Shown: positions 1 through 64,000, numbered from the stretch's first letter. The stretch is 64,000 nt of DNA from Myxococcota bacterium (GCA_036012755.1 DASCPX010000071.1:32001-96000); one strand, 5' to 3'. The notes: generated from the letters alone by a model not told the origin. Numbers and translations: made by a program.

Positions 1-1
1 C

Positions 2-1225
2 GAGCACGTCCGGGCGCTCATGGCCTGCCGCGCGAACGTGCTCGCCGCCGGCCTGTCCGGCTGCCGCCCAGAGGCCGCCGAGCGCCTGGTCGAGATGCTG
101 CGGGCGGACATCGTCCCGGTGGTACCCAGCCAGGGTTCGGTCGGCGCAGCCGGAGACCTCGCCCCTCTCGCCCACGTCGCGCAGGTCGCCTTCGGCTTGG
201 GAGGAGTGGCCCGGCTCGACGGCGTGGAGATGCCGGGGACCCAGGCGATCTCAGGTTTGTCGACCTACTCGCCTACCCCGAAGGAGGCCCTGTCCTTCAT
301 CAACGGGGCGACGCTCACGGTGGCGCTCGGGGCCCTGGCGGTGGACCGCGCCCAGCGGCTGTTGCGTGTCACTGAGAAGGCCCTGGCCATGAGCATGGAG
401 GTCGTGCAGGCCGACGCCCACTGTCTCGACGAGGCCGCCCTGGCCGCCCGCGGGCACTCCGGCGCCGTCTGGGTCGCTCGCCGCGTGCGGGCGCTGCTCC
501 GCGGCTCCGTCCTGGTCAACGAGGGTCGCTCTGCCGACGCCTTCTCCATCCGCTGCGCCCCGGCGGTGCTGGGCGCTGCAGACGATGCCCTCGAGTACGT
601 CGAGCGCGCCGTGATGCTCGAGCTCAACGGAGCCTGCGACAACCCGCTGGTCTTCGCGGACCGGGTCGTCGAGGCTGGCAACTTCCACGGCGCTCCGGTC
701 GCCCTGGCGCTGGACCACCTCAAGGTCGCCCTGACCCAGGTGGCGAGCATCGCCGAGCGCCGCATCTTCCGGCTCACCTATGGTCAGCTCACGGGCAACC
801 TGCCCAGCTTCCTGCTGGAAGGCGGCGGCGTCAACAGCGGCTTCATGCTCGCCCAGTACACGGCGGCCTCGCTGGTGAGCGAGATGAAGGGGCTGGCCCA
901 CCCCGCGAGCGTCGACAGCATCCCCACCGGCCAGCACCACGAGGACCACGTGCCCATGGGCCCGACCGCTGCCCGCGGCCTGCTGCGCATCGTCGACTGC
1001 TTCGAGCAGGTCGTGGCGCTGGAGCTGCTGGTGTCAGCCCAGGGCCTGGACTTCCGCCGGGACGGGCTCTCGTTCACCTCCGAGGGCGAGCCCATCCAGG
1101 GGGAGCGCGTGGAGCTGGCTCCGGCTGTGGAAGAGGTCTGGGCCGCGATCCGCCGAGTGGTCCCCCGCTGGACAGAGGACCGGGTGCTTCACAGGGACAT
1201 CGAGAGGGTAGCGGCGCTCATCTGA
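2..1225 (+). CDS. Aromatic amino acid ammonia-lyase (HAL/PAL) family protein, 5'-partial, with non-canonical active site
   Basis: Frame is open from the window edge (EHVRALMACRAN..G.SG.R). Family motifs: GSVGAAGDLAPLAH, KEALSFING, NGACDNPL, AGNFHG, SIAERR, NSGFMLAQYTAASLVSE, HPASVDS, EDHV. The MIO tripeptide reads AAG rather than ASG, so it is not called hutH. Confidence 0.9.
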   Translation, partial: EHVRALMACRANVLAAGLSGCRPEAAERLVEMLRADIVPVVPSQGSVGAAGDLAPLAHVAQVAFGLGGVARLDGVEMPGTQAISGLSTYSPTPKEALSFINGATLTVALGALAVDRAQRLLRVTEKALAMSMEVVQADAHCLDEAALAARGHSGAVWVARRVRALLRGSVLVNEGRSADAFSIRCAPAVLGAADDALEYVERAVMLELNGACDNPLVFADRVVEAGNFHGAPVALALDHLKVALTQVASIAERRIFRLTYGQLTGNLPSFLLEGGGVNSGFMLAQYTAASLVSEMKGLAHPASVDSIPTGQHHEDHVPMGPTAARGLLRIVDCFEQVVALELLVSAQGLDFRRDGLSFTSEGEPIQGERVELAPAVEEVWAAIRRVVPRWTEDRVLHRDIERVAALI

Positions 1226-3227
1226 CGAAGACGAGGATGTTGTCGTCCGCGACCTCGCCGTCGTTGTAGTCGCCCCAGGTCTTGTTGTACTCGGAGGTGT
1301 CGAAGCCGCGGTCCCCAGCGGCACCGGCCCAGGCGTTCATGACGCAGCAGGTCGACCAGCTGGACTGGCCGCCGATGCGGGCGTTCTCCGCCGTGGTGTA
1401 GCTGGTGGAGCTCATCCAGCCCTCGTTCGGGTCGCTGCAGTTGAGACCCACGGGGTCCATCGTGGCCTGGGTCAAGCGGTCCTCTGACCAGGAGGTGCAG
1501 TTCGAGGCGCAGTAGGACGCCGAGGGCGTGGTCGAGAAGACGTTGGAGAGCGTGTCGTTGACGTCGAGACCCTCGCAGAGGAAGTAGGCGCCGTCGTTCT
1601 TGTAGTAGACGTAGACATCGGTCACCTCGATGGTCGTCCAGCTCTCGTACTTGGTGGTGACGGCGATGTCGGTCGAGTAGCTCGGGAAGGTCGTCTCGTT
1701 TCGCAGGGTTGTGCTCTCCCAGGTCGCGTCCTGGGCGAGCAGCCAGGGGTCGTTCACGTCGTCGATGTTCGCGACCAGGGTCCAGCCCCCGCCCTCGCTG
1801 CTCATGTCGCAGAAGACCTCGAAGGCCGTGCCGGTGGCGTCCGGGTCGATCCAGTAGTTGCCGTCACTGGCCCCGGAGCGGCTGTCGAGGACGTCATCGC
1901 ATGACAGGGCCGAGCAGTCCTCGTCGCCCAGCACCTCCTCGTCGTTGTCGACCGTGCCGTCGCAGTCGTTGTCCGAACCGTCGCAGACCTCGGTCGCGCC
2001 GGTGTAGGCGTCGGCGTCCGTGTCGTCGCAGTCGTCGGAGTTCTCGACGTAGCCGCTGGGCTGGTCGCAGGCCTCGGTGCTCGTGCCGGAGTCGCCGTAG
2101 CCGTCCCCGTCGCTGTCGGCGTACCAGGTGCTGCTGGACGCGGAGCCCTCGTCGACGTCACCGTCGCAGTCGTCGTCGATGTCGTTGCAGACCTCCTCAC
2201 CGTCCGGGCTGACGTCGGCGTCGGTGTCGTCGCAGTCGTCGCTGTCGTCGACGTAGCCGCTGGGCTGCTCGCAGCTCTCCGTCGTGTACTCGGCGCTGCC
2301 GTAGCCATCGCCGTCGTAGTCGATGTACCAGGTGACGCCTGGGTTCTTGGAGGCGTCGGTGTCGTCGCAGTCGGTGTCGTCCTCGACGTAGCCGCTGGGC
2401 TGCTCGCAGCTGTCCACGCTGCTTGTGGCGTCGCCGTAGCTGTCGCTGTCGCTGTCGCGATACCAGGTGGTCGCGTCCACGGCGCCTGTGTCCGCGTCCC
2501 CGTCACAGTCGTTGTCGACCCCGTCGCAGATCTCGGTGGCGTTCGGCGAGATGGAGGCGTCGCCGTCGTCGCAGTCGGTGTCGTCGTCGGCGTAGCCGGT
2601 GGGCGTGTCGCAGGCCTCGGTCGTGAGATCCGCGCTGCCAGACCCGTCTCCGTCGGCGTCGACGTAGAAGGTCGTCTGGACGCCCTCGTCGACCGTGCCG
2701 TCGCAGTTGTCGTCGATCTCGTTGCACTCTTCGGAGGCCCCCGGGTAGACGCCGCCGTCGGTGTCGTCGCAGTCCGTGCTGTCGGCGACCGTGCCCTCCT
2801 CCCCGTCGCAGCTCTGGGACTCGGCGTCCGGATCGCCGTAGCCGTCACCGTCGGCGTCGACATACCAAAGGTCCCCCACGGCATCGTCGATCTCGCCGCT
2901 GCAGTCGTCGTCGAGGCCGTTGCAGGTCTCGGTCGCGCCCGGGTTCACCTCCGCGTCGAGGTCGTTGCAGTCGTCCTCTTCGAGGTAGCCGTCGCCGTCG
3001 AGGTCGTCGTCCGGTGTGGACTCGTCGCAGTCGTCGTCCTGCCCGTTGTAGGGGACCTCTGTGTTGCCGGGCTTCACGGTGTTGTTGAAGTCGTCGCAGT
3101 CCTCGTCCTCTGGTGAGCCGTCGCTGTCGTTGTCGACGATCTCGACGGGCTCGCTGTCGTCGATGAAGCCGCTGTCGACCGGGGTGTCCTTGTTTCTGCA
3201 GGCGATGCCGAGGAGGAGGGTGAGCAT
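1218..3227 (-). CDS. Lipoprotein with multiple Asp/Cys-rich putative metal-binding (MopE-type) repeats and a C-terminal fibrinogen-like domain
   Basis: Starts MLTLLLGIAC (lipobox-like). Repeated DCDD.D...PG..E.C..DDDCDG.VD and WY.D.DGDGYG units. GNYWIDPD...VFCDMSSEGGGWTLV marks a fibrinogen/intelectin-like domain start. Confidence 0.85.
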   Translation of the reverse strand: MLTLLLGIACRNKDTPVDSGFIDDSEPVEIVDNDSDGSPEDEDCDDFNNTVKPGNTEVPYNGQDDDCDESTPDDDLDGDGYLEEDDCNDLDAEVNPGATETCNGLDDDCSGEIDDAVGDLWYVDADGDGYGDPDAESQSCDGEEGTVADSTDCDDTDGGVYPGASEECNEIDDNCDGTVDEGVQTTFYVDADGDGSGSADLTTEACDTPTGYADDDTDCDDGDASISPNATEICDGVDNDCDGDADTGAVDATTWYRDSDSDSYGDATSSVDSCEQPSGYVEDDTDCDDTDASKNPGVTWYIDYDGDGYGSAEYTTESCEQPSGYVDDSDDCDDTDADVSPDGEEVCNDIDDDCDGDVDEGSASSSTWYADSDGDGYGDSGTSTEACDQPSGYVENSDDCDDTDADAYTGATEVCDGSDNDCDGTVDNDEEVLGDEDCSALSCDDVLDSRSGASDGNYWIDPDATGTAFEVFCDMSSEGGGWTLVANIDDVNDPWLLAQDATWESTTLRNETTFPSYSTDIAVTTKYESWTTIEVTDVYVYYKNDGAYFLCEGLDVNDTLSNVFSTTPSASYCASNCTSWSEDRLTQATMDPVGLNCSDPNEGWMSSTSYTTAENARIGGQSSWSTCCVMNAWAGAAGDRGFDTSEYNKTWGDYNDGEVADDNILVFVR

Positions 3228-3233
3228 GGGTCT

Positions 3234-3239
3234 ACTCTA
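3234..3239 (-). promoter_or_regulatory. Putative -10 box TAGAGT, 6 nt before ATG 3227 (leaderless-type)
   Basis: TANNNT with no SD in the spacer. Similar arrangements recur at other first genes. Confidence 0.5.
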
Positions 3240-3384
3240 CGGCACGGGCCTTGCACGGAGGCGGTCCAGTTCTCCCCAACCCGTCACCGAAGCGCACCAG
3301 CTCGCGCGGTTAGGCTCTCTCGCACCCAAGAGTGCGAAGGGCGCTACGCGCTCTCTGCCACCACCGCTTCACGCCGGATGCCCC

Positions 3385-6300
3385 ATGAAGCTGTTCGTTC
3401 GCCTGCCCGCTGAAGTGGCCTCTCTCGCCGAGAGCGTGCTGTCGACCGGGGCCATCCCCCTCATCGACCTCACCTCCAGCTGGACCGAGGAGGTCCATCC
3501 CGGCGCCTGGGTTCGCGTGCGTCCGGACCAGAAGGCCCCCGGAACTGGACCGGTCGTGCTCTGCAGCGCGGGAAGGAAGCCCCGCGGACGTCAGACCTGG
3601 CTCGAGGTGCGCGAGGCAAGACCGTGCCCGAAGAACTTCGAGGGCCTCTTCGTCGTCGGGCGCGAGGCCGGCGGCTTCTGCGGGAGCGAGGACGGCCTCT
3701 CCCTGCTCGATCAGTGCACCGGGAGGCTGGTCCTGGATGCCTCCGTCGGCCCCGACACCGCCGCGTCCGCCGCCGCCCTGGGAGCCGAAGGCGTGGTGCT
3801 CGCAGAGCAGCTCTGGGGGCTCAACGAGCTGGGGCTGGGGCCCCACTTGCGGCGCCTCGTGGAGCGCGCAACCGACACCTCGACCCATGTCGTCAACGGC
3901 TTTCGGGTCGCCGCGTCCCCGATCTCTCCGGCGATCCGACGCCTCGTCGCCGGGCTGGACGCCTACGAAGCGAGCGAGGGCTGGTTTGCCGCTGACGATC
4001 CGGTCGGCCTCGCCGTGCCCGCCGGTCAGGGCATCGCGCTGGCCCGCACCCTCGCCGAGCGCCACGGGGACCTCTGCGGCGTGCTGGACGCCTACGCGCG
4101 GGCTTGCGTCGAGTGGGAACAGCGCGTGGGCTCCGTCGTCGCCTGGCAGGACAGCTCGGCTCCTCGCGGGCGCACGTCCATCGCGCTGAGAGCCAGCAAC
4201 GGGCGCAGCTTCGTGGCCGACCCAAGCGGCGCCGTGGGCTCCGCGGTGCTCTGGCAGATCGCCGCCTGGGAGGGCCTCCCCATCACCGGCACGCCGCTGA
4301 TGGCGGCGGCAGCCGTCGGCGCACCGGTGCTCGCCCTACAAGGAGCGCTCGCGGATGTCCGCACCGTCTACACGCCGACGATCACCCCCGCGGACCCGGA
4401 GCCAGCCCCGGCGACGACCCCCGCTGTCGACGAGCCGGTGGCCATCGTCGGGCTCGGCTGCGTGCTGCCGCAGGCCCACGACGTCGCCTCCTTCTGGCGG
4501 AACGTCACCGGCGGCGTGAACTGCATCCGAGAGGTCCCCGAGGACCGCTGGGACCCGGCGCTGTTCTTCGACGCGGATCGCTCCGTCCCGGACAAGACCT
4601 ACGCGAAGGTCGGCGCCTTCGTCACGGACTTCCGGTTCGACAGCAAGAAGTACCGGATCCCGCCGAAGGTGGCGGCCTCGATCGACCCCGTCCAGAAGAT
4701 GGCGCTCGAGGCAGTCGGCCAGGCCCTCGAGGACGCCGGCGTCACGGGCGACTCCGCCATCGACCGATCCCGCGTCGCCGTCATCCTCGGCAACTCGATG
4801 GGCGGCGGCGAGTTCCGCGACAACTCCACGCTGCGGGTCTTCACCCCAGCCATGCAGGCGGCGCTCGCCGAGGTCCCGGAGTTCGCGGCCCTCCCCGACG
4901 AGATCCGGGAGGCAGTGCTCGATGGCTGGGTGACTCGCTTCAAGCAGGGCTTCCCGAGCATCACAGAGGACTCGATGCCCGGCGAGCTCTCGAACGTCAT
5001 CGCCGGACGCATCGCCAACGCCTTCGATCTCGGCGGTCCGAACTTCACCGTCGACGCGGCCTGCGCGTCGTCCATGGCCGCCATCCAGGCAGCCGTGAAG
5101 GGTCTCCAGGACGGTGACTTCGACCTCGTCGTCACCGGCGGCTCCGACCGCACGATGGACCCCCCGACTTTCACAAAGTTCTCGAAGATCGGGGCCTTGT
5201 CCCCTGATCATTCGAGTCCTTTCGATGCCTCCGCAGATGGCTTCGTCATGGGCGAGGGCTGTGGCATCCTCGTCCTCAAGCGCCTCTCTGACGCCGAGGG
5301 TGATGGCGACCGGGTCTACGCGGTGTTCCAGGGCTTCGGCGCGAGCTCTGATGGAAAGGGCAAGGGCATCACCGCCCCGAACATCGAGGGGCAGAAGCGC
5401 GCGCTGAGGCGTGCCTATGCCGACGCCGGGCTCGATCCCGTCGAGGTCGACCTCATGGAGTGCCACGGCACCTCGACGGTCGTCGGCGACAAGATCGAGG
5501 TCGAGGCCCTCACAGAGGTCGTCGGCGCGGGGCGCCGTGGGGCCCGCGGCCCCATCCGCATCGGCTCCGTGAAGAGCCAGATCGGCCACCTCAAGAGCGC
5601 CGCCGCGGCCGCCTCCATCATCAAGGTCGCGCTCGCCCTGCACCACAAGACGCTGCCTCCGAGCATCAACTTCCGGGAGCCGCGCGAGGACCTGCCCCTT
5701 CAGCAGATCCCCCTCCAGGTCCAGACCAGCGCCGAGCCCTGGCTCGCCGAGGGCTGGCGGCGCGCCGCCGGTGTGTCCGCCTTCGGCTTCGGCGGGACGA
5801 ACTTCCACGCCGTCCTGGTCGAGCACATCCCGGGCCTGGTGCCAGCGGCAGATGCGCCTGCCCGCAGCGCCAGGGTCGAGCTCGTGGAGCGGGATCTACC
5901 TGTCGGCATCTGGGCCGTCAGCGCCCAGAACCTCTCCGGCCTGTCACGGGCCCTCGACCGCATCGAGCGCGGCGAGAAGGCCCCGTGGAAGCCCTCGATG
6001 CCAGTGCGCCTGGCTGCGGCCGCCGACACCATCGAGGAGCGTCAGGACCAGATCGCCAGAGCCCGCAAGGCCATCTCCAAGGGCAGGGGTTTCGACCTGC
6101 TGCGCATGAGGTCCATCCACCTGGAGGACGGCCCCTGCGACGGCAAGCTCGCCCTCCTCTTCACAGGCCAGGGAAGCCAGTACCTCGGCATGGGCCTCGA
6201 TCTCGAGGACCGCTTCCCCATCGTCGGGGCGACCTTCGACGAGGCCGACAGCATCTGTGTCCGCGAGCTCGGCCACAGCATCCGCGACTTCATCCGCGGG

Positions 6301-9300
6301 CTCACCGGCGAAGAGACGACGGACTTCGAGCGCCTGCGCGCAACGGAGATCTCCCAGCCGGCGACCCTGGCCGTCGACATCGCCCTGTTGCGTCTGCTCA
6401 ACGGCTACGGGCTCTACCCAGATGTCGTCGCCGGCCACAGCCTCGGCGAGTACGGGGCGCTCGTGGCCGCGGGTGCGATGAGCTTCCGCGACTCGCTGCT
6501 GGCCGTGACGGCGCGCGGGCGCGAGATGGCGCACATCCAGCTCGAGGACCCGGGGGCCATGGCCTCGATCGCGGCCAAGAGCAGGCTGGTGGCCGAGGTG
6601 CTCGTCGAGATCCCCGGCTACGTCGTCGCTGCCAACAAGAACAGCCCCAAGCAGACCGTCATCGCTGGCGCCACCGACGCCGTCGAGGCCGCCTGCGAGT
6701 CCTTCCGCAGCCGCGGGATCACCGTCTTCCCGCTTCCGGTCAGCCACGCCTTCCACAGCGCGATCGTCGCGCCGGCATCCGAACCCCTCGGCGAGGTGCT
6801 CGCGAAGCTGGACATCCGGGCGCCCCAGCGACCGATCACCACCAACGTCGACTCCCGCTGGTACCCGGACGATCCCGAGAAGATCGTCCAGCTTCTCGCC
6901 CGCCAGGTGGCCAGCCCGGTCGAGTGGGTCAACCAGATCGAGCGCATGTACGCCGACGGCACCCGCATCTTCGTGGAGTGCGGTCCCAAGCGTGCCCTCA
7001 CCGGCTTCACCTCGGCCATCCTCAAGGACCGCCCTCACCGCTCGCTCTCGACGAACCACCCGAAGCTCGGCGGTGAGCGCAGCTTCCGGGACTCCCTCGC
7101 CGGGCTCATCGCGATGGGCTTCCCGATCGACGCCGACGCCACCGAGGAGATCCCGGAGCTCCTCAGCGACCCCCGGCCGCGCTTCGCCACCAGCACGGCG
7201 CTGTCCGCCGTCACACCCGACGACGAGCTCCAGGCCACCCCCTACATCGTCGAGAACGTGCTCGAGGTCATCGGCGACCGGGTCGGAGTCGCTGGAGACG
7301 AGCTCGACATCGACATGGAGTTCGAGGCCGATCTCGGCATCGACACCGTCCGGCAGGCCGAGCTCGTCGCGGAGCTGCGCAGCCGCTTCCACCTTGAGCG
7401 CGAGGCCGGCTTCCTGTTGTCCGACCACCCCTCGATCCGCGCGCTCATCGACTACTTCGCCGCCCGCCTCGGCCAGTACGAGCCCCACTGGGATCGCTCG
7501 GCTCCAGCGGTGGCGACACAGCCTCGCCGGCGAGCGGAGCCCACCCCCACCCCCAGCGAGCCCTCCGTGGGTCCCGACGCCGTCCGGAACTTCCTCGAGA
7601 GCGTCGCCACGGCCGGCCTCGACGGTCTGGACGCCGGACACTTCGCCCAGGCACTGCTCCCAGCCATCCAGAGTCTCCTGACCGCCAGCTGGGCGGCCTT
7701 CGACGCCGCCCGTGTCGAGCCCGATCCGGAACCCGCCGGGGCCACCCTGGCCACGCAGCCGTCGGCCTCGGCGCGCATCGTCTGCACCGGAGCGGCCATC
7801 GGCCTCCCGGGCGGAGAGAGGGTCTTCGACGAGGACAACATCCAGTCCATCCTCCGCGGCGACCAGCGCATCGAGCGCATCGACGCGGGCTACCGCGAGC
7901 GCTTCCTCACAAAGAACCTCGTCCGCCTCGTGAAGGACGCCGCCGGTCAGGGCTCCTTCCTGCCCGTGACCGACGACGACCAGGTCATCCAGCTCGCCGG
8001 ACGCGCCGGCCACTTCGACCTCGCCGAGTACGGCGTGTCGGAGAGCTGGATCCTCGCGCTGGATCGCACGACGCAGCTGGCCTTTGCTGCCGGCCTGGAC
8101 ACTCTCCGCGACGCCGGGATCCCGCTGGTCCGCACCTACCACGAGACCGGCTCCGGCAAGCGCGTCGCGACCGGCTGGGCCCTGCCCGAGCCCCTCCGCG
8201 ATGGCACGGGGATCATCTTCGCCAGCGCCTTCCCGGGCCTCGACAAGCTGGTGGAGAAGATCCTCAGCGGCGGCGTCGACCACGACGGCCACTACGACCG
8301 TCGCTTCCTCTTCCAGGTCCTGTCGATGGGCCACTCCCAGTTCGCCCAGTTCATAGGGGCGCGCGGCCCGAACACCCAGGTGAACTCTGCCTGCGCGAGC
8401 ACGACCCTCGCGGTCGCCCTGGCCCAGGACTGGATCCGCCTCGGCCGCTGCGAGCGCGTGCTCGTCCTGGGCGCAGACGATGTCACGACGGACACCATGC
8501 TCGAGTGGATGGCCAGCGGCTTCATGGCCGCGGGGGCCGCGACGACCGAGGCCAACGTCGCAGACGCCGCGTTGCCCTTCGACCGCCGACGCCACGGGAT
8601 GATCCTCGGAATGGGCGCGGTGGGGCTGATGCTGGAGCGTCGCGAGGATGCGCTCGCCCGGGGCGTGATCCCCATCGCCGAGCTCCTCGGCAGTCGCATC
8701 GCGAACTCCGCCTTCCACGGCTCCCGCCTGGACGCGGAGCACATCGCCTGCGAGGTCGATCTCCTGGTCGCGGAGGCCTGCCAGAAGGAGGGCGCCAAGG
8801 CCGAAGACATGGCCAAGCGCACCATGTTCATGTCCCACGAGACCTACACGCCGGCCCGAGGAGGCAGCGCCGGCGCGGAGATCGCAGCCTTGCGGCGGGC
8901 CTTCGGGGATGCCGCGAACCAGGTCGTGGTCTCCAACACGAAGGGCTTCACGGGCCACGCCATGGGCGCCTCGATCGAGGACGCCATCGCCGTCAAGGCG
9001 CTTCAGTACCGCACGGTGCCGCCCATCCCGAACCTGAAGGAGCCCGATCCGGAGCTCGGCGACCTCCACCTGTCCGAGGGCGGGCACCACGAGGTCGACT
9101 ACGCCTTGCGCCTCGCCGCCGGTTTCGGCTCCCAGCTGGCTGTCAGCCTCTGGAAGAAGATCGCCAAGGGCGACCAGCGGACCTCTGACCGCGACACCCG
9201 GGAGGCCTGGCTCAGCGAGGTCACCGGCTACGACACCGTCGAGGTCGTGCTCGAGCAGCACACGCTCCGGGCGGTCGGGAGCGCCCCGGCGGCAGCCACC

Positions 9301-12300
9301 CCGGCGACTGCCGCCCCGGCCAGAGAGCCAGCATCGACCGACTCGATGCTGCAGCACCTCGTGGCGGTGGTGGCAGAGAAGACGGGCTACGACCCGGAGG
9401 AGATCGAGCCCGACTACGAGCTCGAGGCCGACCTCGGCATCGACACGGTCAAGCAGGCCGAGATCTTCAGCGAGGTCCGTGACCACTACGGGGTCGAGCG
9501 CGACGAGACCTTCGTCCTAGCCGAGTACCCGACCATCCAGGCGCTGGCGACCTGGCTCGCTTCGAAGGCACCTGGGCAGCCGACGCCCGAGGTGCTCTCC
9601 GAGTCCACCCTGACCCCTGAGCGCACCGTCAGCGGTGACGAGGTCCTCCAGCACCTCCTCGGCGTGATCTCCGAGAAGACCGGCTACGACCTCGAGGACC
9701 TCGATCCGGAGTACGAGCTCGAGGCCGATCTCGGCATCGACACGGTCAAGCAGGCCGAGATCTTCAGCGAGGTCCGCGCAACCTACGGTGTCGAGCGCGA
9801 CGACGACTTCGTCCTCGCCGAGTACCCGACGATCGCAGCGCTCGCCGGCTGGATGTCGAGCAAAGCAGACATCGATCCCGACTCCCCGACCCTGGATGCG
9901 CCTGCGATGCCGGACATCACGCCGGTCACCGCCAACAACGAGGTCCTCGACTACCTCCTGGGAGTGATCGGAGACAAGACGGGCTACGACCGCGACGACC
10001 TCGAGATCGACTACGAGCTCGAGGCCGACCTCGGCATCGACACGGTCAAGCAGGCCGAGATCTTCGGCGACGTTCGCGACCACTTCGGCGTGGAGCGCGA
10101 CGACAGCTTCGTCCTCGCCGAGTTCCCGACCATCGGCAAGCTGGCCGACTGGCTGGCCTCGCGCATCGGCGCCGCCCCTGCGGTCGTCCACCACGAGATC
10201 GAGGGTGACGACTACAGCGAGCCCGTCGAAGACGCGGTCAGCGAGCTGCCGACGAGCTTCTGGGTCAGGCGCCCGGTCCGCGTCGGGCGGCCCAGCATGA
10301 TCGAGGGCAACGTCCGCGGTCGTGCCATCAAGATCCTCGGAGACGGCCCCGTCCAGGAAGCTCTCGTAGAGGAGATCGCACGCCAGGGCGGCATGCTCGC
10401 GATGGGTGACCTGGCGCCGGACGCCGTCATCGACGTGGCGAGCGACGTGCTCGAGGCCTTCGCCGAGGCCAGGAAGCTGGTCGACGTGCCGGTGCGTGAC
10501 TGGCTGTGCCTCACGATGCTCGGCGAGCACGAAGGCATGACCCCTGACCAGGCCTTCTTCGACGGCAGCCGCTGCGGCTTCACGAAGGCCCTCGGCCGTG
10601 AGTGGAAGCAGTGCCACGCGCGGGTCGTCGACGCATCCCCCGACGTCGATCCCGACAGCATCGCCCGCATCCTCTGCGGGGAGCTCGCCACCCCCGACGG
10701 CGCGGTGGAGATCTTCCACGCCGCCAGCGGCACGCGCGAGGTCATGGAGCTCGCCGTAGAGGCCCACCCGCCGACCGGCCGATGCCCGGCCTCGAACCAG
10801 GTGGTCATCGTCACCGGCGGGGGCCGAGGCATCACCGCGTCGGTCGCCACGGAGCTCGCGCGGCGGGCCGGGAGCACCCTGGTCCTCGTGGGCCGCTCGC
10901 CGATGGGCGAGAGCCCCCTCGATGTGCGAAAGGAGAAGAAGCGGATCAAGAAGGGGCTGAAGGCGGCCGACCAGAAGCCGAGCCCCGCGAACGTCGAGCG
11001 ACTCCTCTGGCCCCTACGCAAGGCAGAGGAGATCCGGACCACCGTCGAGGAGCTGCGCGCCCTCGGCAGCACGGTCGAGTACAGGACCTGTGACATGGCG
11101 GACGCGCCCGCGGTCAAGGCCCTCGTGGCCGACGTGACCGCCCGCTTCGGCCGGGTGGACGGCTGCATCCACGGCGCTGGCGTAGAGGAGAGCCGTTTGA
11201 TCCAGGACAAGGACGCGGCGGCCTTCCACCGCGTCTTCGACGGCAAGGCCCTGGGTGGCCTCGCCTTGGCAGAGGCCCTCCCGGAAAAGGCCTGGCTCCT
11301 CTCCATGGGCTCTGTCGCTGGTCGCTTCGGGAACGAGGGACAGGTCGACTACAGCGCCGCGAACGAGGCGCTGGCGCAGGTCTGCCTCGCCCGGCCGCGC
11401 TCCCTGCACGTGGACTGGACGGCCTGGGCGGATGTCGGAATGGCCGTGCGTGGCGGAATGCAGCACCTGTTGGAGTCCCGCGGCCTCGAGCTGATGCCCG
11501 CGCTCGCCGGCGCCTCTCTGGCCGTCGACCTCATCGCGAGCCATGTCACGGGCGAGATCGTCGTGGCCGGCAAGCTCGGCGACTTCGTGCCCTCGCCCAA
11601 CCACCCCAAGCTCGACAGCATGGAGCTCGACGGCGACACCATCGTGGCGCGCTACACGCTGGAGCCCGAGCGCGACCCCTGGATCGACGATCACGCCATA
11701 GACGGAAAGCCCGTGCTTCCAGGCGTCATGGGGATCGAGCTGATGGCGGCTGCTGCCTCCCTGGCTCGCCCCGGCATGGTCTACACGGGGGTCGAGGACG
11801 TGAAGTTCGAGCGACCGGTGAAGGTCTATCGAAACTCGCCGGTGCACCTCGAGATGCGCGCTCAGCCCCAGGATGACGGGCGGGTGTGGTGCTCGCTGAC
11901 CAGCGAACGCAGGACCAGGGCAAAGAAGCTCATCCGCACGGAGCACTTCTCGTGCTCCATCCTGCTGGACCAGCGTCCGCAGATCGACCAGCTGCCGCCG
12001 GCCTTCTGGCCAGAAGACTCGATCTCGCGAGGCGACATCTACCGCCGCTTCTTCCACGGACCCGCCTTCCAGGTCCTCCGCGGCGCCGATGGGGTGACCC
12101 GGGACGGCCTCCAGTGCAGCGGACGCGTAGACCACGCCTACATCGCGGAGGGCATGCTGACCTCGCCGCTGGCCCTCGAGGCGGCATTCCAGGCGGCCGG
12201 ACTGCACGCCATGGTCTCCGACGGCGCGATGGCGCTCCCCCAATCGATCGAGGCCCTGTGGGTCTCGCGCAGGGTGCGGGATGGCGAGGATCTCGTCCTC

Positions 12301-13119
12301 ACCGTGCTCCACCGCGCCGACGGCGCCTACGACGTGGACGTGGACGGTGAAGACGACCGCCTGATGAGTCTCCGTGGTTTCCGCATGATCGAGAAGGGTC
12401 CGCTGCCCGACGGCCGCAGGTTCAGCGAGCCCGACGAGGGCTGGGCGGACACCGCCTTCGGCACCATGACCGTCGTGCAGACAGAGGGCGTCCAGGCCTG
12501 CCTCCGCAGCGCGGAGGTCGGAGAGGACACCACTGGGTGGCTCAGCGAAGAGGAGCTCGCGGAGCTCCGGTCCCGCGGCACCGAGAAACGCGTCGGCGAC
12601 CGCATCGCTGGCCGCATCGCCGCCAAGCGCGCCGTGGGAGCCCTCACCGGCGCCGACCCGCTGACGATGGAGATCTCGAACCTCGCCAGCGGCGAGCCGG
12701 TCGTACGGATCGACGGCGAGCCAGGTCCGCAGATCTCGATCTCCCACAGCGGTGGGCGCGCCGTGGCGCTGGCCAGCCGCGCCGAACGGGTGGGGATCGA
12801 CCTGGAACAGATCGAGGAGCGCCACCCTGCCTTCCTCGACGAGTGGTTCAGCGAGGACGAGCGGACACTGTTCGCTGGTGACGCCGCGCTCATCACCACC
12901 GCGTGGGCCGCGAAGGAGGCCGTGCTGAAGGCACTCGGACGAGGGATGGCCCTCGATCCGCGACAGATCGAGATCCGCGCCGTCGTGGCCGGTCGAGTGG
13001 AAGTCATCCTGCGCGACGACGTCGCCGCTACGCACGCGGCCCTCGGCGGGGGGGAGCTCACGCTCTCTGCCCGGATCGAGGGCGGCACGGTTTTGGTAGA
13101 GGCGCGTATCGCGGCATGA
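3385..13119 (+). CDS. Iterative type I PKS/FAS-like megasynthase (PfaA/HglE-like), 3244 aa: FabK/NMO-like, KS, AT, ACP, KS, ACP, ACP, ACP, KR, DH, PPTase
   Basis: KS1 has DAACASS (Cys 5062-5064), HGTST and GHLKSA. AT has GQGSQ, GHSLG and HAFH (malonyl-type). Four (L/F)EADLGIDTV.QAE ACP motifs. KS2 has NSACAST (Cys 8392-8394), SHETYT and GHAMG. KR has TGGGRGI and YSAAN. DH has HAIDGKPVLPG. PPTase has SISHS, GIDLE and WAAKEAVLKA. ATG 3385 preferred because the 3061 extension overlaps the opposite gene. Confidence 0.93.
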   Translation: MKLFVRLPAEVASLAESVLSTGAIPLIDLTSSWTEEVHPGAWVRVRPDQKAPGTGPVVLCSAGRKPRGRQTWLEVREARPCPKNFEGLFVVGREAGGFCGSEDGLSLLDQCTGRLVLDASVGPDTAASAAALGAEGVVLAEQLWGLNELGLGPHLRRLVERATDTSTHVVNGFRVAASPISPAIRRLVAGLDAYEASEGWFAADDPVGLAVPAGQGIALARTLAERHGDLCGVLDAYARACVEWEQRVGSVVAWQDSSAPRGRTSIALRASNGRSFVADPSGAVGSAVLWQIAAWEGLPITGTPLMAAAAVGAPVLALQGALADVRTVYTPTITPADPEPAPATTPAVDEPVAIVGLGCVLPQAHDVASFWRNVTGGVNCIREVPEDRWDPALFFDADRSVPDKTYAKVGAFVTDFRFDSKKYRIPPKVAASIDPVQKMALEAVGQALEDAGVTGDSAIDRSRVAVILGNSMGGGEFRDNSTLRVFTPAMQAALAEVPEFAALPDEIREAVLDGWVTRFKQGFPSITEDSMPGELSNVIAGRIANAFDLGGPNFTVDAACASSMAAIQAAVKGLQDGDFDLVVTGGSDRTMDPPTFTKFSKIGALSPDHSSPFDASADGFVMGEGCGILVLKRLSDAEGDGDRVYAVFQGFGASSDGKGKGITAPNIEGQKRALRRAYADAGLDPVEVDLMECHGTSTVVGDKIEVEALTEVVGAGRRGARGPIRIGSVKSQIGHLKSAAAAASIIKVALALHHKTLPPSINFREPREDLPLQQIPLQVQTSAEPWLAEGWRRAAGVSAFGFGGTNFHAVLVEHIPGLVPAADAPARSARVELVERDLPVGIWAVSAQNLSGLSRALDRIERGEKAPWKPSMPVRLAAAADTIEERQDQIARARKAISKGRGFDLLRMRSIHLEDGPCDGKLALLFTGQGSQYLGMGLDLEDRFPIVGATFDEADSICVRELGHSIRDFIRGLTGEETTDFERLRATEISQPATLAVDIALLRLLNGYGLYPDVVAGHSLGEYGALVAAGAMSFRDSLLAVTARGREMAHIQLEDPGAMASIAAKSRLVAEVLVEIPGYVVAANKNSPKQTVIAGATDAVEAACESFRSRGITVFPLPVSHAFHSAIVAPASEPLGEVLAKLDIRAPQRPITTNVDSRWYPDDPEKIVQLLARQVASPVEWVNQIERMYADGTRIFVECGPKRALTGFTSAILKDRPHRSLSTNHPKLGGERSFRDSLAGLIAMGFPIDADATEEIPELLSDPRPRFATSTALSAVTPDDELQATPYIVENVLEVIGDRVGVAGDELDIDMEFEADLGIDTVRQAELVAELRSRFHLEREAGFLLSDHPSIRALIDYFAARLGQYEPHWDRSAPAVATQPRRRAEPTPTPSEPSVGPDAVRNFLESVATAGLDGLDAGHFAQALLPAIQSLLTASWAAFDAARVEPDPEPAGATLATQPSASARIVCTGAAIGLPGGERVFDEDNIQSILRGDQRIERIDAGYRERFLTKNLVRLVKDAAGQGSFLPVTDDDQVIQLAGRAGHFDLAEYGVSESWILALDRTTQLAFAAGLDTLRDAGIPLVRTYHETGSGKRVATGWALPEPLRDGTGIIFASAFPGLDKLVEKILSGGVDHDGHYDRRFLFQVLSMGHSQFAQFIGARGPNTQVNSACASTTLAVALAQDWIRLGRCERVLVLGADDVTTDTMLEWMASGFMAAGAATTEANVADAALPFDRRRHGMILGMGAVGLMLERREDALARGVIPIAELLGSRIANSAFHGSRLDAEHIACEVDLLVAEACQKEGAKAEDMAKRTMFMSHETYTPARGGSAGAEIAALRRAFGDAANQVVVSNTKGFTGHAMGASIEDAIAVKALQYRTVPPIPNLKEPDPELGDLHLSEGGHHEVDYALRLAAGFGSQLAVSLWKKIAKGDQRTSDRDTREAWLSEVTGYDTVEVVLEQHTLRAVGSAPAAATPATAAPAREPASTDSMLQHLVAVVAEKTGYDPEEIEPDYELEADLGIDTVKQAEIFSEVRDHYGVERDETFVLAEYPTIQALATWLASKAPGQPTPEVLSESTLTPERTVSGDEVLQHLLGVISEKTGYDLEDLDPEYELEADLGIDTVKQAEIFSEVRATYGVERDDDFVLAEYPTIAALAGWMSSKADIDPDSPTLDAPAMPDITPVTANNEVLDYLLGVIGDKTGYDRDDLEIDYELEADLGIDTVKQAEIFGDVRDHFGVERDDSFVLAEFPTIGKLADWLASRIGAAPAVVHHEIEGDDYSEPVEDAVSELPTSFWVRRPVRVGRPSMIEGNVRGRAIKILGDGPVQEALVEEIARQGGMLAMGDLAPDAVIDVASDVLEAFAEARKLVDVPVRDWLCLTMLGEHEGMTPDQAFFDGSRCGFTKALGREWKQCHARVVDASPDVDPDSIARILCGELATPDGAVEIFHAASGTREVMELAVEAHPPTGRCPASNQVVIVTGGGRGITASVATELARRAGSTLVLVGRSPMGESPLDVRKEKKRIKKGLKAADQKPSPANVERLLWPLRKAEEIRTTVEELRALGSTVEYRTCDMADAPAVKALVADVTARFGRVDGCIHGAGVEESRLIQDKDAAAFHRVFDGKALGGLALAEALPEKAWLLSMGSVAGRFGNEGQVDYSAANEALAQVCLARPRSLHVDWTAWADVGMAVRGGMQHLLESRGLELMPALAGASLAVDLIASHVTGEIVVAGKLGDFVPSPNHPKLDSMELDGDTIVARYTLEPERDPWIDDHAIDGKPVLPGVMGIELMAAAASLARPGMVYTGVEDVKFERPVKVYRNSPVHLEMRAQPQDDGRVWCSLTSERRTRAKKLIRTEHFSCSILLDQRPQIDQLPPAFWPEDSISRGDIYRRFFHGPAFQVLRGADGVTRDGLQCSGRVDHAYIAEGMLTSPLALEAAFQAAGLHAMVSDGAMALPQSIEALWVSRRVRDGEDLVLTVLHRADGAYDVDVDGEDDRLMSLRGFRMIEKGPLPDGRRFSEPDEGWADTAFGTMTVVQTEGVQACLRSAEVGEDTTGWLSEEELAELRSRGTEKRVGDRIAGRIAAKRAVGALTGADPLTMEISNLASGEPVVRIDGEPGPQISISHSGGRAVALASRAERVGIDLEQIEERHPAFLDEWFSEDERTLFAGDAALITTAWAAKEAVLKALGRGMALDPRQIEIRAVVAGRVEVILRDDVAATHAALGGGELTLSARIEGGTVLVEARIAA

Positions 13120-13157
13120 TCGCCCCTACAGGCCGGTCGGCGGCTTGAGGAGCGCTC

Positions 13158-13730
13158 GTGGAGGCCCGCATCTTCGACAAGAACGTCTCGCTCATCCGGG
13201 TCCACACGCCACGGGAGCTCTTGCCCTACCGGGCCAGCTTCGTGGGCTGCTACCAGACGGTCTGGAGCGAGCCGCCCTACGACGAAGAGTTCTACCCCTA
13301 CGAAGCCGAGGCCGTGCTGCGGCGTCAGCTCCAGTCGCCAGGCCACATCACGCTGCTCGCGGTCCGTGGCCTCTCCACCGTGGTCGGCTTCGGCTTCGCC
13401 GCGCCGCTCAAGAGCCGCCCGGAGGTGGCGCGGCACATGGGCGGTCTCCTCCTCGCCGAGCACACGATGTACCTCGCCGAGCTGGGCGTCCTGCGCGACT
13501 ACCGGGGTCTGGGGCTGGGCGGGGCGATGGTCGAAGAGCGCCTCGCGGCGATCGACCGACAGCTCTTCGCCCACGCCCTGTTGCGGACCTCGGCGACCAA
13601 GAACGCTGGCTACGAGATGTACCTCTCCCGAGGCTTCGACGACATCGGGGTGTACATGGAGGTCCCGTCTCGGCGCATCGGAGGCACCGTCCGCACCGAC
13701 CGTCGGTTGTTCTTGAGCAAAGTCCTCTGA
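13158..13730 (+). CDS. GNAT family N-acetyltransferase
   Basis: YLAELGVLRDYRGLGLGGAM acetyl-CoA-binding motif A, N..GYEMY..RGF motif B, and GAGGAG RBS before the GTG. Confidence 0.85.
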   Translation: MEARIFDKNVSLIRVHTPRELLPYRASFVGCYQTVWSEPPYDEEFYPYEAEAVLRRQLQSPGHITLLAVRGLSTVVGFGFAAPLKSRPEVARHMGGLLLAEHTMYLAELGVLRDYRGLGLGGAMVEERLAAIDRQLFAHALLRTSATKNAGYEMYLSRGFDDIGVYMEVPSRRIGGTVRTDRRLFLSKVL

Positions 13731-13775
13731 TCAGGGTGAACAACCGCCGCGGCCCGCGGCTACTGTTGTCGTCTC

Positions 13776-14582
<807 letters not shown>

Positions 14583-14588
14583 GGGGTC

Positions 14589-15557
14589 TCAGCGGAGCTC
14601 GTCGGCCAACGCCTCTGCGATGAGCTCGCCGATCAGTCGATGACCCGCCGCCGAGGGGTGGACGTCGTCCAGCATCGTGGAGGGGGGCAGGCCCGCGAAG
14701 TGCGGGGGGGTGTCCACCAAGGTGGCGCCAAGGTCCGCTGCGACCGCACGCATGGTGTCCCGATAGGCCGGGCGTGGCTTCTCGAGGTCCCTCCCGTCCA
14801 GGTCCCGGTCCGAGGGGAGGACCACGAAGACCGGCCGGGCGCCAGCGTCCTCCGCTGCACCCGCGAGGCCATGGAGGTTGTCTTCGTAGGCTGACAGCGG
14901 GACCCGATTCATGATCGGCTCGTCGCCGCCGAGGCGCCACTCCACGACCTGGGCTGCCTCTCCACCGTGGGCGATGGTGTCCAGCAGGCGGAACAGGGCG
15001 CTGCGCTGGAGGACCACCCGGAGGGCGGCGGCTCGCTCCGGGAAGACCACCGCGTCGGGGGGGCCCAGCTGGCTGTCGCTCCAGATGGTGCAGATGAGCA
15101 GCACGTCCGCACCCTGGTCGTAGAGCCGATGGCGGAACAAGCGGCTGGCCTGCTCGCTCGAGTAGCCAGGCACGCCGCCGTTGTAGGCATCCACCGACCT
15201 GCCCAGCTCCCGCTCGAGGTTCCTGGCCGCGACAGCGCTGAAGACCTGCTCGTCGCCGACGAGCACACCAAAGACCGTAGAGTCGCCGAGCGACATGAGC
15301 CTGAGGCTGCCCGGAGCCTTCGGGTGGGGCTGCGGGTTGCGTGTTCCCAGGTCGTTGATGGTCGTCTCCTCTGGCGACCCGAACATGCGCCGCTGCCCGG
15401 GGACCGGCTCCCAGCCCAGGAGCGCGGAGCCCTGCATCGTGTCGTCCTGAGGCGAGCTCCGGTGGATGGGCGGAGCAAGGGGCATCGCCCCCAGCTCGAG
15501 GAGGACCAGGACGACGACAACCGCGATCAGGGCGAAGAGGGGCTTCCGGCGGCTCAC
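14589..15557 (-). CDS. Membrane-anchored SGNH/GDSL hydrolase family protein
   Basis: N-terminal TM helix, LGDSTVFG (block I), NGGVPGYSS (block II), DDVHPSAAGH (block V). Starts 20 bp after the CapB-like gene. Confidence 0.85.
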   Translation of the reverse strand: MSRRKPLFALIAVVVVLVLLELGAMPLAPPIHRSSPQDDTMQGSALLGWEPVPGQRRMFGSPEETTINDLGTRNPQPHPKAPGSLRLMSLGDSTVFGVLVGDEQVFSAVAARNLERELGRSVDAYNGGVPGYSSEQASRLFRHRLYDQGADVLLICTIWSDSQLGPPDAVVFPERAAALRVVLQRSALFRLLDTIAHGGEAAQVVEWRLGGDEPIMNRVPLSAYEDNLHGLAGAAEDAGARPVFVVLPSDRDLDGRDLEKPRPAYRDTMRAVAADLGATLVDTPPHFAGLPPSTMLDDVHPSAAGHRLIGELIAEALADELR

Positions 15558-15577
15558 CAGGCGAGCCTATCGGTCCC

Positions 15578-18500
15578 TCAATCCTCGATCCACTCGCCGC
15601 GCTGCACCAGGGTGAGCTTGTGCAGCTCGTCGCGAGCCCGGGCGTGGCTGATCCTGCGCGCGGCGAGGTCATCCAGGATGCGATCGGCGCGCCAGCGGCG
15701 CACGACGCCGAGGAAGGGATCCACGAGTTCGTCGACCAGCGCGCGGAACAGGCCCTTCTCGCCGGCGATGGCCACCCGCGACATCACCTTGCCGCGGACC
15801 CGCAGCTCGTGCTGGATCAACCGGGACACGTCGGCGGCCAGCGCCGGCAGGCGCTCCTGCGGGAGGGACTCCAAGGCGCGGGCGACCTCCTGGCAGAGCG
15901 GGATGCACCACTCCTTCCACTCGCGGAGCGCCGCCATGCCGCGACGGGCGACCTCTGGATCCCGATCCCCCAGCTGCTCGACCCACTCCATCGGGCGCCG
16001 GGCGTAGACCCAGCGGTAGACCAGGTCGAGGCCCGTGCCCTTGATGTTCTGGCAAGACATGACCCGCACCAGCGTTCCCACCGGGCAGCTCATGGCGATG
16101 CGCTCGTTGATGGCGTCACCGGTCGCTCCGGCGTCCGGGACGAAGACCACGTGGCGCAGGAAGATGGTCCGGTAGACCCGGCCGACGTGTGCGGAGAGCT
16201 CCCGACCGTAGCTCCCATCGCGGGCGGCCTCGATGCAGGCCTTGCGAAGGGCGCGGAACATCAGCGCCTCGACCGCGAGCTCGACCCATTGATCGCCAGC
16301 ACCCGCCAGGCCGAAGTCCCGATCCCGGGCGTCGTGGAAGAGCGCCTCCGGGTGGGCGTTGGGGTGAAAGATCGTGCCCGCTTCGTCTCCCAGGCCCCGC
16401 AGCCGCGAGGCCAGCTCACCCAGCAGCAGCCGGGCTCCGTCCGACTCCAGCGGTGTCGCAGGCACATCCTCCACCAGGGTGTGGAGCTCGTGGCAGATCT
16501 CCTCTGTGCCCGAGCCCTCCATGTCGAGGCGCCGCATCGTCTCCAGCAGGAGCGAGGGCACATCGACGATGCGGAGGTCGTGCTCCAGCGCCGCGAGGCG
16601 GCCCTCCACCGCCGCCGTCCCGCCGCCAAAGACGTCGATGCGCGCGATGTGGTGGTCGAGAGCTTCTGCGATGTAGCCGCGCAGCCCCTCCAGGTTGGTG
16701 CCGATGCAGACATAGCGATGGGCCGCCGCGTCGCTGACCATGATCTCGGCGAAGACCTGCGAGCGAGAGACGCGGTCGTAGCGGTTGTTGAGCACCGCCA
16801 CGAGGAAGGTGCCGGCGTCGTCGATGGCGTCGTGTTGGTCGAAGCCGCAGCGACGCCAGTTGTTCAGGAAGCCGGTCCGCTCGTTCGCGGACGAGCCGTT
16901 GCTGAACTCGAGGATGCGCCCGCGGTGGCGGAGGCGCGGGAAGGTCGCGAGCACACCGAGGTCCGGCACGACGTGGTCGGCCATCAGGACGAGGGCCTCC
17001 TCGACGTCCAGGTCCAGCTGCTCGCAGAGCTCCGCCACCAGCGCGAGGTTCGCCGGGTGCTCCTGGTAGGGGAAGCGCGCCTGCAGGTCCTCTGGCACGG
17101 CCGCGATGCCGTCCTCGTCGACCTCGATGAGCGTGGTCCCGAGCTTCCGGGCCCGCTCGCGCAGGACAGAGGTCATCTGGGTCTCGGTGGTGATCGCGAC
17201 GGCCCCTGCAGGCACGAAGCGCGCGATGGTCTCGGCGACGTCGTCGCCCGTGGGCCCCATCACGTCCTCGTGGTCCGGGTAGGTGTTCGTGATCGTGCTG
17301 ATGTCGTCGCGGGTCCAGTTGAGCTGCAGCTGCTCGACATACTCGGGGCGCAGGGCCATGCACTCCCAGACGAAGACCTCGGCCCCCAGACGCGCCGACT
17401 GCTCCAGCATCTCCGCGTGCTCCCAGATGGTGGCGCGGTCGAAGGGGCGGAAGAGGTAGACCTCGACGGCACCTTGGAGCGGAGGCGTGCGCATCAGCAT
17501 CGCCTCGCACCCGGTGGTCTTGCAGACGACGTCGTAGCCAAGGCCCTCGAAGAGCGCCGCCTTCAAGCGAGCGACGCCGCTCTTTCCGCGCGTGCCCCAG
17601 CCCCCGATGACGAGCGGGATCGACTCGCGTGCCTTCCTGGTCCGCAGCTTGCCGAGGCCGAGCCTGAGGAAGAAGACGAAGCCGACGATGCTCGCGACGA
17701 GGGCGAGATCGACTGGCTCTACCGGGTGCAGGGCGAGGAAGCGGTTGAGCTCGTCGAGGACGGCGACCGCGACGATCGGCGCGATGCCAGAGTCCGTCGG
17801 CGCGTTCCAGTCGTCGACCCCGGGGAAGAGCTTGGGGACCCGGGGGTCGACTCCACCGTGGTGTGGCTCGAACCGGATCTGGAAGCCCAGGTCGCGCAGG
17901 GCCTCTGCGTAGCCGCCCAGCCCGGCGGAGTCGTTGGCGCGCAGGGACTCGCTGCGCAGGGCGGAGAGCTCACCCACGCTCCACGACAGCCTCAACCCGG
18001 CCCACAGGCGGCCGAGCCCGCCAGGAGGTCGGATGAAGGTCCAGCCCTGCTCGGAGAGCACGCGCAGCTCGCCACGCCAGAGACCGTCGACGAGCACGTC
18101 CGGCAGGGGAAGCCAGGGACACCAGCTCCGCCACGCCTCCTCGAACACGGGGCGTCCCGGGACCTCTGTCGGCGACACGTCCGCCATCTGCGGCGGCGGC
18201 ACCAGCACCTGGCCGCGAATGCTCCGTCCGCTCAGGTGGTCCCCGCCCTGGCGCTTGCCGGGGTCTCCGATGCGGGCCTCGTGCAGGACTCGCCAGAGCC
18301 TCAGGACGCGCCGTTGGCCGCGGTGCACCCTCACCCGCCGGCGACCGAGCTCCTCGAGGCCGAAGCCCTCGTCCCGCTGGGTCCGCTTCAGCAGCAGGCG
18401 TGCGAGGCTGTCGATCGAGGTGCCCTCTGGCAGGGTGACGGTCTCGCTCCCTCCCACGGGCATCGCCGCGAGCTGGTCCGCGAGGCCCTCTGCCGGGACC

Positions 18501-19540
18501 GGCTGGGCCTGCACCCTGGCAGAGGCGAGGTGGCGACTGGCGCGCACACGCACCGACTCCGCCGGGTCCTCGTCCCGCAGGCGGGTCAGGAGCTGGCGAG
18601 CGTTCGGCAAGGGAGAGTGGGCCAGCGCCTCGCTCAGCGCGCAGCGCACGGTCTCGGAGGGATCGGTGCGCGCGATCATGAAGGCGTTGCGCGTCGTGTT
18701 CGGACCGATCTCGACGGCGAGTCGGATGGCCGCGGCGCGGACGAGGAAGTCGTCCCGCAGCGCTCGCTCGTGCCGCATGGGAGGCTCCAGCCGCTGGAGC
18801 AGCAGGCGGGCGGCGTTCTGCTCGTCCATGCCCCCGAGCATCTGGATGGCCCGGCGGGCCACCAGCGGATCGCCTCCGCGCTCCATCGCGAGGGTCATCA
18901 GACGGTCGATGCGATCGGCGGAGGTCTCGATCAGCGCCCCGTCCCGGTCCTTTCCGGTGCCCAGGACCGAGGCAACCCAGGGCGCCAGCGTCCCCACCGC
19001 GGCCCGGCGTGTCGGGGGGTGAGGCGAGTCGATGAGGCGGTCGAGGAAGACCGCGGGCTGGCCTCGCAGCGGATGATGGCGCAAGACGCGGGCGAGGATC
19101 TCGAGGTCGACGAAGAGCTCCCGCGCCTCTGCGTCGAGGCGCTCCATGAGCGCGTCCATGTCCATCCAGCGGTCGAGGGCGGCGATGTCGTCGCGCAGCT
19201 CCCTGGCGTCCTCGACGCTGGTGCGGAGGTGGTGAAGCAGCACCGCCCGGCGCTCGGCGTCGGTCCGAACGCCCTCATGAGCGGTGAGCAGCTCACGCCG
19301 GCGCGTCCGGACCTGGGCGTACTTCGTGAGCAGGGCGTCACCCTCGACGCACACAGCGGTGGCGAAGCCGTGGTCGCTGTCCTCGTCGGGAACAGCCGAC
19401 CTCATGTCCGCCTCGATGCGCGCGGCGAGGGCGTCGATGCGGCCAGCGTGGACGCGCACCATCAGCGGGGGCAGCCAGCGGCTAAGGGCACGACCGCCAG
19501 TGGTCGCGGGGCCCGGTCGAGGCCGGAGATCGGGGTTCAT
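15578..19540 (-). CDS. Poly-gamma-glutamate synthase CapB/PgsB-like Mur-ligase domain fused to a ~600-aa N-terminal helical (HEAT-like) region
   Basis: GGWGTRGKSGVARL P-loop (~17580-17610), KTTGCEA, ATIWE, WECMALRPEY, ITNTYPDHEDVMGP, NGSSANE, LNNRYDRVSRS and QNIKGTG all match CapB motifs. A TM helix precedes the ligase domain. Confidence 0.85.
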   Translation of the reverse strand: MNPDLRPRPGPATTGGRALSRWLPPLMVRVHAGRIDALAARIEADMRSAVPDEDSDHGFATAVCVEGDALLTKYAQVRTRRRELLTAHEGVRTDAERRAVLLHHLRTSVEDARELRDDIAALDRWMDMDALMERLDAEARELFVDLEILARVLRHHPLRGQPAVFLDRLIDSPHPPTRRAAVGTLAPWVASVLGTGKDRDGALIETSADRIDRLMTLAMERGGDPLVARRAIQMLGGMDEQNAARLLLQRLEPPMRHERALRDDFLVRAAAIRLAVEIGPNTTRNAFMIARTDPSETVRCALSEALAHSPLPNARQLLTRLRDEDPAESVRVRASRHLASARVQAQPVPAEGLADQLAAMPVGGSETVTLPEGTSIDSLARLLLKRTQRDEGFGLEELGRRRVRVHRGQRRVLRLWRVLHEARIGDPGKRQGGDHLSGRSIRGQVLVPPPQMADVSPTEVPGRPVFEEAWRSWCPWLPLPDVLVDGLWRGELRVLSEQGWTFIRPPGGLGRLWAGLRLSWSVGELSALRSESLRANDSAGLGGYAEALRDLGFQIRFEPHHGGVDPRVPKLFPGVDDWNAPTDSGIAPIVAVAVLDELNRFLALHPVEPVDLALVASIVGFVFFLRLGLGKLRTRKARESIPLVIGGWGTRGKSGVARLKAALFEGLGYDVVCKTTGCEAMLMRTPPLQGAVEVYLFRPFDRATIWEHAEMLEQSARLGAEVFVWECMALRPEYVEQLQLNWTRDDISTITNTYPDHEDVMGPTGDDVAETIARFVPAGAVAITTETQMTSVLRERARKLGTTLIEVDEDGIAAVPEDLQARFPYQEHPANLALVAELCEQLDLDVEEALVLMADHVVPDLGVLATFPRLRHRGRILEFSNGSSANERTGFLNNWRRCGFDQHDAIDDAGTFLVAVLNNRYDRVSRSQVFAEIMVSDAAAHRYVCIGTNLEGLRGYIAEALDHHIARIDVFGGGTAAVEGRLAALEHDLRIVDVPSLLLETMRRLDMEGSGTEEICHELHTLVEDVPATPLESDGARLLLGELASRLRGLGDEAGTIFHPNAHPEALFHDARDRDFGLAGAGDQWVELAVEALMFRALRKACIEAARDGSYGRELSAHVGRVYRTIFLRHVVFVPDAGATGDAINERIAMSCPVGTLVRVMSCQNIKGTGLDLVYRWVYARRPMEWVEQLGDRDPEVARRGMAALREWKEWCIPLCQEVARALESLPQERLPALAADVSRLIQHELRVRGKVMSRVAIAGEKGLFRALVDELVDPFLGVVRRWRADRILDDLAARRISHARARDELHKLTLVQRGEWIED

Positions 19541-22500
19541 CGCATCCCCTCCGGCAGCTCACGGGCCATGTAGTAGACCTCGTCGATAGGTGGATGATCG
19601 CGCAGACCGCGGCGCCGGCTGGTCTCCAAGGTGACGCGAACCCGCACGTCCGCGAGGTTCTGCATCGGGTAGTAGCGGGCGCGACCGTCGAGCACGAGGC
19701 GGCGCGTCGGGCTGCGCCACATCGGCACAGTGAGGTAGGCGTCCATCGACGGTCGCCAGAACCCGAAGTCCCGGTGAAGGTCTTGGAAGCGGTACTCCAT
19801 CGTGGCGCCGACCCCGGTGTAGATGGGGTCGGCTATCTGCAGGTCCGCGCCGATCCGTCCGGAGAGCCGATCCACGCTGGGGCCGGCGTTCGAGTAGCCG
19901 CGAAGGGTGTTGCGAACGCGCAGGTCCTTGTGGCGACGCCAGTCCGCGTGGGCGCCAAGGCCGATGCCCCAGGGGTGGTCGACGTTGAACTGGGTCCAGG
20001 CCCGGGGATCCACCTTGCCCATCGGGGCCGGCGACCAGACCCCGGCGTGACCCTGGACGAAGGGCTCGAAGCGCCACCACAGGCCGACCCAGCGCCTGTA
20101 GCGGAGCTCCGTGGACAGCGCGACGTGGCCGGCTCCGAAGGACCTCCAGGTGCGCAGATCGGCGCTCGCGGCGAGCATCGGTGGCATCCACGTCCAGCCG
20201 GCGCGAGCCCCCACAGATGGCACCAGCTGCAGCGACTCCCGCCCGAGCACCTGGGCATCGACCCAGTGGCGCGTGGTCCCGACCCGGTAGAGCCAGGCGG
20301 CGTCTGCCTGGGCGTACCACCAGTGGCGCAGGTCCGTTGGGAAGATGGACACGTCGTCGCCGACCTCCGCGCCGAGGACCAGCGTGCCTCCGTCCCCCAT
20401 CGGGCGAGGGGTGCGCTCCAGCGGATGGGCGACCCGGTTCATCCAGATCCGGGTGGCCCAGGCGCTCGGTCCATAGGGCTCCGGGGCGTCGGGAGCCAGC
20501 GCGCGCGTGGCGAGCCGCTCGACCGGATCGTGCCTCGGTCCGTCCAGATCGTGGCGTGCGACCGTGATCAGCGCTCCAGGGGGGCCCGTGACCATGACCG
20601 AGACCGGCCCCTCCGCCTCGATGGCCATGACGCCGGAGTCGACGACCTCCATGCTGTCGCCGTCAGCCGAGACCGTCACCGGGCCTCCGTCGTGGACCCT
20701 GACCCGCAGCAGCGTGGGGCCGAGGACCGTGACCCCCGCGCCCCGCCGGCCGACCTTGTGGGTGGTGACCGTGACGACCGGCGGCAGCAACTCGCCGTCG
20801 AGCTCGGCCCGGACGCCGACAGCCGAGTGATCCTCCCAGAGGGGTCGCAGGATGAGCTCGTGAGCGTCTGCGGGGAGCATCGCGGACCACGAGCCGAAGC
20901 GCCCATCTGGGATCTCCACGACCTCGGGGACACCGTTGAGCTCGATCTCGACCCGGCACGGCTTGGGATCGAGCCGCGTGGTCTCGTCCCGGCACAGCAT
21001 CTCCAGCACGAGCTCGCCCCCGCCCGTGAACTCGAGGCGGTCCTCGCGCCCTCCGCGGACGACCGCGACCTCCGCGCCAGGCCAGGGCATGCCCAGGGAG
21101 GCCTCGCGCGTGACGGCGAAGAGGCCGTCTTCCAGGAGGGTCGGCGGCTCGCGCTGGATGCGCACGTTCACCACCCCGGCGTCCCGGTCGAGGGAGCTCA
21201 GCACGCTCCAACTGCCGGCGTACTCAGCGCGCCGGCCCTCGTCGGCCCCAGCCGGCCCAGCGCTGTCAGCCGCCTTCCACGCCTCCAGGACCCGCCCCTG
21301 TTCCAGGAAGAGCCGGCTGGCCTCGCGGTAGAGGAAGGGCTGGAGGTCAGGCCGCACCAGGGACACCAGGTCGAGCCAGTCCTCCGGCTCCACGGGCTCC
21401 AGCGGCGGGAGTCGCCCTTCCCTCGCGAGCGCCGCATCCGCCGTGGCAGGCCCGACGACCGCGACGAAGCCCCCTGGCGCGATCGGAGCTCGGGCCTCCT
21501 GGCGCTGCCGCTCGGTCGTTCCGGGCAGGTAGAGCACGAGGTTGGCTTCGCCGCGGGCGGTGCCTCGGAATCCCAGGGCGACGAAGGCCCCGGCGCGGCG
21601 AAGTCGCTGGTCGGCGATCGCCTGCCCCGTGCCATCGGCGTTGAGCAGCTCGACGAGGAACCGACTGGCTTGTTCCAGCTCCTCGAGGGGATCTCCCACC
21701 GGCTCCGGGAGCGCCCGATCGGCCCGCGGGACCGTTCGCCGCAGCGCCAGGGAGACCTCGACGTCGTCGTCGGAGTCGACCCCCACGATGCGAGACCACG
21801 GGCCCATCGGGAGGACGAAGTGGGCGCTGGGTTCACCTTCGACCTCTGGCGCCGAGACGCTCATCGTCCAGGTCATGCCGTCGTCGGTCCAGGCAAGGAG
21901 CTCGCCGGGGCCGCCGTAGACCGTGACCGCGATCTGGGCCGGAGCGCCAGGCTCGATGAGGCTCCACACCGCCGGCAGCGACGCGATCTGTTGCTCGTAG
22001 ACCCGCTCGCCACCCTCCACGACGTGGTCCGGGTCGAGCAGGAGCAGCTCGCCCTCCAGGACCTCGACGAGGTGCGGCACGTCGGGCTCGAAGCCCTCGA
22101 AGAGCTCGCCGGCGCCGTGCAGCCCAACGTGGTCGAGGCGGTAGGTGACCGCGTGGTCCGCCTGCAGACGCGCCACGGGGATGCCGCGCGGGTGGAGGGG
22201 AAGCAAGAGCTGCGCCTCCTGGCCTGCCGAGACACGGACGCGGGCGATGCCGGGGCTCTGGCTCACCAGCCGCGCCTCGGACTCGCCCTCCAGAAGCGGC
22301 AAGCTGGTCCAGCGACTCGCCGCGGAGCCCCGGGCGTCGAGGTGGGCGAGCCAGCGGATGGCCTCTCCCCGAGGTCGGACGAAGCCCCGCGCGACCCGAT
22401 CCGCGAGTCCGGCGAGGAGCTCGGGGTCGTCCGGGAGGAGCTCGGCGAAGGGCACCACCAGGTCTGGGTCGATGTCCCTCACCAGGACTGCGCGCTCCGC

Positions 22501-23592
22501 GATGGCGTGGAGCAGCAGCGGATCCGTCAGGTCCTCGAGCCAGAAGCGCAGGGCGTATTGGGGATCCTCGACCAGCCTCGCGAGGCGGACACGCGCCAGC
22601 GCCTCGCCTGGACGCTCGTGCAGGTCGAAGGCTGCCTCCCGGGCCTCCTCGTTCTCTCCCAGCACCCACGCTGCCTCCATCCGGCGCACGCTACCCTCGG
22701 GCCACTCGGTCTCGTGGAGGGCATCCAGGGCGCGGACGTAGCGCCAGCTGGGGCGTGGCCGCTCGATGGATGGGTTGATCCAGAAGCCCCGCTCCTGACC
22801 TGCAGTGATCCGCACGGCGTGCACCCCCGGTGGGATGAAGATGGCGGACCGCCGCGCCCAGGACAGGCCCGGGTTCTCCGGGTCCTCGCTGGCCCGCCGT
22901 GTCCACTCGCCGAGCCAGTGGCCGTCTCGCTCGAGGCCGATCTCCAGCGCGCCGAACTCGCCCACCTCCAGCTCCATGCGCGCATCGAGCAGAAGCACCC
23001 CCGGGCCCTCGACCGCGACGGCGCTCTCACCTCCCGGGGCGACCCAGAGGGGCTCTCCGACCTCTCGCGCGTGGTCGGTGATCCCGCGAGCGCGCGCCAC
23101 CTCCAGCTCGAAGAGCATCGTCGCGATCAGGAAGCCGCTGTCGAGCTCATCGGCCTCTTCGAGCGCTGCCCGTCGCGCCGCCCAGCTGTGGTGAAGGACG
23201 CCGAGCTCGGCCGGAGCCTCTGGCAGCTCGCCGCCTTCCTTCGCCCAGGCCGCGAGCTCCCGCTCGTAGCGATCCCAGATCGCCGGCTCGAAGCTCGCGC
23301 TCTCGCGCCAGAGACGGACCTTGGCTTCGGTCAGGACCCGCAGCTCGATCACTCGGCGGGTGCCGTACTCGGGCACGAGCAGGGTGCCGGCGGGTCCCGC
23401 GGCCAGTCCCAGGTCCAGGCCCTCGTACTCGACCTCGACTCGCGTATCGGGCGGATCCAGCTGCAACAGGATGCGCCTCCCCGTCGCCTGCTCGAGGTAC
23501 AGCACGTCCTCTGGGAGCACCCTCGAGGTCTGCTCCGGGAGCCAGCTGCCAGCAGCTGCCTGCGCGACCAGGACCAGCAGCAAGAACATCAC
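19537..23592 (-). CDS. Large exported protein (1351 aa) with probable C-terminal outer-membrane beta-barrel
   Basis: Short hydrophobic signal (M)MFLLLVLVAQA. The last ~270 aa are successive amphipathic aromatic-rich strands (TLVLGAEVG, YAQADAAWLY, VGARAGWTW, WRFEPFVQG, IGLGAHADW, YTGVGATMEYRF, LVLDGRARYY). 4-bp overlaps with both neighbours. Confidence 0.7.
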   Translation of the reverse strand: MMFLLLVLVAQAAAGSWLPEQTSRVLPEDVLYLEQATGRRILLQLDPPDTRVEVEYEGLDLGLAAGPAGTLLVPEYGTRRVIELRVLTEAKVRLWRESASFEPAIWDRYERELAAWAKEGGELPEAPAELGVLHHSWAARRAALEEADELDSGFLIATMLFELEVARARGITDHAREVGEPLWVAPGGESAVAVEGPGVLLLDARMELEVGEFGALEIGLERDGHWLGEWTRRASEDPENPGLSWARRSAIFIPPGVHAVRITAGQERGFWINPSIERPRPSWRYVRALDALHETEWPEGSVRRMEAAWVLGENEEAREAAFDLHERPGEALARVRLARLVEDPQYALRFWLEDLTDPLLLHAIAERAVLVRDIDPDLVVPFAELLPDDPELLAGLADRVARGFVRPRGEAIRWLAHLDARGSAASRWTSLPLLEGESEARLVSQSPGIARVRVSAGQEAQLLLPLHPRGIPVARLQADHAVTYRLDHVGLHGAGELFEGFEPDVPHLVEVLEGELLLLDPDHVVEGGERVYEQQIASLPAVWSLIEPGAPAQIAVTVYGGPGELLAWTDDGMTWTMSVSAPEVEGEPSAHFVLPMGPWSRIVGVDSDDDVEVSLALRRTVPRADRALPEPVGDPLEELEQASRFLVELLNADGTGQAIADQRLRRAGAFVALGFRGTARGEANLVLYLPGTTERQRQEARAPIAPGGFVAVVGPATADAALAREGRLPPLEPVEPEDWLDLVSLVRPDLQPFLYREASRLFLEQGRVLEAWKAADSAGPAGADEGRRAEYAGSWSVLSSLDRDAGVVNVRIQREPPTLLEDGLFAVTREASLGMPWPGAEVAVVRGGREDRLEFTGGGELVLEMLCRDETTRLDPKPCRVEIELNGVPEVVEIPDGRFGSWSAMLPADAHELILRPLWEDHSAVGVRAELDGELLPPVVTVTTHKVGRRGAGVTVLGPTLLRVRVHDGGPVTVSADGDSMEVVDSGVMAIEAEGPVSVMVTGPPGALITVARHDLDGPRHDPVERLATRALAPDAPEPYGPSAWATRIWMNRVAHPLERTPRPMGDGGTLVLGAEVGDDVSIFPTDLRHWWYAQADAAWLYRVGTTRHWVDAQVLGRESLQLVPSVGARAGWTWMPPMLAASADLRTWRSFGAGHVALSTELRYRRWVGLWWRFEPFVQGHAGVWSPAPMGKVDPRAWTQFNVDHPWGIGLGAHADWRRHKDLRVRNTLRGYSNAGPSVDRLSGRIGADLQIADPIYTGVGATMEYRFQDLHRDFGFWRPSMDAYLTVPMWRSPTRRLVLDGRARYYPMQNLADVRVRVTLETSRRRGLRDHPPIDEVYYMARELPEGMR

Positions 23593-24419
23593 CGAGCCCA
23601 GCCCTCCAACATCTCCGCGAAGTCAGCTCGAAGCTCGGGGTCCTCGACCAGGTGCTTGCGAGCCTTGGAGGAGAGCTCGAGGTGAAGGAAGCGCGCCCGC
23701 GACGACAGCGCGATGCCCTGGGCGTTGCGACGTCCGGCCAGCTTGGGCACGGTCTCGCCGGAGGCTGCCCTGCCCCGCAGCAGGAAGTCGAGGTCCCCGC
23801 GGAACTCGGCGAGCACGTCCGGGTCGTGCAGGGCCGAGCCCGGAGAGAGCACGGCGACGGCGCGGGTCTGCTTCTTGCCGAAGCCGTGGAGCTGGATGAC
23901 CAGGGGCTGGTCGAGGCCCTCCACCGCCCCCAGCGTGAAGGCCTGGAACAGGGTGTCGTTGAGGTCGGCGAGGTCGGCGTTGACCCCCTCCACGCCATAG
24001 CGCTGGCCGGAGTTCAGCATGAGGACCTGGCCGACCCCCTCCTCGAACAGCAGGCATGACAAGCGCCCGGTCTTGAGGTCGAACCAGGCATGCGGCGCCT
24101 GGAGCACGATGTTGTGCTCGACCTCGCCCAGGCGCACGACGTAGATGCCGTCGGCGGCGCCACCGACGGGCCGCAACAGGACGAAGCCGGCGCCATACTC
24201 GACGTCGAACCCCAAGGCCGAGGCGCGACGCTCGAAGTCCTGGGGCACGACCCCGCTGGGGGCGGTGCGGACGACCTCTGCGAAGAACTGGGTGGCGATT
24301 GCCTGCTCGCTCGGGGCGAGGCTGTTGGGGACCGCGTCGATGCGGGCGGCGTCGACAGCCTCCCAGAGCGCGGAGGGGTCCGGGCGCGCGAGAGCAAGGG
24401 CGATCAGGAGGTGGATCAT
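23589..24419 (-). CDS. Exported putative Zn-dependent hydrolase (poly-gamma-glutamate hydrolase / carboxypeptidase-fold-like)
   Basis: Signal MIHLLIALALA. LQAPHAWFD, IQLHGF and FLHLELS motifs have His/acid/His/Glu spacing like PghP/N-formylglutamate amidohydrolase-type enzymes. Sits in the capB/capC operon. Confidence 0.55.
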   Translation of the reverse strand: MIHLLIALALARPDPSALWEAVDAARIDAVPNSLAPSEQAIATQFFAEVVRTAPSGVVPQDFERRASALGFDVEYGAGFVLLRPVGGAADGIYVVRLGEVEHNIVLQAPHAWFDLKTGRLSCLLFEEGVGQVLMLNSGQRYGVEGVNADLADLNDTLFQAFTLGAVEGLDQPLVIQLHGFGKKQTRAVAVLSPGSALHDPDVLAEFRGDLDFLLRGRAASGETVPKLAGRRNAQGIALSSRARFLHLELSSKARKHLVEDPELRADFAEMLEGWAR

Positions 24420-26815
24420 TGCTCCTCCGTCCAGTGGCGCACGTCGTCCGCCCGTTTCTGGTGCCAGGTCGCGTCCATGCGGACGTAGACGGGCTCTCCC
24501 CCGACACCTGTGGCGTGGATCGCGAGCTGATGACGGCCTCGGGCGAGGTCATCGCCCATCGAAAAGCGCATGCCCTGCCAGGCCACGAGGGTGCCACCGT
24601 TGACCAGCTGAGCGCGCTGTGGGTGCTCCTCGAGCGGGGTGAAGCGCTTGCTGTCCGCTGTCCGAGAGGTCGTCGCGGTCGCTCGCCGCTGGGGCGCGCC
24701 GTCGTCGATCGTGATCGTGAGCTCCGGCGCCTGCCCGCTGGCGGTGTATGCACGGACATAGATGAGCTCGCTGGGCTCGTCGATCCAGGCGGTGACGCGC
24801 AGCGTCCTGTCGTCGGCGCGCCAGAGCGTCCGTCGACCCCAGCGCCGGCCATCGCCCTCCGCTTTGGCCAGGTAGAGGCCCGGCGGCGCCTCCAGCTCGC
24901 AGCTCGCCTCCCCTTCTGGCACGGCCCACTCCAGGGTCCCCGTCGTGACATCGAGCACGTGGGGCTCGTAGCGCTCGTCGCCGCAGCTGACCCCAACCTC
25001 GCGACCGACGTCGTCGTCGGCGACGCGGTAGTCGACGACCAGCCCCTCCTCCCCGATCTGGAGCACCCGGAGCCCATCCATGAGCGTGCGCTGCCACGAC
25101 TCCCAGGGCTTCGGCTTTCGCAGCGGCTCGACGACCGGGTGCTGCTCGTCGGTGTTCCAGGGAAAGACGACGAAGGTGTGGCGCGCCGAGACGTCGTCGT
25201 CCTCGCTCCTGCGCTCGATGCGAACGGTGGCGTCGAAGCGCTGCAGCCGCTCCTCGATGACCAGTTGGTCGTGGTTCCTCGGGGCGACCGCGACATAGGG
25301 CGCCAGCTCCCAGGGGGCGTAGCGGCCGATGAAGCCCGACGGCAGGCCGTACTCGGGGGCACGCAGGGGTTGCACGTCGAGAGGGTAGAGGAAGCGCAGA
25401 TCGACCAACCGATCCGCGCTGAAGCGCAGCGTGACGGCCTCGCGCCGGTGGTAGAGGTAGCGGGTCGTCTTCTCGCTGACGGGCTCGTAGATCTGCTCGT
25501 CCGTGTCGACCTCGACGTAGCGCTCGAAGGGAGCGTGATCGAAGGCTGCGGCCCACTCCCCCTCGTCGAGGACCTCGCCGTCGGCGTCGAGGGCCTGCCA
25601 CCCGATGGTCGTGGGCATCTGACCCGGATCCGCCGCGGGAGCGGCCTTCCAGACGTCGTCGGCCAAGGGACGCGCCTCCACCCTCAACAGCCCCCACTCT
25701 CGCGCGGCGACGACCGGCACGTCCACAGGCCCGAGCTCGGGGCCGGCGCGGTAGGCGGTGATTCGGCGCCGCTCGGGCTCCTGGGCCTCGCCACCCCCGG
25801 CGCCAGGGGGCTCACCCCAGCTCTGGCCCTGCTCGGGCCTCGAGACGAAGGAGAGCGTCACGGCGTCGGAGGCCCAGCCGTTGAACCAGCGCAAGCTCCA
25901 GACCGCGCCCGCGGGGACCTCTATGCTGGAGGGGGTCACGAGCCCCCCTTGGACCGGCTCCGGCGAGGCGTCGACGAGCTCGATGAGCAGCGTGCTGGGT
26001 CTGGGCTTCTGCTGGTGATCGTCTCCGGCGGCGAGGACGTCCAGCACAGCGGGACCGCGGATGTTGACGGCGGTGGCCTCGCCTGGCTCGAGGCGGTAGC
26101 CCCAGTCCATCGAGCTCGGCGCCAGGGAGGGGATGGCGTAGCGAAGCACCGCCACCGTGTCGCCCGTCAGGTCCGCAGCCGGCAGCGTCGTGCGCTTGAG
26201 GCCCGTGTGGTAGCGGAGCTCGGCGTCAGAGAGCCTGGGCCACGGCAGCGGGTAGAGCCTGCCGATGCGCTCACGGGCGGTGCGCGACAGGGCCGCGACG
26301 ACAGCGACGCCCGGGTCCTGCTCGACGCGGAAGACACGCACCAGGATCCGCTCGCCAGGCCGCAGGCTCTTGGGACGCACCACCAGAGCCCCTCCCTCTG
26401 ACATGTGCTCCCCCGGGACCAGGTCGATGATGCGACTGTCGGTGATGACCCGCCCCTCGTCTGGAGACCGGGTCGCCGGCTCCTCGTCCTCGAGCAGGGT
26501 CAGGCGCGAGCGCGTCCAGTGCTCCCTGAAGACCGTCCGCTCCTCGGCGACGAATTCGAGGCCGACACAGTAGAGCCAGGTCTCGGCCTCGTCGAGGGTG
26601 TCGGGTCGATCTGTCTCCAGGTATGTCAGGAGCCGAAGGCCCTCCTCGGAGCGTCCGACCCGGAAGCTGGCCTCGTCGCCGTCGGAGAGGGCGAAGAGGA
26701 CGACCCGTTCCACTCCCTTGGGGGTGAAGCCGCTGCGGGCCTCGGCCCAGGGCCTCAGGCCCAGGAGGATCCCGATCACGACCAACCACCCGAAGATGAT
26801 GAGGCGCCACCTCAC
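24416..26815 (-). CDS. Membrane-anchored periplasmic hypothetical protein (799 aa)
   Basis: GTG at 26815 overlaps the upstream TGA (GTGA) and has a GGAGG RBS. N-terminal TM helix RWRLIIFGWLVVIGILLGL. The upstream extension in the ORF track is spurious. Confidence 0.8.
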   Translation of the reverse strand: MRWRLIIFGWLVVIGILLGLRPWAEARSGFTPKGVERVVLFALSDGDEASFRVGRSEEGLRLLTYLETDRPDTLDEAETWLYCVGLEFVAEERTVFREHWTRSRLTLLEDEEPATRSPDEGRVITDSRIIDLVPGEHMSEGGALVVRPKSLRPGERILVRVFRVEQDPGVAVVAALSRTARERIGRLYPLPWPRLSDAELRYHTGLKRTTLPAADLTGDTVAVLRYAIPSLAPSSMDWGYRLEPGEATAVNIRGPAVLDVLAAGDDHQQKPRPSTLLIELVDASPEPVQGGLVTPSSIEVPAGAVWSLRWFNGWASDAVTLSFVSRPEQGQSWGEPPGAGGGEAQEPERRRITAYRAGPELGPVDVPVVAAREWGLLRVEARPLADDVWKAAPAADPGQMPTTIGWQALDADGEVLDEGEWAAAFDHAPFERYVEVDTDEQIYEPVSEKTTRYLYHRREAVTLRFSADRLVDLRFLYPLDVQPLRAPEYGLPSGFIGRYAPWELAPYVAVAPRNHDQLVIEERLQRFDATVRIERRSEDDDVSARHTFVVFPWNTDEQHPVVEPLRKPKPWESWQRTLMDGLRVLQIGEEGLVVDYRVADDDVGREVGVSCGDERYEPHVLDVTTGTLEWAVPEGEASCELEAPPGLYLAKAEGDGRRWGRRTLWRADDRTLRVTAWIDEPSELIYVRAYTASGQAPELTITIDDGAPQRRATATTSRTADSKRFTPLEEHPQRAQLVNGGTLVAWQGMRFSMGDDLARGRHQLAIHATGVGGEPVYVRMDATWHQKRADDVRHWTEEQ

Positions 26816-29619
26816 GGGGCCCTCCATGCCGGAAGCGCTGGGCCGGGGAGCCAGCGCGGGTCGATGTACTGGGCCCGCCGCGGCAAGCCGACCGGAGCGA
26901 TCAGGCGTCGCTGTTCTGACTCGGCGACCAGGAAGACCAGGCGCAGGTCGTGATCCTCGAAGGCCCAGACCTCCATGTCGAGCGCCCTCGCCTCGCTTCG
27001 GAAGAGCTCGAGCGCGGCGGGGTGACGGGTCTCGTCGAAGAGGTGGAGCGCCTCCAACAGCGCGTCTTCGCCCGGCTCCAGGATCTCGCCGCTGACGAGC
27101 TCCTCCAGGCTGGCCTCCCGCACGGGGATGCGTGCGTTGTCCAACAACGCGCTGAGGATGCTGTCCTCGTCCAGCCCCGAGTAGAGCAGCCGATAGGGCG
27201 GGGCGAGGTAGGCCGTGACGTACTCGCCACCCGCGGCCCGGACGGTGTCCCGCCTGGGGTTGCTCGGGTCGTAGAACCGGATGCGCCGCGCGTCCCCGTC
27301 GTACCAGGCCGTGCTGCCGCCGGCGTAGCGGGCCAGGCCTGCCGCGGTCCACATGGCGTCCGGGACATCGTCGACGACGTCGATGGGGCGCCCGAGCGAC
27401 AGGACCGCGTCAGCGCCGGGGATCTCGTCCTCTCTGGATGCCTCGATCGCGATGACGGTGAGCTCGTCGATCCCGAGCGCCAGGTCACGCAGCACAGCGA
27501 GCTCCGGTGCCGCAGGGCCGGCGTTCCGCAGGGCCTCTGCGTCGAGGTCCGCGCGGGCGTCGTGGACGAGCAGCGCGGAGGCGTCGAGCTGCTCGTACCA
27601 AGCCTCGCCGACGTTCACGGCGAGGTGGTGGCGCCCGGCCGCCCGGACCTCGATGGCGTAGGGAGCGCCCTCCGTGCGCAGCCAGAGCGTGAAGCGCGGC
27701 GGCTCGCGCTCGGGGGCCGGAGCGAGCTGGATGGTGTCCTCGTCGTAGGCCAGCACCAGCCCCATCGCGGCGGCGTGGTCCGCAGCGACCCGCAGCCACC
27801 GGGGATCCCCCGTCCGGGCCTTCAGGATCGGCTGGAGGACGCCTCGGTCCAACAGCGCGATGTTCGTGACGGGCTCGGCGCCTCGGGGGTCGTTCTCGCT
27901 GGTGCGCGGGTAGCCGTCGCTGTCCCAGAGCTCCTGGGGGGCCCGAGTGGTCGGCAGATCGAAGCTCCGCAGCGCCAGCTCCAGCACCGCCAGCTCGCCG
28001 AGGACCAGGCGAGCGTCGCCGCGCCCTGCGTACTCGAAGCTGGTGGGGAGATCGGCGAGCAGCTCGACCAGAGGTCCGAGATCGACCTCGTCCGGGAGCT
28101 CGCCGTCAGTGTCCAGCCGGGTGCTCTCTCCAGCTTCGATGAGGAGCACGCGTCGGGAGGGATCGTGGCTGCGGCGCCGCAGCTCCTGCGACGGAGACAA
28201 CAGCAGCAGGTCCGCGTCGAGGACCTCTGCGAGGGTGACCGCCGCCTCCGCCAGCCCGGGCTCGACGTGGGCGAAGGGGACCTGGATCTCCAGCTCGCCC
28301 GCGCCGTCGCGCAGCCAGGCGGTGCCTACCAGTCCGAGGTCCCCGGAGTGAATGACCGCGCCCTCGTCGGAGAGGTCGACCTTGGCCCGCCTCCCCTGCC
28401 AGGCGATCCCGGCCTCCGCGGCGACCAGCGCCGTCCGGATCTCGCCCGTGAGCGGCTGGTCGACCCGGTCGTCGGGCGGCGTGAGCATGTGGACGACTCG
28501 CCTGCTCGAGGCGATCTGGCTGACGCGCTCGGTGTCCACGCTCGCCGCTTGCATGACACCAGAGCGCAGCTCGACGAGGCCCTGCCCCAGCGCGAGCCCG
28601 GACAGGGCGGTGACGAAGGAGATGCCGAGCGCCGGCATGAGCACGCGGGCCAGGCTGCCGTGGCGCCAGCAGCGGGTCGCGACGATGGCGGGCAGGAGGT
28701 AGCCGAAGCCGAAGATCTCGCCGATGCGGAATCCCGGCCAGAGGCCCTGCGACACCCACGCCAGGACGTACTTGAGCAGCCAGCTGACCACGAAGGCGAG
28801 CACGATGGGTCGCAGGCCCGACAGGTTCGCCGTGCGCAGGGGCCAGCGAGTCACCAGGGCGCGCATCGCCAGCACGATGAGGATGACCTCGGCGACGGTC
28901 GCGAAGAGCTTGACCGGGTCCAGCCAGCTGATGGCCAGCAGCCCGCAGACGATGATGCCCCCGAAGTCCCAGCCATAGCGGGCGGTCGTGTGGGAGGCGA
29001 TGAAGGCGCCGATCAGGACGAGCACGTACTCCCGCGGGGCGTCGACGAATGCCCAGGACAGGTCCTCGTAGGTCAGCTCGAACTCGGAGAGGTTGAAGTT
29101 CGTGAGCGGGATGACGACGAAGACCAACAGCGCGTATACGGCGAGGACAGGCAGCAGCACCAGGGGCGCGCCCTTCAGCAGCCCCGGCTTCCAGAGGGTG
29201 TTCGCCGTCAGCGGCACCAGCACCAGCCCGAGGCTGTGCCAGGCCTCGGACAGCTCGAGATCCGCGCCGAGCAGCACCTCGCGCACGAGGTCTCCCTCGG
29301 CGAGCATGCGCACGAAGATCGAGACGAGGATGATGAGGAAGAACCGGTCGCGCCCGAAGACCCGGTCGAAGCCGGGTGCCCGAGCCATCACCCGCCCGAG
29401 GAAGTGGGCGACCAGGTAGGTGAGCACCGCCTCGCCCGCGACGACGATGGCCGCCTCCGGACGCACGGCCAACACGGCGCCGAGGTAGCCGGGCACCACG
29501 AGGCCCGTCGCGGGCCAGCCGAAGCGCTCCGCGAGCCACCAGAGCACCAGCACACCGATCAGCACTGACGTCAGCAGGCTGTTGTCGATGTAGGCGCCCG
29601 GCAGCACGTGCAGCATCAA
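26812..29619 (-). CDS. Tandem CapC/PgsC-CapC/PgsC membrane protein fused to a large extracytoplasmic domain
   Basis: AERFGWPATGLVVPGYLG and VFGRDRF (CapC copy 1), ARYGWDFGGIIVCGLLA and FGYLLPAIVA (copy 2). About 10 TM helices, then ~580 hydrophilic aa. ATG 29616 is the likely start. Confidence 0.85.
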   Translation of the reverse strand: MMLHVLPGAYIDNSLLTSVLIGVLVLWWLAERFGWPATGLVVPGYLGAVLAVRPEAAIVVAGEAVLTYLVAHFLGRVMARAPGFDRVFGRDRFFLIILVSIFVRMLAEGDLVREVLLGADLELSEAWHSLGLVLVPLTANTLWKPGLLKGAPLVLLPVLAVYALLVFVVIPLTNFNLSEFELTYEDLSWAFVDAPREYVLVLIGAFIASHTTARYGWDFGGIIVCGLLAISWLDPVKLFATVAEVILIVLAMRALVTRWPLRTANLSGLRPIVLAFVVSWLLKYVLAWVSQGLWPGFRIGEIFGFGYLLPAIVATRCWRHGSLARVLMPALGISFVTALSGLALGQGLVELRSGVMQAASVDTERVSQIASSRRVVHMLTPPDDRVDQPLTGEIRTALVAAEAGIAWQGRRAKVDLSDEGAVIHSGDLGLVGTAWLRDGAGELEIQVPFAHVEPGLAEAAVTLAEVLDADLLLLSPSQELRRRSHDPSRRVLLIEAGESTRLDTDGELPDEVDLGPLVELLADLPTSFEYAGRGDARLVLGELAVLELALRSFDLPTTRAPQELWDSDGYPRTSENDPRGAEPVTNIALLDRGVLQPILKARTGDPRWLRVAADHAAAMGLVLAYDEDTIQLAPAPEREPPRFTLWLRTEGAPYAIEVRAAGRHHLAVNVGEAWYEQLDASALLVHDARADLDAEALRNAGPAAPELAVLRDLALGIDELTVIAIEASREDEIPGADAVLSLGRPIDVVDDVPDAMWTAAGLARYAGGSTAWYDGDARRIRFYDPSNPRRDTVRAAGGEYVTAYLAPPYRLLYSGLDEDSILSALLDNARIPVREASLEELVSGEILEPGEDALLEALHLFDETRHPAALELFRSEARALDMEVWAFEDHDLRLVFLVAESEQRRLIAPVGLPRRAQYIDPRWLPGPALPAWRAP

Positions 29620-29704
29620 ATCAGCCCAACCGAAGCATCCAGGCTACGCGAAATGGGGCCCCAGGGGATATTCCAAGGTCCTTTCGCGACCCCCATGGAC
29701 CGGC

Positions 29705-31492
29705 TCAGGCGCTGCGATCCACCCCGCGTCCGCCGTCCCGGACCAGCTGGGGCCCGAGCATGCCGGCGCGCTTTCCGGCGCCGGGAGCCTCGACCAGTTC
29801 GACGACGAAGCCTGCCAGGCGCCCGCGGTCGTGGCTGGCGGTGAGCAGCAGCAGCCCGCCGTTGGCATGCGGGAGCCGCAGGGTGCCCTCGCCGTTCATC
29901 ACCCCGAGCACTTCGCCGCGCGTGCCACCGGCACCCTGCCAGATCCTGGACAGCTGCGGCCTCGCGGGGCGCCCCTCGGGGAAGAGGGTCTCCTCGAGGC
30001 TCTGGTCGATGTTCACCAGCCGGCCGAGGGGATCGAACAGGGCCCTGGCGTGGGCGCCGGCGCGGGCGGTGGCCTTGATCCGGCTGGCGTCGGACAGCAG
30101 CGCGTCGAAGGCCGCGTTCACGATGGCCACGCCCACCTGGATGTAGCTCTCGATGCTCTTCAGCTCCGGCACGCGGACACGCTTCTTCCGCGCCTGGTGG
30201 GCCGCGACGGCGTACAGCGGTCTCAGGTCCGGGCTCTCCCCGCGCTTGTCGATGAGCAGCACACCTTCTCGCCCACAGCGTGACTTCAGCTCGATGACCA
30301 GCGGATCGGCGAAGGGGGTGGGCACGTCCTCTCCGACCTCGATCAGCCCGGTGCCGTCAGCGCCCGAGACGGTCAGGAAGCCACCGTCCACGCACTCGAC
30401 CGCCCACACGCGATCGGCGATCCTGAGGTCGATCGCCGCCGTGCACAGGTCCTGCCAGTCCCTCTCGAGATCCACGGTGTGGGGCTCGACATGGAGCTGC
30501 CAGATGGCCCGGTCGACGAGGGCCTCGAAGCCCTGCGTGTGGCTGACCCACCGGGCGCACTGAGCCGCCAGGAGCCCGCCGGCGAGCGCGAGCACGGGCA
30601 CCTCGAGCGGAATCAGCACACCGATCGCCAGCGGCAGCGCGACCACGACACAAATGGCCGGCGCTAGCACCAGCCAGCGAGGACGACGCGTCGTCAGGAG
30701 CAACAGGGCTCCACCCAGACAACCCAGCCACGCCCCGACCAGGGCTGCGCCCAGGCGCGGCACCGGAACGAGGTCCCCGCCAGCTGCGGTGCGGGTGAGC
30801 ACCTCGGCCAGCGGTCTCGGGCCGGAGGCGGTCTCGACGAGCGGCACCGCCCAGGGTGTCAACTCGCCGAGGACCACCGTCCTGCCCTTCATCGCTGCGG
30901 GATCCAGGTAGGCGAGGTTCCGGAGCCCGACAGTGGGAACCGGGGTGTCCTCTGAGGCCACGATGTGCACTCCGAGTCCGACCTCGTCTCGACTCAGGGC
31001 CAGCCGACCGGGGAAGCTGGGATCACCAGCCTTCCCCATGGTCCAGCGTCGCGTGACGCCATCCCAGTCAGCCTCCAGGCCCACGTCTGCGGCGTGCCCC
31101 CGGTCGAGGCGGACAGCGTCCACCGCAACCGGGGGATTCACCGCGGCGACCTCCGCTGCACCCGCGCGACGCGCGAGCGAGACGGCCTTCGCCCAGTCCT
31201 CCACGCCCTCGGCCTCGTCCATCGCGACGAGAAGCACCTCCTCGGTCTGCAGGGGTTCGAGCCAACCGGCCTCGAGCAGCGAATCGGTCACAGGTTGAGG
31301 CCCCTGTGCGGCGATCCAGCCGATGAGTGCCGCCATCAACGCGGCGAGAGCGACGATTGGCACGAACCCTGGTTGCAGCTGTCGAGCGGCGCGAGCCAGA
31401 GCGGAGGCCTCCGCCCGTGATGCAAACGCACCACGGAACGCGCGCACGACGGACGTAGAGCGCGGTTCAGTCAACAAAGCCTCAGAGCGCAA
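29705..31492 (-). CDS. CHASE2-domain membrane sensor-like protein without a recognisable output domain
   Basis: TM helix, VLLVAMDE, ADWDGVTRRW and KGRTVVLG (CHASE2 motifs), three TM helices, then a C-terminal PAS-like LFDPLGRLVNID. Start codon uncertain. Confidence 0.65.
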   Translation of the reverse strand: MRSEALLTEPRSTSVVRAFRGAFASRAEASALARAARQLQPGFVPIVALAALMAALIGWIAAQGPQPVTDSLLEAGWLEPLQTEEVLLVAMDEAEGVEDWAKAVSLARRAGAAEVAAVNPPVAVDAVRLDRGHAADVGLEADWDGVTRRWTMGKAGDPSFPGRLALSRDEVGLGVHIVASEDTPVPTVGLRNLAYLDPAAMKGRTVVLGELTPWAVPLVETASGPRPLAEVLTRTAAGGDLVPVPRLGAALVGAWLGCLGGALLLLTTRRPRWLVLAPAICVVVALPLAIGVLIPLEVPVLALAGGLLAAQCARWVSHTQGFEALVDRAIWQLHVEPHTVDLERDWQDLCTAAIDLRIADRVWAVECVDGGFLTVSGADGTGLIEVGEDVPTPFADPLVIELKSRCGREGVLLIDKRGESPDLRPLYAVAAHQARKKRVRVPELKSIESYIQVGVAIVNAAFDALLSDASRIKATARAGAHARALFDPLGRLVNIDQSLEETLFPEGRPARPQLSRIWQGAGGTRGEVLGVMNGEGTLRLPHANGGLLLLTASHDRGRLAGFVVELVEAPGAGKRAGMLGPQLVRDGGRGVDRSA

Positions 31493-31558
31493 GCTACCGC
31501 TCGGCCCCCCGTAGCGGCTTACGGGATTCTTACCGGTCGGCGCTACACTCCGTCCCGA

Positions 31559-32215
31559 ATGTTGCTGATGTCGACGATCGCCTGGGCCGGCGAGGCCCAG
31601 GACCTACGCTACGAGGTGCGCATCGACGAGGTCGTCGTCGGTCACCGTGACCTCCGCATCAGCTACGTCGAGGCCGAGGACGGAGAGCGCCGGCTGCTGG
31701 AATCTCGGACGACCTGCACGATCGGAGGGATCGAGTTCGACCAGCACGCGACCGGCCTTGGAGCCGCTGGGGTGCAGGGCTTCTCCTCCTCGATGAAGGA
31801 CCAGGACGGGGCCTGGAACATCCAGGCCGTGCGGGCTCCCGAAGGGCTGGTCGTCCACACGGTGAACGCCGGGGGCCGGTCTGAGAAGACCCTTCGCCAC
31901 GGCGAGGTCGACGCGTCGACGCTTGGCCTCATGGACCCCGCCATCGACCTTCGCGAGGGCCGCCTGCGAGTACTCTCCGCCGAAACGGGCGACGTGATCG
32001 AAGGCACGCTGGAGCGCGCCGATGGTGGGTGGGCCTACGTGACGGAGTCGTATACCCACCACCTGGTCTACGGCCCCGACGGTCACCTCCTGAAGTGGAC
32101 GACCCGCTGGCTGGGCCAGGACGTGGAGCTCCGCCTGATCGGGGAGCCCCCGAAGCGAGACTGGGGCGGCGTGGAGCCGCTGGGCGGCGACGGGGTCCGC
32201 GTCGAGGAGCTCTGA
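31559..32215 (+). CDS. Secreted hypothetical beta-rich protein
   Basis: Signal MLLMSTIAWA, typical codon usage, TACACT box at 31544-31549. Confidence 0.7.
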   Translation: MLLMSTIAWAGEAQDLRYEVRIDEVVVGHRDLRISYVEAEDGERRLLESRTTCTIGGIEFDQHATGLGAAGVQGFSSSMKDQDGAWNIQAVRAPEGLVVHTVNAGGRSEKTLRHGEVDASTLGLMDPAIDLREGRLRVLSAETGDVIEGTLERADGGWAYVTESYTHHLVYGPDGHLLKWTTRWLGQDVELRLIGEPPKRDWGGVEPLGGDGVRVEEL

Positions 32216-32249
32216 GGAGGAGCGGGAGCGGGAGCGCACGTGTCGATTC

Positions 32250-32860
32250 CACTCAGCACGGGCCCCGAGATCGGACCAGCAATGATGAAGGCCGCGCCGC
32301 CATAGGCGGGATCCCCCACACCGCCGACGAGTAGATCGGTGACAGCGTCTCCCGTGACATCAGGAGTGACCGCAACCGACAGGCCCGCAAGAGCGCCCTC
32401 CGCGTCCCCATCGATGTGCGTCTCGTAGTCCTCCAAGGCGACGTCGCCCCGCGGCGCCGGCGGACAGTCGTCATCGACGGACCCATCACAGTCGTTGTCG
32501 AGGAGATCGCAGATGTCTTCGTCGAACGCCTACGTCGAGGTTGCGATCGGGAACGACTCCTCAGGTTCCCTTCCACGGTCCTCTGCGTTTGGCGCCTGGC
32601 CGCGAGACGTGCGTTGATCTCCTTGTAGAACGTCCTGCCGATGACCCAGCCAAAGAGCGCTCCGAGTCCGGTTGTGGTGAGCTGCCAGGATCGATGAAGG
32701 GGTCATCCCCCGTCTCCTCCGTTTTCTCTTCCTCCTCAGGGCATTGAACCTCCCCGAACGGGGCGGGTTCTATCGTGCCAGACCCTTCCATTGCGTCGGA
32801 CGTCACGACCATCCATACGATGGCAATCCCACTGACGACAGCACCAATCAGCACGCCCGC
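32250..32860 (-). pseudogene. Degraded remnant of a MopE-repeat/FG-GAP surface protein gene
   Basis: The minus frame reads DEDICDLLDNDCDGSVDD...GALAGLSVAVTPDVTGDAVTDLLVGG..YGGAAFII but has an in-frame TAG at 32530-32532 just upstream. A TM-containing ORF (32561-32854) lies in another frame. Boundaries approximate. Confidence 0.55.
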
Positions 32861-32870
32861 ATGGACAGCG

Positions 32871-34556
32871 CTACTGAACCCAGAGCACCTGCCAGGTGTG
32901 CACGTTCTGGCCTTCGTAGCCCTCGAGGTAGCCCGGGTAGCTCGACGAGCTCGAGTACTGCTGCAGCGGCACGATCTGCATCCACCAGCAGCCCGTGCTG
33001 TCCGTGCTGTCGACGTCCGAGCTCATGTAGTAGTTGCCCGAGCCGTGCTCGTGCAAGCCGTTGAAGCCGCTGCAAGTGGTGGACTCCGCGCCCGCGATCC
33101 AGGTGTAGTCCGTGCCGTCGGTCGTCTCCGACAGAGCGTCGTGTTCCTGGGTCCACACCGTGTAGTGGGCCCGCGTGGCCGTGTCCCAGGTGCCCGAGTT
33201 GCCGACCTCGAGCCGGAGGGTCCAGGCCCCCGAGCTGTCCTCGAAGTCCGCCAGATCGTCGAGGTACGAGAAGTCGTCGTCCTCTGGCGAGCCCACGTCA
33301 CCGTAGATCGAGGAGCTCCAGAAGGTCGGGTAGTGCGAGGAGAAGAGCTTGGTCCAGCCGCCCCCGTCGTTCGTCATGTCGCACCAGGCTTCCCAGGAGT
33401 CCGAGGTGTCGCCGTCGTCGTCCGGGTCGATCCAGTACAGACCGTCTCCAGTGGACGCCCCGCTGTCGTAGACGTCCTTGCAGGACACCGCCGAGCAGGT
33501 CACGTCGCTTCCGAGCGCGCCGGAGTCCACGTCGCCGTCGCAGTCGTTGTCGACGCCGTCACAGATCTCGCTCTCGCCCGGGTTCGCGCTGGCGTCGTCG
33601 TCGTCGCAGTCCGTGTCGTCGGTGACCGTGTCGCTCGGCTGGACGCAGGCCACGGTGGACACCGATGAGTCGCCGTAGCCGTCCCCGTCGCTGTCGTCGT
33701 ACCAGGTGGTCGCGCTCGAGGTGTCGAGGTCCGAGTCGTCGTCGTCGATGTCCCCGTCACAGTCGTCGTCGATGTCGTTGCAGACCTCTGTCGCCCCGGG
33801 GTTCACGTCCTCTTCGGTGTCGTCACAGTCCGTGTCATCGGCCACGAACTCATCCGGGCGGCTGCAGGCCTCGACAGAGATGGAGGCGTAGCCGTAGCCG
33901 TCCCCGTCGACGTCCACATACCAGGTGCTCGCGTCGGCCACAGAGGGGTCGTCGTCGTCGACCGCCTCGTCGCAGTCGTCGTCGTAGCCGTTGCAGAGCT
34001 CCTCTGCGTCGGGATGGATCACGTTGTCGCTGTCGTCGCAGTCCGTGTCGTCCTCGACGTAGCCAGACGGGGCCTCGCATTCCTCGATGAGGCTGGTCGA
34101 CCCGAAGCCGTCGCCGTCGCCGTCGAAGAACCAGGTCTCGCGATCGACCGCGTCGCTGTCGATGTCGCCGTCGCAGTCGTCGTCGTAGCCGTTGCAGATC
34201 TCGGTAGCGTTCGGGCTGACTGCGGCGTCGCCGTCATCACAGTCGCCCACCTGCCAGGTGGTCTCGCCCGAGCCATCGCAGGCCTCGACGGGGGCCTCCT
34301 CGTCCCCCCAGCCGTCACCGTCCGCGTCCGCGTAGAAGGTGCCCGTGACGTCCTCGTCCACGAGCTCGTCGCAGTCGTCGTCGTAGCCGTTGCAGAGCTC
34401 CTCGGCCTCTGGGTGGACCAGGGCGTCCCCGTCGTCACAGTCGACGTCCTCGGCGTAGCCGTCGGCGTCAGCATCGACAGGTGCGGAGTCGAAGGTCGAG
34501 GACTCGACGGGGTCCTTGTTGCGGCAGGCGAACGACGCGAGGAGGAGCAAGGTCAT
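32871..34556 (-). CDS. Lipoprotein with MopE-type repeats and a C-terminal fibrinogen-like domain (paralog of 1218-3227)
   Basis: Starts MTLLLLASFACRNKD, same repeat units, GLYWIDPD...AWCDMTNDGGGWTK. Confidence 0.85.
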   Translation of the reverse strand: MTLLLLASFACRNKDPVESSTFDSAPVDADADGYAEDVDCDDGDALVHPEAEELCNGYDDDCDELVDEDVTGTFYADADGDGWGDEEAPVEACDGSGETTWQVGDCDDGDAAVSPNATEICNGYDDDCDGDIDSDAVDRETWFFDGDGDGFGSTSLIEECEAPSGYVEDDTDCDDSDNVIHPDAEELCNGYDDDCDEAVDDDDPSVADASTWYVDVDGDGYGYASISVEACSRPDEFVADDTDCDDTEEDVNPGATEVCNDIDDDCDGDIDDDDSDLDTSSATTWYDDSDGDGYGDSSVSTVACVQPSDTVTDDTDCDDDDASANPGESEICDGVDNDCDGDVDSGALGSDVTCSAVSCKDVYDSGASTGDGLYWIDPDDDGDTSDSWEAWCDMTNDGGGWTKLFSSHYPTFWSSSIYGDVGSPEDDDFSYLDDLADFEDSSGAWTLRLEVGNSGTWDTATRAHYTVWTQEHDALSETTDGTDYTWIAGAESTTCSGFNGLHEHGSGNYYMSSDVDSTDSTGCWWMQIVPLQQYSSSSSYPGYLEGYEGQNVHTWQVLWVQ

Positions 34557-34562
34557 CCGGCG

Positions 34563-34568
34563 AGTCTA
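34563..34568 (-). promoter_or_regulatory. Putative -10 box TAGACT, 6 nt before ATG 34556
   Basis: TANNNT with no SD in the spacer. Confidence 0.5.
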
Positions 34569-34594
34569 CCCGGAACCTCGTCGCCCAGGCACGC

Positions 34595-35851
34595 TCAGGA
34601 GCTGTAGCGCAGCCTCCCCCGCAGGAAGGTGTGCTTCACGCGGCCGGTGAAGGTCCGGCCCAGGAAAGCCGAGTTCTTCGAGCGACCCCGCAGGTGCTCG
34701 AGCACGACCGTCCAGGTCTCATGAGGATCGACCAGGCACAGGTCAGCCGAGCCAGCGGTGACCGTGCCGAGCTCCGGCATGCAAAGGACCCGAGCGGGTC
34801 CGGCTGTCATGAGCCGCACGGCGTGCTCCGCCGTCATCCGCCCCGAGTGGACGAAGCTCAACAGCGCCGCAAAGGCCGTCTCGAGGCCGATGACCCCGAA
34901 GGGCGCGCCGGCGAATCCGCGAGCCTTCTCCTCGGCCGAGTGGGGCGCGTGGTCGGTGGCGACCGCGTCGATGGTCCCGTCCAGGAGCGCCTCCACGAGG
35001 GCCAGGCGGTCATCCTCGCAGCGCAGCGGCGGGTTCATCTTGAAGTTCGGGTCGCCGCCGGCGCAGGCCTCGTCCGTGAGCAGCAGGTGGTGCGGGCTGG
35101 CCTCGCAGGAGACCCGAGCCCCCGCCGAGCGAGCCCCCCGTATCGCCTCGAGGCTGCGGCGCGTCGAGGTGTGGAGGACGTGGTACCGAGCGCCGGTCCG
35201 CAGAGCCATCTCCACGTCGCGCTCGACCATGAGGCCCTCTGCGTCGGCCGGCTGTCCGCGCAAGCCCAGCGCCTCGGAGGTCGGGCCCAGGGTCATAGGC
35301 GCCTGCCTCGAGACACGGAGGTCCTCTGCGTGCTGCATGAAGAGCAGGTCGTGCTCCGCGCAGAGGGCGAGCGAGCCCTCCATGAGGGCGTCGTCCATGA
35401 CGGGGAGGCCGTCGTCCGTGATCGCGACCGCGCCTGCACCGGCCAGCGCAGGGTGGTCCGTGAGCCGCTCCCCGGCGAGGTCGACCGTCGCGGCAGCGGC
35501 CACCAGGATGCGGATGCCGTCGACACGCTCGGACTCCTTGGCCTCGAAGCGCACCCGCTCCGGGGTGTCGAGTCGCGGCTGGGTGTTGGGCATCACGACG
35601 ACCGTGGTGATGCCTCCAGCCAGAGCCGCAGCGGAGCCGGTTTCGATGGTCTCCTTGTACTCGAAGCCGGGCTGGCGAAAGTGGACCTGCAGGTCGACGA
35701 GGCCTGCCATCGCCCAGAGTCCGCGACCATCCAGGACCTCGTCGTCGACAGGCCCCGGGTCCAGGGTGATGCCCTCTGGCCGGACCAGCAGATCGCAGAC
35801 GCGGTCGATGCCAGCCGCGGGATCGATGAGCCGAGCGCCTCTCACGAGCAT
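34595..35851 (-). CDS. pyrC: Dihydroorotase (multifunctional-complex type)
   Basis: GLVDLQVHFRQPG, AALAGGITTVVVMPNT, ITDDG, QHAED, HVLHTST, CEASPHHL, KMNPPLR, ATDHAPH, GVIGLETA and SKNSAF. ATG 35851 preferred. Confidence 0.9.
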   Translation of the reverse strand: MLVRGARLIDPAAGIDRVCDLLVRPEGITLDPGPVDDEVLDGRGLWAMAGLVDLQVHFRQPGFEYKETIETGSAAALAGGITTVVVMPNTQPRLDTPERVRFEAKESERVDGIRILVAAAATVDLAGERLTDHPALAGAGAVAITDDGLPVMDDALMEGSLALCAEHDLLFMQHAEDLRVSRQAPMTLGPTSEALGLRGQPADAEGLMVERDVEMALRTGARYHVLHTSTRRSLEAIRGARSAGARVSCEASPHHLLLTDEACAGGDPNFKMNPPLRCEDDRLALVEALLDGTIDAVATDHAPHSAEEKARGFAGAPFGVIGLETAFAALLSFVHSGRMTAEHAVRLMTAGPARVLCMPELGTVTAGSADLCLVDPHETWTVVLEHLRGRSKNSAFLGRTFTGRVKHTFLRGRLRYSS

Positions 35852-35883
35852 GCCCGCCAGATAGCACATGATACCCGCCCCGG

Positions 35884-36447
35884 GTGTCTTGGAAGAACTG
35901 GATCCGGGTAGCCCTGCTGCTGGTGGTGGTGAGCGCCTTCGCAGCCGGTTGGTACTTCGACCTCGAGGACAAGATCGAGGTCGAGGTCGTCCGCGACACC
36001 CTCCAGGGCTTCGGCCACTTCGGCGGCCTCGTCTTCATCGCCGTCGTCAGCTTCGTGCAGCCGCTGCACATCAGCATCTATGTCTTCCTGGTGGCAGCCT
36101 CCCTTGTCTGGCCGCCGGTGGAGGCCATCATCTATGGCTGGCTGGCGACGATCGGCTGTGCCCTGACGAGCTTCGCCTTTGGCCGCTTCATGGCCCGGGA
36201 GTGGGTCGAGGCCCACGTCCCGAAGAAGTTCAAGAAGTACCAGGACCGGCTGGAGCGTCACACCTTCAAGACCGTGCTCATCCTGCGGCTGGTGTTCTTC
36301 ACCACGCCGATGCTGCAGTTCATGTACGGCGCCGTGCGGCTGCGGTTCTGGCCCTGGTTCGCCGCGACCTGCATCGGCAACCTCCCCACCGTCGTCGTAG
36401 TCGTCTTGCTGGGTTGGAAGATCACCGCCTGGTTCGAGACCCTCTGA
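35884..36447 (+). CDS. TVP38/TMEM64 (DedA/VTT) family membrane protein
   Basis: Hydrophobic, with SFAFGRFMAREWV, LILRLVFFTTP and FAATCIGNLP motifs. Confidence 0.8.
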   Translation: MSWKNWIRVALLLVVVSAFAAGWYFDLEDKIEVEVVRDTLQGFGHFGGLVFIAVVSFVQPLHISIYVFLVAASLVWPPVEAIIYGWLATIGCALTSFAFGRFMAREWVEAHVPKKFKKYQDRLERHTFKTVLILRLVFFTTPMLQFMYGAVRLRFWPWFAATCIGNLPTVVVVVLLGWKITAWFETL

Positions 36448-36539
36448 GCCCCGTCCCGCTCCTGGCATGGACGTGACGAAACGTTGCCCGAGACCAGGAG
36501 TTCCACGTGGTACGACTCCTCTCTTTCGAGAGAGGGATC

Positions 36540-38075
36540 ATGCTGACGAGACGTCGCCTGCTGGGCAGCGCCGCCATGGGCCTCGGCGTGCTGACGATGC
36601 CGAGCTTCCTCGCGGGCTGTAGGAAGAGCCCCGAAGCGCTCGCCACCGCTCCGATCCCGGAGGATCCCTTTCTGTCCTGGTTCGGCATCGACGAGGGCCT
36701 CGTTCGCCGGGTGATGAGCCAGCTGACAGCTCGAGGCGCGGACCTCGCGGATCTCTACTTCCAGCACAGCCGGACCTCGTCCATCTCGCTGGAGGACGGC
36801 ATCGTCGCAAAGGCCACGACCTCCATCGACCAGGGGGTCGGCCTGCGCGTCGTGGTCGGCGACCAGACCGGGTACGCCTTCACAGAAGACCTCTCGGAGG
36901 AGGCCATCCTGGCAGCGGCTCGCACCGCGGCAGCCATCGCAAAGGGCGCTGCTGTCGAGGTCCCCGAACGCTTCGCGATCAACACCAACGGCGCCCTCTA
37001 CACCCTCGCGGTGCCCTGGAGCGAGATCGGAGCCGACGACAAGCTCCCCAGGATCCGCAAGCTCGAGGAGATCGTGCGGGCGAAGGACCCCCGGATCGAC
37101 AAGGTCAGCATCAGCTGGTGGGACCAGGACGACCGGGTCCTCGTCGCCACCCTCGACGGCAAGATGTGGACCGACCGCCGCCCGATGACCCGCCTGTGGT
37201 GCAGCCTCACCGCCACCGACGGCGACCAGCACGTCAGCAACGGCGCCAACCTCGCGGGCCGCAAGGGCCTGGAGTTCTATGACGACGCGGCCCTGGAGAT
37301 GCTGGCCCAGCAAGCCATCGACCGCACCATGGTGCTCTTCGACGCCATCCGCCCCCCCGCCGGGGAGCTGCCGGTGGTGCTGGCCGCAGGAGCCAGCGGG
37401 ATCCTGCTCCACGAGGCCATCGGGCATGGCCTGGAGGCCGACTTCAACCGCAAGGGCGTCTCGATCTACGCCGATCTGATGGGGCAGCGTGTCGCGCCGG
37501 ACTTCGTCACCATCGTCGACTCCGGCGTCGAGCCCGGCGAGCGGGGCGCCATCGCCTTCGACGACGAGGGCAACGCCACCGAGAACACGGTCCTGGTCGA
37601 AGACGGCGTCCTCGCTTCGTACATGCACGACGAGATCAGCGCCCGGCACTATGGCGTCGAGCCCACCGGCTCCGGGCGCCGCCAGTCCTTCCGCCACGCG
37701 CCGATGCCGCGGATGCGGTGCACCTTCATGGAAGACGGCCCGCACGAGGCCGAGGAGATCATCTCGAGCGTGGAGCTGGGCATCGTCGCCGAGACCTTCA
37801 CCAACGGGCAGGTCCAGATCGGCGCCGGCGACTTCACCTTCTACATCAAGAACGGCTGGCTCATCGAAGACGGCAAGACCACCGCGCCCATCAAGGACGT
37901 GAACATCATCGGCAACGGCCCCGAGTGCCTCCGAAAGGTCACGATGGCCGCCGGAGACGGTGCCCTCGACACGGGGGGCTGGACCTGCGGCAAGAACCGC
38001 CAGAGCGTGCCGGTCAGCCAGGGGCTGCCTACGGTGCTGGTGTCCTCTATGACGGTCGGAGGCGTCGATGCCTGA
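36540..38075 (+). CDS. tldD: TldD metalloprotease subunit with twin-arginine lipoprotein signal
   Basis: ADLYFQ, GVGLRVVVG..TGYA, LLHEAIGHGLEAD (HExxxH), DDEG, PMPRM and CGK..Q.VPV. N-terminus MLTRRRLLG...FLAGC. AGAGGGA RBS before ATG 36540. Confidence 0.9.
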   Translation: MLTRRRLLGSAAMGLGVLTMPSFLAGCRKSPEALATAPIPEDPFLSWFGIDEGLVRRVMSQLTARGADLADLYFQHSRTSSISLEDGIVAKATTSIDQGVGLRVVVGDQTGYAFTEDLSEEAILAAARTAAAIAKGAAVEVPERFAINTNGALYTLAVPWSEIGADDKLPRIRKLEEIVRAKDPRIDKVSISWWDQDDRVLVATLDGKMWTDRRPMTRLWCSLTATDGDQHVSNGANLAGRKGLEFYDDAALEMLAQQAIDRTMVLFDAIRPPAGELPVVLAAGASGILLHEAIGHGLEADFNRKGVSIYADLMGQRVAPDFVTIVDSGVEPGERGAIAFDDEGNATENTVLVEDGVLASYMHDEISARHYGVEPTGSGRRQSFRHAPMPRMRCTFMEDGPHEAEEIISSVELGIVAETFTNGQVQIGAGDFTFYIKNGWLIEDGKTTAPIKDVNIIGNGPECLRKVTMAAGDGALDTGGWTCGKNRQSVPVSQGLPTVLVSSMTVGGVDA

Positions 38076-39384
38076 GGAGCTCGTCGGACGCTGCACCGAC
38101 GCCGTCGCCCTGGCCCAGGCCGCCGGCGCACAAGAGGTCTTCGCGACCGCCAGCGACAGGCGCGAGATCGACTTCCAGTATCGGGACGGAGCCCTGGAGA
38201 AGGTCCAGGAGTCGACCTCGAGGAGCCTCTCGCTTCAACTCTACGTCGACGGCCGATACAGCTCCCACAGCACGACCGACCTGCGAGCGGATCGGCTCCA
38301 GAGCTTCGTCGATGAGGCCATCGCCCTGACCCGCATGCTCGAGGAGGACCCCCATCGGCGCCTCCCGGATCCGGAGCTCTTCAGCGACCGACCGGACATC
38401 GACCTCGACCTGGTGGACCCATCGCTCGAGACGATCACAGAAGACGACCGCATCGCCTGGTGCCAGGTCATGGACGAGCAGCTGCGCGAGGACAAGCGCA
38501 CCATTTCGACCACATCTGGGGTGAACCAGAGCGACGGGACCTCGGCGAAGGTCAGCAGCAACGGCTTCACGGGCACGCAGACGACGACCTCGATCTGGAT
38601 GGGCACGGAGGTGACGCTCGAGGACCCGACCGGCGGACGTCCCGAGTCCTGGTGCTGGGTCGGCGGACGTCATCGCGACCAGCTGTGGGACCCGGACAGG
38701 ATCGCGGACGACGCCATGCGGCGAGGTGCCGCGCGCCTGGGCTCGACGAAGGGTCCGACGAAGACGGCCACCATGGTCGTGGACCCCCGCAGCGGTCGCC
38801 GCCTGATCGGGGCCCTCCTTCGCAGCGCGAACGCCCGCAGCATCCAGCAGGGTCGCAGCTTCTGGGCGGACAAACAGGGACAGAAGCTGTTCTCGGAGGC
38901 GCTGTCGATCACCGACGACCCGCTCATCGTGCGCGGGCTCGCGTCCCGGCTCTACGACGGCGAGGGCATCTCCGCGCGCGCTGTGCCCATCATCCACGAG
39001 GGCGTCGTGCAAGACGTCTACGTCGACACCTACTACGGCAGGAAGGCCGAGCTGGCGCCCACCACCGGATCGTCCAGCAACCGGGTGGTCCACCCTGGCG
39101 AGGGCGACCTCGCCGAGATCCTCGCCGATGTCGGCGACGCCATCTACGTCAGCTCCTGGCTCGGAGGCAACTCCGACGGCACGACCGGAGACTTCAGCTT
39201 CGGACTTCGCGGTCACCTCGTGGCCGGCGGAGTCGTAGGAGCACCTATCGGGGAGATGAACATCACCGGAAACCTCCTGGATCTGTTCGCATCGCTCGTC
39301 CGCGTTGGAGCGGACCCCTGGCCCTACAGCACGACGCTCTGCCCGACTCTCGTCTTCGAGGGAGTCCAGTTCTCGGGAGCCTGA
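38068..39384 (+). CDS. pmbA: TldE/PmbA subunit
   Basis: Overlaps tldD. ITDDP....LASRLYDGEG, TTGDFS and EMNITGNL motifs, no HExxxH. Confidence 0.88.
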   Translation: MPEELVGRCTDAVALAQAAGAQEVFATASDRREIDFQYRDGALEKVQESTSRSLSLQLYVDGRYSSHSTTDLRADRLQSFVDEAIALTRMLEEDPHRRLPDPELFSDRPDIDLDLVDPSLETITEDDRIAWCQVMDEQLREDKRTISTTSGVNQSDGTSAKVSSNGFTGTQTTTSIWMGTEVTLEDPTGGRPESWCWVGGRHRDQLWDPDRIADDAMRRGAARLGSTKGPTKTATMVVDPRSGRRLIGALLRSANARSIQQGRSFWADKQGQKLFSEALSITDDPLIVRGLASRLYDGEGISARAVPIIHEGVVQDVYVDTYYGRKAELAPTTGSSSNRVVHPGEGDLAEILADVGDAIYVSSWLGGNSDGTTGDFSFGLRGHLVAGGVVGAPIGEMNITGNLLDLFASLVRVGADPWPYSTTLCPTLVFEGVQFSGA

Positions 39385-40385
39385 TGGACCGCAACGAGAT
39401 CGTTCGCGCGCTGGAGACAGGCACGGAGCTCCGTGCGGCCCTGGACGCCGCGCGCCAGCTGGAGGGAGACGGTGAGCTCTTGGAGCTGTCCTTCCGCGTC
39501 GCCACGCGCCACGCGCCGCCCTGGGTGGACTCGGCCCTGACCCGCTACTGGGCGGACACGATCCGCAAGCGCGGCATGGCGCCGGCCTTCGCCGCGCGGG
39601 TCGTGAACGTGCTGGAGGAGGACCCGGTCGGGCGCGCGCCGGAGCTGCTCGCGGCGACCGCGGTGGAGGCCCGCCGCTTCCATCACCCTACCCCCGTGCG
39701 TCGGGTCATGGGCGCCAAGTGGCCGCGCGTCCTCGTCGTCCTCGGACGCCTCGTCGGCGAGGTCGAAGAGCGCGGCTGGAGCCGTCGCATCGAGGACGCA
39801 TTCCGCAACTGCCTCGCCTGGCAGCGCAGCTGGCCGCTCCGCGACGAGCTCGCGAGCACCCTACGCGGAGTGTTGATCCGGGCCATGCGCTCCGGGATCT
39901 GCCCCAGCCCCCTGGTCCCGACGCCGCTGGACCGCGATCCGGTCGGCACGGTCAAGCTCCTCGGCGAGGCCCTGCGTGCCTGCGTGCGACGACCCGACCG
40001 CCGGTGGCAGCCCTTCATCCGGGTCGCGGCCTCGCTCGTGATGACGGCCCCCGCCACGCCTGGCGATGAGGTCGCCGTCGCGCTGGCCGACGAGGAGCTC
40101 AGGGACGAAGAGACCTTCCTCCTCGTCGAGGCGCTGTTGTCGGTCGAGTCCTGGAGCGAGGACCCCTCGCTGTTGTGGTCACCCAGCGCAGAGCTCGCCC
40201 TGGTCACGCTCTACGTCGAGGGCAGAGACGCGCCGGGGCAGGTCCGCTTGCGGGACTTCCTGGCCCGCATGTGCCCGCCCTCAGACCCCCTCCTCCGTGC
40301 CGCGGAGCAGTCGAACGATGTTGGCCCGGTGGCAGACGAGGAGTACGAGCGCCAGTGGTACGGACAGGTTGAGCAGCTCGGGTGA
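39384..40385 (+). CDS. Hypothetical helical protein (333 aa)
   Basis: ATG overlaps the pmbA TGA (TGATG) and the translation has a normal composition. The 3' end overlaps convergent plsY by 105 bp. Confidence 0.65.
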   Translation: MDRNEIVRALETGTELRAALDAARQLEGDGELLELSFRVATRHAPPWVDSALTRYWADTIRKRGMAPAFAARVVNVLEEDPVGRAPELLAATAVEARRFHHPTPVRRVMGAKWPRVLVVLGRLVGEVEERGWSRRIEDAFRNCLAWQRSWPLRDELASTLRGVLIRAMRSGICPSPLVPTPLDRDPVGTVKLLGEALRACVRRPDRRWQPFIRVAASLVMTAPATPGDEVAVALADEELRDEETFLLVEALLSVESWSEDPSLLWSPSAELALVTLYVEGRDAPGQVRLRDFLARMCPPSDPLLRAAEQSNDVGPVADEEYERQWYGQVEQLG

Positions 40386-40871
40386 GCTCCACCAGAGGCC
40401 GACCTGGATCGCGACCAGCGCGACGAGCGAGGCCAGCGAGCTCTTCTTGAAGACAGCGAAGACCAGGATCCACACGCCGGCGGTGACCAGCGCCGGCAAG
40501 GGGGCCAGGACCAGCAGCACCCCCGCCGAGGTCGCCACGCCCTTTCCGCCGTCGAAGCGCAGCCACACGGGCCAGCAGTGGCCGATGACCGCGGCGAAGC
40601 CGACCGCCAGCGCCATCCAGGGCTCCGGGAGCAGCAGGACCGCGCCGAGGGTCGGCAGCAGCCCCTTGCCCAGATCCAGCGCCAGTGTCGCTGCTCCAAG
40701 GCCCCTGCCGGCTGACCGAGCCACGTTGGTGGCGCCGATGTTCCCCGAGCCCTCGAGGCGCACATCGACGCCGGCGAAGCGACGCGCCAGGATCAGGCCG
40801 AAGGGCGCGGCCCCGAGCAAGTACGTCAACAGCGCGTAGAACGCAAAGAGAGCGACGGCGACAGGCGTCAC
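40281..40871 (-). CDS. plsY: Glycerol-3-phosphate acyltransferase PlsY
   Basis: YLLGAAPFG, GSGNIGATNVAR, LDLGKG, GHCWPVWLRFDGGKGVAT and HRANIVRL. Confidence 0.95.
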   Translation of the reverse strand: MTPVAVALFAFYALLTYLLGAAPFGLILARRFAGVDVRLEGSGNIGATNVARSAGRGLGAATLALDLGKGLLPTLGAVLLLPEPWMALAVGFAAVIGHCWPVWLRFDGGKGVATSAGVLLVLAPLPALVTAGVWILVFAVFKKSSLASLVALVAIQVGLWWSSPELLNLSVPLALVLLVCHRANIVRLLRGTEEGV

Positions 40872-40910
40872 GATGGGGCATGCTTAACCGCCCCCTTCCC
40901 CGAGGCACCG

Positions 40911-42938
40911 ATGTGGCTCCTGGCCCTGGCCTGCACCAAGCCTGACGACTCGAATACCGAGACCGGAACCACGGACTCCGCATGGGTGTGTGACACCAGC
41001 GCGGACCGCGACTGCGACGGTTGGCCCAACGACGGTGACTGCGAACCCGACGACCCCTACAGCTACCCCGGAGCGGACGAAGTCCCCTACGACGGCATCG
41101 ACAACGACTGCGCCGGCGACGGCGACCTCGTGGACTTCGACGGCGACGGCTACGACTCCGACAAGGTCGGCGGCGACGACTGCAACGACGGCAACCCGGA
41201 CATCTACCCCGGAGCCCCAGAGGTCTGCTACGACGACATCGACCAGGACTGCGCCGGCGACGAGGACACCAACGACTGCGACGAGGACGGCTACGACGGC
41301 AGGGGCGACGACGCCACCGACTGCGCCGACGAGGACCCCGACACCAACCCCGGCGCGGAGGAGATCTGGTACGATGGCTGGGATCAGGACTGCTCCGGCT
41401 ACAACGACAGCGACTACGACGCCGACGGCGACGGCGACGACAGCGCGGACCACCCCCAGGACGACGGCACGGTCGGCACCGACTGCGACGATGAAGACGT
41501 GCTCACCGCCGGGGGCAACCCCGAGCTCTGGGACGGCGCCGATCGGGACTGCGACGGGAACTTCGACAACCTCTCCTGGGCCGACAGCTTCTCTGCGTGG
41601 TCACCCAAGAGCGGCAACAACGACGGCTTCATCGGCATGGGCGGAGCGCTGCTGGACGACTACGACGGCGACGGCTTCAGCGAGATCGCGATGGCCGGAT
41701 TCGGAGCCACGGACGACTACACCGGCCGCGTCTACATCATCTCCGCCGACGAGACCGGCACCCCCGGCGAGATGTACCACGCCCGCATCGACGGCGTGGT
41801 CACCTTCGAGTACTTCGGCTTCGACGCGGAGAACGCCGGGGATCTCAACGGAGACGGCAAGGACGAGCTACTCGTCGGCGCGGTGCTGGGTGGCTCGGGT
41901 GACGGCGCCGGCGTCGTCTTCGACGGCGCCGACCTGGAGGCTGGAGGAGACCTCACCTCCAGCGACAGCCTGGCCCAGTTCACAGGCAACACCTACCTGG
42001 GCTTCGAGGTCGCCTCCCTCTCCGACATGGACGGAGACGGCATCAACGAGCTCGCCGCGGGCACCGCCTGGTACCTCACGACCCACGTGATGGTCTACTC
42101 GGGAGCCGACGCCGCCGCGGGGGGCAGCCTCAAGCCCATCGACGCCATCGCGCAGATCGATGGTCCCTCCGGGGCCGACGTGGGCGGCCACAGCGTGGGC
42201 CGCATGGACTTCGACGGCGACGGCCTCGGCGATCTGCTCATGGGCGCCTATACGAGCGGAGCGGGCGTCCAGGTCCTGGGGCGGGGATCGGACCTGGATG
42301 TGGGCGGCTCCATCTCGACCACCGACCTTCCATGGATCATCGGCGACAGCGGCGACCAGGTCGGGCTGATCAGCGGCTGGATGAACGACCTCGACGACGA
42401 CGGCTACGACGAACTCCTCATCCACGCCTACAGCCACCAGGGCGCCGCGCCGACGACCGCCGGCGGGCGCATCTACGTCGTCGATGGTGACGACGCGCCC
42501 TCCGGGACCGACAACGCGTCGGTGGCGGACCTGGCGGACACCTGGATCGACGGCACCATCGACTTCGGCCACGTCCACTCCTCCGAGTCGACGATCGATA
42601 TCGACGGCGACGGTACGCTGGACCTCATCGTCATCGAGTCCGGCGACCGCAACTACGCGAACATCCTCCTGCTCGAGGGCAACGGCCCGGTGAAGGCCCA
42701 GGGCAGCATCCTCTATGGCGACGACCTCCTCGCGGGCGGCTCGTTGGACGCGGACCTCCACACCGACGAGGTCGTGATGACGGGCAGAGAGGACAACGAT
42801 CTCACCGGCTACACCACGCTGGTGGGCGACATCGACGACGACGGGCTCGGCGACGTGGTCTTCGGCGCCCCGGCGGCCTCCGCCTGGGCGGGGCAGGTCT
42901 ACACCGTGCTCAACCAGACCGACGGCGTCTACGAGTAG
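40911..42938 (+). CDS. Lipoprotein with MopE-type repeats and FG-GAP (integrin-alpha-like) beta-propeller
   Basis: Starts MWLLALAC. YPGA.E..YDGID.DC repeats, then GDLNGDGKDELLVGA, DMDGDGINELAAG and DIDDDGLGDVVFGAP. Confidence 0.85.
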   Translation: MWLLALACTKPDDSNTETGTTDSAWVCDTSADRDCDGWPNDGDCEPDDPYSYPGADEVPYDGIDNDCAGDGDLVDFDGDGYDSDKVGGDDCNDGNPDIYPGAPEVCYDDIDQDCAGDEDTNDCDEDGYDGRGDDATDCADEDPDTNPGAEEIWYDGWDQDCSGYNDSDYDADGDGDDSADHPQDDGTVGTDCDDEDVLTAGGNPELWDGADRDCDGNFDNLSWADSFSAWSPKSGNNDGFIGMGGALLDDYDGDGFSEIAMAGFGATDDYTGRVYIISADETGTPGEMYHARIDGVVTFEYFGFDAENAGDLNGDGKDELLVGAVLGGSGDGAGVVFDGADLEAGGDLTSSDSLAQFTGNTYLGFEVASLSDMDGDGINELAAGTAWYLTTHVMVYSGADAAAGGSLKPIDAIAQIDGPSGADVGGHSVGRMDFDGDGLGDLLMGAYTSGAGVQVLGRGSDLDVGGSISTTDLPWIIGDSGDQVGLISGWMNDLDDDGYDELLIHAYSHQGAAPTTAGGRIYVVDGDDAPSGTDNASVADLADTWIDGTIDFGHVHSSESTIDIDGDGTLDLIVIESGDRNYANILLLEGNGPVKAQGSILYGDDLLAGGSLDADLHTDEVVMTGREDNDLTGYTTLVGDIDDDGLGDVVFGAPAASAWAGQVYTVLNQTDGVYE

Positions 42939-42944
42939 GGCCCG

Positions 42945-43742
42945 GTGGCCAGGCGTTTCGTCACGGACCAGGGAGCTTCGCCGAAGAAGATGTCGGCGGA
43001 GCTGGACGGCTCGGCGCTGAAGGCGATGCGGGGGGAGCAGGGGGAGCAGGTCGACGGCGTCAAGCGCTGGGTGCTCGGTGACGAGCTCGCGGAGAACCCG
43101 GTGTGGCGGGTGCACGAGGCCCGCGAGGTCGGACCGAACTCAGAGGTCCTGGCCACCGGCCGCGCGGTCGTGGTGCACGGGCAGAAGGTGCAGGAGGCCT
43201 GCCGCGTCCGCCTGGAACGACTGCGCGCCTGTCGCCACCCGGCGGTCGTGCATCCCGTCCTGGAGTCCCGGCTCGACGGCTGGCCGGTGGTCGTCATGCA
43301 GCGCCCGACGCAAGAGTCCGTGGCCCAGCAGGTGCGACGCGAGGGCCCCTGGCCGGAGCTCCGGGTCCTGCGGCTCGGCGTCGCGATCTGCGAGGTGCTC
43401 GCTGGCTTGCACGGCCTTGGGCTCGTCCACGGCGCGCTCACCTGGGGCTGCGTCCATCCAGAAGGTCGGACCGTGCGCATCAGCGGCTGGCGGCCGGTCC
43501 TGCCAGGTTCGTGGTCCGACCGCGTGGCGCCAGAGGTCAGCTGGGGGAAGAGGGCCGACGCGCGCTCGGATCTCTGGGGGGTCGGCCGGATCCTCGCCAA
43601 CGCGCTGTCGGGGAAGCCGACCGGGCTCTGGCAGGGGGAGGGTGTGCTCGCCCGCCTCGTGATGCGTCTGTTGCGTGCCGATCCTGCAGAGCGACCGCGG
43701 GACGCCACCGACGTGCTGTCGATCCTGGCGCGCCTCCGTTGA
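42945..43742 (+). CDS. Degenerate Ser/Thr protein kinase-like protein (pseudokinase)
   Basis: RHPAVV, LAGLHGLGLVHGAL (HRD replaced by HGA), VAPEV and DARSDLWGVG, and DPAERP. No DFG. Confidence 0.65.
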   Translation: MARRFVTDQGASPKKMSAELDGSALKAMRGEQGEQVDGVKRWVLGDELAENPVWRVHEAREVGPNSEVLATGRAVVVHGQKVQEACRVRLERLRACRHPAVVHPVLESRLDGWPVVVMQRPTQESVAQQVRREGPWPELRVLRLGVAICEVLAGLHGLGLVHGALTWGCVHPEGRTVRISGWRPVLPGSWSDRVAPEVSWGKRADARSDLWGVGRILANALSGKPTGLWQGEGVLARLVMRLLRADPAERPRDATDVLSILARLR

Positions 43743-44419
43743 AGCTGCCACCGCTCACCCGCGGCACGCTCATCCGCCGGTACAAGCGCTTCCTGGCCGA
43801 TGTGCGCCTCGACGACGGTCGCGAGGTCACGGCCCACTGCGCCAACCCCGGCCGCATGACCTCCTGTCTCGGCGAGGGCTGGCCCGTGTGGCTGTCCTGG
43901 CACGGCCACACCAAGCGCAAGCTGAAGTGGAGCTGGGAGCTCACGAGGAACCCCGAGCAGGCCTGGATCCTCATCAACACCGCCCGCCCGAACCACGTGG
44001 TCCGCGAGGGCATCGCCGCGGGCCGCGTCGAGGGGCTCTCCGGGGAGATCCAGCGGGAGGTGAAGACTGGCGACAGCCGCATCGACCTGGTGGTCGGGGA
44101 GGCGCTGGTCGAGGTCAAGAGCGTCACCCTGATGCACGCCCCAGGCCAGGCGAGCTTCCCGGACGCCCCCACCGAGCGAGGGCGCAAGCACCTCGCCGAG
44201 CTGGCCAAGGCAGCCCGATCCGGACGTCGGGCCGTGCTCTTCTGGATGCTGTCGAGGGACGACTGCCGCTCGGTGCGGCCCGCCGGGTGGGTCGATCCGG
44301 CGTACGAGCGCCTCCTGCGCTCGGCGGTCGGTGACGGCGTCGAGGTCCTCGCCTACCGCATGGTGCTGTCCGAGGAGGAGTTGACGCTCGGACAGCAGGT
44401 CCCGGCGATCCTCGACTGA
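43739..44419 (+). CDS. sfsA: DNA/RNA nuclease SfsA
   Basis: LIRRYKRFLADV, AHCANPGRM, RKLKWSWEL, SRIDL, VEVKSVTL and FPDAPTERGRKHL. TTG start overlaps the upstream TGA. Confidence 0.93.
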   Translation: MKLPPLTRGTLIRRYKRFLADVRLDDGREVTAHCANPGRMTSCLGEGWPVWLSWHGHTKRKLKWSWELTRNPEQAWILINTARPNHVVREGIAAGRVEGLSGEIQREVKTGDSRIDLVVGEALVEVKSVTLMHAPGQASFPDAPTERGRKHLAELAKAARSGRRAVLFWMLSRDDCRSVRPAGWVDPAYERLLRSAVGDGVEVLAYRMVLSEEELTLGQQVPAILD

Positions 44420-44472
44420 CCATCGTTCTGTGGGAGCGGGACCCCGACAATGAAGCCCTCCGGATCACCGGC

Positions 44473-44478
44473 TACTCT
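44473..44478 (+). promoter_or_regulatory. Putative -10 box TACTCT, 6 nt before ATG 44485
   Basis: TANNNT with no SD in the spacer. Confidence 0.5.
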
Positions 44479-44484
44479 CCGCCC

Positions 44485-45390
44485 ATGCGCTTGAGATTGC
44501 CGCTGGCCTTCTGTGGACTCTTCACCCTCGCCTGCGTCTGCGGCGGCCCCGTCGCGGAGACGGAGCCCGTCGCCGTGCCTCCGAGGCCCGACACCGGCCC
44601 AACCGAGGACACCAGCGACACCAGCGACACCAGCGACACCAGCGACACCAACGACCCCTCGGGCCTCGTCGTGGACGTGGTGCCAGCCGGGGATCTCGGC
44701 TGCTTCACGGGAGCGCTGGAGACCCCGACCGTGGGGGAGCCCTCTGTGGACACGACGGTCGATGTCCGCGTCGAGGACTGGGAGACCGGCGACGGCGTCG
44801 ACACCCCGGAGCTGACCTTCTGGGAGGGCGGCACCGAGATCGGCACCGCCACGGGGGACGCGGACGGCGAGGTCGGCAAGCTGGGGCTGCCCACATGCAC
44901 CCCGCTGTTGGTGGAGGCCTCCACCGATCCGGCCTTGGACGAGACGAAGCCGACCTTCTCGGCGCGCATGCTCTCCCCAGACGACGACGAGTGGGTCGTG
45001 TCATCCCTCGCCAGCGTCACCTACACCATCATCCCCTCGCTGCTCGGCGTCAGCCTCGACCCGGACAAGGGGATCATCTTCGGACGGGTCCACGACTGCG
45101 CTGGCGCGCCCCTCGACCACATCGAGGTGCGCTTCAGTGAAGGCGGAGAGACCTTCTACTTCGGCTCGTCCTGGCCCAACCGCGACCAGCAGTGGACCAG
45201 CGAGGACGGCTGGTTCGTCGTCCTCAACGCCCCGCCCGCGGAGGGGACCCTGAGGGCCTGGGCCTGGGACGGGAGCACCCACGTCGAGGTCGCGGAGGCC
45301 GACGTCACATCGGTGGCGGACGGGGTCCGTGTCGCGAATCTACTCGCCGGTGTCTCGGGAGAGCTCCTGCCCCCAGAGGCCTGCCAATAG
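44485..45390 (+). CDS. Secreted/lipoprotein hypothetical protein with DTS linker
   Basis: Signal with LAC/VC, (DTS)n linker, beta-sandwich-like GIIFGRVHDC..PL. Confidence 0.7.
   Translation: MRLRLPLAFCGLFTLACVCGGPVAETEPVAVPPRPDTGPTEDTSDTSDTSDTSDTNDPSGLVVDVVPAGDLGCFTGALETPTVGEPSVDTTVDVRVEDWETGDGVDTPELTFWEGGTEIGTATGDADGEVGKLGLPTCTPLLVEASTDPALDETKPTFSARMLSPDDDEWVVSSLASVTYTIIPSLLGVSLDPDKGIIFGRVHDCAGAPLDHIEVRFSEGGETFYFGSSWPNRDQQWTSEDGWFVVLNAPPAEGTLRAWAWDGSTHVEVAEADVTSVADGVRVANLLAGVSGELLPPEACQ
44608..44652 (+). repeat. 9-bp tandem repeat (GACACCAGC)x4 plus one variant, encoding DTS
   Basis: Read directly in the sequence. Confidence 0.9.
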
Positions 45391-45392
45391 CC

Positions 45393-48158
45393 TCAGGGCG
45401 CCACGCGCTCCCAGCCGGACTCGTCCCGCGCGAACTGCATCGTGGGCCAGTAGACCTCGTCGAGCACGATCGTGACGACCCGCTCACGCTGGTCGAGGTC
45501 GACGACCGTGAGGCGGACCGACTCGCCGTCGGAGCGACCCTCGATCGCCTCGATGAGAGCAGGGAGATCCGGGGTGTCGATGTCGTCGACGCGGGTGATC
45601 CGCCAGGTGGCCCGCATGCCGTAGCGCTGGGCGGGTGTGCCGTACCAGAAGAAGGCGACGTAGACCCCCTCGCGAGGGATGCCGCGCTGGGCGGCGACCT
45701 CGTGGTGCGGCTCGTGGAGCAACATGCCGCCCCAGATGAGCAGCTCGTCAAGGCCGACGTGCCGGAGGGGAACGCTGGGGACCTCTACCGAGACCTCCTG
45801 TCCGTCTCGAAGCACCAGGAGCGTGGCGCCACCCTCGCGCGCGGCGACCTCGACCTCGCGGAAGCGGCTCGCGGGCTCGCCGTCGACCTCGAGCAACAGG
45901 TCCCCGCCTTGGAGCAGGTCCTCTGCGGGGACATCGGCCCACACGCGGACCACCTCGAGGACCTGGCGCCGCTCGGGATCGTGCTCGGCCAGCACCTCGG
46001 CCCGGTCGTTCGAGAGCCCCCGGTCCCTGGCGTCGGCGATGGCCCGCGGACCCCACTCGACCCCCAGGCTCGAGAGCTCGCCGTCGAGGGCGTCGAGGGC
46101 GTCGACCACGTGCTCGATGGGCAGGCCGCGGAAGGCGCTCTGGCGCCCCTCTGAAGGCGAGTGCCACGCGAAGCTCGCCCACAGGGCGTGCACCCTCCCC
46201 TTCTTGTCGGTGAGCACCCCGCCGATCGACGTCATGGAGTCGCTGGTCTCGATGCTGTCGAGGTTCGTCTCGCGGAACTGTGGAGGCGAGGGCAGGGGCA
46301 GGCGCACCGGGTCGATGCGCGCGACGGAGGTGCTCTTCGACCGCACCCGCCCGTCTCGAGTGATGCCGACGAGCACCAGCGGGTCGCCATCGTCCAACTC
46401 CTTCGGAGAGAGCTCCGCGCTCTGAACCGGTGTGTCGCCCAGCAGCGCGGGGTCGTATGACAACAGCGCGATGCCGTGCTCGGGGTGGACGAGCTCGACC
46501 TGAGCAGGGACCCTCAGCGAGCCGCCGAAGACCAGGGTGATCTCGCCGAGGCCCACCGGGACGGTGTCACGGTCCGCCACGACGAGCCCCCGTGAAGCGT
46601 TGACGACCAGCCCGCTGCCGGCGAAGTAGTTGGCGCTGACGCCCTCTGATCGGTAGGGCAGGTCGCACTCGACCACGACCAGGCTCCTGGCGAGCCGCGC
46701 CGCCGCCTTGGAGCCGTTGCCCTCCAGCGCCGCGGTCCCAGGCACGGGGTCGACGAACTCCGGCGGATCCGCGGAGTCGGTGCAGGGCCACAGGCCGGTG
46801 TCGTCATCCCGCACACAGCGCCGCATCGGGTACCAGAGCCGATCGACCTGGATGATGGAGATACGCTCCCGCCGCGGGTTGTCGATGGCGACATAGCGGA
46901 CAGGGACGCGAGCCCGATGCGAGTAGCTGGCGAGGAGCTCCTCCAGGTGCTCCAGGCTCTCGATCGGCTCGCCGTCGAGCGCGACCAGCACCGCGCCGTC
47001 GGGCACCCCCGCCTCCCGCAGCAGGTAGCCCGGAGCCGCGACGTAGACCCCCGAGTCCGTGGGCAGCAGGTGGTTTCGCGCCTGCTGGTAGGACAGGGGG
47101 TGCAGGATGGCCCCGCCGACCTCGAGGTAGCTGCTCGGCGTGATCGCGTGGAGGTCGCCTACTTCCAGCTCCACGTCCACCGCCACGCCAGCACGCTCTA
47201 CCCCGAAGACCACGCCGTCGCCGACGTGCTCGTCCAGGACCGCCTCCAAGGGCACGAAGCCGTCGAGGGGCTCGCCGTCGACCGACAAGAGGATGTCTCC
47301 GATGGCCAGGCGACCGTCCGCCGGACCCTCGGGCACGATCCCACGCACGACCAGCAGGCCGTGCCCATCCGGGAAGCTCTCGCGCGTCTCCGCCTCTCGA
47401 CCGTCAGGAAGCCCGAGGCGACGCAGCTCGTCGAAGGAGGCGTGCTCGAAGGTCGCCTGGACCGTGCCCCGCTCCACCGGCTCCCCCGATTGGATCAGCT
47501 CGAGCGCCCGCACGACCCTGTCCAGAGGCAGGTAGTAGCTGGAGGCCGCGCTGCGATGTCCGCCGGCGTTGAGCGCGACCACCTTGCCGTCGACATCGAC
47601 GACCGGCGAGCCCGAAGAGCCCCCGGAGGTCCCAGAGCCGGCCTGCATGTAGAAGGTGTTGAAGTCGTTGTAGGTGTTCCCGCCATAGACGGGCGCCCTG
47701 CGGTCGACCCGCGCGATGGTCCCGTCGAGGATGACGATCTTCTCGCCGGCGTCGTTGCCGACGACCCGGATCTCCATGCCGACCTCGGCGCGCTCCGGCG
47801 CCAGCTCCAGCTCTGTGAGCTCCATGTAGCGAAGGTCGTCCGGATCGAAGCGATACACACCGAAGTCGTGGACCGGGTCCCGGTAGATGGCCTGGAGATC
47901 GACCTCCTCGTGGTCGACGAAGACCGCCTGAGCGCGGACGGGGCCTGCGTGGACCATGTGCCGGTTGGTGAGGATCAGGCCCTCCTCGGCGTCGACGACG
48001 AAGCCCGTGCCCACGGAGCTCGAGTTGCTCTCCGTGTCGAAGCTGCGGGTCCCCGAGACCTTCAGCGACACGACCCCAGGCACCACGGCCTCGAGCGTCT
48101 GCCGCCACGTGGCCTCCTCTACGTCCTGGGCCAGCGCGGCGCCGATGAGCAAGAGCAT
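45393..48158 (-). CDS. Nma111/Deg7-like tandem HtrA serine protease (protease-PDZ-PDZ, degenerate protease-PDZ-PDZ), secreted
   Basis: ILTNRHMV (His), YRDPVHDFG (Asp) and YNDFNTFYMQA..TSGGSSGSPV (Ser). Second protease copy has VVADRDTVP lacking His. Signal MLLLIGAALA at ATG 48158. Confidence 0.85.
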   Translation of the reverse strand: MLLLIGAALAQDVEEATWRQTLEAVVPGVVSLKVSGTRSFDTESNSSSVGTGFVVDAEEGLILTNRHMVHAGPVRAQAVFVDHEEVDLQAIYRDPVHDFGVYRFDPDDLRYMELTELELAPERAEVGMEIRVVGNDAGEKIVILDGTIARVDRRAPVYGGNTYNDFNTFYMQAGSGTSGGSSGSPVVDVDGKVVALNAGGHRSAASSYYLPLDRVVRALELIQSGEPVERGTVQATFEHASFDELRRLGLPDGREAETRESFPDGHGLLVVRGIVPEGPADGRLAIGDILLSVDGEPLDGFVPLEAVLDEHVGDGVVFGVERAGVAVDVELEVGDLHAITPSSYLEVGGAILHPLSYQQARNHLLPTDSGVYVAAPGYLLREAGVPDGAVLVALDGEPIESLEHLEELLASYSHRARVPVRYVAIDNPRRERISIIQVDRLWYPMRRCVRDDDTGLWPCTDSADPPEFVDPVPGTAALEGNGSKAAARLARSLVVVECDLPYRSEGVSANYFAGSGLVVNASRGLVVADRDTVPVGLGEITLVFGGSLRVPAQVELVHPEHGIALLSYDPALLGDTPVQSAELSPKELDDGDPLVLVGITRDGRVRSKSTSVARIDPVRLPLPSPPQFRETNLDSIETSDSMTSIGGVLTDKKGRVHALWASFAWHSPSEGRQSAFRGLPIEHVVDALDALDGELSSLGVEWGPRAIADARDRGLSNDRAEVLAEHDPERRQVLEVVRVWADVPAEDLLQGGDLLLEVDGEPASRFREVEVAAREGGATLLVLRDGQEVSVEVPSVPLRHVGLDELLIWGGMLLHEPHHEVAAQRGIPREGVYVAFFWYGTPAQRYGMRATWRITRVDDIDTPDLPALIEAIEGRSDGESVRLTVVDLDQRERVVTIVLDEVYWPTMQFARDESGWERVAP

Positions 48159-48216
48159 GGGGGACGATAGCCCGGCGAAGGTGACGGCCCGGCCGCCGGC
48201 ATGCCAGCATGCGCAC

Positions 48217-52110
<3,894 letters not shown>

Positions 52111-52140
52111 AAACCACAGCTTAGCGTGACCCGGCAGGAC

Positions 52141-53031
52141 TCACTCGGAGCGCTGGAGCAACTCCGGCAGCTGGTCGATGAGCGCCAGGATGCGCAGGGT
52201 CCGCCTTATGGGCCGGGCCGGGGCGCCCAGCACCGTCTGGCCCGCGGGCACGTCGCGGATGGCCTTCGTCCCGGCCCCGAGTCGCGCCCCGTCGCCGACC
52301 TCGACGTGGTCCGAGAGCCCAACCTGGCCGCCCATCTGGACCCCGTCGCCGACGGTGCAAGAGCCCGACAGCCCGGTCTGGGCGGCGATGACCGTGCCTC
52401 GCCCGATGACGCCGTTGTGCCCGATCTGGACGAGGTTGTCGATCTTCGCGCCGGCCCTGATGCGGGTCTGGCCCAGCATGCCGCGATCGATCGTCGTGTT
52501 GGCGCCGATCTCGACGTCGTCCTCGATCACGAGCGTGCCGACGTGCGGCACCTTTCGGGGGCCCTGCTCAGAGGGGAGGTAGCCGAAGCCGTCACCCCCG
52601 AGCACCGCCCCGGCGTGGACGCGGCAGCGGGCTCCGATGCGCACCCGCGGGTAGACCACGACGTTGGGGAAGAGCACCGTGCCCGCGCCGAGTCGGGCCC
52701 CAGCCATCACCACCACCCCGGGGAACAGGGTCGCGCTCGGGTGCACCTCGGCGCTCGGGTGCACGTGGGCTCCGGGCCAGCTCTCGAGCAGCTCGGGGTA
52801 GAGGTGCTCGAGGACATCGCAGAGCGCGAGCTTGGGGTCCTCGACGACGATGGTCGTGCGCCCCTCCACAGGGGCCTTGCAGAGCACGGCGCCGGCGTCG
52901 CCCGAGACCTTCTTCACCGAGAACGACAGGTCGGTGCTCGAGGCCGCCTCCAGCGAGGCGACGCCTGTGAGATCGACGACCGGGCCGTGGTGGGCACCAC
53001 CGACGAGCTGGGCGATCTCCAGAGAGGTCAC
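52141..53031 (-). CDS. lpxD: UDP-3-O-(3-hydroxymyristoyl)glucosamine N-acyltransferase
   Basis: Hexapeptide repeats, [32 protein letters not shown] and GGQVG..DH. GTG 53031 overlaps the asnS stop. Confidence 0.92.
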
Positions 53032-54314
53032 GGCGTGAGCCGGTCGATCATGCGCGGGAAGGGGATCGTCTCGCGGATGTGGCGGATGCCGCAGACCCAG
53101 CACACGAGCCGCTCCAGGCCCAGGCCGAAGCCGCCGTGGGGCACGCTGCCGTAGCGCCTCAGGTCCAGGTACCAGCCAAAGGCCTCCTCGGGCAGCCCGT
53201 GCTCGTGGATCTTGGCCAGGAGCACATCGCCGTCGTCCTCGCGGGCGCCGCCGCCGATGATCTCGCCGTAGCCCTCTGGCGCGAGCACGTCTACGCCCAG
53301 CGCTCGCAGGGGGTTGTCCGGGTCGCCCTTCATGTAGAAGGCCTTCACCGCCGCCGGGTAGCGGTGGACCATGATGGGGCGATCGAACTGCTCGGTGAGC
53401 TTCGTCTCGTGGGGGGAGCCGAAGTCGTCCTCGGCGTCGACGGGCTCGCCGAGCTCATCCAGCATCGCGCAGGCCTCGTCGTAGGACAGGCGCGGGAAGG
53501 GCTTCTGCACGTTCTCGAGGGCCGAGATGTCCCGCTCGAGGATCTCGAGGTACTCGCGGCCGGACTCGACGACGAAGCCGACGACCTCGACGAGGAAGTC
53601 CTCTGCCATCTCCATCACGTCCTCGAGGTCGGCAAAGGCCACCTCCGGCTCGACCATCCAGAACTCGGTCAGGTGTCGGCGGGTAGAGGACTTCTCGGCT
53701 CGAAAGGTGGGGCCGAAGCAGTAGGTGCTGCCGAAGGCCAGGGCTCCGGCCTCCTGGTAGAGCTGACCGGACTGCGTGAGGTAGGCCGTCTCGCCGAAGT
53801 ACTCGGTGGAGAACAGCGTGCTGGTGCCCTCGCAGGCGTTCGGCGTGAAGATCGGCGAGTCCATCAGCGTGAAGTCGCGTGAGTCGAAGTAGTCGCGGAT
53901 GGCCTTCACGCAGAGGTGGCGGATCTTCATGATCGCGAACTGCCGCTGGCTGCGGAACCACAGGTGGCGGTTGTCGTGGAGGAAGCTCGGGCCGTGCTCC
54001 TTCGGCGTGATCGGGTAGCCCTCCGAGCCACCGAGCACGCGCCCGTCGGAGACCTGCAGCTCGAAGCCGAGCTTGGAGCGGGTGTCGGCCTTGATCTCGC
54101 CGACGAGCTCCACAGAGGACTCCTGACCGGCGCGCTTGAGGGCCTCGAAGAGCTCCTCTGCGACGTTCTGCTTGCGCACCACCGCCTGGATGATGCCGCT
54201 GCCGTCGCGAAGCTGGATGAAGAGCAGCTTGCCGCGCCGGGTGCTGTTGTAGATCCATCCCCGCAGGGAGACGGTCTGACCTTCGTGGGAGCCGATCTCG
54301 GCGATCCGGGGCAT
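53028..54314 (-). CDS. asnS: Asparagine--tRNA ligase
   Basis: [50 protein letters not shown] and [30 protein letters not shown] before ATG 54314. Confidence 0.95.
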
Positions 54315-54396
54315 GGATTCCTCCGGGGCCCGGTCTAACCACCGTGCCCAACTGCGGCTCCCTCGGGTAGAGTGAGCCTGCACCGAGGGAGCCGGC

Positions 54397-54573
54397 ATGC
54401 GCCGCGGCCAGGCCACCGTCGAGACCCTTCTACTCATCAGCGTCCTCTGCATCGCCGTGGGCGCGGTGCTGATCGTCTTCTCCGACACGGTGCAGATCAA
54501 CACGCGCTCGCTGTCGTCGTTCCTCGCCGAGGAGCTCACGGGCAACGGCGTCGGGGGCGACGAGGTCAACTAG
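54397..54573 (+). CDS. Small Flp/Tad-type pilin-like protein (58 aa; absent from the ORF track)
   Basis: [28 protein letters not shown]... has a class III signal with Glu+5 and a hydrophobic helix. GAGGGA RBS and TAGAGT box at 54368-54373. Confidence 0.75.
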
Positions 54574-54655
54574 TGCCTGACGAGCTCATGAGCCCTCTCG
54601 GGCTGATCTGCTTCGGTCTTCGAGCCAGGGAATCGGATCACGCGCGAGAGGTGGA

Positions 54656-56032
54656 TTAGTCGAGGCCCTTCGTGATGTGGAACTCGACGCGGCGGTTGTT
54701 CGCCTTGCCAGCGGCGGTGCGATTCGTGTCGATCGGGCGGGTCTCCCCGTAGCCGACGGTCTCCAGGCGCGGGGCCTCGACGCCATTGGCGATGAGGTAC
54801 TCGAAGACCGAGTCCGCGCGCTCCTTGCTGAGGCTCAGGTTGCTGGCGTCGGAGCCGTCGCTGTCGGTGTGCCCCTCGATGCGCACGGCGAGCTGTGGGT
54901 AGTCGGTCATCACCTGGATCACCGAGTCGAGGATCTTGTAGCTCTCCGGCTTGATGACCGCCCTGCCCGTCTCGAACTGGATCTTCTCCTCGATGACGAT
55001 CTGGCGGTTGGCGATCTTGACGAGCTGGGGTTTGGTGTCCGGGCAGCCGTCCTGGTCCATGTACTCGTTGAAGGTCTCGGCCTGGGTCGGGCAGCGATCC
55101 GCCGGATCGGCGACGCCGTCACCGTCGCTGTCGGGGCAACCGGTGGGCGGCGGGCCCTTGATCTGCGGACACTGGTCCTGCATGTCGAAGACGTTGTCGC
55201 CGTCCGCGTCCGGGCAGCCGCTGGGAGCCGGCCCCGCCATGCCCGGACACTGGTCCGACTCGTCGGGGATGCTGTCCTTGTCGAAGTCCATCAGCGGGCA
55301 TCCGTCCGGCGGCACTCCAGCCTGACCCGGGCAGGCGTCCATGTCGTCCGGGAAGCCATCCCCGTCCGCGTCCCCCGGAGGGCAGCCGTCCAGCTTGCCA
55401 GGCGTGTCGGGACAGTCGTCCATCACGTCGGTGTAGCCATCGCCGTCGTTGTCGGTGTCGGGGCAGCCGTCGCCATCCTCGAAGCCATCCCGGTCCTCGG
55501 CCTGCATCGGACAGCCATCGAGGGTGTCGGCCACACCGTCGCGGTCGTTGTCCAGGTCCGGACAGCCGTCGCCGTCCTTGAAGCCGTCGAGGTCCTCTGG
55601 CTGGTTCACGCACTCGTCGCGGTCGTCGAAGACCCCGTCACCGTCGGTGTCGTAGACGATGTCGGGGCAACCGTCCTCGTCCTTGTCGCCGTCGAAGTCC
55701 TCTGGCTCGTCCGGGCAGAGATCGAGCTCATCGACGATGCCGTCCTCATCCCGATCCTGCGGGATGCAGCTCGGCGCGGTCTCCAGCGCCACGCGGCCGT
55801 GCTCCATCGCCAGATCGAGGTGCTCGCGCGCGCGGCGGGGATCGCCCTGCTCGAACTCGAGGCGCGTGAACTCGAGGTTGGCCTCGAACATCGCGAAGTC
55901 CTCTGGGGTGCACTCGCGGGCGTTGAGGTTGTTCGCGGCCGAGTACACGCGCTCGGCCTCTGCGAAGTCTCGCTGGAGCGTGTCGACGTTGACACACGCG
56001 AGCTGGCTCACCAGCGTCAGGACGAGGATCAC
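54656..56032 (-). CDS. OmpA-family lipoprotein with thrombospondin type-3-like repeats
   Basis: SQLAC lipobox, many D.DGDG..D..D.CP repeats, and IQFETG, IEGHTDSDG, NLSLSKERA and NRRVEF. Confidence 0.92.
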   Translation of the reverse strand: MILVLTLVSQLACVNVDTLQRDFAEAERVYSAANNLNARECTPEDFAMFEANLEFTRLEFEQGDPRRAREHLDLAMEHGRVALETAPSCIPQDRDEDGIVDELDLCPDEPEDFDGDKDEDGCPDIVYDTDGDGVFDDRDECVNQPEDLDGFKDGDGCPDLDNDRDGVADTLDGCPMQAEDRDGFEDGDGCPDTDNDGDGYTDVMDDCPDTPGKLDGCPPGDADGDGFPDDMDACPGQAGVPPDGCPLMDFDKDSIPDESDQCPGMAGPAPSGCPDADGDNVFDMQDQCPQIKGPPPTGCPDSDGDGVADPADRCPTQAETFNEYMDQDGCPDTKPQLVKIANRQIVIEEKIQFETGRAVIKPESYKILDSVIQVMTDYPQLAVRIEGHTDSDGSDASNLSLSKERADSVFEYLIANGVEAPRLETVGYGETRPIDTNRTAAGKANNRRVEFHITKGLD

Positions 56033-56033
56033 G

Positions 56034-56426
56034 TCAGAGCTCGTCCAAGTCGATGTCGTCGAGCTCGATCCACTCTTCCTCTTCCTCCTCGAGGTACATC
56101 TCGGGGATCACGTCGACGTCCTCGTCGAGGTTCTCCAGCACCTCGTGGCGTTGCTCCGCGTCCTCGTCGTGGGAGCCGTAGAGCGCCATCTCCTCGGCTT
56201 GCTGCGCGTAGAGTCGCGCCTGGAGCGCCAGGTCCTGGGCAGCGCCGTAGTCGGACCCACCCCATTCCTCGTGCGCCTTGAGGCGGTACTGCTGGGCGAT
56301 GGTGTACTCGTAGGGAGCGCGTGCCTCTGCGCTGGCGGCCTCCGCATCGACCCAGGACTCCTCGAGCTGGGCGAGGTGGACGGTCGCCTTGATGGCGGCA
56401 CAACCGAGACAGAGCAGCAGGATCAT
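56034..56426 (-). CDS. Small helical lipoprotein (DUF4398-like partner of the OmpA protein)
   Basis: Starts MILLLCLGC. APYEYTIAQQYRLKAHEE, acidic tail, 1 bp upstream of the OmpA gene. Confidence 0.7.
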   Translation of the reverse strand: MILLLCLGCAAIKATVHLAQLEESWVDAEAASAEARAPYEYTIAQQYRLKAHEEWGGSDYGAAQDLALQARLYAQQAEEMALYGSHDEDAEQRHEVLENLDEDVDVIPEMYLEEEEEEWIELDDIDLDEL

Positions 56427-56451
56427 CAGCCGGCCGAGCCTAACACCCCCG

Positions 56452-58704
56452 TCACTCGGCCCCCGGGTGTGAGGCCCCGCCAGGCATCTCCTTGTGTTCG
56501 TGCTGGCCGTGTTGGGGCTGGTCGTGTTGCTCCTGGTCGTGCTGCTGCTCGCGGTGTTCGTACTCGACGTGCTCGCCGCCCTCACCCAAGCCGGTCCGTT
56601 CACTCGGGAGCATCTCTTCCGCGGTGGGGCCGTCCCACGCCTCGTGGATGAACTCCAGGTCGAAGACCGCCATGAAGAAGCGGTCCGGCATCTGCCGGTC
56701 GGGCATCTCCACCTCGTAGCTCGACCACGGCACGCGCACTGGCCGCCCTCCCCCGGCCTTGTCGTAGGGGTTGCCGGGGTAGTCGAGGAACTGCAGCTCG
56801 ATGACCTCCACAGGAAGGACCCCCAGGGCGAGAGACATCCGTCGCAGCGCGTCGTTGTAGAGCAGAGCTCCCCGCTGGGCGTTCACCAGGTAGAAGCCGC
56901 GCTCGTGGAGCACGAGGTGGCGGTAGTTGCCGGCGACGACCAGGCGGCCGAAGTCCCCGAGATCGATGGCCTCGATCGGAGCCTCCTCGGGGTCACGGGA
57001 CAGCTCCATCAGCAGCTGCTCGGTGCTCTCCGTCTCGACGTCGCGGCGCGCGAGGTAGCGGAGCTGTCGTCCGGGGGCCCCACCGCCCTCGTCGCGCATG
57101 ACCGGCGGAACGGCGGGACGAGACGCCCAGGACCGGAAGACCTTGCGTCCGTGGATCAGCTGGTAGTAGTTCAGTAGATCCTGTTGTTGCTCCAGCGGGA
57201 GCTCGATGATGCCCGCCAGCTCCCCGGAGGGCAGCTCCCGGTAGAAGTCCGGGACCTGGATCGCCGACACCGGGATGGCAGGGAGGAAGCGGGTCGGCGC
57301 CATGTCGGTCTCTGCGATCTCGGCGACGTGCCAGCGGAAGTTGGCTTGGAAGAGGGTCGCCGCGATCGCGAAGACCGCGATGAACCCCCGAACTCTCGGG
57401 TTCGAGATGCGCGAGAGCCCCATGGCTACCAGCGCCACAGAGGCGACGACCACCATCGAGCCCATCCGGTAGGGCGCGAACATGCGGCTCATGCCGGGCA
57501 CCCACTTGAACATGAGCGTGTACGGCATGCGCATCACGTAGAAGCCCTCCCCGAGGGAGATCAGGGAGACCTCGCCCCAGCCCTCGCCCCAGCCCGCCCA
57601 CTTCATGAATGGGCCCAGGGTGCCGAGCCAGAAGACCGTGAAGACCAGGAGCCAGAAACGGCTCCGCGGGAAGATGCCCGGCTTGAGCAACAGCGCCGGG
57701 ATCACGCCCCCCAGGAACACGACCATTGGCAGCCCGCGCTTGTGGCCGGGGTTGAAGAGGTAGTCCACCGACCACGACGACGACAGCGTGCGGTTGAGCG
57801 AGGCGAGGACGTTGTCCTCGTAGGTGTCCGGTCGCAGCGGCACATCGCGGATGACGTCGTACTCGGGGAAGGTCAGGAAGAAGGACAGCTCTGGCAGGCG
57901 CTGCTGTCCGCCGGCGCTGCCCCCCGAGGGCTCACCGATGACGTAGGGGGCTACGAAGAAGCCCCCGACGATGACCACGGCGATGAGCATCGGCCCGGCC
58001 CAGCGCAGCAGGCGCCGCAGGTTCAAGCGACGGCGCTCTCGCCAGAGCATGTCGAGGCTCCAGAGGACGAGGAACATGCCCGCGAAGAGCCCATAGAACC
58101 AGTAGAACGCACCGACCAAACCCAAGAGGACGCCCGCGGCGAGTCCGGCCAGGGGCCGCTCGCGGCGCTCGGCCCGCTGCAGGAGCAGAGGGAACAACAG
58201 GAGGAACCAGAGGATGACCTGGCGAAGACCGGAGCCGTAGAGATCGTGCAGGTTCAGCGGGTTCACGACCGCCACGAGCCCCGCCGCCAGGGCGACCAGC
58301 CGGTAGCGGGTGAAGCTCCGGGCGAAGAGGTACCCGAAGACGCCGTCACCGACGAGGATGATGAAGACCTTGATGTTGTAGTGGGCGGGGATCGGGAAGA
58401 GCTTGGACAGGGGCCAGCTGATCCACAGGACGTCCAGGATGTTCCCCGTCTCGGGGTGCCGGCCGAGGGAGAGGTAGGTGTAGACCGTGTCCCGAAGCCC
58501 GAAGTCACCCTCGACGAGGGCGTCGACCTCTGTGAAGTGCCACCAGTAGCGCCAGAGCCAGCCGCCGAGCTCGCCGCCGCCGATGATGATCTCGTCTGGA
58601 TGGAAGATCGCCGGCCACGTCATCATGCCAGCGGCGGCCAGGTACACCAGCGCCACGAGCGCGAGCTCGCCCGCGGTGAGCGCTACCTTCTTGGGATCGA
58701 TCAC
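56452..58704 (-). CDS. Polytopic membrane protein, putative GT-C-type glycosyltransferase
   Basis: MTWP, WRYWW, FYWFYG, multiple TM helices, APYRM, PDFYREL..IIELP and YYQLIHG. GTG 58704 overlaps the upstream TGA. Confidence 0.6.
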   Translation of the reverse strand: MIDPKKVALTAGELALVALVYLAAAGMMTWPAIFHPDEIIIGGGELGGWLWRYWWHFTEVDALVEGDFGLRDTVYTYLSLGRHPETGNILDVLWISWPLSKLFPIPAHYNIKVFIILVGDGVFGYLFARSFTRYRLVALAAGLVAVVNPLNLHDLYGSGLRQVILWFLLLFPLLLQRAERRERPLAGLAAGVLLGLVGAFYWFYGLFAGMFLVLWSLDMLWRERRRLNLRRLLRWAGPMLIAVVIVGGFFVAPYVIGEPSGGSAGGQQRLPELSFFLTFPEYDVIRDVPLRPDTYEDNVLASLNRTLSSSWSVDYLFNPGHKRGLPMVVFLGGVIPALLLKPGIFPRSRFWLLVFTVFWLGTLGPFMKWAGWGEGWGEVSLISLGEGFYVMRMPYTLMFKWVPGMSRMFAPYRMGSMVVVASVALVAMGLSRISNPRVRGFIAVFAIAATLFQANFRWHVAEIAETDMAPTRFLPAIPVSAIQVPDFYRELPSGELAGIIELPLEQQQDLLNYYQLIHGRKVFRSWASRPAVPPVMRDEGGGAPGRQLRYLARRDVETESTEQLLMELSRDPEEAPIEAIDLGDFGRLVVAGNYRHLVLHERGFYLVNAQRGALLYNDALRRMSLALGVLPVEVIELQFLDYPGNPYDKAGGGRPVRVPWSSYEVEMPDRQMPDRFFMAVFDLEFIHEAWDGPTAEEMLPSERTGLGEGGEHVEYEHREQQHDQEQHDQPQHGQHEHKEMPGGASHPGAE

Positions 58705-60419
58705 AGGCGGTACACCGCGACGTCCTCTTGCCGGCTCGGAGCACCGAAGAGGCCATCGAGGATGGCGCGAACGTGCCGGCGCTTGTGCTTGGGGTAGAGG
58801 CGCTCGTGGACGACGATGTAGCGGTAGCCCTGGGCCTCCAGCATGTGGGCCCCGGCGACCATCTCGAGCTCCGGCAGGAGCCTCGGCAGCGAGCCCGCGC
58901 GCGAGGCCTCGACCTGCACGAGGATCTGGGTGAGCGGGTTCTCGTCGATGGCCTGCGGGATGGGGTCGTTCAGCCCATAGGGCGAGGGCAGGCCGTGGGC
59001 GGTCTGGTACCAGGTGTAGACCGCGCGCTCGAGGTTCGGCACCGTGATCGGGAGGTCGAGCACGGCGCCATCGCGGAGCTCGGCGTAGACGTCGGGGATC
59101 TGGGCGTCGCAGCGGGGTAGCGGCCACGGGGCGGGGCTCGCCAGCAGGATCTCACCGAGGACCAGCGCACCGGCCAGGCCAGCGGTGGCGGGCCGCGCCA
59201 CGGGCAGCCGGCGCATCAAGGCGCGGGTCCCGTAGCCTGCGAGCATCGCGAGCCCGATGGTCGCCGGCACGACGAAGCGGAAGGGGTGGGAGATGCGCTC
59301 GAACAGCGGGAAGGCCCGGAAGAAGATCAGGAAGGGCAGCGGGATGCGCTCGCCCCGCCAGACCACGTATTCCCCTCCGACGTTGAGGTAGGGCCCCAGC
59401 GCGAAGACAGCGAAGAGGACCGTGAACGCCACCCACAGGGACAGGTCCCGCCGCGGTCGGTGGCGCCAGAGGGCGTAGGCCGCGAGCGCAATCGCCACCC
59501 AGCCCAGGTAGATCACGATGAGGAGGTCCTCGCCGTAGAGGGCCTTGAGGTCGGGGGAATAGTGCTGCCCGGGACGGAAGAAGCTGACGAAGTCCGAGAT
59601 GTTGTGGTTGATCAGCGACTCCCACACGAAGGTGGGGTCGCGACTGACCATGGCGTCCTCTGCGTCGATCGAGCTCTGCAGGGTCTGCAGCACCGGGAGC
59701 ACGAGCACGGAGTAGAGGATCGCACCGGCCACCGTGAAGGCCACGAAGCGCCACCAGATCACACGCTTGGGCTCGGAGATCGCGCGGTGCAGCACGACGA
59801 CGACCATGCAGAGCAGCGCGAAGAGCCCGTAGTAGAAGTTCGAGATCGAGCAGACGGCGAGACAGACCCCGAGCAGGGCACCGCGCTTCCACCCGGGACG
59901 GTCCATCAGGCGCAACAGGGCGTAGATGGCCAGCGGGATCCAGCCCGCGTTCACCGTCTCGGTGATGCCGTTGTAGGTCTGGCCGAGGAGGTGGGCGGAG
60001 GACGCGAAGACGACCGCCGGGACCCAGGCCGCCCAGCGATCACGCAGGAGATACCTGGCCAGTATCCAGGTGCCGAAGGCGTTCCAGAAGAAGCCGAACA
60101 ACACGACCAGGTTGTAGGCGAGCGGCACGCCTCCGAGCAGCGCAAAGGGCAGGGACCACAGGGCGTTGAAGGTGTCGATGAAGAAGAGACTGCCCCCGTC
60201 GGGGTAGTTCAGGAGCCTCGTGTGGACCGGGAGGCTCCCCTCCTGCACGATGCTGTCGAGGATCCACCAGTAGCCCCAGGCGTGGTTCCAGGTGTCGTTC
60301 CCCGGGTGGCCGACCATCGAACCCCCGAGGTCGAGCACCACGGGCCATGTCAGGAGCACCGCGAGGCCGAAGGCGACGCCCAGTGCGATCAAGATCTCGC
60401 GGCGTTGTCCGGCGGTCAT
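58701..60419 (-). CDS. Polytopic membrane protein, putative GT-C-type glycosyltransferase (paralog of 56452-58704)
   Basis: LTWP, DTWNHAWGYWW, NYPDGG, NFYYG, HPFRF, PDVYAEL..VLDLP, WYQTAHG and YRYIVVH. Confidence 0.65.
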   Translation of the reverse strand: MTAGQRREILIALGVAFGLAVLLTWPVVLDLGGSMVGHPGNDTWNHAWGYWWILDSIVQEGSLPVHTRLLNYPDGGSLFFIDTFNALWSLPFALLGGVPLAYNLVVLFGFFWNAFGTWILARYLLRDRWAAWVPAVVFASSAHLLGQTYNGITETVNAGWIPLAIYALLRLMDRPGWKRGALLGVCLAVCSISNFYYGLFALLCMVVVVLHRAISEPKRVIWWRFVAFTVAGAILYSVLVLPVLQTLQSSIDAEDAMVSRDPTFVWESLINHNISDFVSFFRPGQHYSPDLKALYGEDLLIVIYLGWVAIALAAYALWRHRPRRDLSLWVAFTVLFAVFALGPYLNVGGEYVVWRGERIPLPFLIFFRAFPLFERISHPFRFVVPATIGLAMLAGYGTRALMRRLPVARPATAGLAGALVLGEILLASPAPWPLPRCDAQIPDVYAELRDGAVLDLPITVPNLERAVYTWYQTAHGLPSPYGLNDPIPQAIDENPLTQILVQVEASRAGSLPRLLPELEMVAGAHMLEAQGYRYIVVHERLYPKHKRRHVRAILDGLFGAPSRQEDVAVYRL

Positions 60420-60479
60420 CGAAGCGGGAGTCTACTCCGAGACGCCGCGTGGACCGACCGTGGCGCGGTATGAGGACCC

Positions 60480-61364
60480 ATGGGTGCCTCGGTCACCGGC
60501 CTCGTCTTCGACGTCCAGCGCTTCAGCGTGCACGACGGACCAGGGATTCGAACCACCGTGTTCTTCAAGGGCTGCCCTCTGCGCTGCGCGTGGTGCCAGA
60601 ACCCCGAGTCACTGCGCCCGAGGCCGGAGATCGCTGTCGACGAGCGGCTCTGTCGAGGGGCTGTGGAGTGCGCCTCGAGCTGTCCCTCGCAGGCACTCGA
60701 AGGGGGAGGACGCGACCTCGACCGCTCCCGCTGCGACGGCTGCGGGGACTGCGTGAGGGCATGCCCCCACGGCGCCCTCCGCCTCATGGGCAGAGTTGTC
60801 ACTGTCGCAGAGCTGCTCGAGGAGGTCGCGCGGGACCGACCCTTCTACGAGAGCTCCGGCGGCGGGATCACCCTCTCCGGGGGGGAACCCACGGCGCAAC
60901 CGGAGTTCGTCTCGGCCTTCGTCGAGGCCTGCCACGGCTCGGGGCTCGAGGTCGGGCTGCAGACCTGCGGCGCCTTCAGCTGGGATGCCTTGGCCCCCAC
61001 CCTGGACCGCTTCGCCTTCATCCACTTCGACCTGAAGGTGATCGACGACGGGGCGCACCGGCGCCTGACCAGCGCCAGCAACCGCGTGATCCTGGACAAC
61101 GCCAGGCGACTGGCCGCGGCGGAGGTGTCCCTGCACTTCCGCAGCCCGATGGTCCCCGGGCTCACCGACACCCCCGAGAACCTGGACGCGCTGGCGGGCT
61201 TCCTCGCCGAGGTCGGCGCGAGGCACATCCACCTCCTCGCTTACCATGACATGGGCGAAACTAAGCTCCCCCGCCTGGCTTTCCCGATCCCCCCCTGTCC
61301 CCTCGTCCCCCGGCGAACCTCCAGCAGGCGGCGGCTCGGCTGCGCGGGCGGGGAATCGAGGTGA
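60480..61364 (+). CDS. Glycyl-radical enzyme activating enzyme (radical SAM with ferredoxin insert); C-terminus probably frameshifted
   Basis: QRFSVHDGPGIRTTVFFKGCPLRCAWCQNPES, CDGCGDCVRACP, GGITLSGGEP and FDLK. Confidence 0.92.
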   Translation: MGASVTGLVFDVQRFSVHDGPGIRTTVFFKGCPLRCAWCQNPESLRPRPEIAVDERLCRGAVECASSCPSQALEGGGRDLDRSRCDGCGDCVRACPHGALRLMGRVVTVAELLEEVARDRPFYESSGGGITLSGGEPTAQPEFVSAFVEACHGSGLEVGLQTCGAFSWDALAPTLDRFAFIHFDLKVIDDGAHRRLTSASNRVILDNARRLAAAEVSLHFRSPMVPGLTDTPENLDALAGFLAEVGARHIHLLAYHDMGETKLPRLAFPIPPCPLVPRRTSSRRRLGCAGGESR

Positions 61365-61368
61365 GCAC

Positions 61369-61716
61369 ATGAGGGCAGAGGACCTGTCTCCCACCGAGCG
61401 CGTCCTCGCTCTGCACCGGCAGGTCCTGGAGACCTCCCACGCCCTCTGCGCCGAGCGGGCACTGCTGGTCACGCGCTACCACCGCCAGCGAGACAACCGA
61501 CGCCAGCCGGCCGTGCTCCGGAGCGCAGGCGCGCTGGCCTATGTGCTGCGGGGAAAGGCAGTCCGCATCTACCCGCAGGAGCTCCTGGTCGGCAACTTCA
61601 CCTCCCACCGGGTCGGCGGAGGCCTCTTCTCCGAGCTGCACGGGGTCGCGGTGCTCGAGGACCGACAGCGGCGCTGCTGTCGGCGGCGAGCCCTGAGACG
61701 ATGTCCGTCTTCCTGA
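61369..61716 (+). pseudogene. Truncated glycyl-radical enzyme (PFL-like) N-terminal fragment
   Basis: [24 protein letters not shown] and [12 protein letters not shown] match the GRE N-terminus. Similarity ends near 61660 and no Cys loop or Gly-radical domain follows. Confidence 0.8.
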
Positions 61717-62819
61717 CCGGCGCCACCGGCTACCTCGGCTCCTACCTGGCCACCGGACTGCTCCGGCGGCATCCAGAGCTCCGCCTGGAGCTGCTCGTCC
61801 GCGCGCAGGACCAGGGCGCCGGGAGGCAGCGCCTCTGGAAGGCCTGGCAGCTGCACATGCCCTTCGAGGAGTTCCGCGACGGCCTCGACAGGGTGAGCAT
61901 CCGCCTCGGTGATCTGACGAAGAGCGGGTTCGGGCTGGAGCCCGCCGGGCTGGAGTCCCTCGTCCACTCGATGGACTCGGTCATCCACTGCGCGGCCTCC
62001 CTCAATCGCAAGTCTGCGAAGGCCTGCTTCAACGTGAACCTGCGGGGCACGCTGGAGGTGATCAAGGCGGCGCGGGCCGCCCACGACCACCACGGATTGA
62101 GGCGTTTCAGCGATGTCTCGACGGTCGCGGTGGCCGGCAAGCGCAAGAGCGAGGGCGTCACGGAAGCCGACACCATCCAGTGGGACAGGAGCGACTACGA
62201 CCCCTACGCGCGCACCAAGAAGTTCTGCGAGCACATGCTGCACGAGCTCCTGCCCGACGTGAGCTCCACCGTCTTTCGGCCGGCGACGGTGCTGGGAGAC
62301 AGTCGCTTTCCGGAGACCACCCAGTTCGACATGGTGAAGGCCTTCGTGTGGCTCGCCCGCTCGCCGGTGCTCCCCTTCGATCCGAGCTGGCGCATGGACA
62401 TCGTCCCGGCGGACTACGTCGCCAAGGCGATCACGACGATCCACATGATGGAGCGCCCAGGCCACGACGCCTACAACCTCTCTTCGGGGACGTCGTCCCC
62501 GACCTTCCAGCAGATCACCGACGCCTTGAAGGCCGCCGGCATGGGCCGCGGGCCCCGCTTCGCGCGAGGGCTCGAAGGTCCGGCGTCGCTGGCCATCCGT
62601 GGGGTGTCCCACACACCGCGCCACTGGGGGGCTGCGCGGGCGGCCTCTCTGCTGAAGGTGTTCCTGCCCTACCTGACCTTCGACACGGTGTTCGACAACC
62701 AGCGCATCGTGACAGAGCTGGGCGAGGCCCCGGCGCGCTTCGAGAGCTACGCTCACGGGCTGATGCGCTTCGCCATGGACACCGACTTCACCTACCCCTA
62801 CCGGCCATGGCCAGCGTGA
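61701..62819 (+). CDS. Extended SDR oxidoreductase (fatty acyl-CoA reductase / thioester reductase-like)
   Basis: [15 protein letters not shown]...[35 protein letters not shown] and DIVPADYVA. Confidence 0.85.
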
Positions 62820-64000
62820 TGCTCCTCGCGCAGCTGCTGGGCTGTCCTGCTCCGGAGTTCGTCGAGCCCGACCCCTGCACCTTCGACGAGCCGGCGGGCA
62901 CCGGCATCTTCCGCGTCGAGGAGCTCTGCGAGCGCTGGTGGTTCGTGCCCCCGCAGGGCGGCCGCTTCTGGTCTGCTGGGGTCAACGCGGCCACCCCCAC
63001 CGGCTCCTGGAACCAGGAGACCGGAGAGTACGCCTACGCCGAGACCGTCGCCCGGGACTACGGCAGCGACGAGGCCTGGGGAGAGGCCACCGAGCCTCGG
63101 CTCGAGGGCTGGGGCTTCAACACCGCTGGCTCCTGGAGCCGGTCGGACCTGCTGGAGATGCCGGCGACCATCAACCTGGGCCTCAGCGGCGGCGACTGGG
63201 AGACCGGCGATGTGGCTGACTGGTTCTCACCGGAGTGGGAGGCCAGCGTCCAGGCCAAGGTCGACGCCCAGGTGGCGCCTCGGGTCGGCGACGAGATGGT
63301 CGTGGGGTGGTTCCTCGACAACGAGATCCGATGGGGGACGGACTGGCGCGGGACAGCGACGCTGCTGCAGGAGTACCTGGGCCTGGAGGCCGGGGCGCCT
63401 GGAAAGTCTGTCGCCGTCGAGTTGCTCCTGGACGAACTCGGCTCCGTCGAGGCCTGCAACACGGCCCTGGGCACCGACTTCGGCGACCGCGACGCCATGC
63501 TCGCCGAGACGACCTGGGATGCCCTGGACGGAGGGAGCTCGGATGCGGAGGCGGAGCTGACGACAGCCTTCCTCGAGCTCGCGGCGGAGCGCTACTTCTC
63601 CTTCACGACCGAGACCATCCGCCAGGCCGACCCCGACCACCTCGTGCTGGGAAACCGGGAGGTCTCGGTGATGGTTCGAGCCGAGGTCTGGGAGGCCGCG
63701 GCGCGCCACGTCGACGTGCTCTCCTCGAACAACTACGTCTTCGTCGACGGCATCGCAGAGGCCGCCCTGAACATCAGCGGCGGCCTGGACCCCGCGGGCT
63801 TCCTGGAGGCCCAGCACGAGCTCACCGGCAAGCCGATCCTCATCACCGAGTTCGGCTTCCGCGCAGCCGACGCCGGACTGCCCAACAGCTGGCCGCCGAT
63901 CTACCCGACCCTGGAGAGCCAGGCCGACCGCGCTGATGCCTTCGAGGACTACGTGCAAGAGGCCCAGGCCACCCCCTGGATCGTCGGAGCCCACTGGTTC
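62807..64000 (+). CDS. GH50/agarase-like clan-A glycoside hydrolase lipoprotein, 3'-partial (absent from the ORF track)
   Basis: Hand translation gives [16 protein letters not shown]...[52 protein letters not shown] and IVGAHWF. Alternative ATG at 62819. Confidence 0.8.

What the first reader, a model, noticed from the sequence alone, without database searches (positions are those of the whole stretch)
7321..10060. All four ACPs of the megasynthase have Thr instead of Ser at the phosphopantetheine site, next to an in-cis PPTase
Seen: DLGIDTV(R/K)QAE in every ACP, with Thr codons ACC 7345-7347, ACG 9445-9447, ACG 9742-9744 and ACG 10042-10044. Four copies and two different codons, including the divergent ACP1, make a sequencing error unlikely. 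KS, AT, KR and DH catalytic motifs are intact. Known: carrier proteins are primed on the Ser of the (L)G.DS motif. Inference: the fused C-terminal PPTase may phosphopantetheinylate Thr, giving an orthogonal carrier/PPTase pair.
Basis: partly seen in the sequence, partly recalled or inferred. Interest (0 to 1): 0.85.

Follow-up and report, generated by a model that had tools for sequence, protein, structure and literature searches.

The report
Carrier domains using threonine, not serine
A giant lipid/polyketide-making enzyme in a marine myxobacterium carries threonine where every textbook carrier domain has the cofactor-bearing serine, and this turns out to be the rule in hundreds of species, each with its own matching activating enzyme.

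Summary
All four ACPs of the 3,244-aa megasynthase (3385-13119, +) read DLGIDTV(R/K)QAE. The Thr sits exactly where solved ACPs carry the phosphopantetheine Ser, at the first residue of helix II. It is not an error: metagenome contigs from other samples and studies show no variant, and all four Thr codons occur across relatives. It is not a local oddity either. Of the 120 best long homologs, 114 have Thr at every ACP. A one-genome-per-species scan gave over 490 loci in many bacterial phyla and in Thermoplasmatota archaea. In a 301-genome sample of the window's phylum, 76 genomes carry such arrays. All 41 genomes examined hold a PPTase of one distinct Sfp-type lineage: 17 fused, 21 within 10 kb, 3 elsewhere. 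In three archaeal MAGs the fused PPTase and the Thr-ACPs are the only PPTase and carriers found. Strict orthogonality is not supported. Three orthologs have Ser in ACP1 beside Thr-ACPs, and near-relative PPTases sit with Ser-ACPs. My best reading is that Thr is the real attachment site, primed by a co-evolving PPTase lineage that accepts Thr and probably Ser. Ten searches of the paper library found no description.

The parts
3385..13119 (+). Megasynthase gene (3,244 aa plus stop). Domain order: FabK-like N-domain, KS1, AT, ACP1, KS2, ACP2-4, KR, DH, PPTase.
   Evidence: ORF 3061..13119. The database copy P0004 (100% identical, 3,244 aa) starts at the Met at 3385. GC3 is 0.90. Domains from Pfam.
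3385..4150 (+). Conserved N-terminal domain with a FabK/nitronate-monooxygenase-like fold. Its motif is G-R-E-A-G-G-F, without the His seen in the aligned FabK.
   Evidence: No Pfam or NCBIfam hit. Conserved in 8 orthologs. Weak profile hit to a FabK chain, 9pl0 (E 0.019). AlphaFold model with residues 1-140 at pLDDT 68-94 in blocks of ten (overall mean 62.9). Best Foldseek hits are FabK and NMO (E 1.9e-5, TM 0.43-0.47).
4432..5673 (+). KS1 (ketosynthase) with active-site Cys and two His motifs
   Evidence: PF00109 and PF02801 at residues 458-871 of P0002. Motifs DAACASS, ECHGTST and SQIGHLKS are present.
6157..7002 (+). Acyltransferase (GHSLGE, SHAFHS)
   Evidence: PF00698 at residues 1033-1314. 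Motifs located.
7258..7455 (+). ACP1, motif DLGIDTVRQAE, Thr codon ACC at 7345-7347
   Evidence: PF00550 match at C71:39258-39455. Translation. Codon.
7738..9210 (+). KS2, a second ketosynthase-fold domain with Cys, His and His present (approximate limits)
   Evidence: Second stretches of PF00109 and PF02801. PF08545 at residues 1774-1816. Motifs NSACAST, SHETYTP and GFTGHAMG.
9355..9558 (+). ACP2, DLGIDTVKQAE, Thr codon ACG at 9445-9447
   Evidence: PF00550 match.. Structure model.
9652..9852 (+). ACP3, DLGIDTVKQAE, Thr codon ACG at 9742-9744
   Evidence: PF00550 match..
9949..10155 (+). ACP4, DLGIDTVKQAE, Thr codon ACG at 10042-10044
   Evidence: PF00550 match..
10804..11430 (+). Ketoreductase (TGGGRGIT; YSAAN)
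   Evidence: PF08659 at residues 2582-2790. Motifs.
11626..11904 (+). Dehydratase, N-terminal hot-dog part (HAIDGKPVLPG)
   Evidence: PF21089 at residues 2856-2948. Motif.
12400..13116 (+). C-terminal two-lobed Sfp-type PPTase domain (ISISHSGG, GIDLEQ, WAAKEAVLK)
   Evidence: PF01648 at 57.4 bits. Aligns to Sfp 1QR0/4MRT residues 46-185. Lies in a starred clade of 15 fused PPTases. No NCBIfam model reaches its cut-off.
13158..13730 (+). GNAT acyltransferase gene directly downstream on the same strand; a conserved partner
   Evidence: PF00583. A GNAT sits in the same position in 6 of 7 orthologous loci checked.

Best explanation
The four ACPs belong to a large and old clade of PfaA-like (PUFA-synthase-like) iterative megasynthases. 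In this clade the phosphopantetheine attachment residue is Thr (motif D-L-G-[IV]-D-T-V-K-Q-A-E) rather than Ser. I infer that the Thr hydroxyl is the real attachment site. It would be primed from CoA by a dedicated Sfp-type PPTase lineage that co-occurs with these synthases; here that PPTase is fused to the C-terminus. The mechanism would be the usual one: Mg2+ held by the Asp and Glu of GIDLE, and a Glu of W-x-x-K-E-A acting as base. This lineage probably accepts both Thr and Ser, so the pair is 'dedicated' rather than strictly orthogonal. The synthase has no recognisable active ER or TE, and a conserved GNAT follows it. It most likely makes a polyene-like or hydroxylated acyl chain. Shown here: the sequence facts, the fold, the conservation and the co-occurrence. 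Inferred: the modification of Thr, the specificity of the PPTase and the product.
For: The Thr lies at the Ser position of solved ACPs and at the N-terminus of helix II. There is no alternative conserved Ser: the only other Ser in helix II of ACP2 and ACP3 is Gly in ACP4. KS1, AT, KS2, KR and DH motifs are intact, so the enzyme needs a holo carrier. Conservation is strong. Of 120 long homologs, 114 are Thr-only, with 592 Thr sites; of 120 shorter hits, 118 are Thr-only. Across 75 genome loci there are 204 Thr and 3 Ser sites, using codons ACG 103, ACC 90, ACA 6 and ACT 5. In the phylum sample 76 of 301 genomes carry the motif arrays, against 1 hit for the reversed control pattern. Ser and Thr interchange at the same site. 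ACP1 is Ser in L019, L020 and L021. These form a 100* clade nested in a 95* clade of Thr ACP1s. They use two Ser codon families (TCC, AGC) that are bridged by ACC. PPTase link: 41 of 41 genomes have a PPTase of one lineage, 38 of them fused or within 10 kb. These PPTases separate from the housekeeping PPTases of the same genomes. One clade of the 52 is not rejected (AU p 0.63). In the phylum sample the figures are 72 of 76 against 8 of 225. In archaeal MAGs G018, G026 and G036 the only PF01648 match is the fused domain and every PF00550 match is a Thr-ACP of the same protein. The PPTase keeps the Sfp catalytic motifs. E. coli ACP S36T is reported as not modifiable (PMC3340395, passages). That fits a need for a special PPTase.
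Against: No chemical evidence for Thr-linked phosphopantetheine was available or found. Homolog counts are biased, because the query itself is Thr-type. The locus scan used a pattern containing Thr, so it could only return Thr loci. Clustering of a PPTase next to the synthase is also usual for Ser-type pfa clusters (PMC3098273), so co-location alone does not show Thr specificity. The E<=1e-40 threshold and the PPTase group were chosen after I had seen the scores and the tree. Related genomes are not independent. MAG incompleteness could hide other PPTases or carriers in the archaeal cases. Exceptions in the phylum sample: G212 and G259 have the motif but no PPTase match, and G293 and G340 have only weaker matches. 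G118 and G133 have the PPTase but no ACP match.
Confidence: 0.7

Rival explanations
1. Strictly orthogonal pair. Only the dedicated or fused PPTase can prime Thr-ACPs, it primes only them, and housekeeping PPTases cannot. This would insulate the synthase from the rest of the cell.
For: A dedicated PPTase lineage is present in 41 of 41 genomes and 72 of 76 in the phylum sample. E. coli ACP S36T is stated to be unmodifiable (PMC3340395). The window's genome has only one other PPTase (Sfp-type, contig C91), while all its other carriers are Ser-type, including a classical PfaA array.
Against: Ser ACP1 and Thr ACP2/3 coexist in L019 and L020, which also carry the fused PPTase. PPTases scoring about 144 bits on the same profile are fused to synthases with one Ser-ACP (LSIDSIKRIEILG) in G192 and G286. 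Archaeal G028 has a Ser carrier but only the fused PPTase. These cases argue that the lineage also handles Ser. Whether housekeeping PPTases reject Thr-ACPs was not tested.
Confidence: 0.25
2. Thr is a functionally neutral variant of Ser that any broad-range Sfp-type PPTase can prime. The neighbouring PPTase is then just the usual pfaE-like cluster member, with no special adaptation.
For: Ser and Thr interchange in ACP1. PPTase genes cluster with Ser-type pfa synthases too (PMC3098273). Catalytic motifs of the fused PPTase are ordinary.
Against: If the variant were neutral, Ser and Thr should be mixed. Instead the arrays are uniformly Thr (592 of 592 sites in 114 proteins; 204 of 207 in the loci) and are kept through synonymous change. 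The PPTases form their own lineage with clade-specific conserved residues: an Arg at 96% and a Trp at 98% against variable or Phe in the others, and a Gly at 98%. The three genomes without a local PPTase still keep one of this lineage elsewhere.
Confidence: 0.15
3. The Thr domains are not carriers. They stay apo, with a structural or regulatory role, and a trans ACP is used.
For: The canonical Ser is absent, and S36T abolishes modification in E. coli ACP.
Against: The arrays are tandem with an ACP fold and an almost invariant helix-II motif across phyla. No other carrier was found in three archaeal MAGs that still keep the fused PPTase. All catalytic domains are intact.
Confidence: 0.05
4. Sequencing or assembly artefact, or a pseudogene.
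For: None found. The repeats do break short-read assemblies: one contig skips 297 bases between ACP copies.
Against: Contigs from independent runs agree at all four codons. There is one open frame of 3,352 codons with GC3 of 0.90. Hundreds of homologs share the motif.
Confidence: 0.01

Closest known systems
PfaA of bacterial PUFA synthases (TIGR02813), with tandem ACPs carrying DLGIDSIKRVEIL
   Same: KS-AT-tandem ACP-KR-DH order and an iterative fatty-acid/polyketide logic. The ACP motif frame D-L-G-I-D-x-[IV]-K is shared. The same genome also holds a classical Ser-type array.
   Different: Thr replaces Ser, and helix II reads TVKQAE rather than SIKRVE. There is a second KS inside the same protein, an extra ACP1, and a fused PPTase. 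The score of 932 bits is below the TIGR02813 cut-off of 1010.1. Classical ACPs form a separate clade (100*).
'Type R' secondary lipid synthase of Shulse and Allen 2011 (PMC3098273): KS-MAT-CLF-ACP(3-6)-KR with a downstream PPTase; product unknown
   Same: The domain order is the same, with a PPTase next to the synthase. The taxa overlap (Acidobacteria, Elusimicrobia, Chloroflexi) with my Thr-type loci. Its PPTase has the 'hShxH' type P1b' motif; here the motif is ISISH.
   Different: The paper's main text has 0 occurrences of 'threonine' or 'serine'. I could not check whether its listed organisms have Thr. Here the second KS keeps its Cys, and the PPTase, ACP1 and a FabK-like domain are fused in.
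Sfp-type (group II) PPTases: Sfp, EntD, HetI, PptT
   Same: Two-lobed domain of about 230 aa. Motifs align to Sfp: ISISHSG to FNISHSG, GIDLEQ to GIDIEK, WAAKEAVLK to WSMKESFIK. PF01648 is over its cut-off.
   Different: No NCBIfam PPTase model reaches its cut-off. The domain belongs to a separate lineage with its own conserved residues. It is fused in cis, and its presumed acceptor is Thr.
Enediyne PKSE (KS-AT-ACP-KR-DH-PPTase), a self-priming iterative polyene synthase; recalled from my own knowledge, not from a call
   Same: A PPTase in cis at the C-terminus of a PUFA-like iterative synthase without ER, giving a polyene. G192 and G286 may be of this kind, with a single Ser ACP and a related fused PPTase.
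   Different: PKSE has one Ser-ACP and one KS. Membership was not tested here, because no family model for it came up.
Stigmatella aurantiaca Sg a15 'polyketide synthase' AIS92916.1 (P0154). I recall that it may belong to the dawenol polyene PKS (Osswald et al. 2014, J Biotechnol 191:54), but I did not see that paper.
   Same: It carries five Thr-ACPs (DTVKQVE and DTITQIE) followed by a KR. It comes from a cultured, genetically tractable myxobacterium.
   Different: It is a split system of 1,269 aa, with only 42% identity over the ACP region. The link to dawenol, and whether that paper mentions Thr, could not be checked because the DOI is not held.
E. coli ACP S36T mutant
   Same: Thr at the attachment position of an ACP.
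   Different: It is an engineered mutant, stated to be unmodifiable and non-functional (PMC3340395, passages). Here Thr is the conserved natural state of a large family.

Membership tests
Acyl/peptidyl carrier protein (PF00550 PP-binding) | Sequence profile match over the curated cut-off | tested here: met
   4 stretches, 120.1 bits against a cut-off of 20.8. Each ACP is also found over the cut-off in the genome search.
Acyl/peptidyl carrier protein (PF00550 PP-binding) | Four-helix-bundle ACP fold | tested here: met
   ACP2 model at pLDDT 91.6. Foldseek TM 0.80-0.87 to solved ACPs.
Acyl/peptidyl carrier protein (PF00550 PP-binding) | Ser at the N-terminus of helix II in the D-S-[LIV] motif as the phosphopantetheine site | tested here: not met
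   Thr in all four ACPs. Thr37 of ACP2 is the first residue of helix II.
Acyl/peptidyl carrier protein (PF00550 PP-binding) | Covalent 4'-phosphopantetheine on that residue | not testable with these tools
   Needs mass spectrometry. It is inferred only from conservation, intact partner domains and PPTase co-occurrence.
PfaA, polyketide-type PUFA synthase (TIGR02813) | Whole-protein score over NCBIfam's cut-off | tested here: not met
   932 bits against a cut-off of 1010.1. It is the best-scoring family, but the best stretch covers only model positions 6-884 of 2582.
PfaA, polyketide-type PUFA synthase (TIGR02813) | Tandem ACPs with the DSIKRVEIL-type motif, and partner genes pfaB, pfaC and pfaD | tested here: not met
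   The motif is DTVKQAE. Neighbours are a GNAT, an unknown ORF and a GDSL lipase; no pfaB, pfaC or pfaD lies in the window around the gene.
Sfp-type 4'-phosphopantetheinyl transferase (PF01648) | Profile match over the cut-off | tested here: met
   57.4 bits against a cut-off of 25; 62.6 bits in the genome search.
Sfp-type 4'-phosphopantetheinyl transferase (PF01648) | Mg2+/CoA-binding and catalytic motifs (G-x-D-x-E; W/F-x-x-K-E-[AS]-x-x-K; S-H-S). The residue roles are recalled from the Sfp literature. | tested here: met
   Aligned to Sfp 1QR0/4MRT. These residues are invariant or nearly so in the 48-sequence alignment A2: G132, D134, E136, W169, K172, E173, K177.
Sfp-type 4'-phosphopantetheinyl transferase (PF01648) | Transfers Ppant to the carrier; acceptor residue Ser | not testable with these tools
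   The complex predictor was unavailable. Activity on Thr needs an assay.
Shulse and Allen 'Type R' secondary lipid synthase | KS-MAT-CLF-ACP(3-6)-KR in one protein, plus an associated PPTase | tested here: inconclusive
   The order matches. The PPTase is present but fused. The paper's 'CLF' position here holds a KS with its Cys. There is an extra ACP1. The paper's KS phylogeny was not reproduced.

The most novel reading that the evidence does not exclude
O-phosphopantetheinyl-threonine is a widespread natural protein modification. Hundreds of bacterial and some archaeal species would then run megasynthases whose carriers are primed on Thr by their own PPTase lineage. Housekeeping PPTases, and possibly ACP phosphodiesterases, would not act on these carriers. 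The Thr linkage would thus insulate and stabilise a polyene or secondary-lipid pathway, forming a naturally orthogonal carrier/PPTase system.
Probability: 0.3. Interest if true: 0.88.

Novelty: new variant of a known kind. Interest (0 to 1): 0.76.

Why it matters
Ser is treated as the invariant attachment site of every acyl or peptidyl carrier protein. Motif rules and active-site checks assume it, and S-to-T is used as a 'dead' ACP control. A large natural family with Thr would add a new modified residue. It would also mean that automated checks may call these carriers inactive. It points to a PPTase lineage that can work on a secondary alcohol. If housekeeping PPTases cannot use Thr-ACPs, the pair is a ready-made orthogonal labelling and pathway-insulation tool. 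If they can, the 'dead' control needs re-thinking. The family is common: 76 of 301 sampled genomes of the phylum, many other phyla, and Thermoplasmatota archaea in which it is the only carrier/PPTase system found. Its products are essentially unknown. The question can be tested directly with a small ACP and a PPTase domain of about 230 aa.

Tried and rejected
Sequencing error is rejected (conservation).

Literature. Ten full-text searches found no paper with the motif (DTVKQAE, GIDTVK, LGIDT, GVDTVK, IDTVKQ) or describing Thr as a Ppant site. The library holds only CC-licensed PMC papers and bioRxiv, so absence there is weak. The dawenol paper's DOI is not held. 'Dawenol' does not occur in PMC13291983 or PMC8436480.

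Earlier notes of this scan. Four look-ups returned nothing relevant. The single note returned was about an unrelated threonine-metabolism module.

RNA: no RNA holder was listed for this stretch.

Active-site explanation for Thr acceptance. I listed clade-specific PPTase residues but cannot place them relative to the acceptor without coordinates, so I make no mechanistic claim from them.

G271, a large-genome myxobacterium, was checked as a possible Stigmatella relative. It shows only about 30% identity to P0184, so it was dropped.

G118 and G133 have a PPTase match without any ACP match. I fetched the regions, but my ORF and motif filter did not resolve the gene, so they remain unexplained.

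hhalign of the N-domain against the Lokiarchaeal homolog matched only the start of the KS. BLASTP gave a weak 91-residue match (E 4e-4).

I could not test whether cyanobacterial HglE or the organisms listed for 'Type R' carry Thr.

Full report
**What is in the window.**
The finding lies inside one long gene, ORF 3061..13119 on the + strand. The identical database copy, P0004, has 3,244 aa and starts at the Met at 3385. The window has 69% G+C, and the gene has GC3 of 0.90, as expected for a real gene.

Pfam gives this order: KS, AT, one PP-binding domain, a second KS, three PP-binding domains, KR, DH (N-terminal hot-dog part) and a PF01648 PPTase at the very C-terminus. The catalytic motifs I looked for are all present:
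- KS1: Cys, His and His.
- AT: GHSLGE and SHAFHS.
- KS2: Cys, His and His.
- KR: YSAAN.
- DH: HxxxGxxxxP.
- PPTase: ISISHSGG, GIDLEQ and WAAKEAVLK.

The best NCBIfam family is PfaA (TIGR02813). It scores 932 bits, below its cut-off of 1010.1.

The first ~250 residues match no family but are conserved in eight orthologs. Residues 1-140 of an AlphaFold model reach pLDDT 68-94 in blocks of ten, with an overall mean of 62.9. The model finds FabK enoyl-ACP reductases and nitronate monooxygenases as best folds (E 1.9e-5, TM 0.43-0.47). A weak profile hit to a FabK chain aligns GREAGGF with G-M-E-S-G-G-H. The domain therefore looks like an ER-fold domain that lacks that His.

**The observation.**
Translation of 7321-10060 shows DLGIDTVRQAE once and DLGIDTVKQAE three times. 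The Thr codons are ACC 7345-7347 and ACG at 9445, 9742 and 10042.

In phmmer alignments to solved carriers (PigH, AcpM and others), the Thr is paired with the Ser of their D-S motif. ACP2 folds with pLDDT 91.6. Helix II is residues 37-51, and the invariant Thr is residue 37. The model matches solved ACPs at TM 0.80-0.87.

Logan contigs of run X5, which is not flagged as a possible source, cover all of 7200-10200 without any other letter at the four codons. Runs X7, X8 and X12, from other studies, cover parts of it. The only differences listed are at 9411-9417.

**It is a family trait, not a local oddity.**
A search with the ACP2-4 region found 5,312 proteins at E<=0.001 among 7,999 scored candidates. 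Of the 120 listed, 114 have Thr at every ACP motif (592 sites). Six are classical DSIKRVE proteins (42 Ser sites). Twenty-four have a C-terminal PPTase motif. Among the 120 best shorter proteins, 118 are Thr-only (526 sites), one is Ser-only and one has no motif. These lists are biased toward the query's own type.

The 75 loci kept come from Myxococcota, Actinomycetota, Acidobacteriota, Chloroflexota, Gemmatimonadota, Elusimicrobiota and Thermoplasmatota or Methanobacteriota archaea, by their record titles. In these loci the motif has 204 Thr and 3 Ser. Of the motifs, 187 are exactly DLGIDTVKQAE. The Thr codons are ACG 103, ACC 90, ACA 6 and ACT 5. Thr is therefore kept through synonymous change.

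In an even sample of 301 genomes of the window's phylum, the degenerate DNA pattern for G-[IVM]-D-T-V-K-Q occurs in 76. It is usually in arrays spaced 300-400 bases apart. The reversed control pattern hit once. Within the window's own family, 8 of 9 genomes have it.

Thr arrays also occur in cultured myxobacteria: Stigmatella aurantiaca, S. erecta, Corallococcus, Myxococcus stipitatus and Hyalangium.

**Ser and Thr interchange at this very site.**
In three orthologs (L019, L020, L021; 66-71% identical in the best ACP segment), ACP1 reads DSIKQAE while ACP2 and ACP3 read DTVKQAE. In a tree of ACP domains these three Ser-ACP1s form a clade (100*). That clade is nested in a starred clade (95*) with Thr-ACP1s of L022, L026 and L027, inside the ACP1 group that holds the window's ACP1. 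The tree has few columns and used a quick search.

Their Ser codons are TCC (L019) and AGC (L020, L021), two codon families that are connected through ACC, a Thr codon. I read this as at least one, and probably two, Thr/Ser exchanges. It argues that the site needs a hydroxyl residue, which is what an attachment site would need.

Classical DSIKRVE ACPs are one separate, long-branched clade (100*).

**The PPTase link.**
The window's genome is 96% complete in 250 contigs. It has only two PF01648 matches: the fused domain and a 268-aa Sfp/PptT-like gene on contig C91. Its other 12 PP-binding matches all have Ser. They include an AcpP-like protein, NRPS/PKS carriers and a classical PfaA-type array on two contig ends.

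I searched PF01648 in 41 genomes that hold Thr-ACP loci. I compared coordinates by hand and, for the ORFs, by an HMM. The results were:
- In 17 genomes the PPTase is fused to the synthase. In one of these it sits on a KR-DH-PPTase piece.
- In 21 genomes it lies within the 10-kb flanks.
- In 3 genomes (G002, G013, G031) there is none in the locus.

I built an HMM from 28 local PPTases. It scores fused or neighbouring PPTases that were not in the training set at about 148-209 bits, apart from a few truncated, split or divergent ORFs. Most PPTases elsewhere in the same genomes score about 21-122 bits. The three exceptions are L129 (208 bits), L141 (222 bits) and L157 (158 bits). They come from exactly the three genomes without a local copy.

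In a tree of 100 PPTase domains, 40 of 45 'elsewhere' PPTases and 3 extra local ones fall on one side of a branch (SH-aLRT 90). The fused and neighbouring ones fall on the other side, together with L129, L141, L157 and two short long-branch fragments. With fragments removed, holding the 52 associated PPTases together gives a slightly better likelihood than the free tree (AU p 0.63). The group was named after I had seen the first tree.

A profile of 48 such PPTases (A2) was run on the same 301-genome sample. It matches at E<=1e-40 in 72 of the 76 genomes with the Thr pattern. Of the other four, G293 has 1.4e-37 and is fused, G340 has 4.4e-30, and G212 and G259 have no match. It also matches in 8 of the 225 genomes without the pattern. 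I chose the threshold after seeing the scores, and kin are not independent. The eight break down as follows:
- G177, G267 and G317 show truncated megasynthase frames in fragmented assemblies.
- G278 has a short 583-aa frame, and only classical Ser ACPs were found in it.
- G192 and G286 have a single Ser ACP (LSIDSIKRIEILG); in G286 it lies about 5 kb upstream of the PPTase on the same contig.
- G118 and G133 have no ACP match.

**A natural experiment in archaea.**
In MAGs G018, G026 and G036 the only PF01648 match is the fused domain. Every PF00550 match lies in the same megasynthase frame and is Thr-type. If these MAGs are near complete, which is not known, a PPTase is being kept whose only possible clients are Thr-ACPs.

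G028 has in addition one Ser carrier (DLGVDSIDWLEI) in a 911-aa frame, with still only the fused PPTase.

**How it most likely works.**
The fused domain aligns with Sfp across both lobes and keeps the SHS, GxDxE and WxxKE[AS]xxK motifs. These are invariant or nearly so in alignment A2. From what is established for Sfp-type enzymes (recalled), the acidic residues hold Mg2+ and the CoA diphosphate, and the Glu of KE[AS] activates the acceptor hydroxyl.

I infer the same chemistry on the Thr hydroxyl. The lineage has its own conserved residues that the other PPTases lack: an Arg shortly after GxDxE at 96%, a Trp at 98% where most others have Phe, and a Gly at 98% after the KEA helix. I cannot place these relative to the acceptor.

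The Ser ACP1 coexists with Thr-ACPs in L019-L021, and L019 and L020 also carry the fused PPTase. Relatives of the PPTase sit with Ser-ACPs. I therefore think the lineage accepts both residues.

Whether ordinary PPTases reject Thr-ACPs is open. The one datum I could read is that E. coli ACP S36T 'cannot be post-translationally modified' (PMC3340395, passages).

Why Thr is kept is unknown. Two ideas fit: insulation from housekeeping PPTases or phosphodiesterases, or a more elimination-resistant secondary phosphodiester. Both are my inferences from general chemistry, not results.

**What the synthase makes.**
There is no TE domain and no convincing active ER. A GNAT gene follows directly on the same strand in the window and in 6 of 7 orthologous loci checked. 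A polyene-like or hydroxylated acyl chain released by, or onto, an acceptor of the GNAT is a reasonable guess. It is only a guess.

**Comparison with what is known.**
The architecture is closest to the uncharacterised 'Type R' secondary lipid synthases of Shulse and Allen: KS-MAT-CLF-ACP(3-6)-KR plus a PPTase. I read section 7 and other passages of that paper. Its main text never uses the words threonine or serine.

It also resembles enediyne PKSE, which has a PPTase in cis (recalled).

One Thr-ACP protein, AIS92916.1 of S. aurantiaca Sg a15, may belong to the published dawenol polyene PKS. This is recalled and the paper was not seen. If so, a Thr-ACP synthase already has a genetically linked product, and that paper should be checked for any remark on the Thr.

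Ten literature searches found no description of the motif or of Thr-linked phosphopantetheine. Subscription journals are not covered.

**Verdict.**
The link to a dedicated PPTase is supported by co-occurrence and phylogeny. 'Fused' and 'orthogonal' are not general properties of the family. Modification of Thr remains an inference, at confidence about 0.7.

I rate it a new variant of a known kind, with high interest. It questions the assumed invariance of the carrier-protein Ser, and a simple bench experiment can test it.

Noticed in passing
window 13158-13730 (+); L024:13725-14438, L027:13416-13988, L034:13647-14294, L035:14510-15094, L036:13743-14330, L055:14424-15161: A GNAT acetyltransferase gene directly follows the megasynthase on the same strand in the window and in 6 of 7 orthologous loci. 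L032 has a biotin carrier plus a carboxyltransferase there instead. Since the synthase has no TE, the GNAT may be the off-loading or tailoring partner.
   Followed up: partly
window 3385-4150 (+): The N-terminal domain has no family match but a FabK/nitronate-monooxygenase-like fold (Foldseek E 1.9e-5). Its motif is GREAGGF, where the aligned FabK has G-G-H. It may be a degenerate enoyl reductase.
   Followed up: partly
own genome contigs C133:17921-18406 and C154:157-360 (L010, L012, L017): The same genome also encodes a classical Ser-type PUFA-synthase ACP array (DLGIDSIKRVEIL), broken at contig ends. Ser-type and Thr-type tandem-ACP synthases therefore coexist in one organism that has only two PPTases.
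   Followed up: partly
own genome contig C91:5102-5380 (L002:1312-2118, -): The only other PF01648 match is a 268-aa PptT/Npt/EntD-like PPTase. No AcpS-sized PPTase was found in this 96%-complete assembly.
   Followed up: partly
L019, L020, L021 (ACP1 at residues about 1250-1380 of the megasynthase): ACP1 has Ser (DSIKQAE), encoded by TCC in L019 and by AGC in L020 and L021. These two Ser codon families are one step each from the Thr codon ACC.
   Followed up: yes
P0154 (AIS92916.1), P0184 (ADO69379.1), P0128, P0162, P0163, P0205, P0220, P0237: Cultured Cystobacterineae (Stigmatella, Corallococcus, Myxococcus stipitatus, Hyalangium) have proteins of about 1,200 aa with 3-5 Thr-ACPs that alternate between two motif variants (DTVKQVE and DT[IV]TQ[IVL]E), followed by a KR. 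One fragment was annotated 'heterocyst glycolipid synthase'.
   Followed up: partly
G192:C31 and G286:C13:382126-388018 (L163, L165): Megasynthases with a single Ser ACP (LSIDSIKRIEILG). In G286 a PPTase related to the Thr-associated lineage (about 144 bits) lies about 5 kb downstream on the same contig. They may be PKSE-like polyene synthases.
   Followed up: partly
G118:C63:2481-3170 and G133:C241:9779-10486 (L170, L171): Two genomes of one genus have a strong match to the Thr-associated PPTase profile (E about 1e-56) but no ACP match to the Thr-ACP profile. This is unexplained.
   Followed up: partly
window 9432-9730: One metagenome contig (run X8) joins across 297 bases, exactly one ACP repeat. 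This is either collapse of the tandem ACP repeat in short-read assembly or a strain with one ACP fewer.
   Followed up: no
window 1218-3227 (-) and 32871-34556 (-): Two proteins combine MopE-type Cu-binding repeats with fibrinogen-C / fibrillar-collagen C-terminal-like regions. An aromatic amino-acid lyase gene lies at 2-1225 (+).
   Followed up: no
L082:15805-16536 (-) and L093:3702-4436 (+): Two Thr-ACP loci carry a second neighbouring PPTase. It groups with the 'elsewhere' Sfp-type PPTases rather than with the Thr-associated lineage.
   Followed up: no
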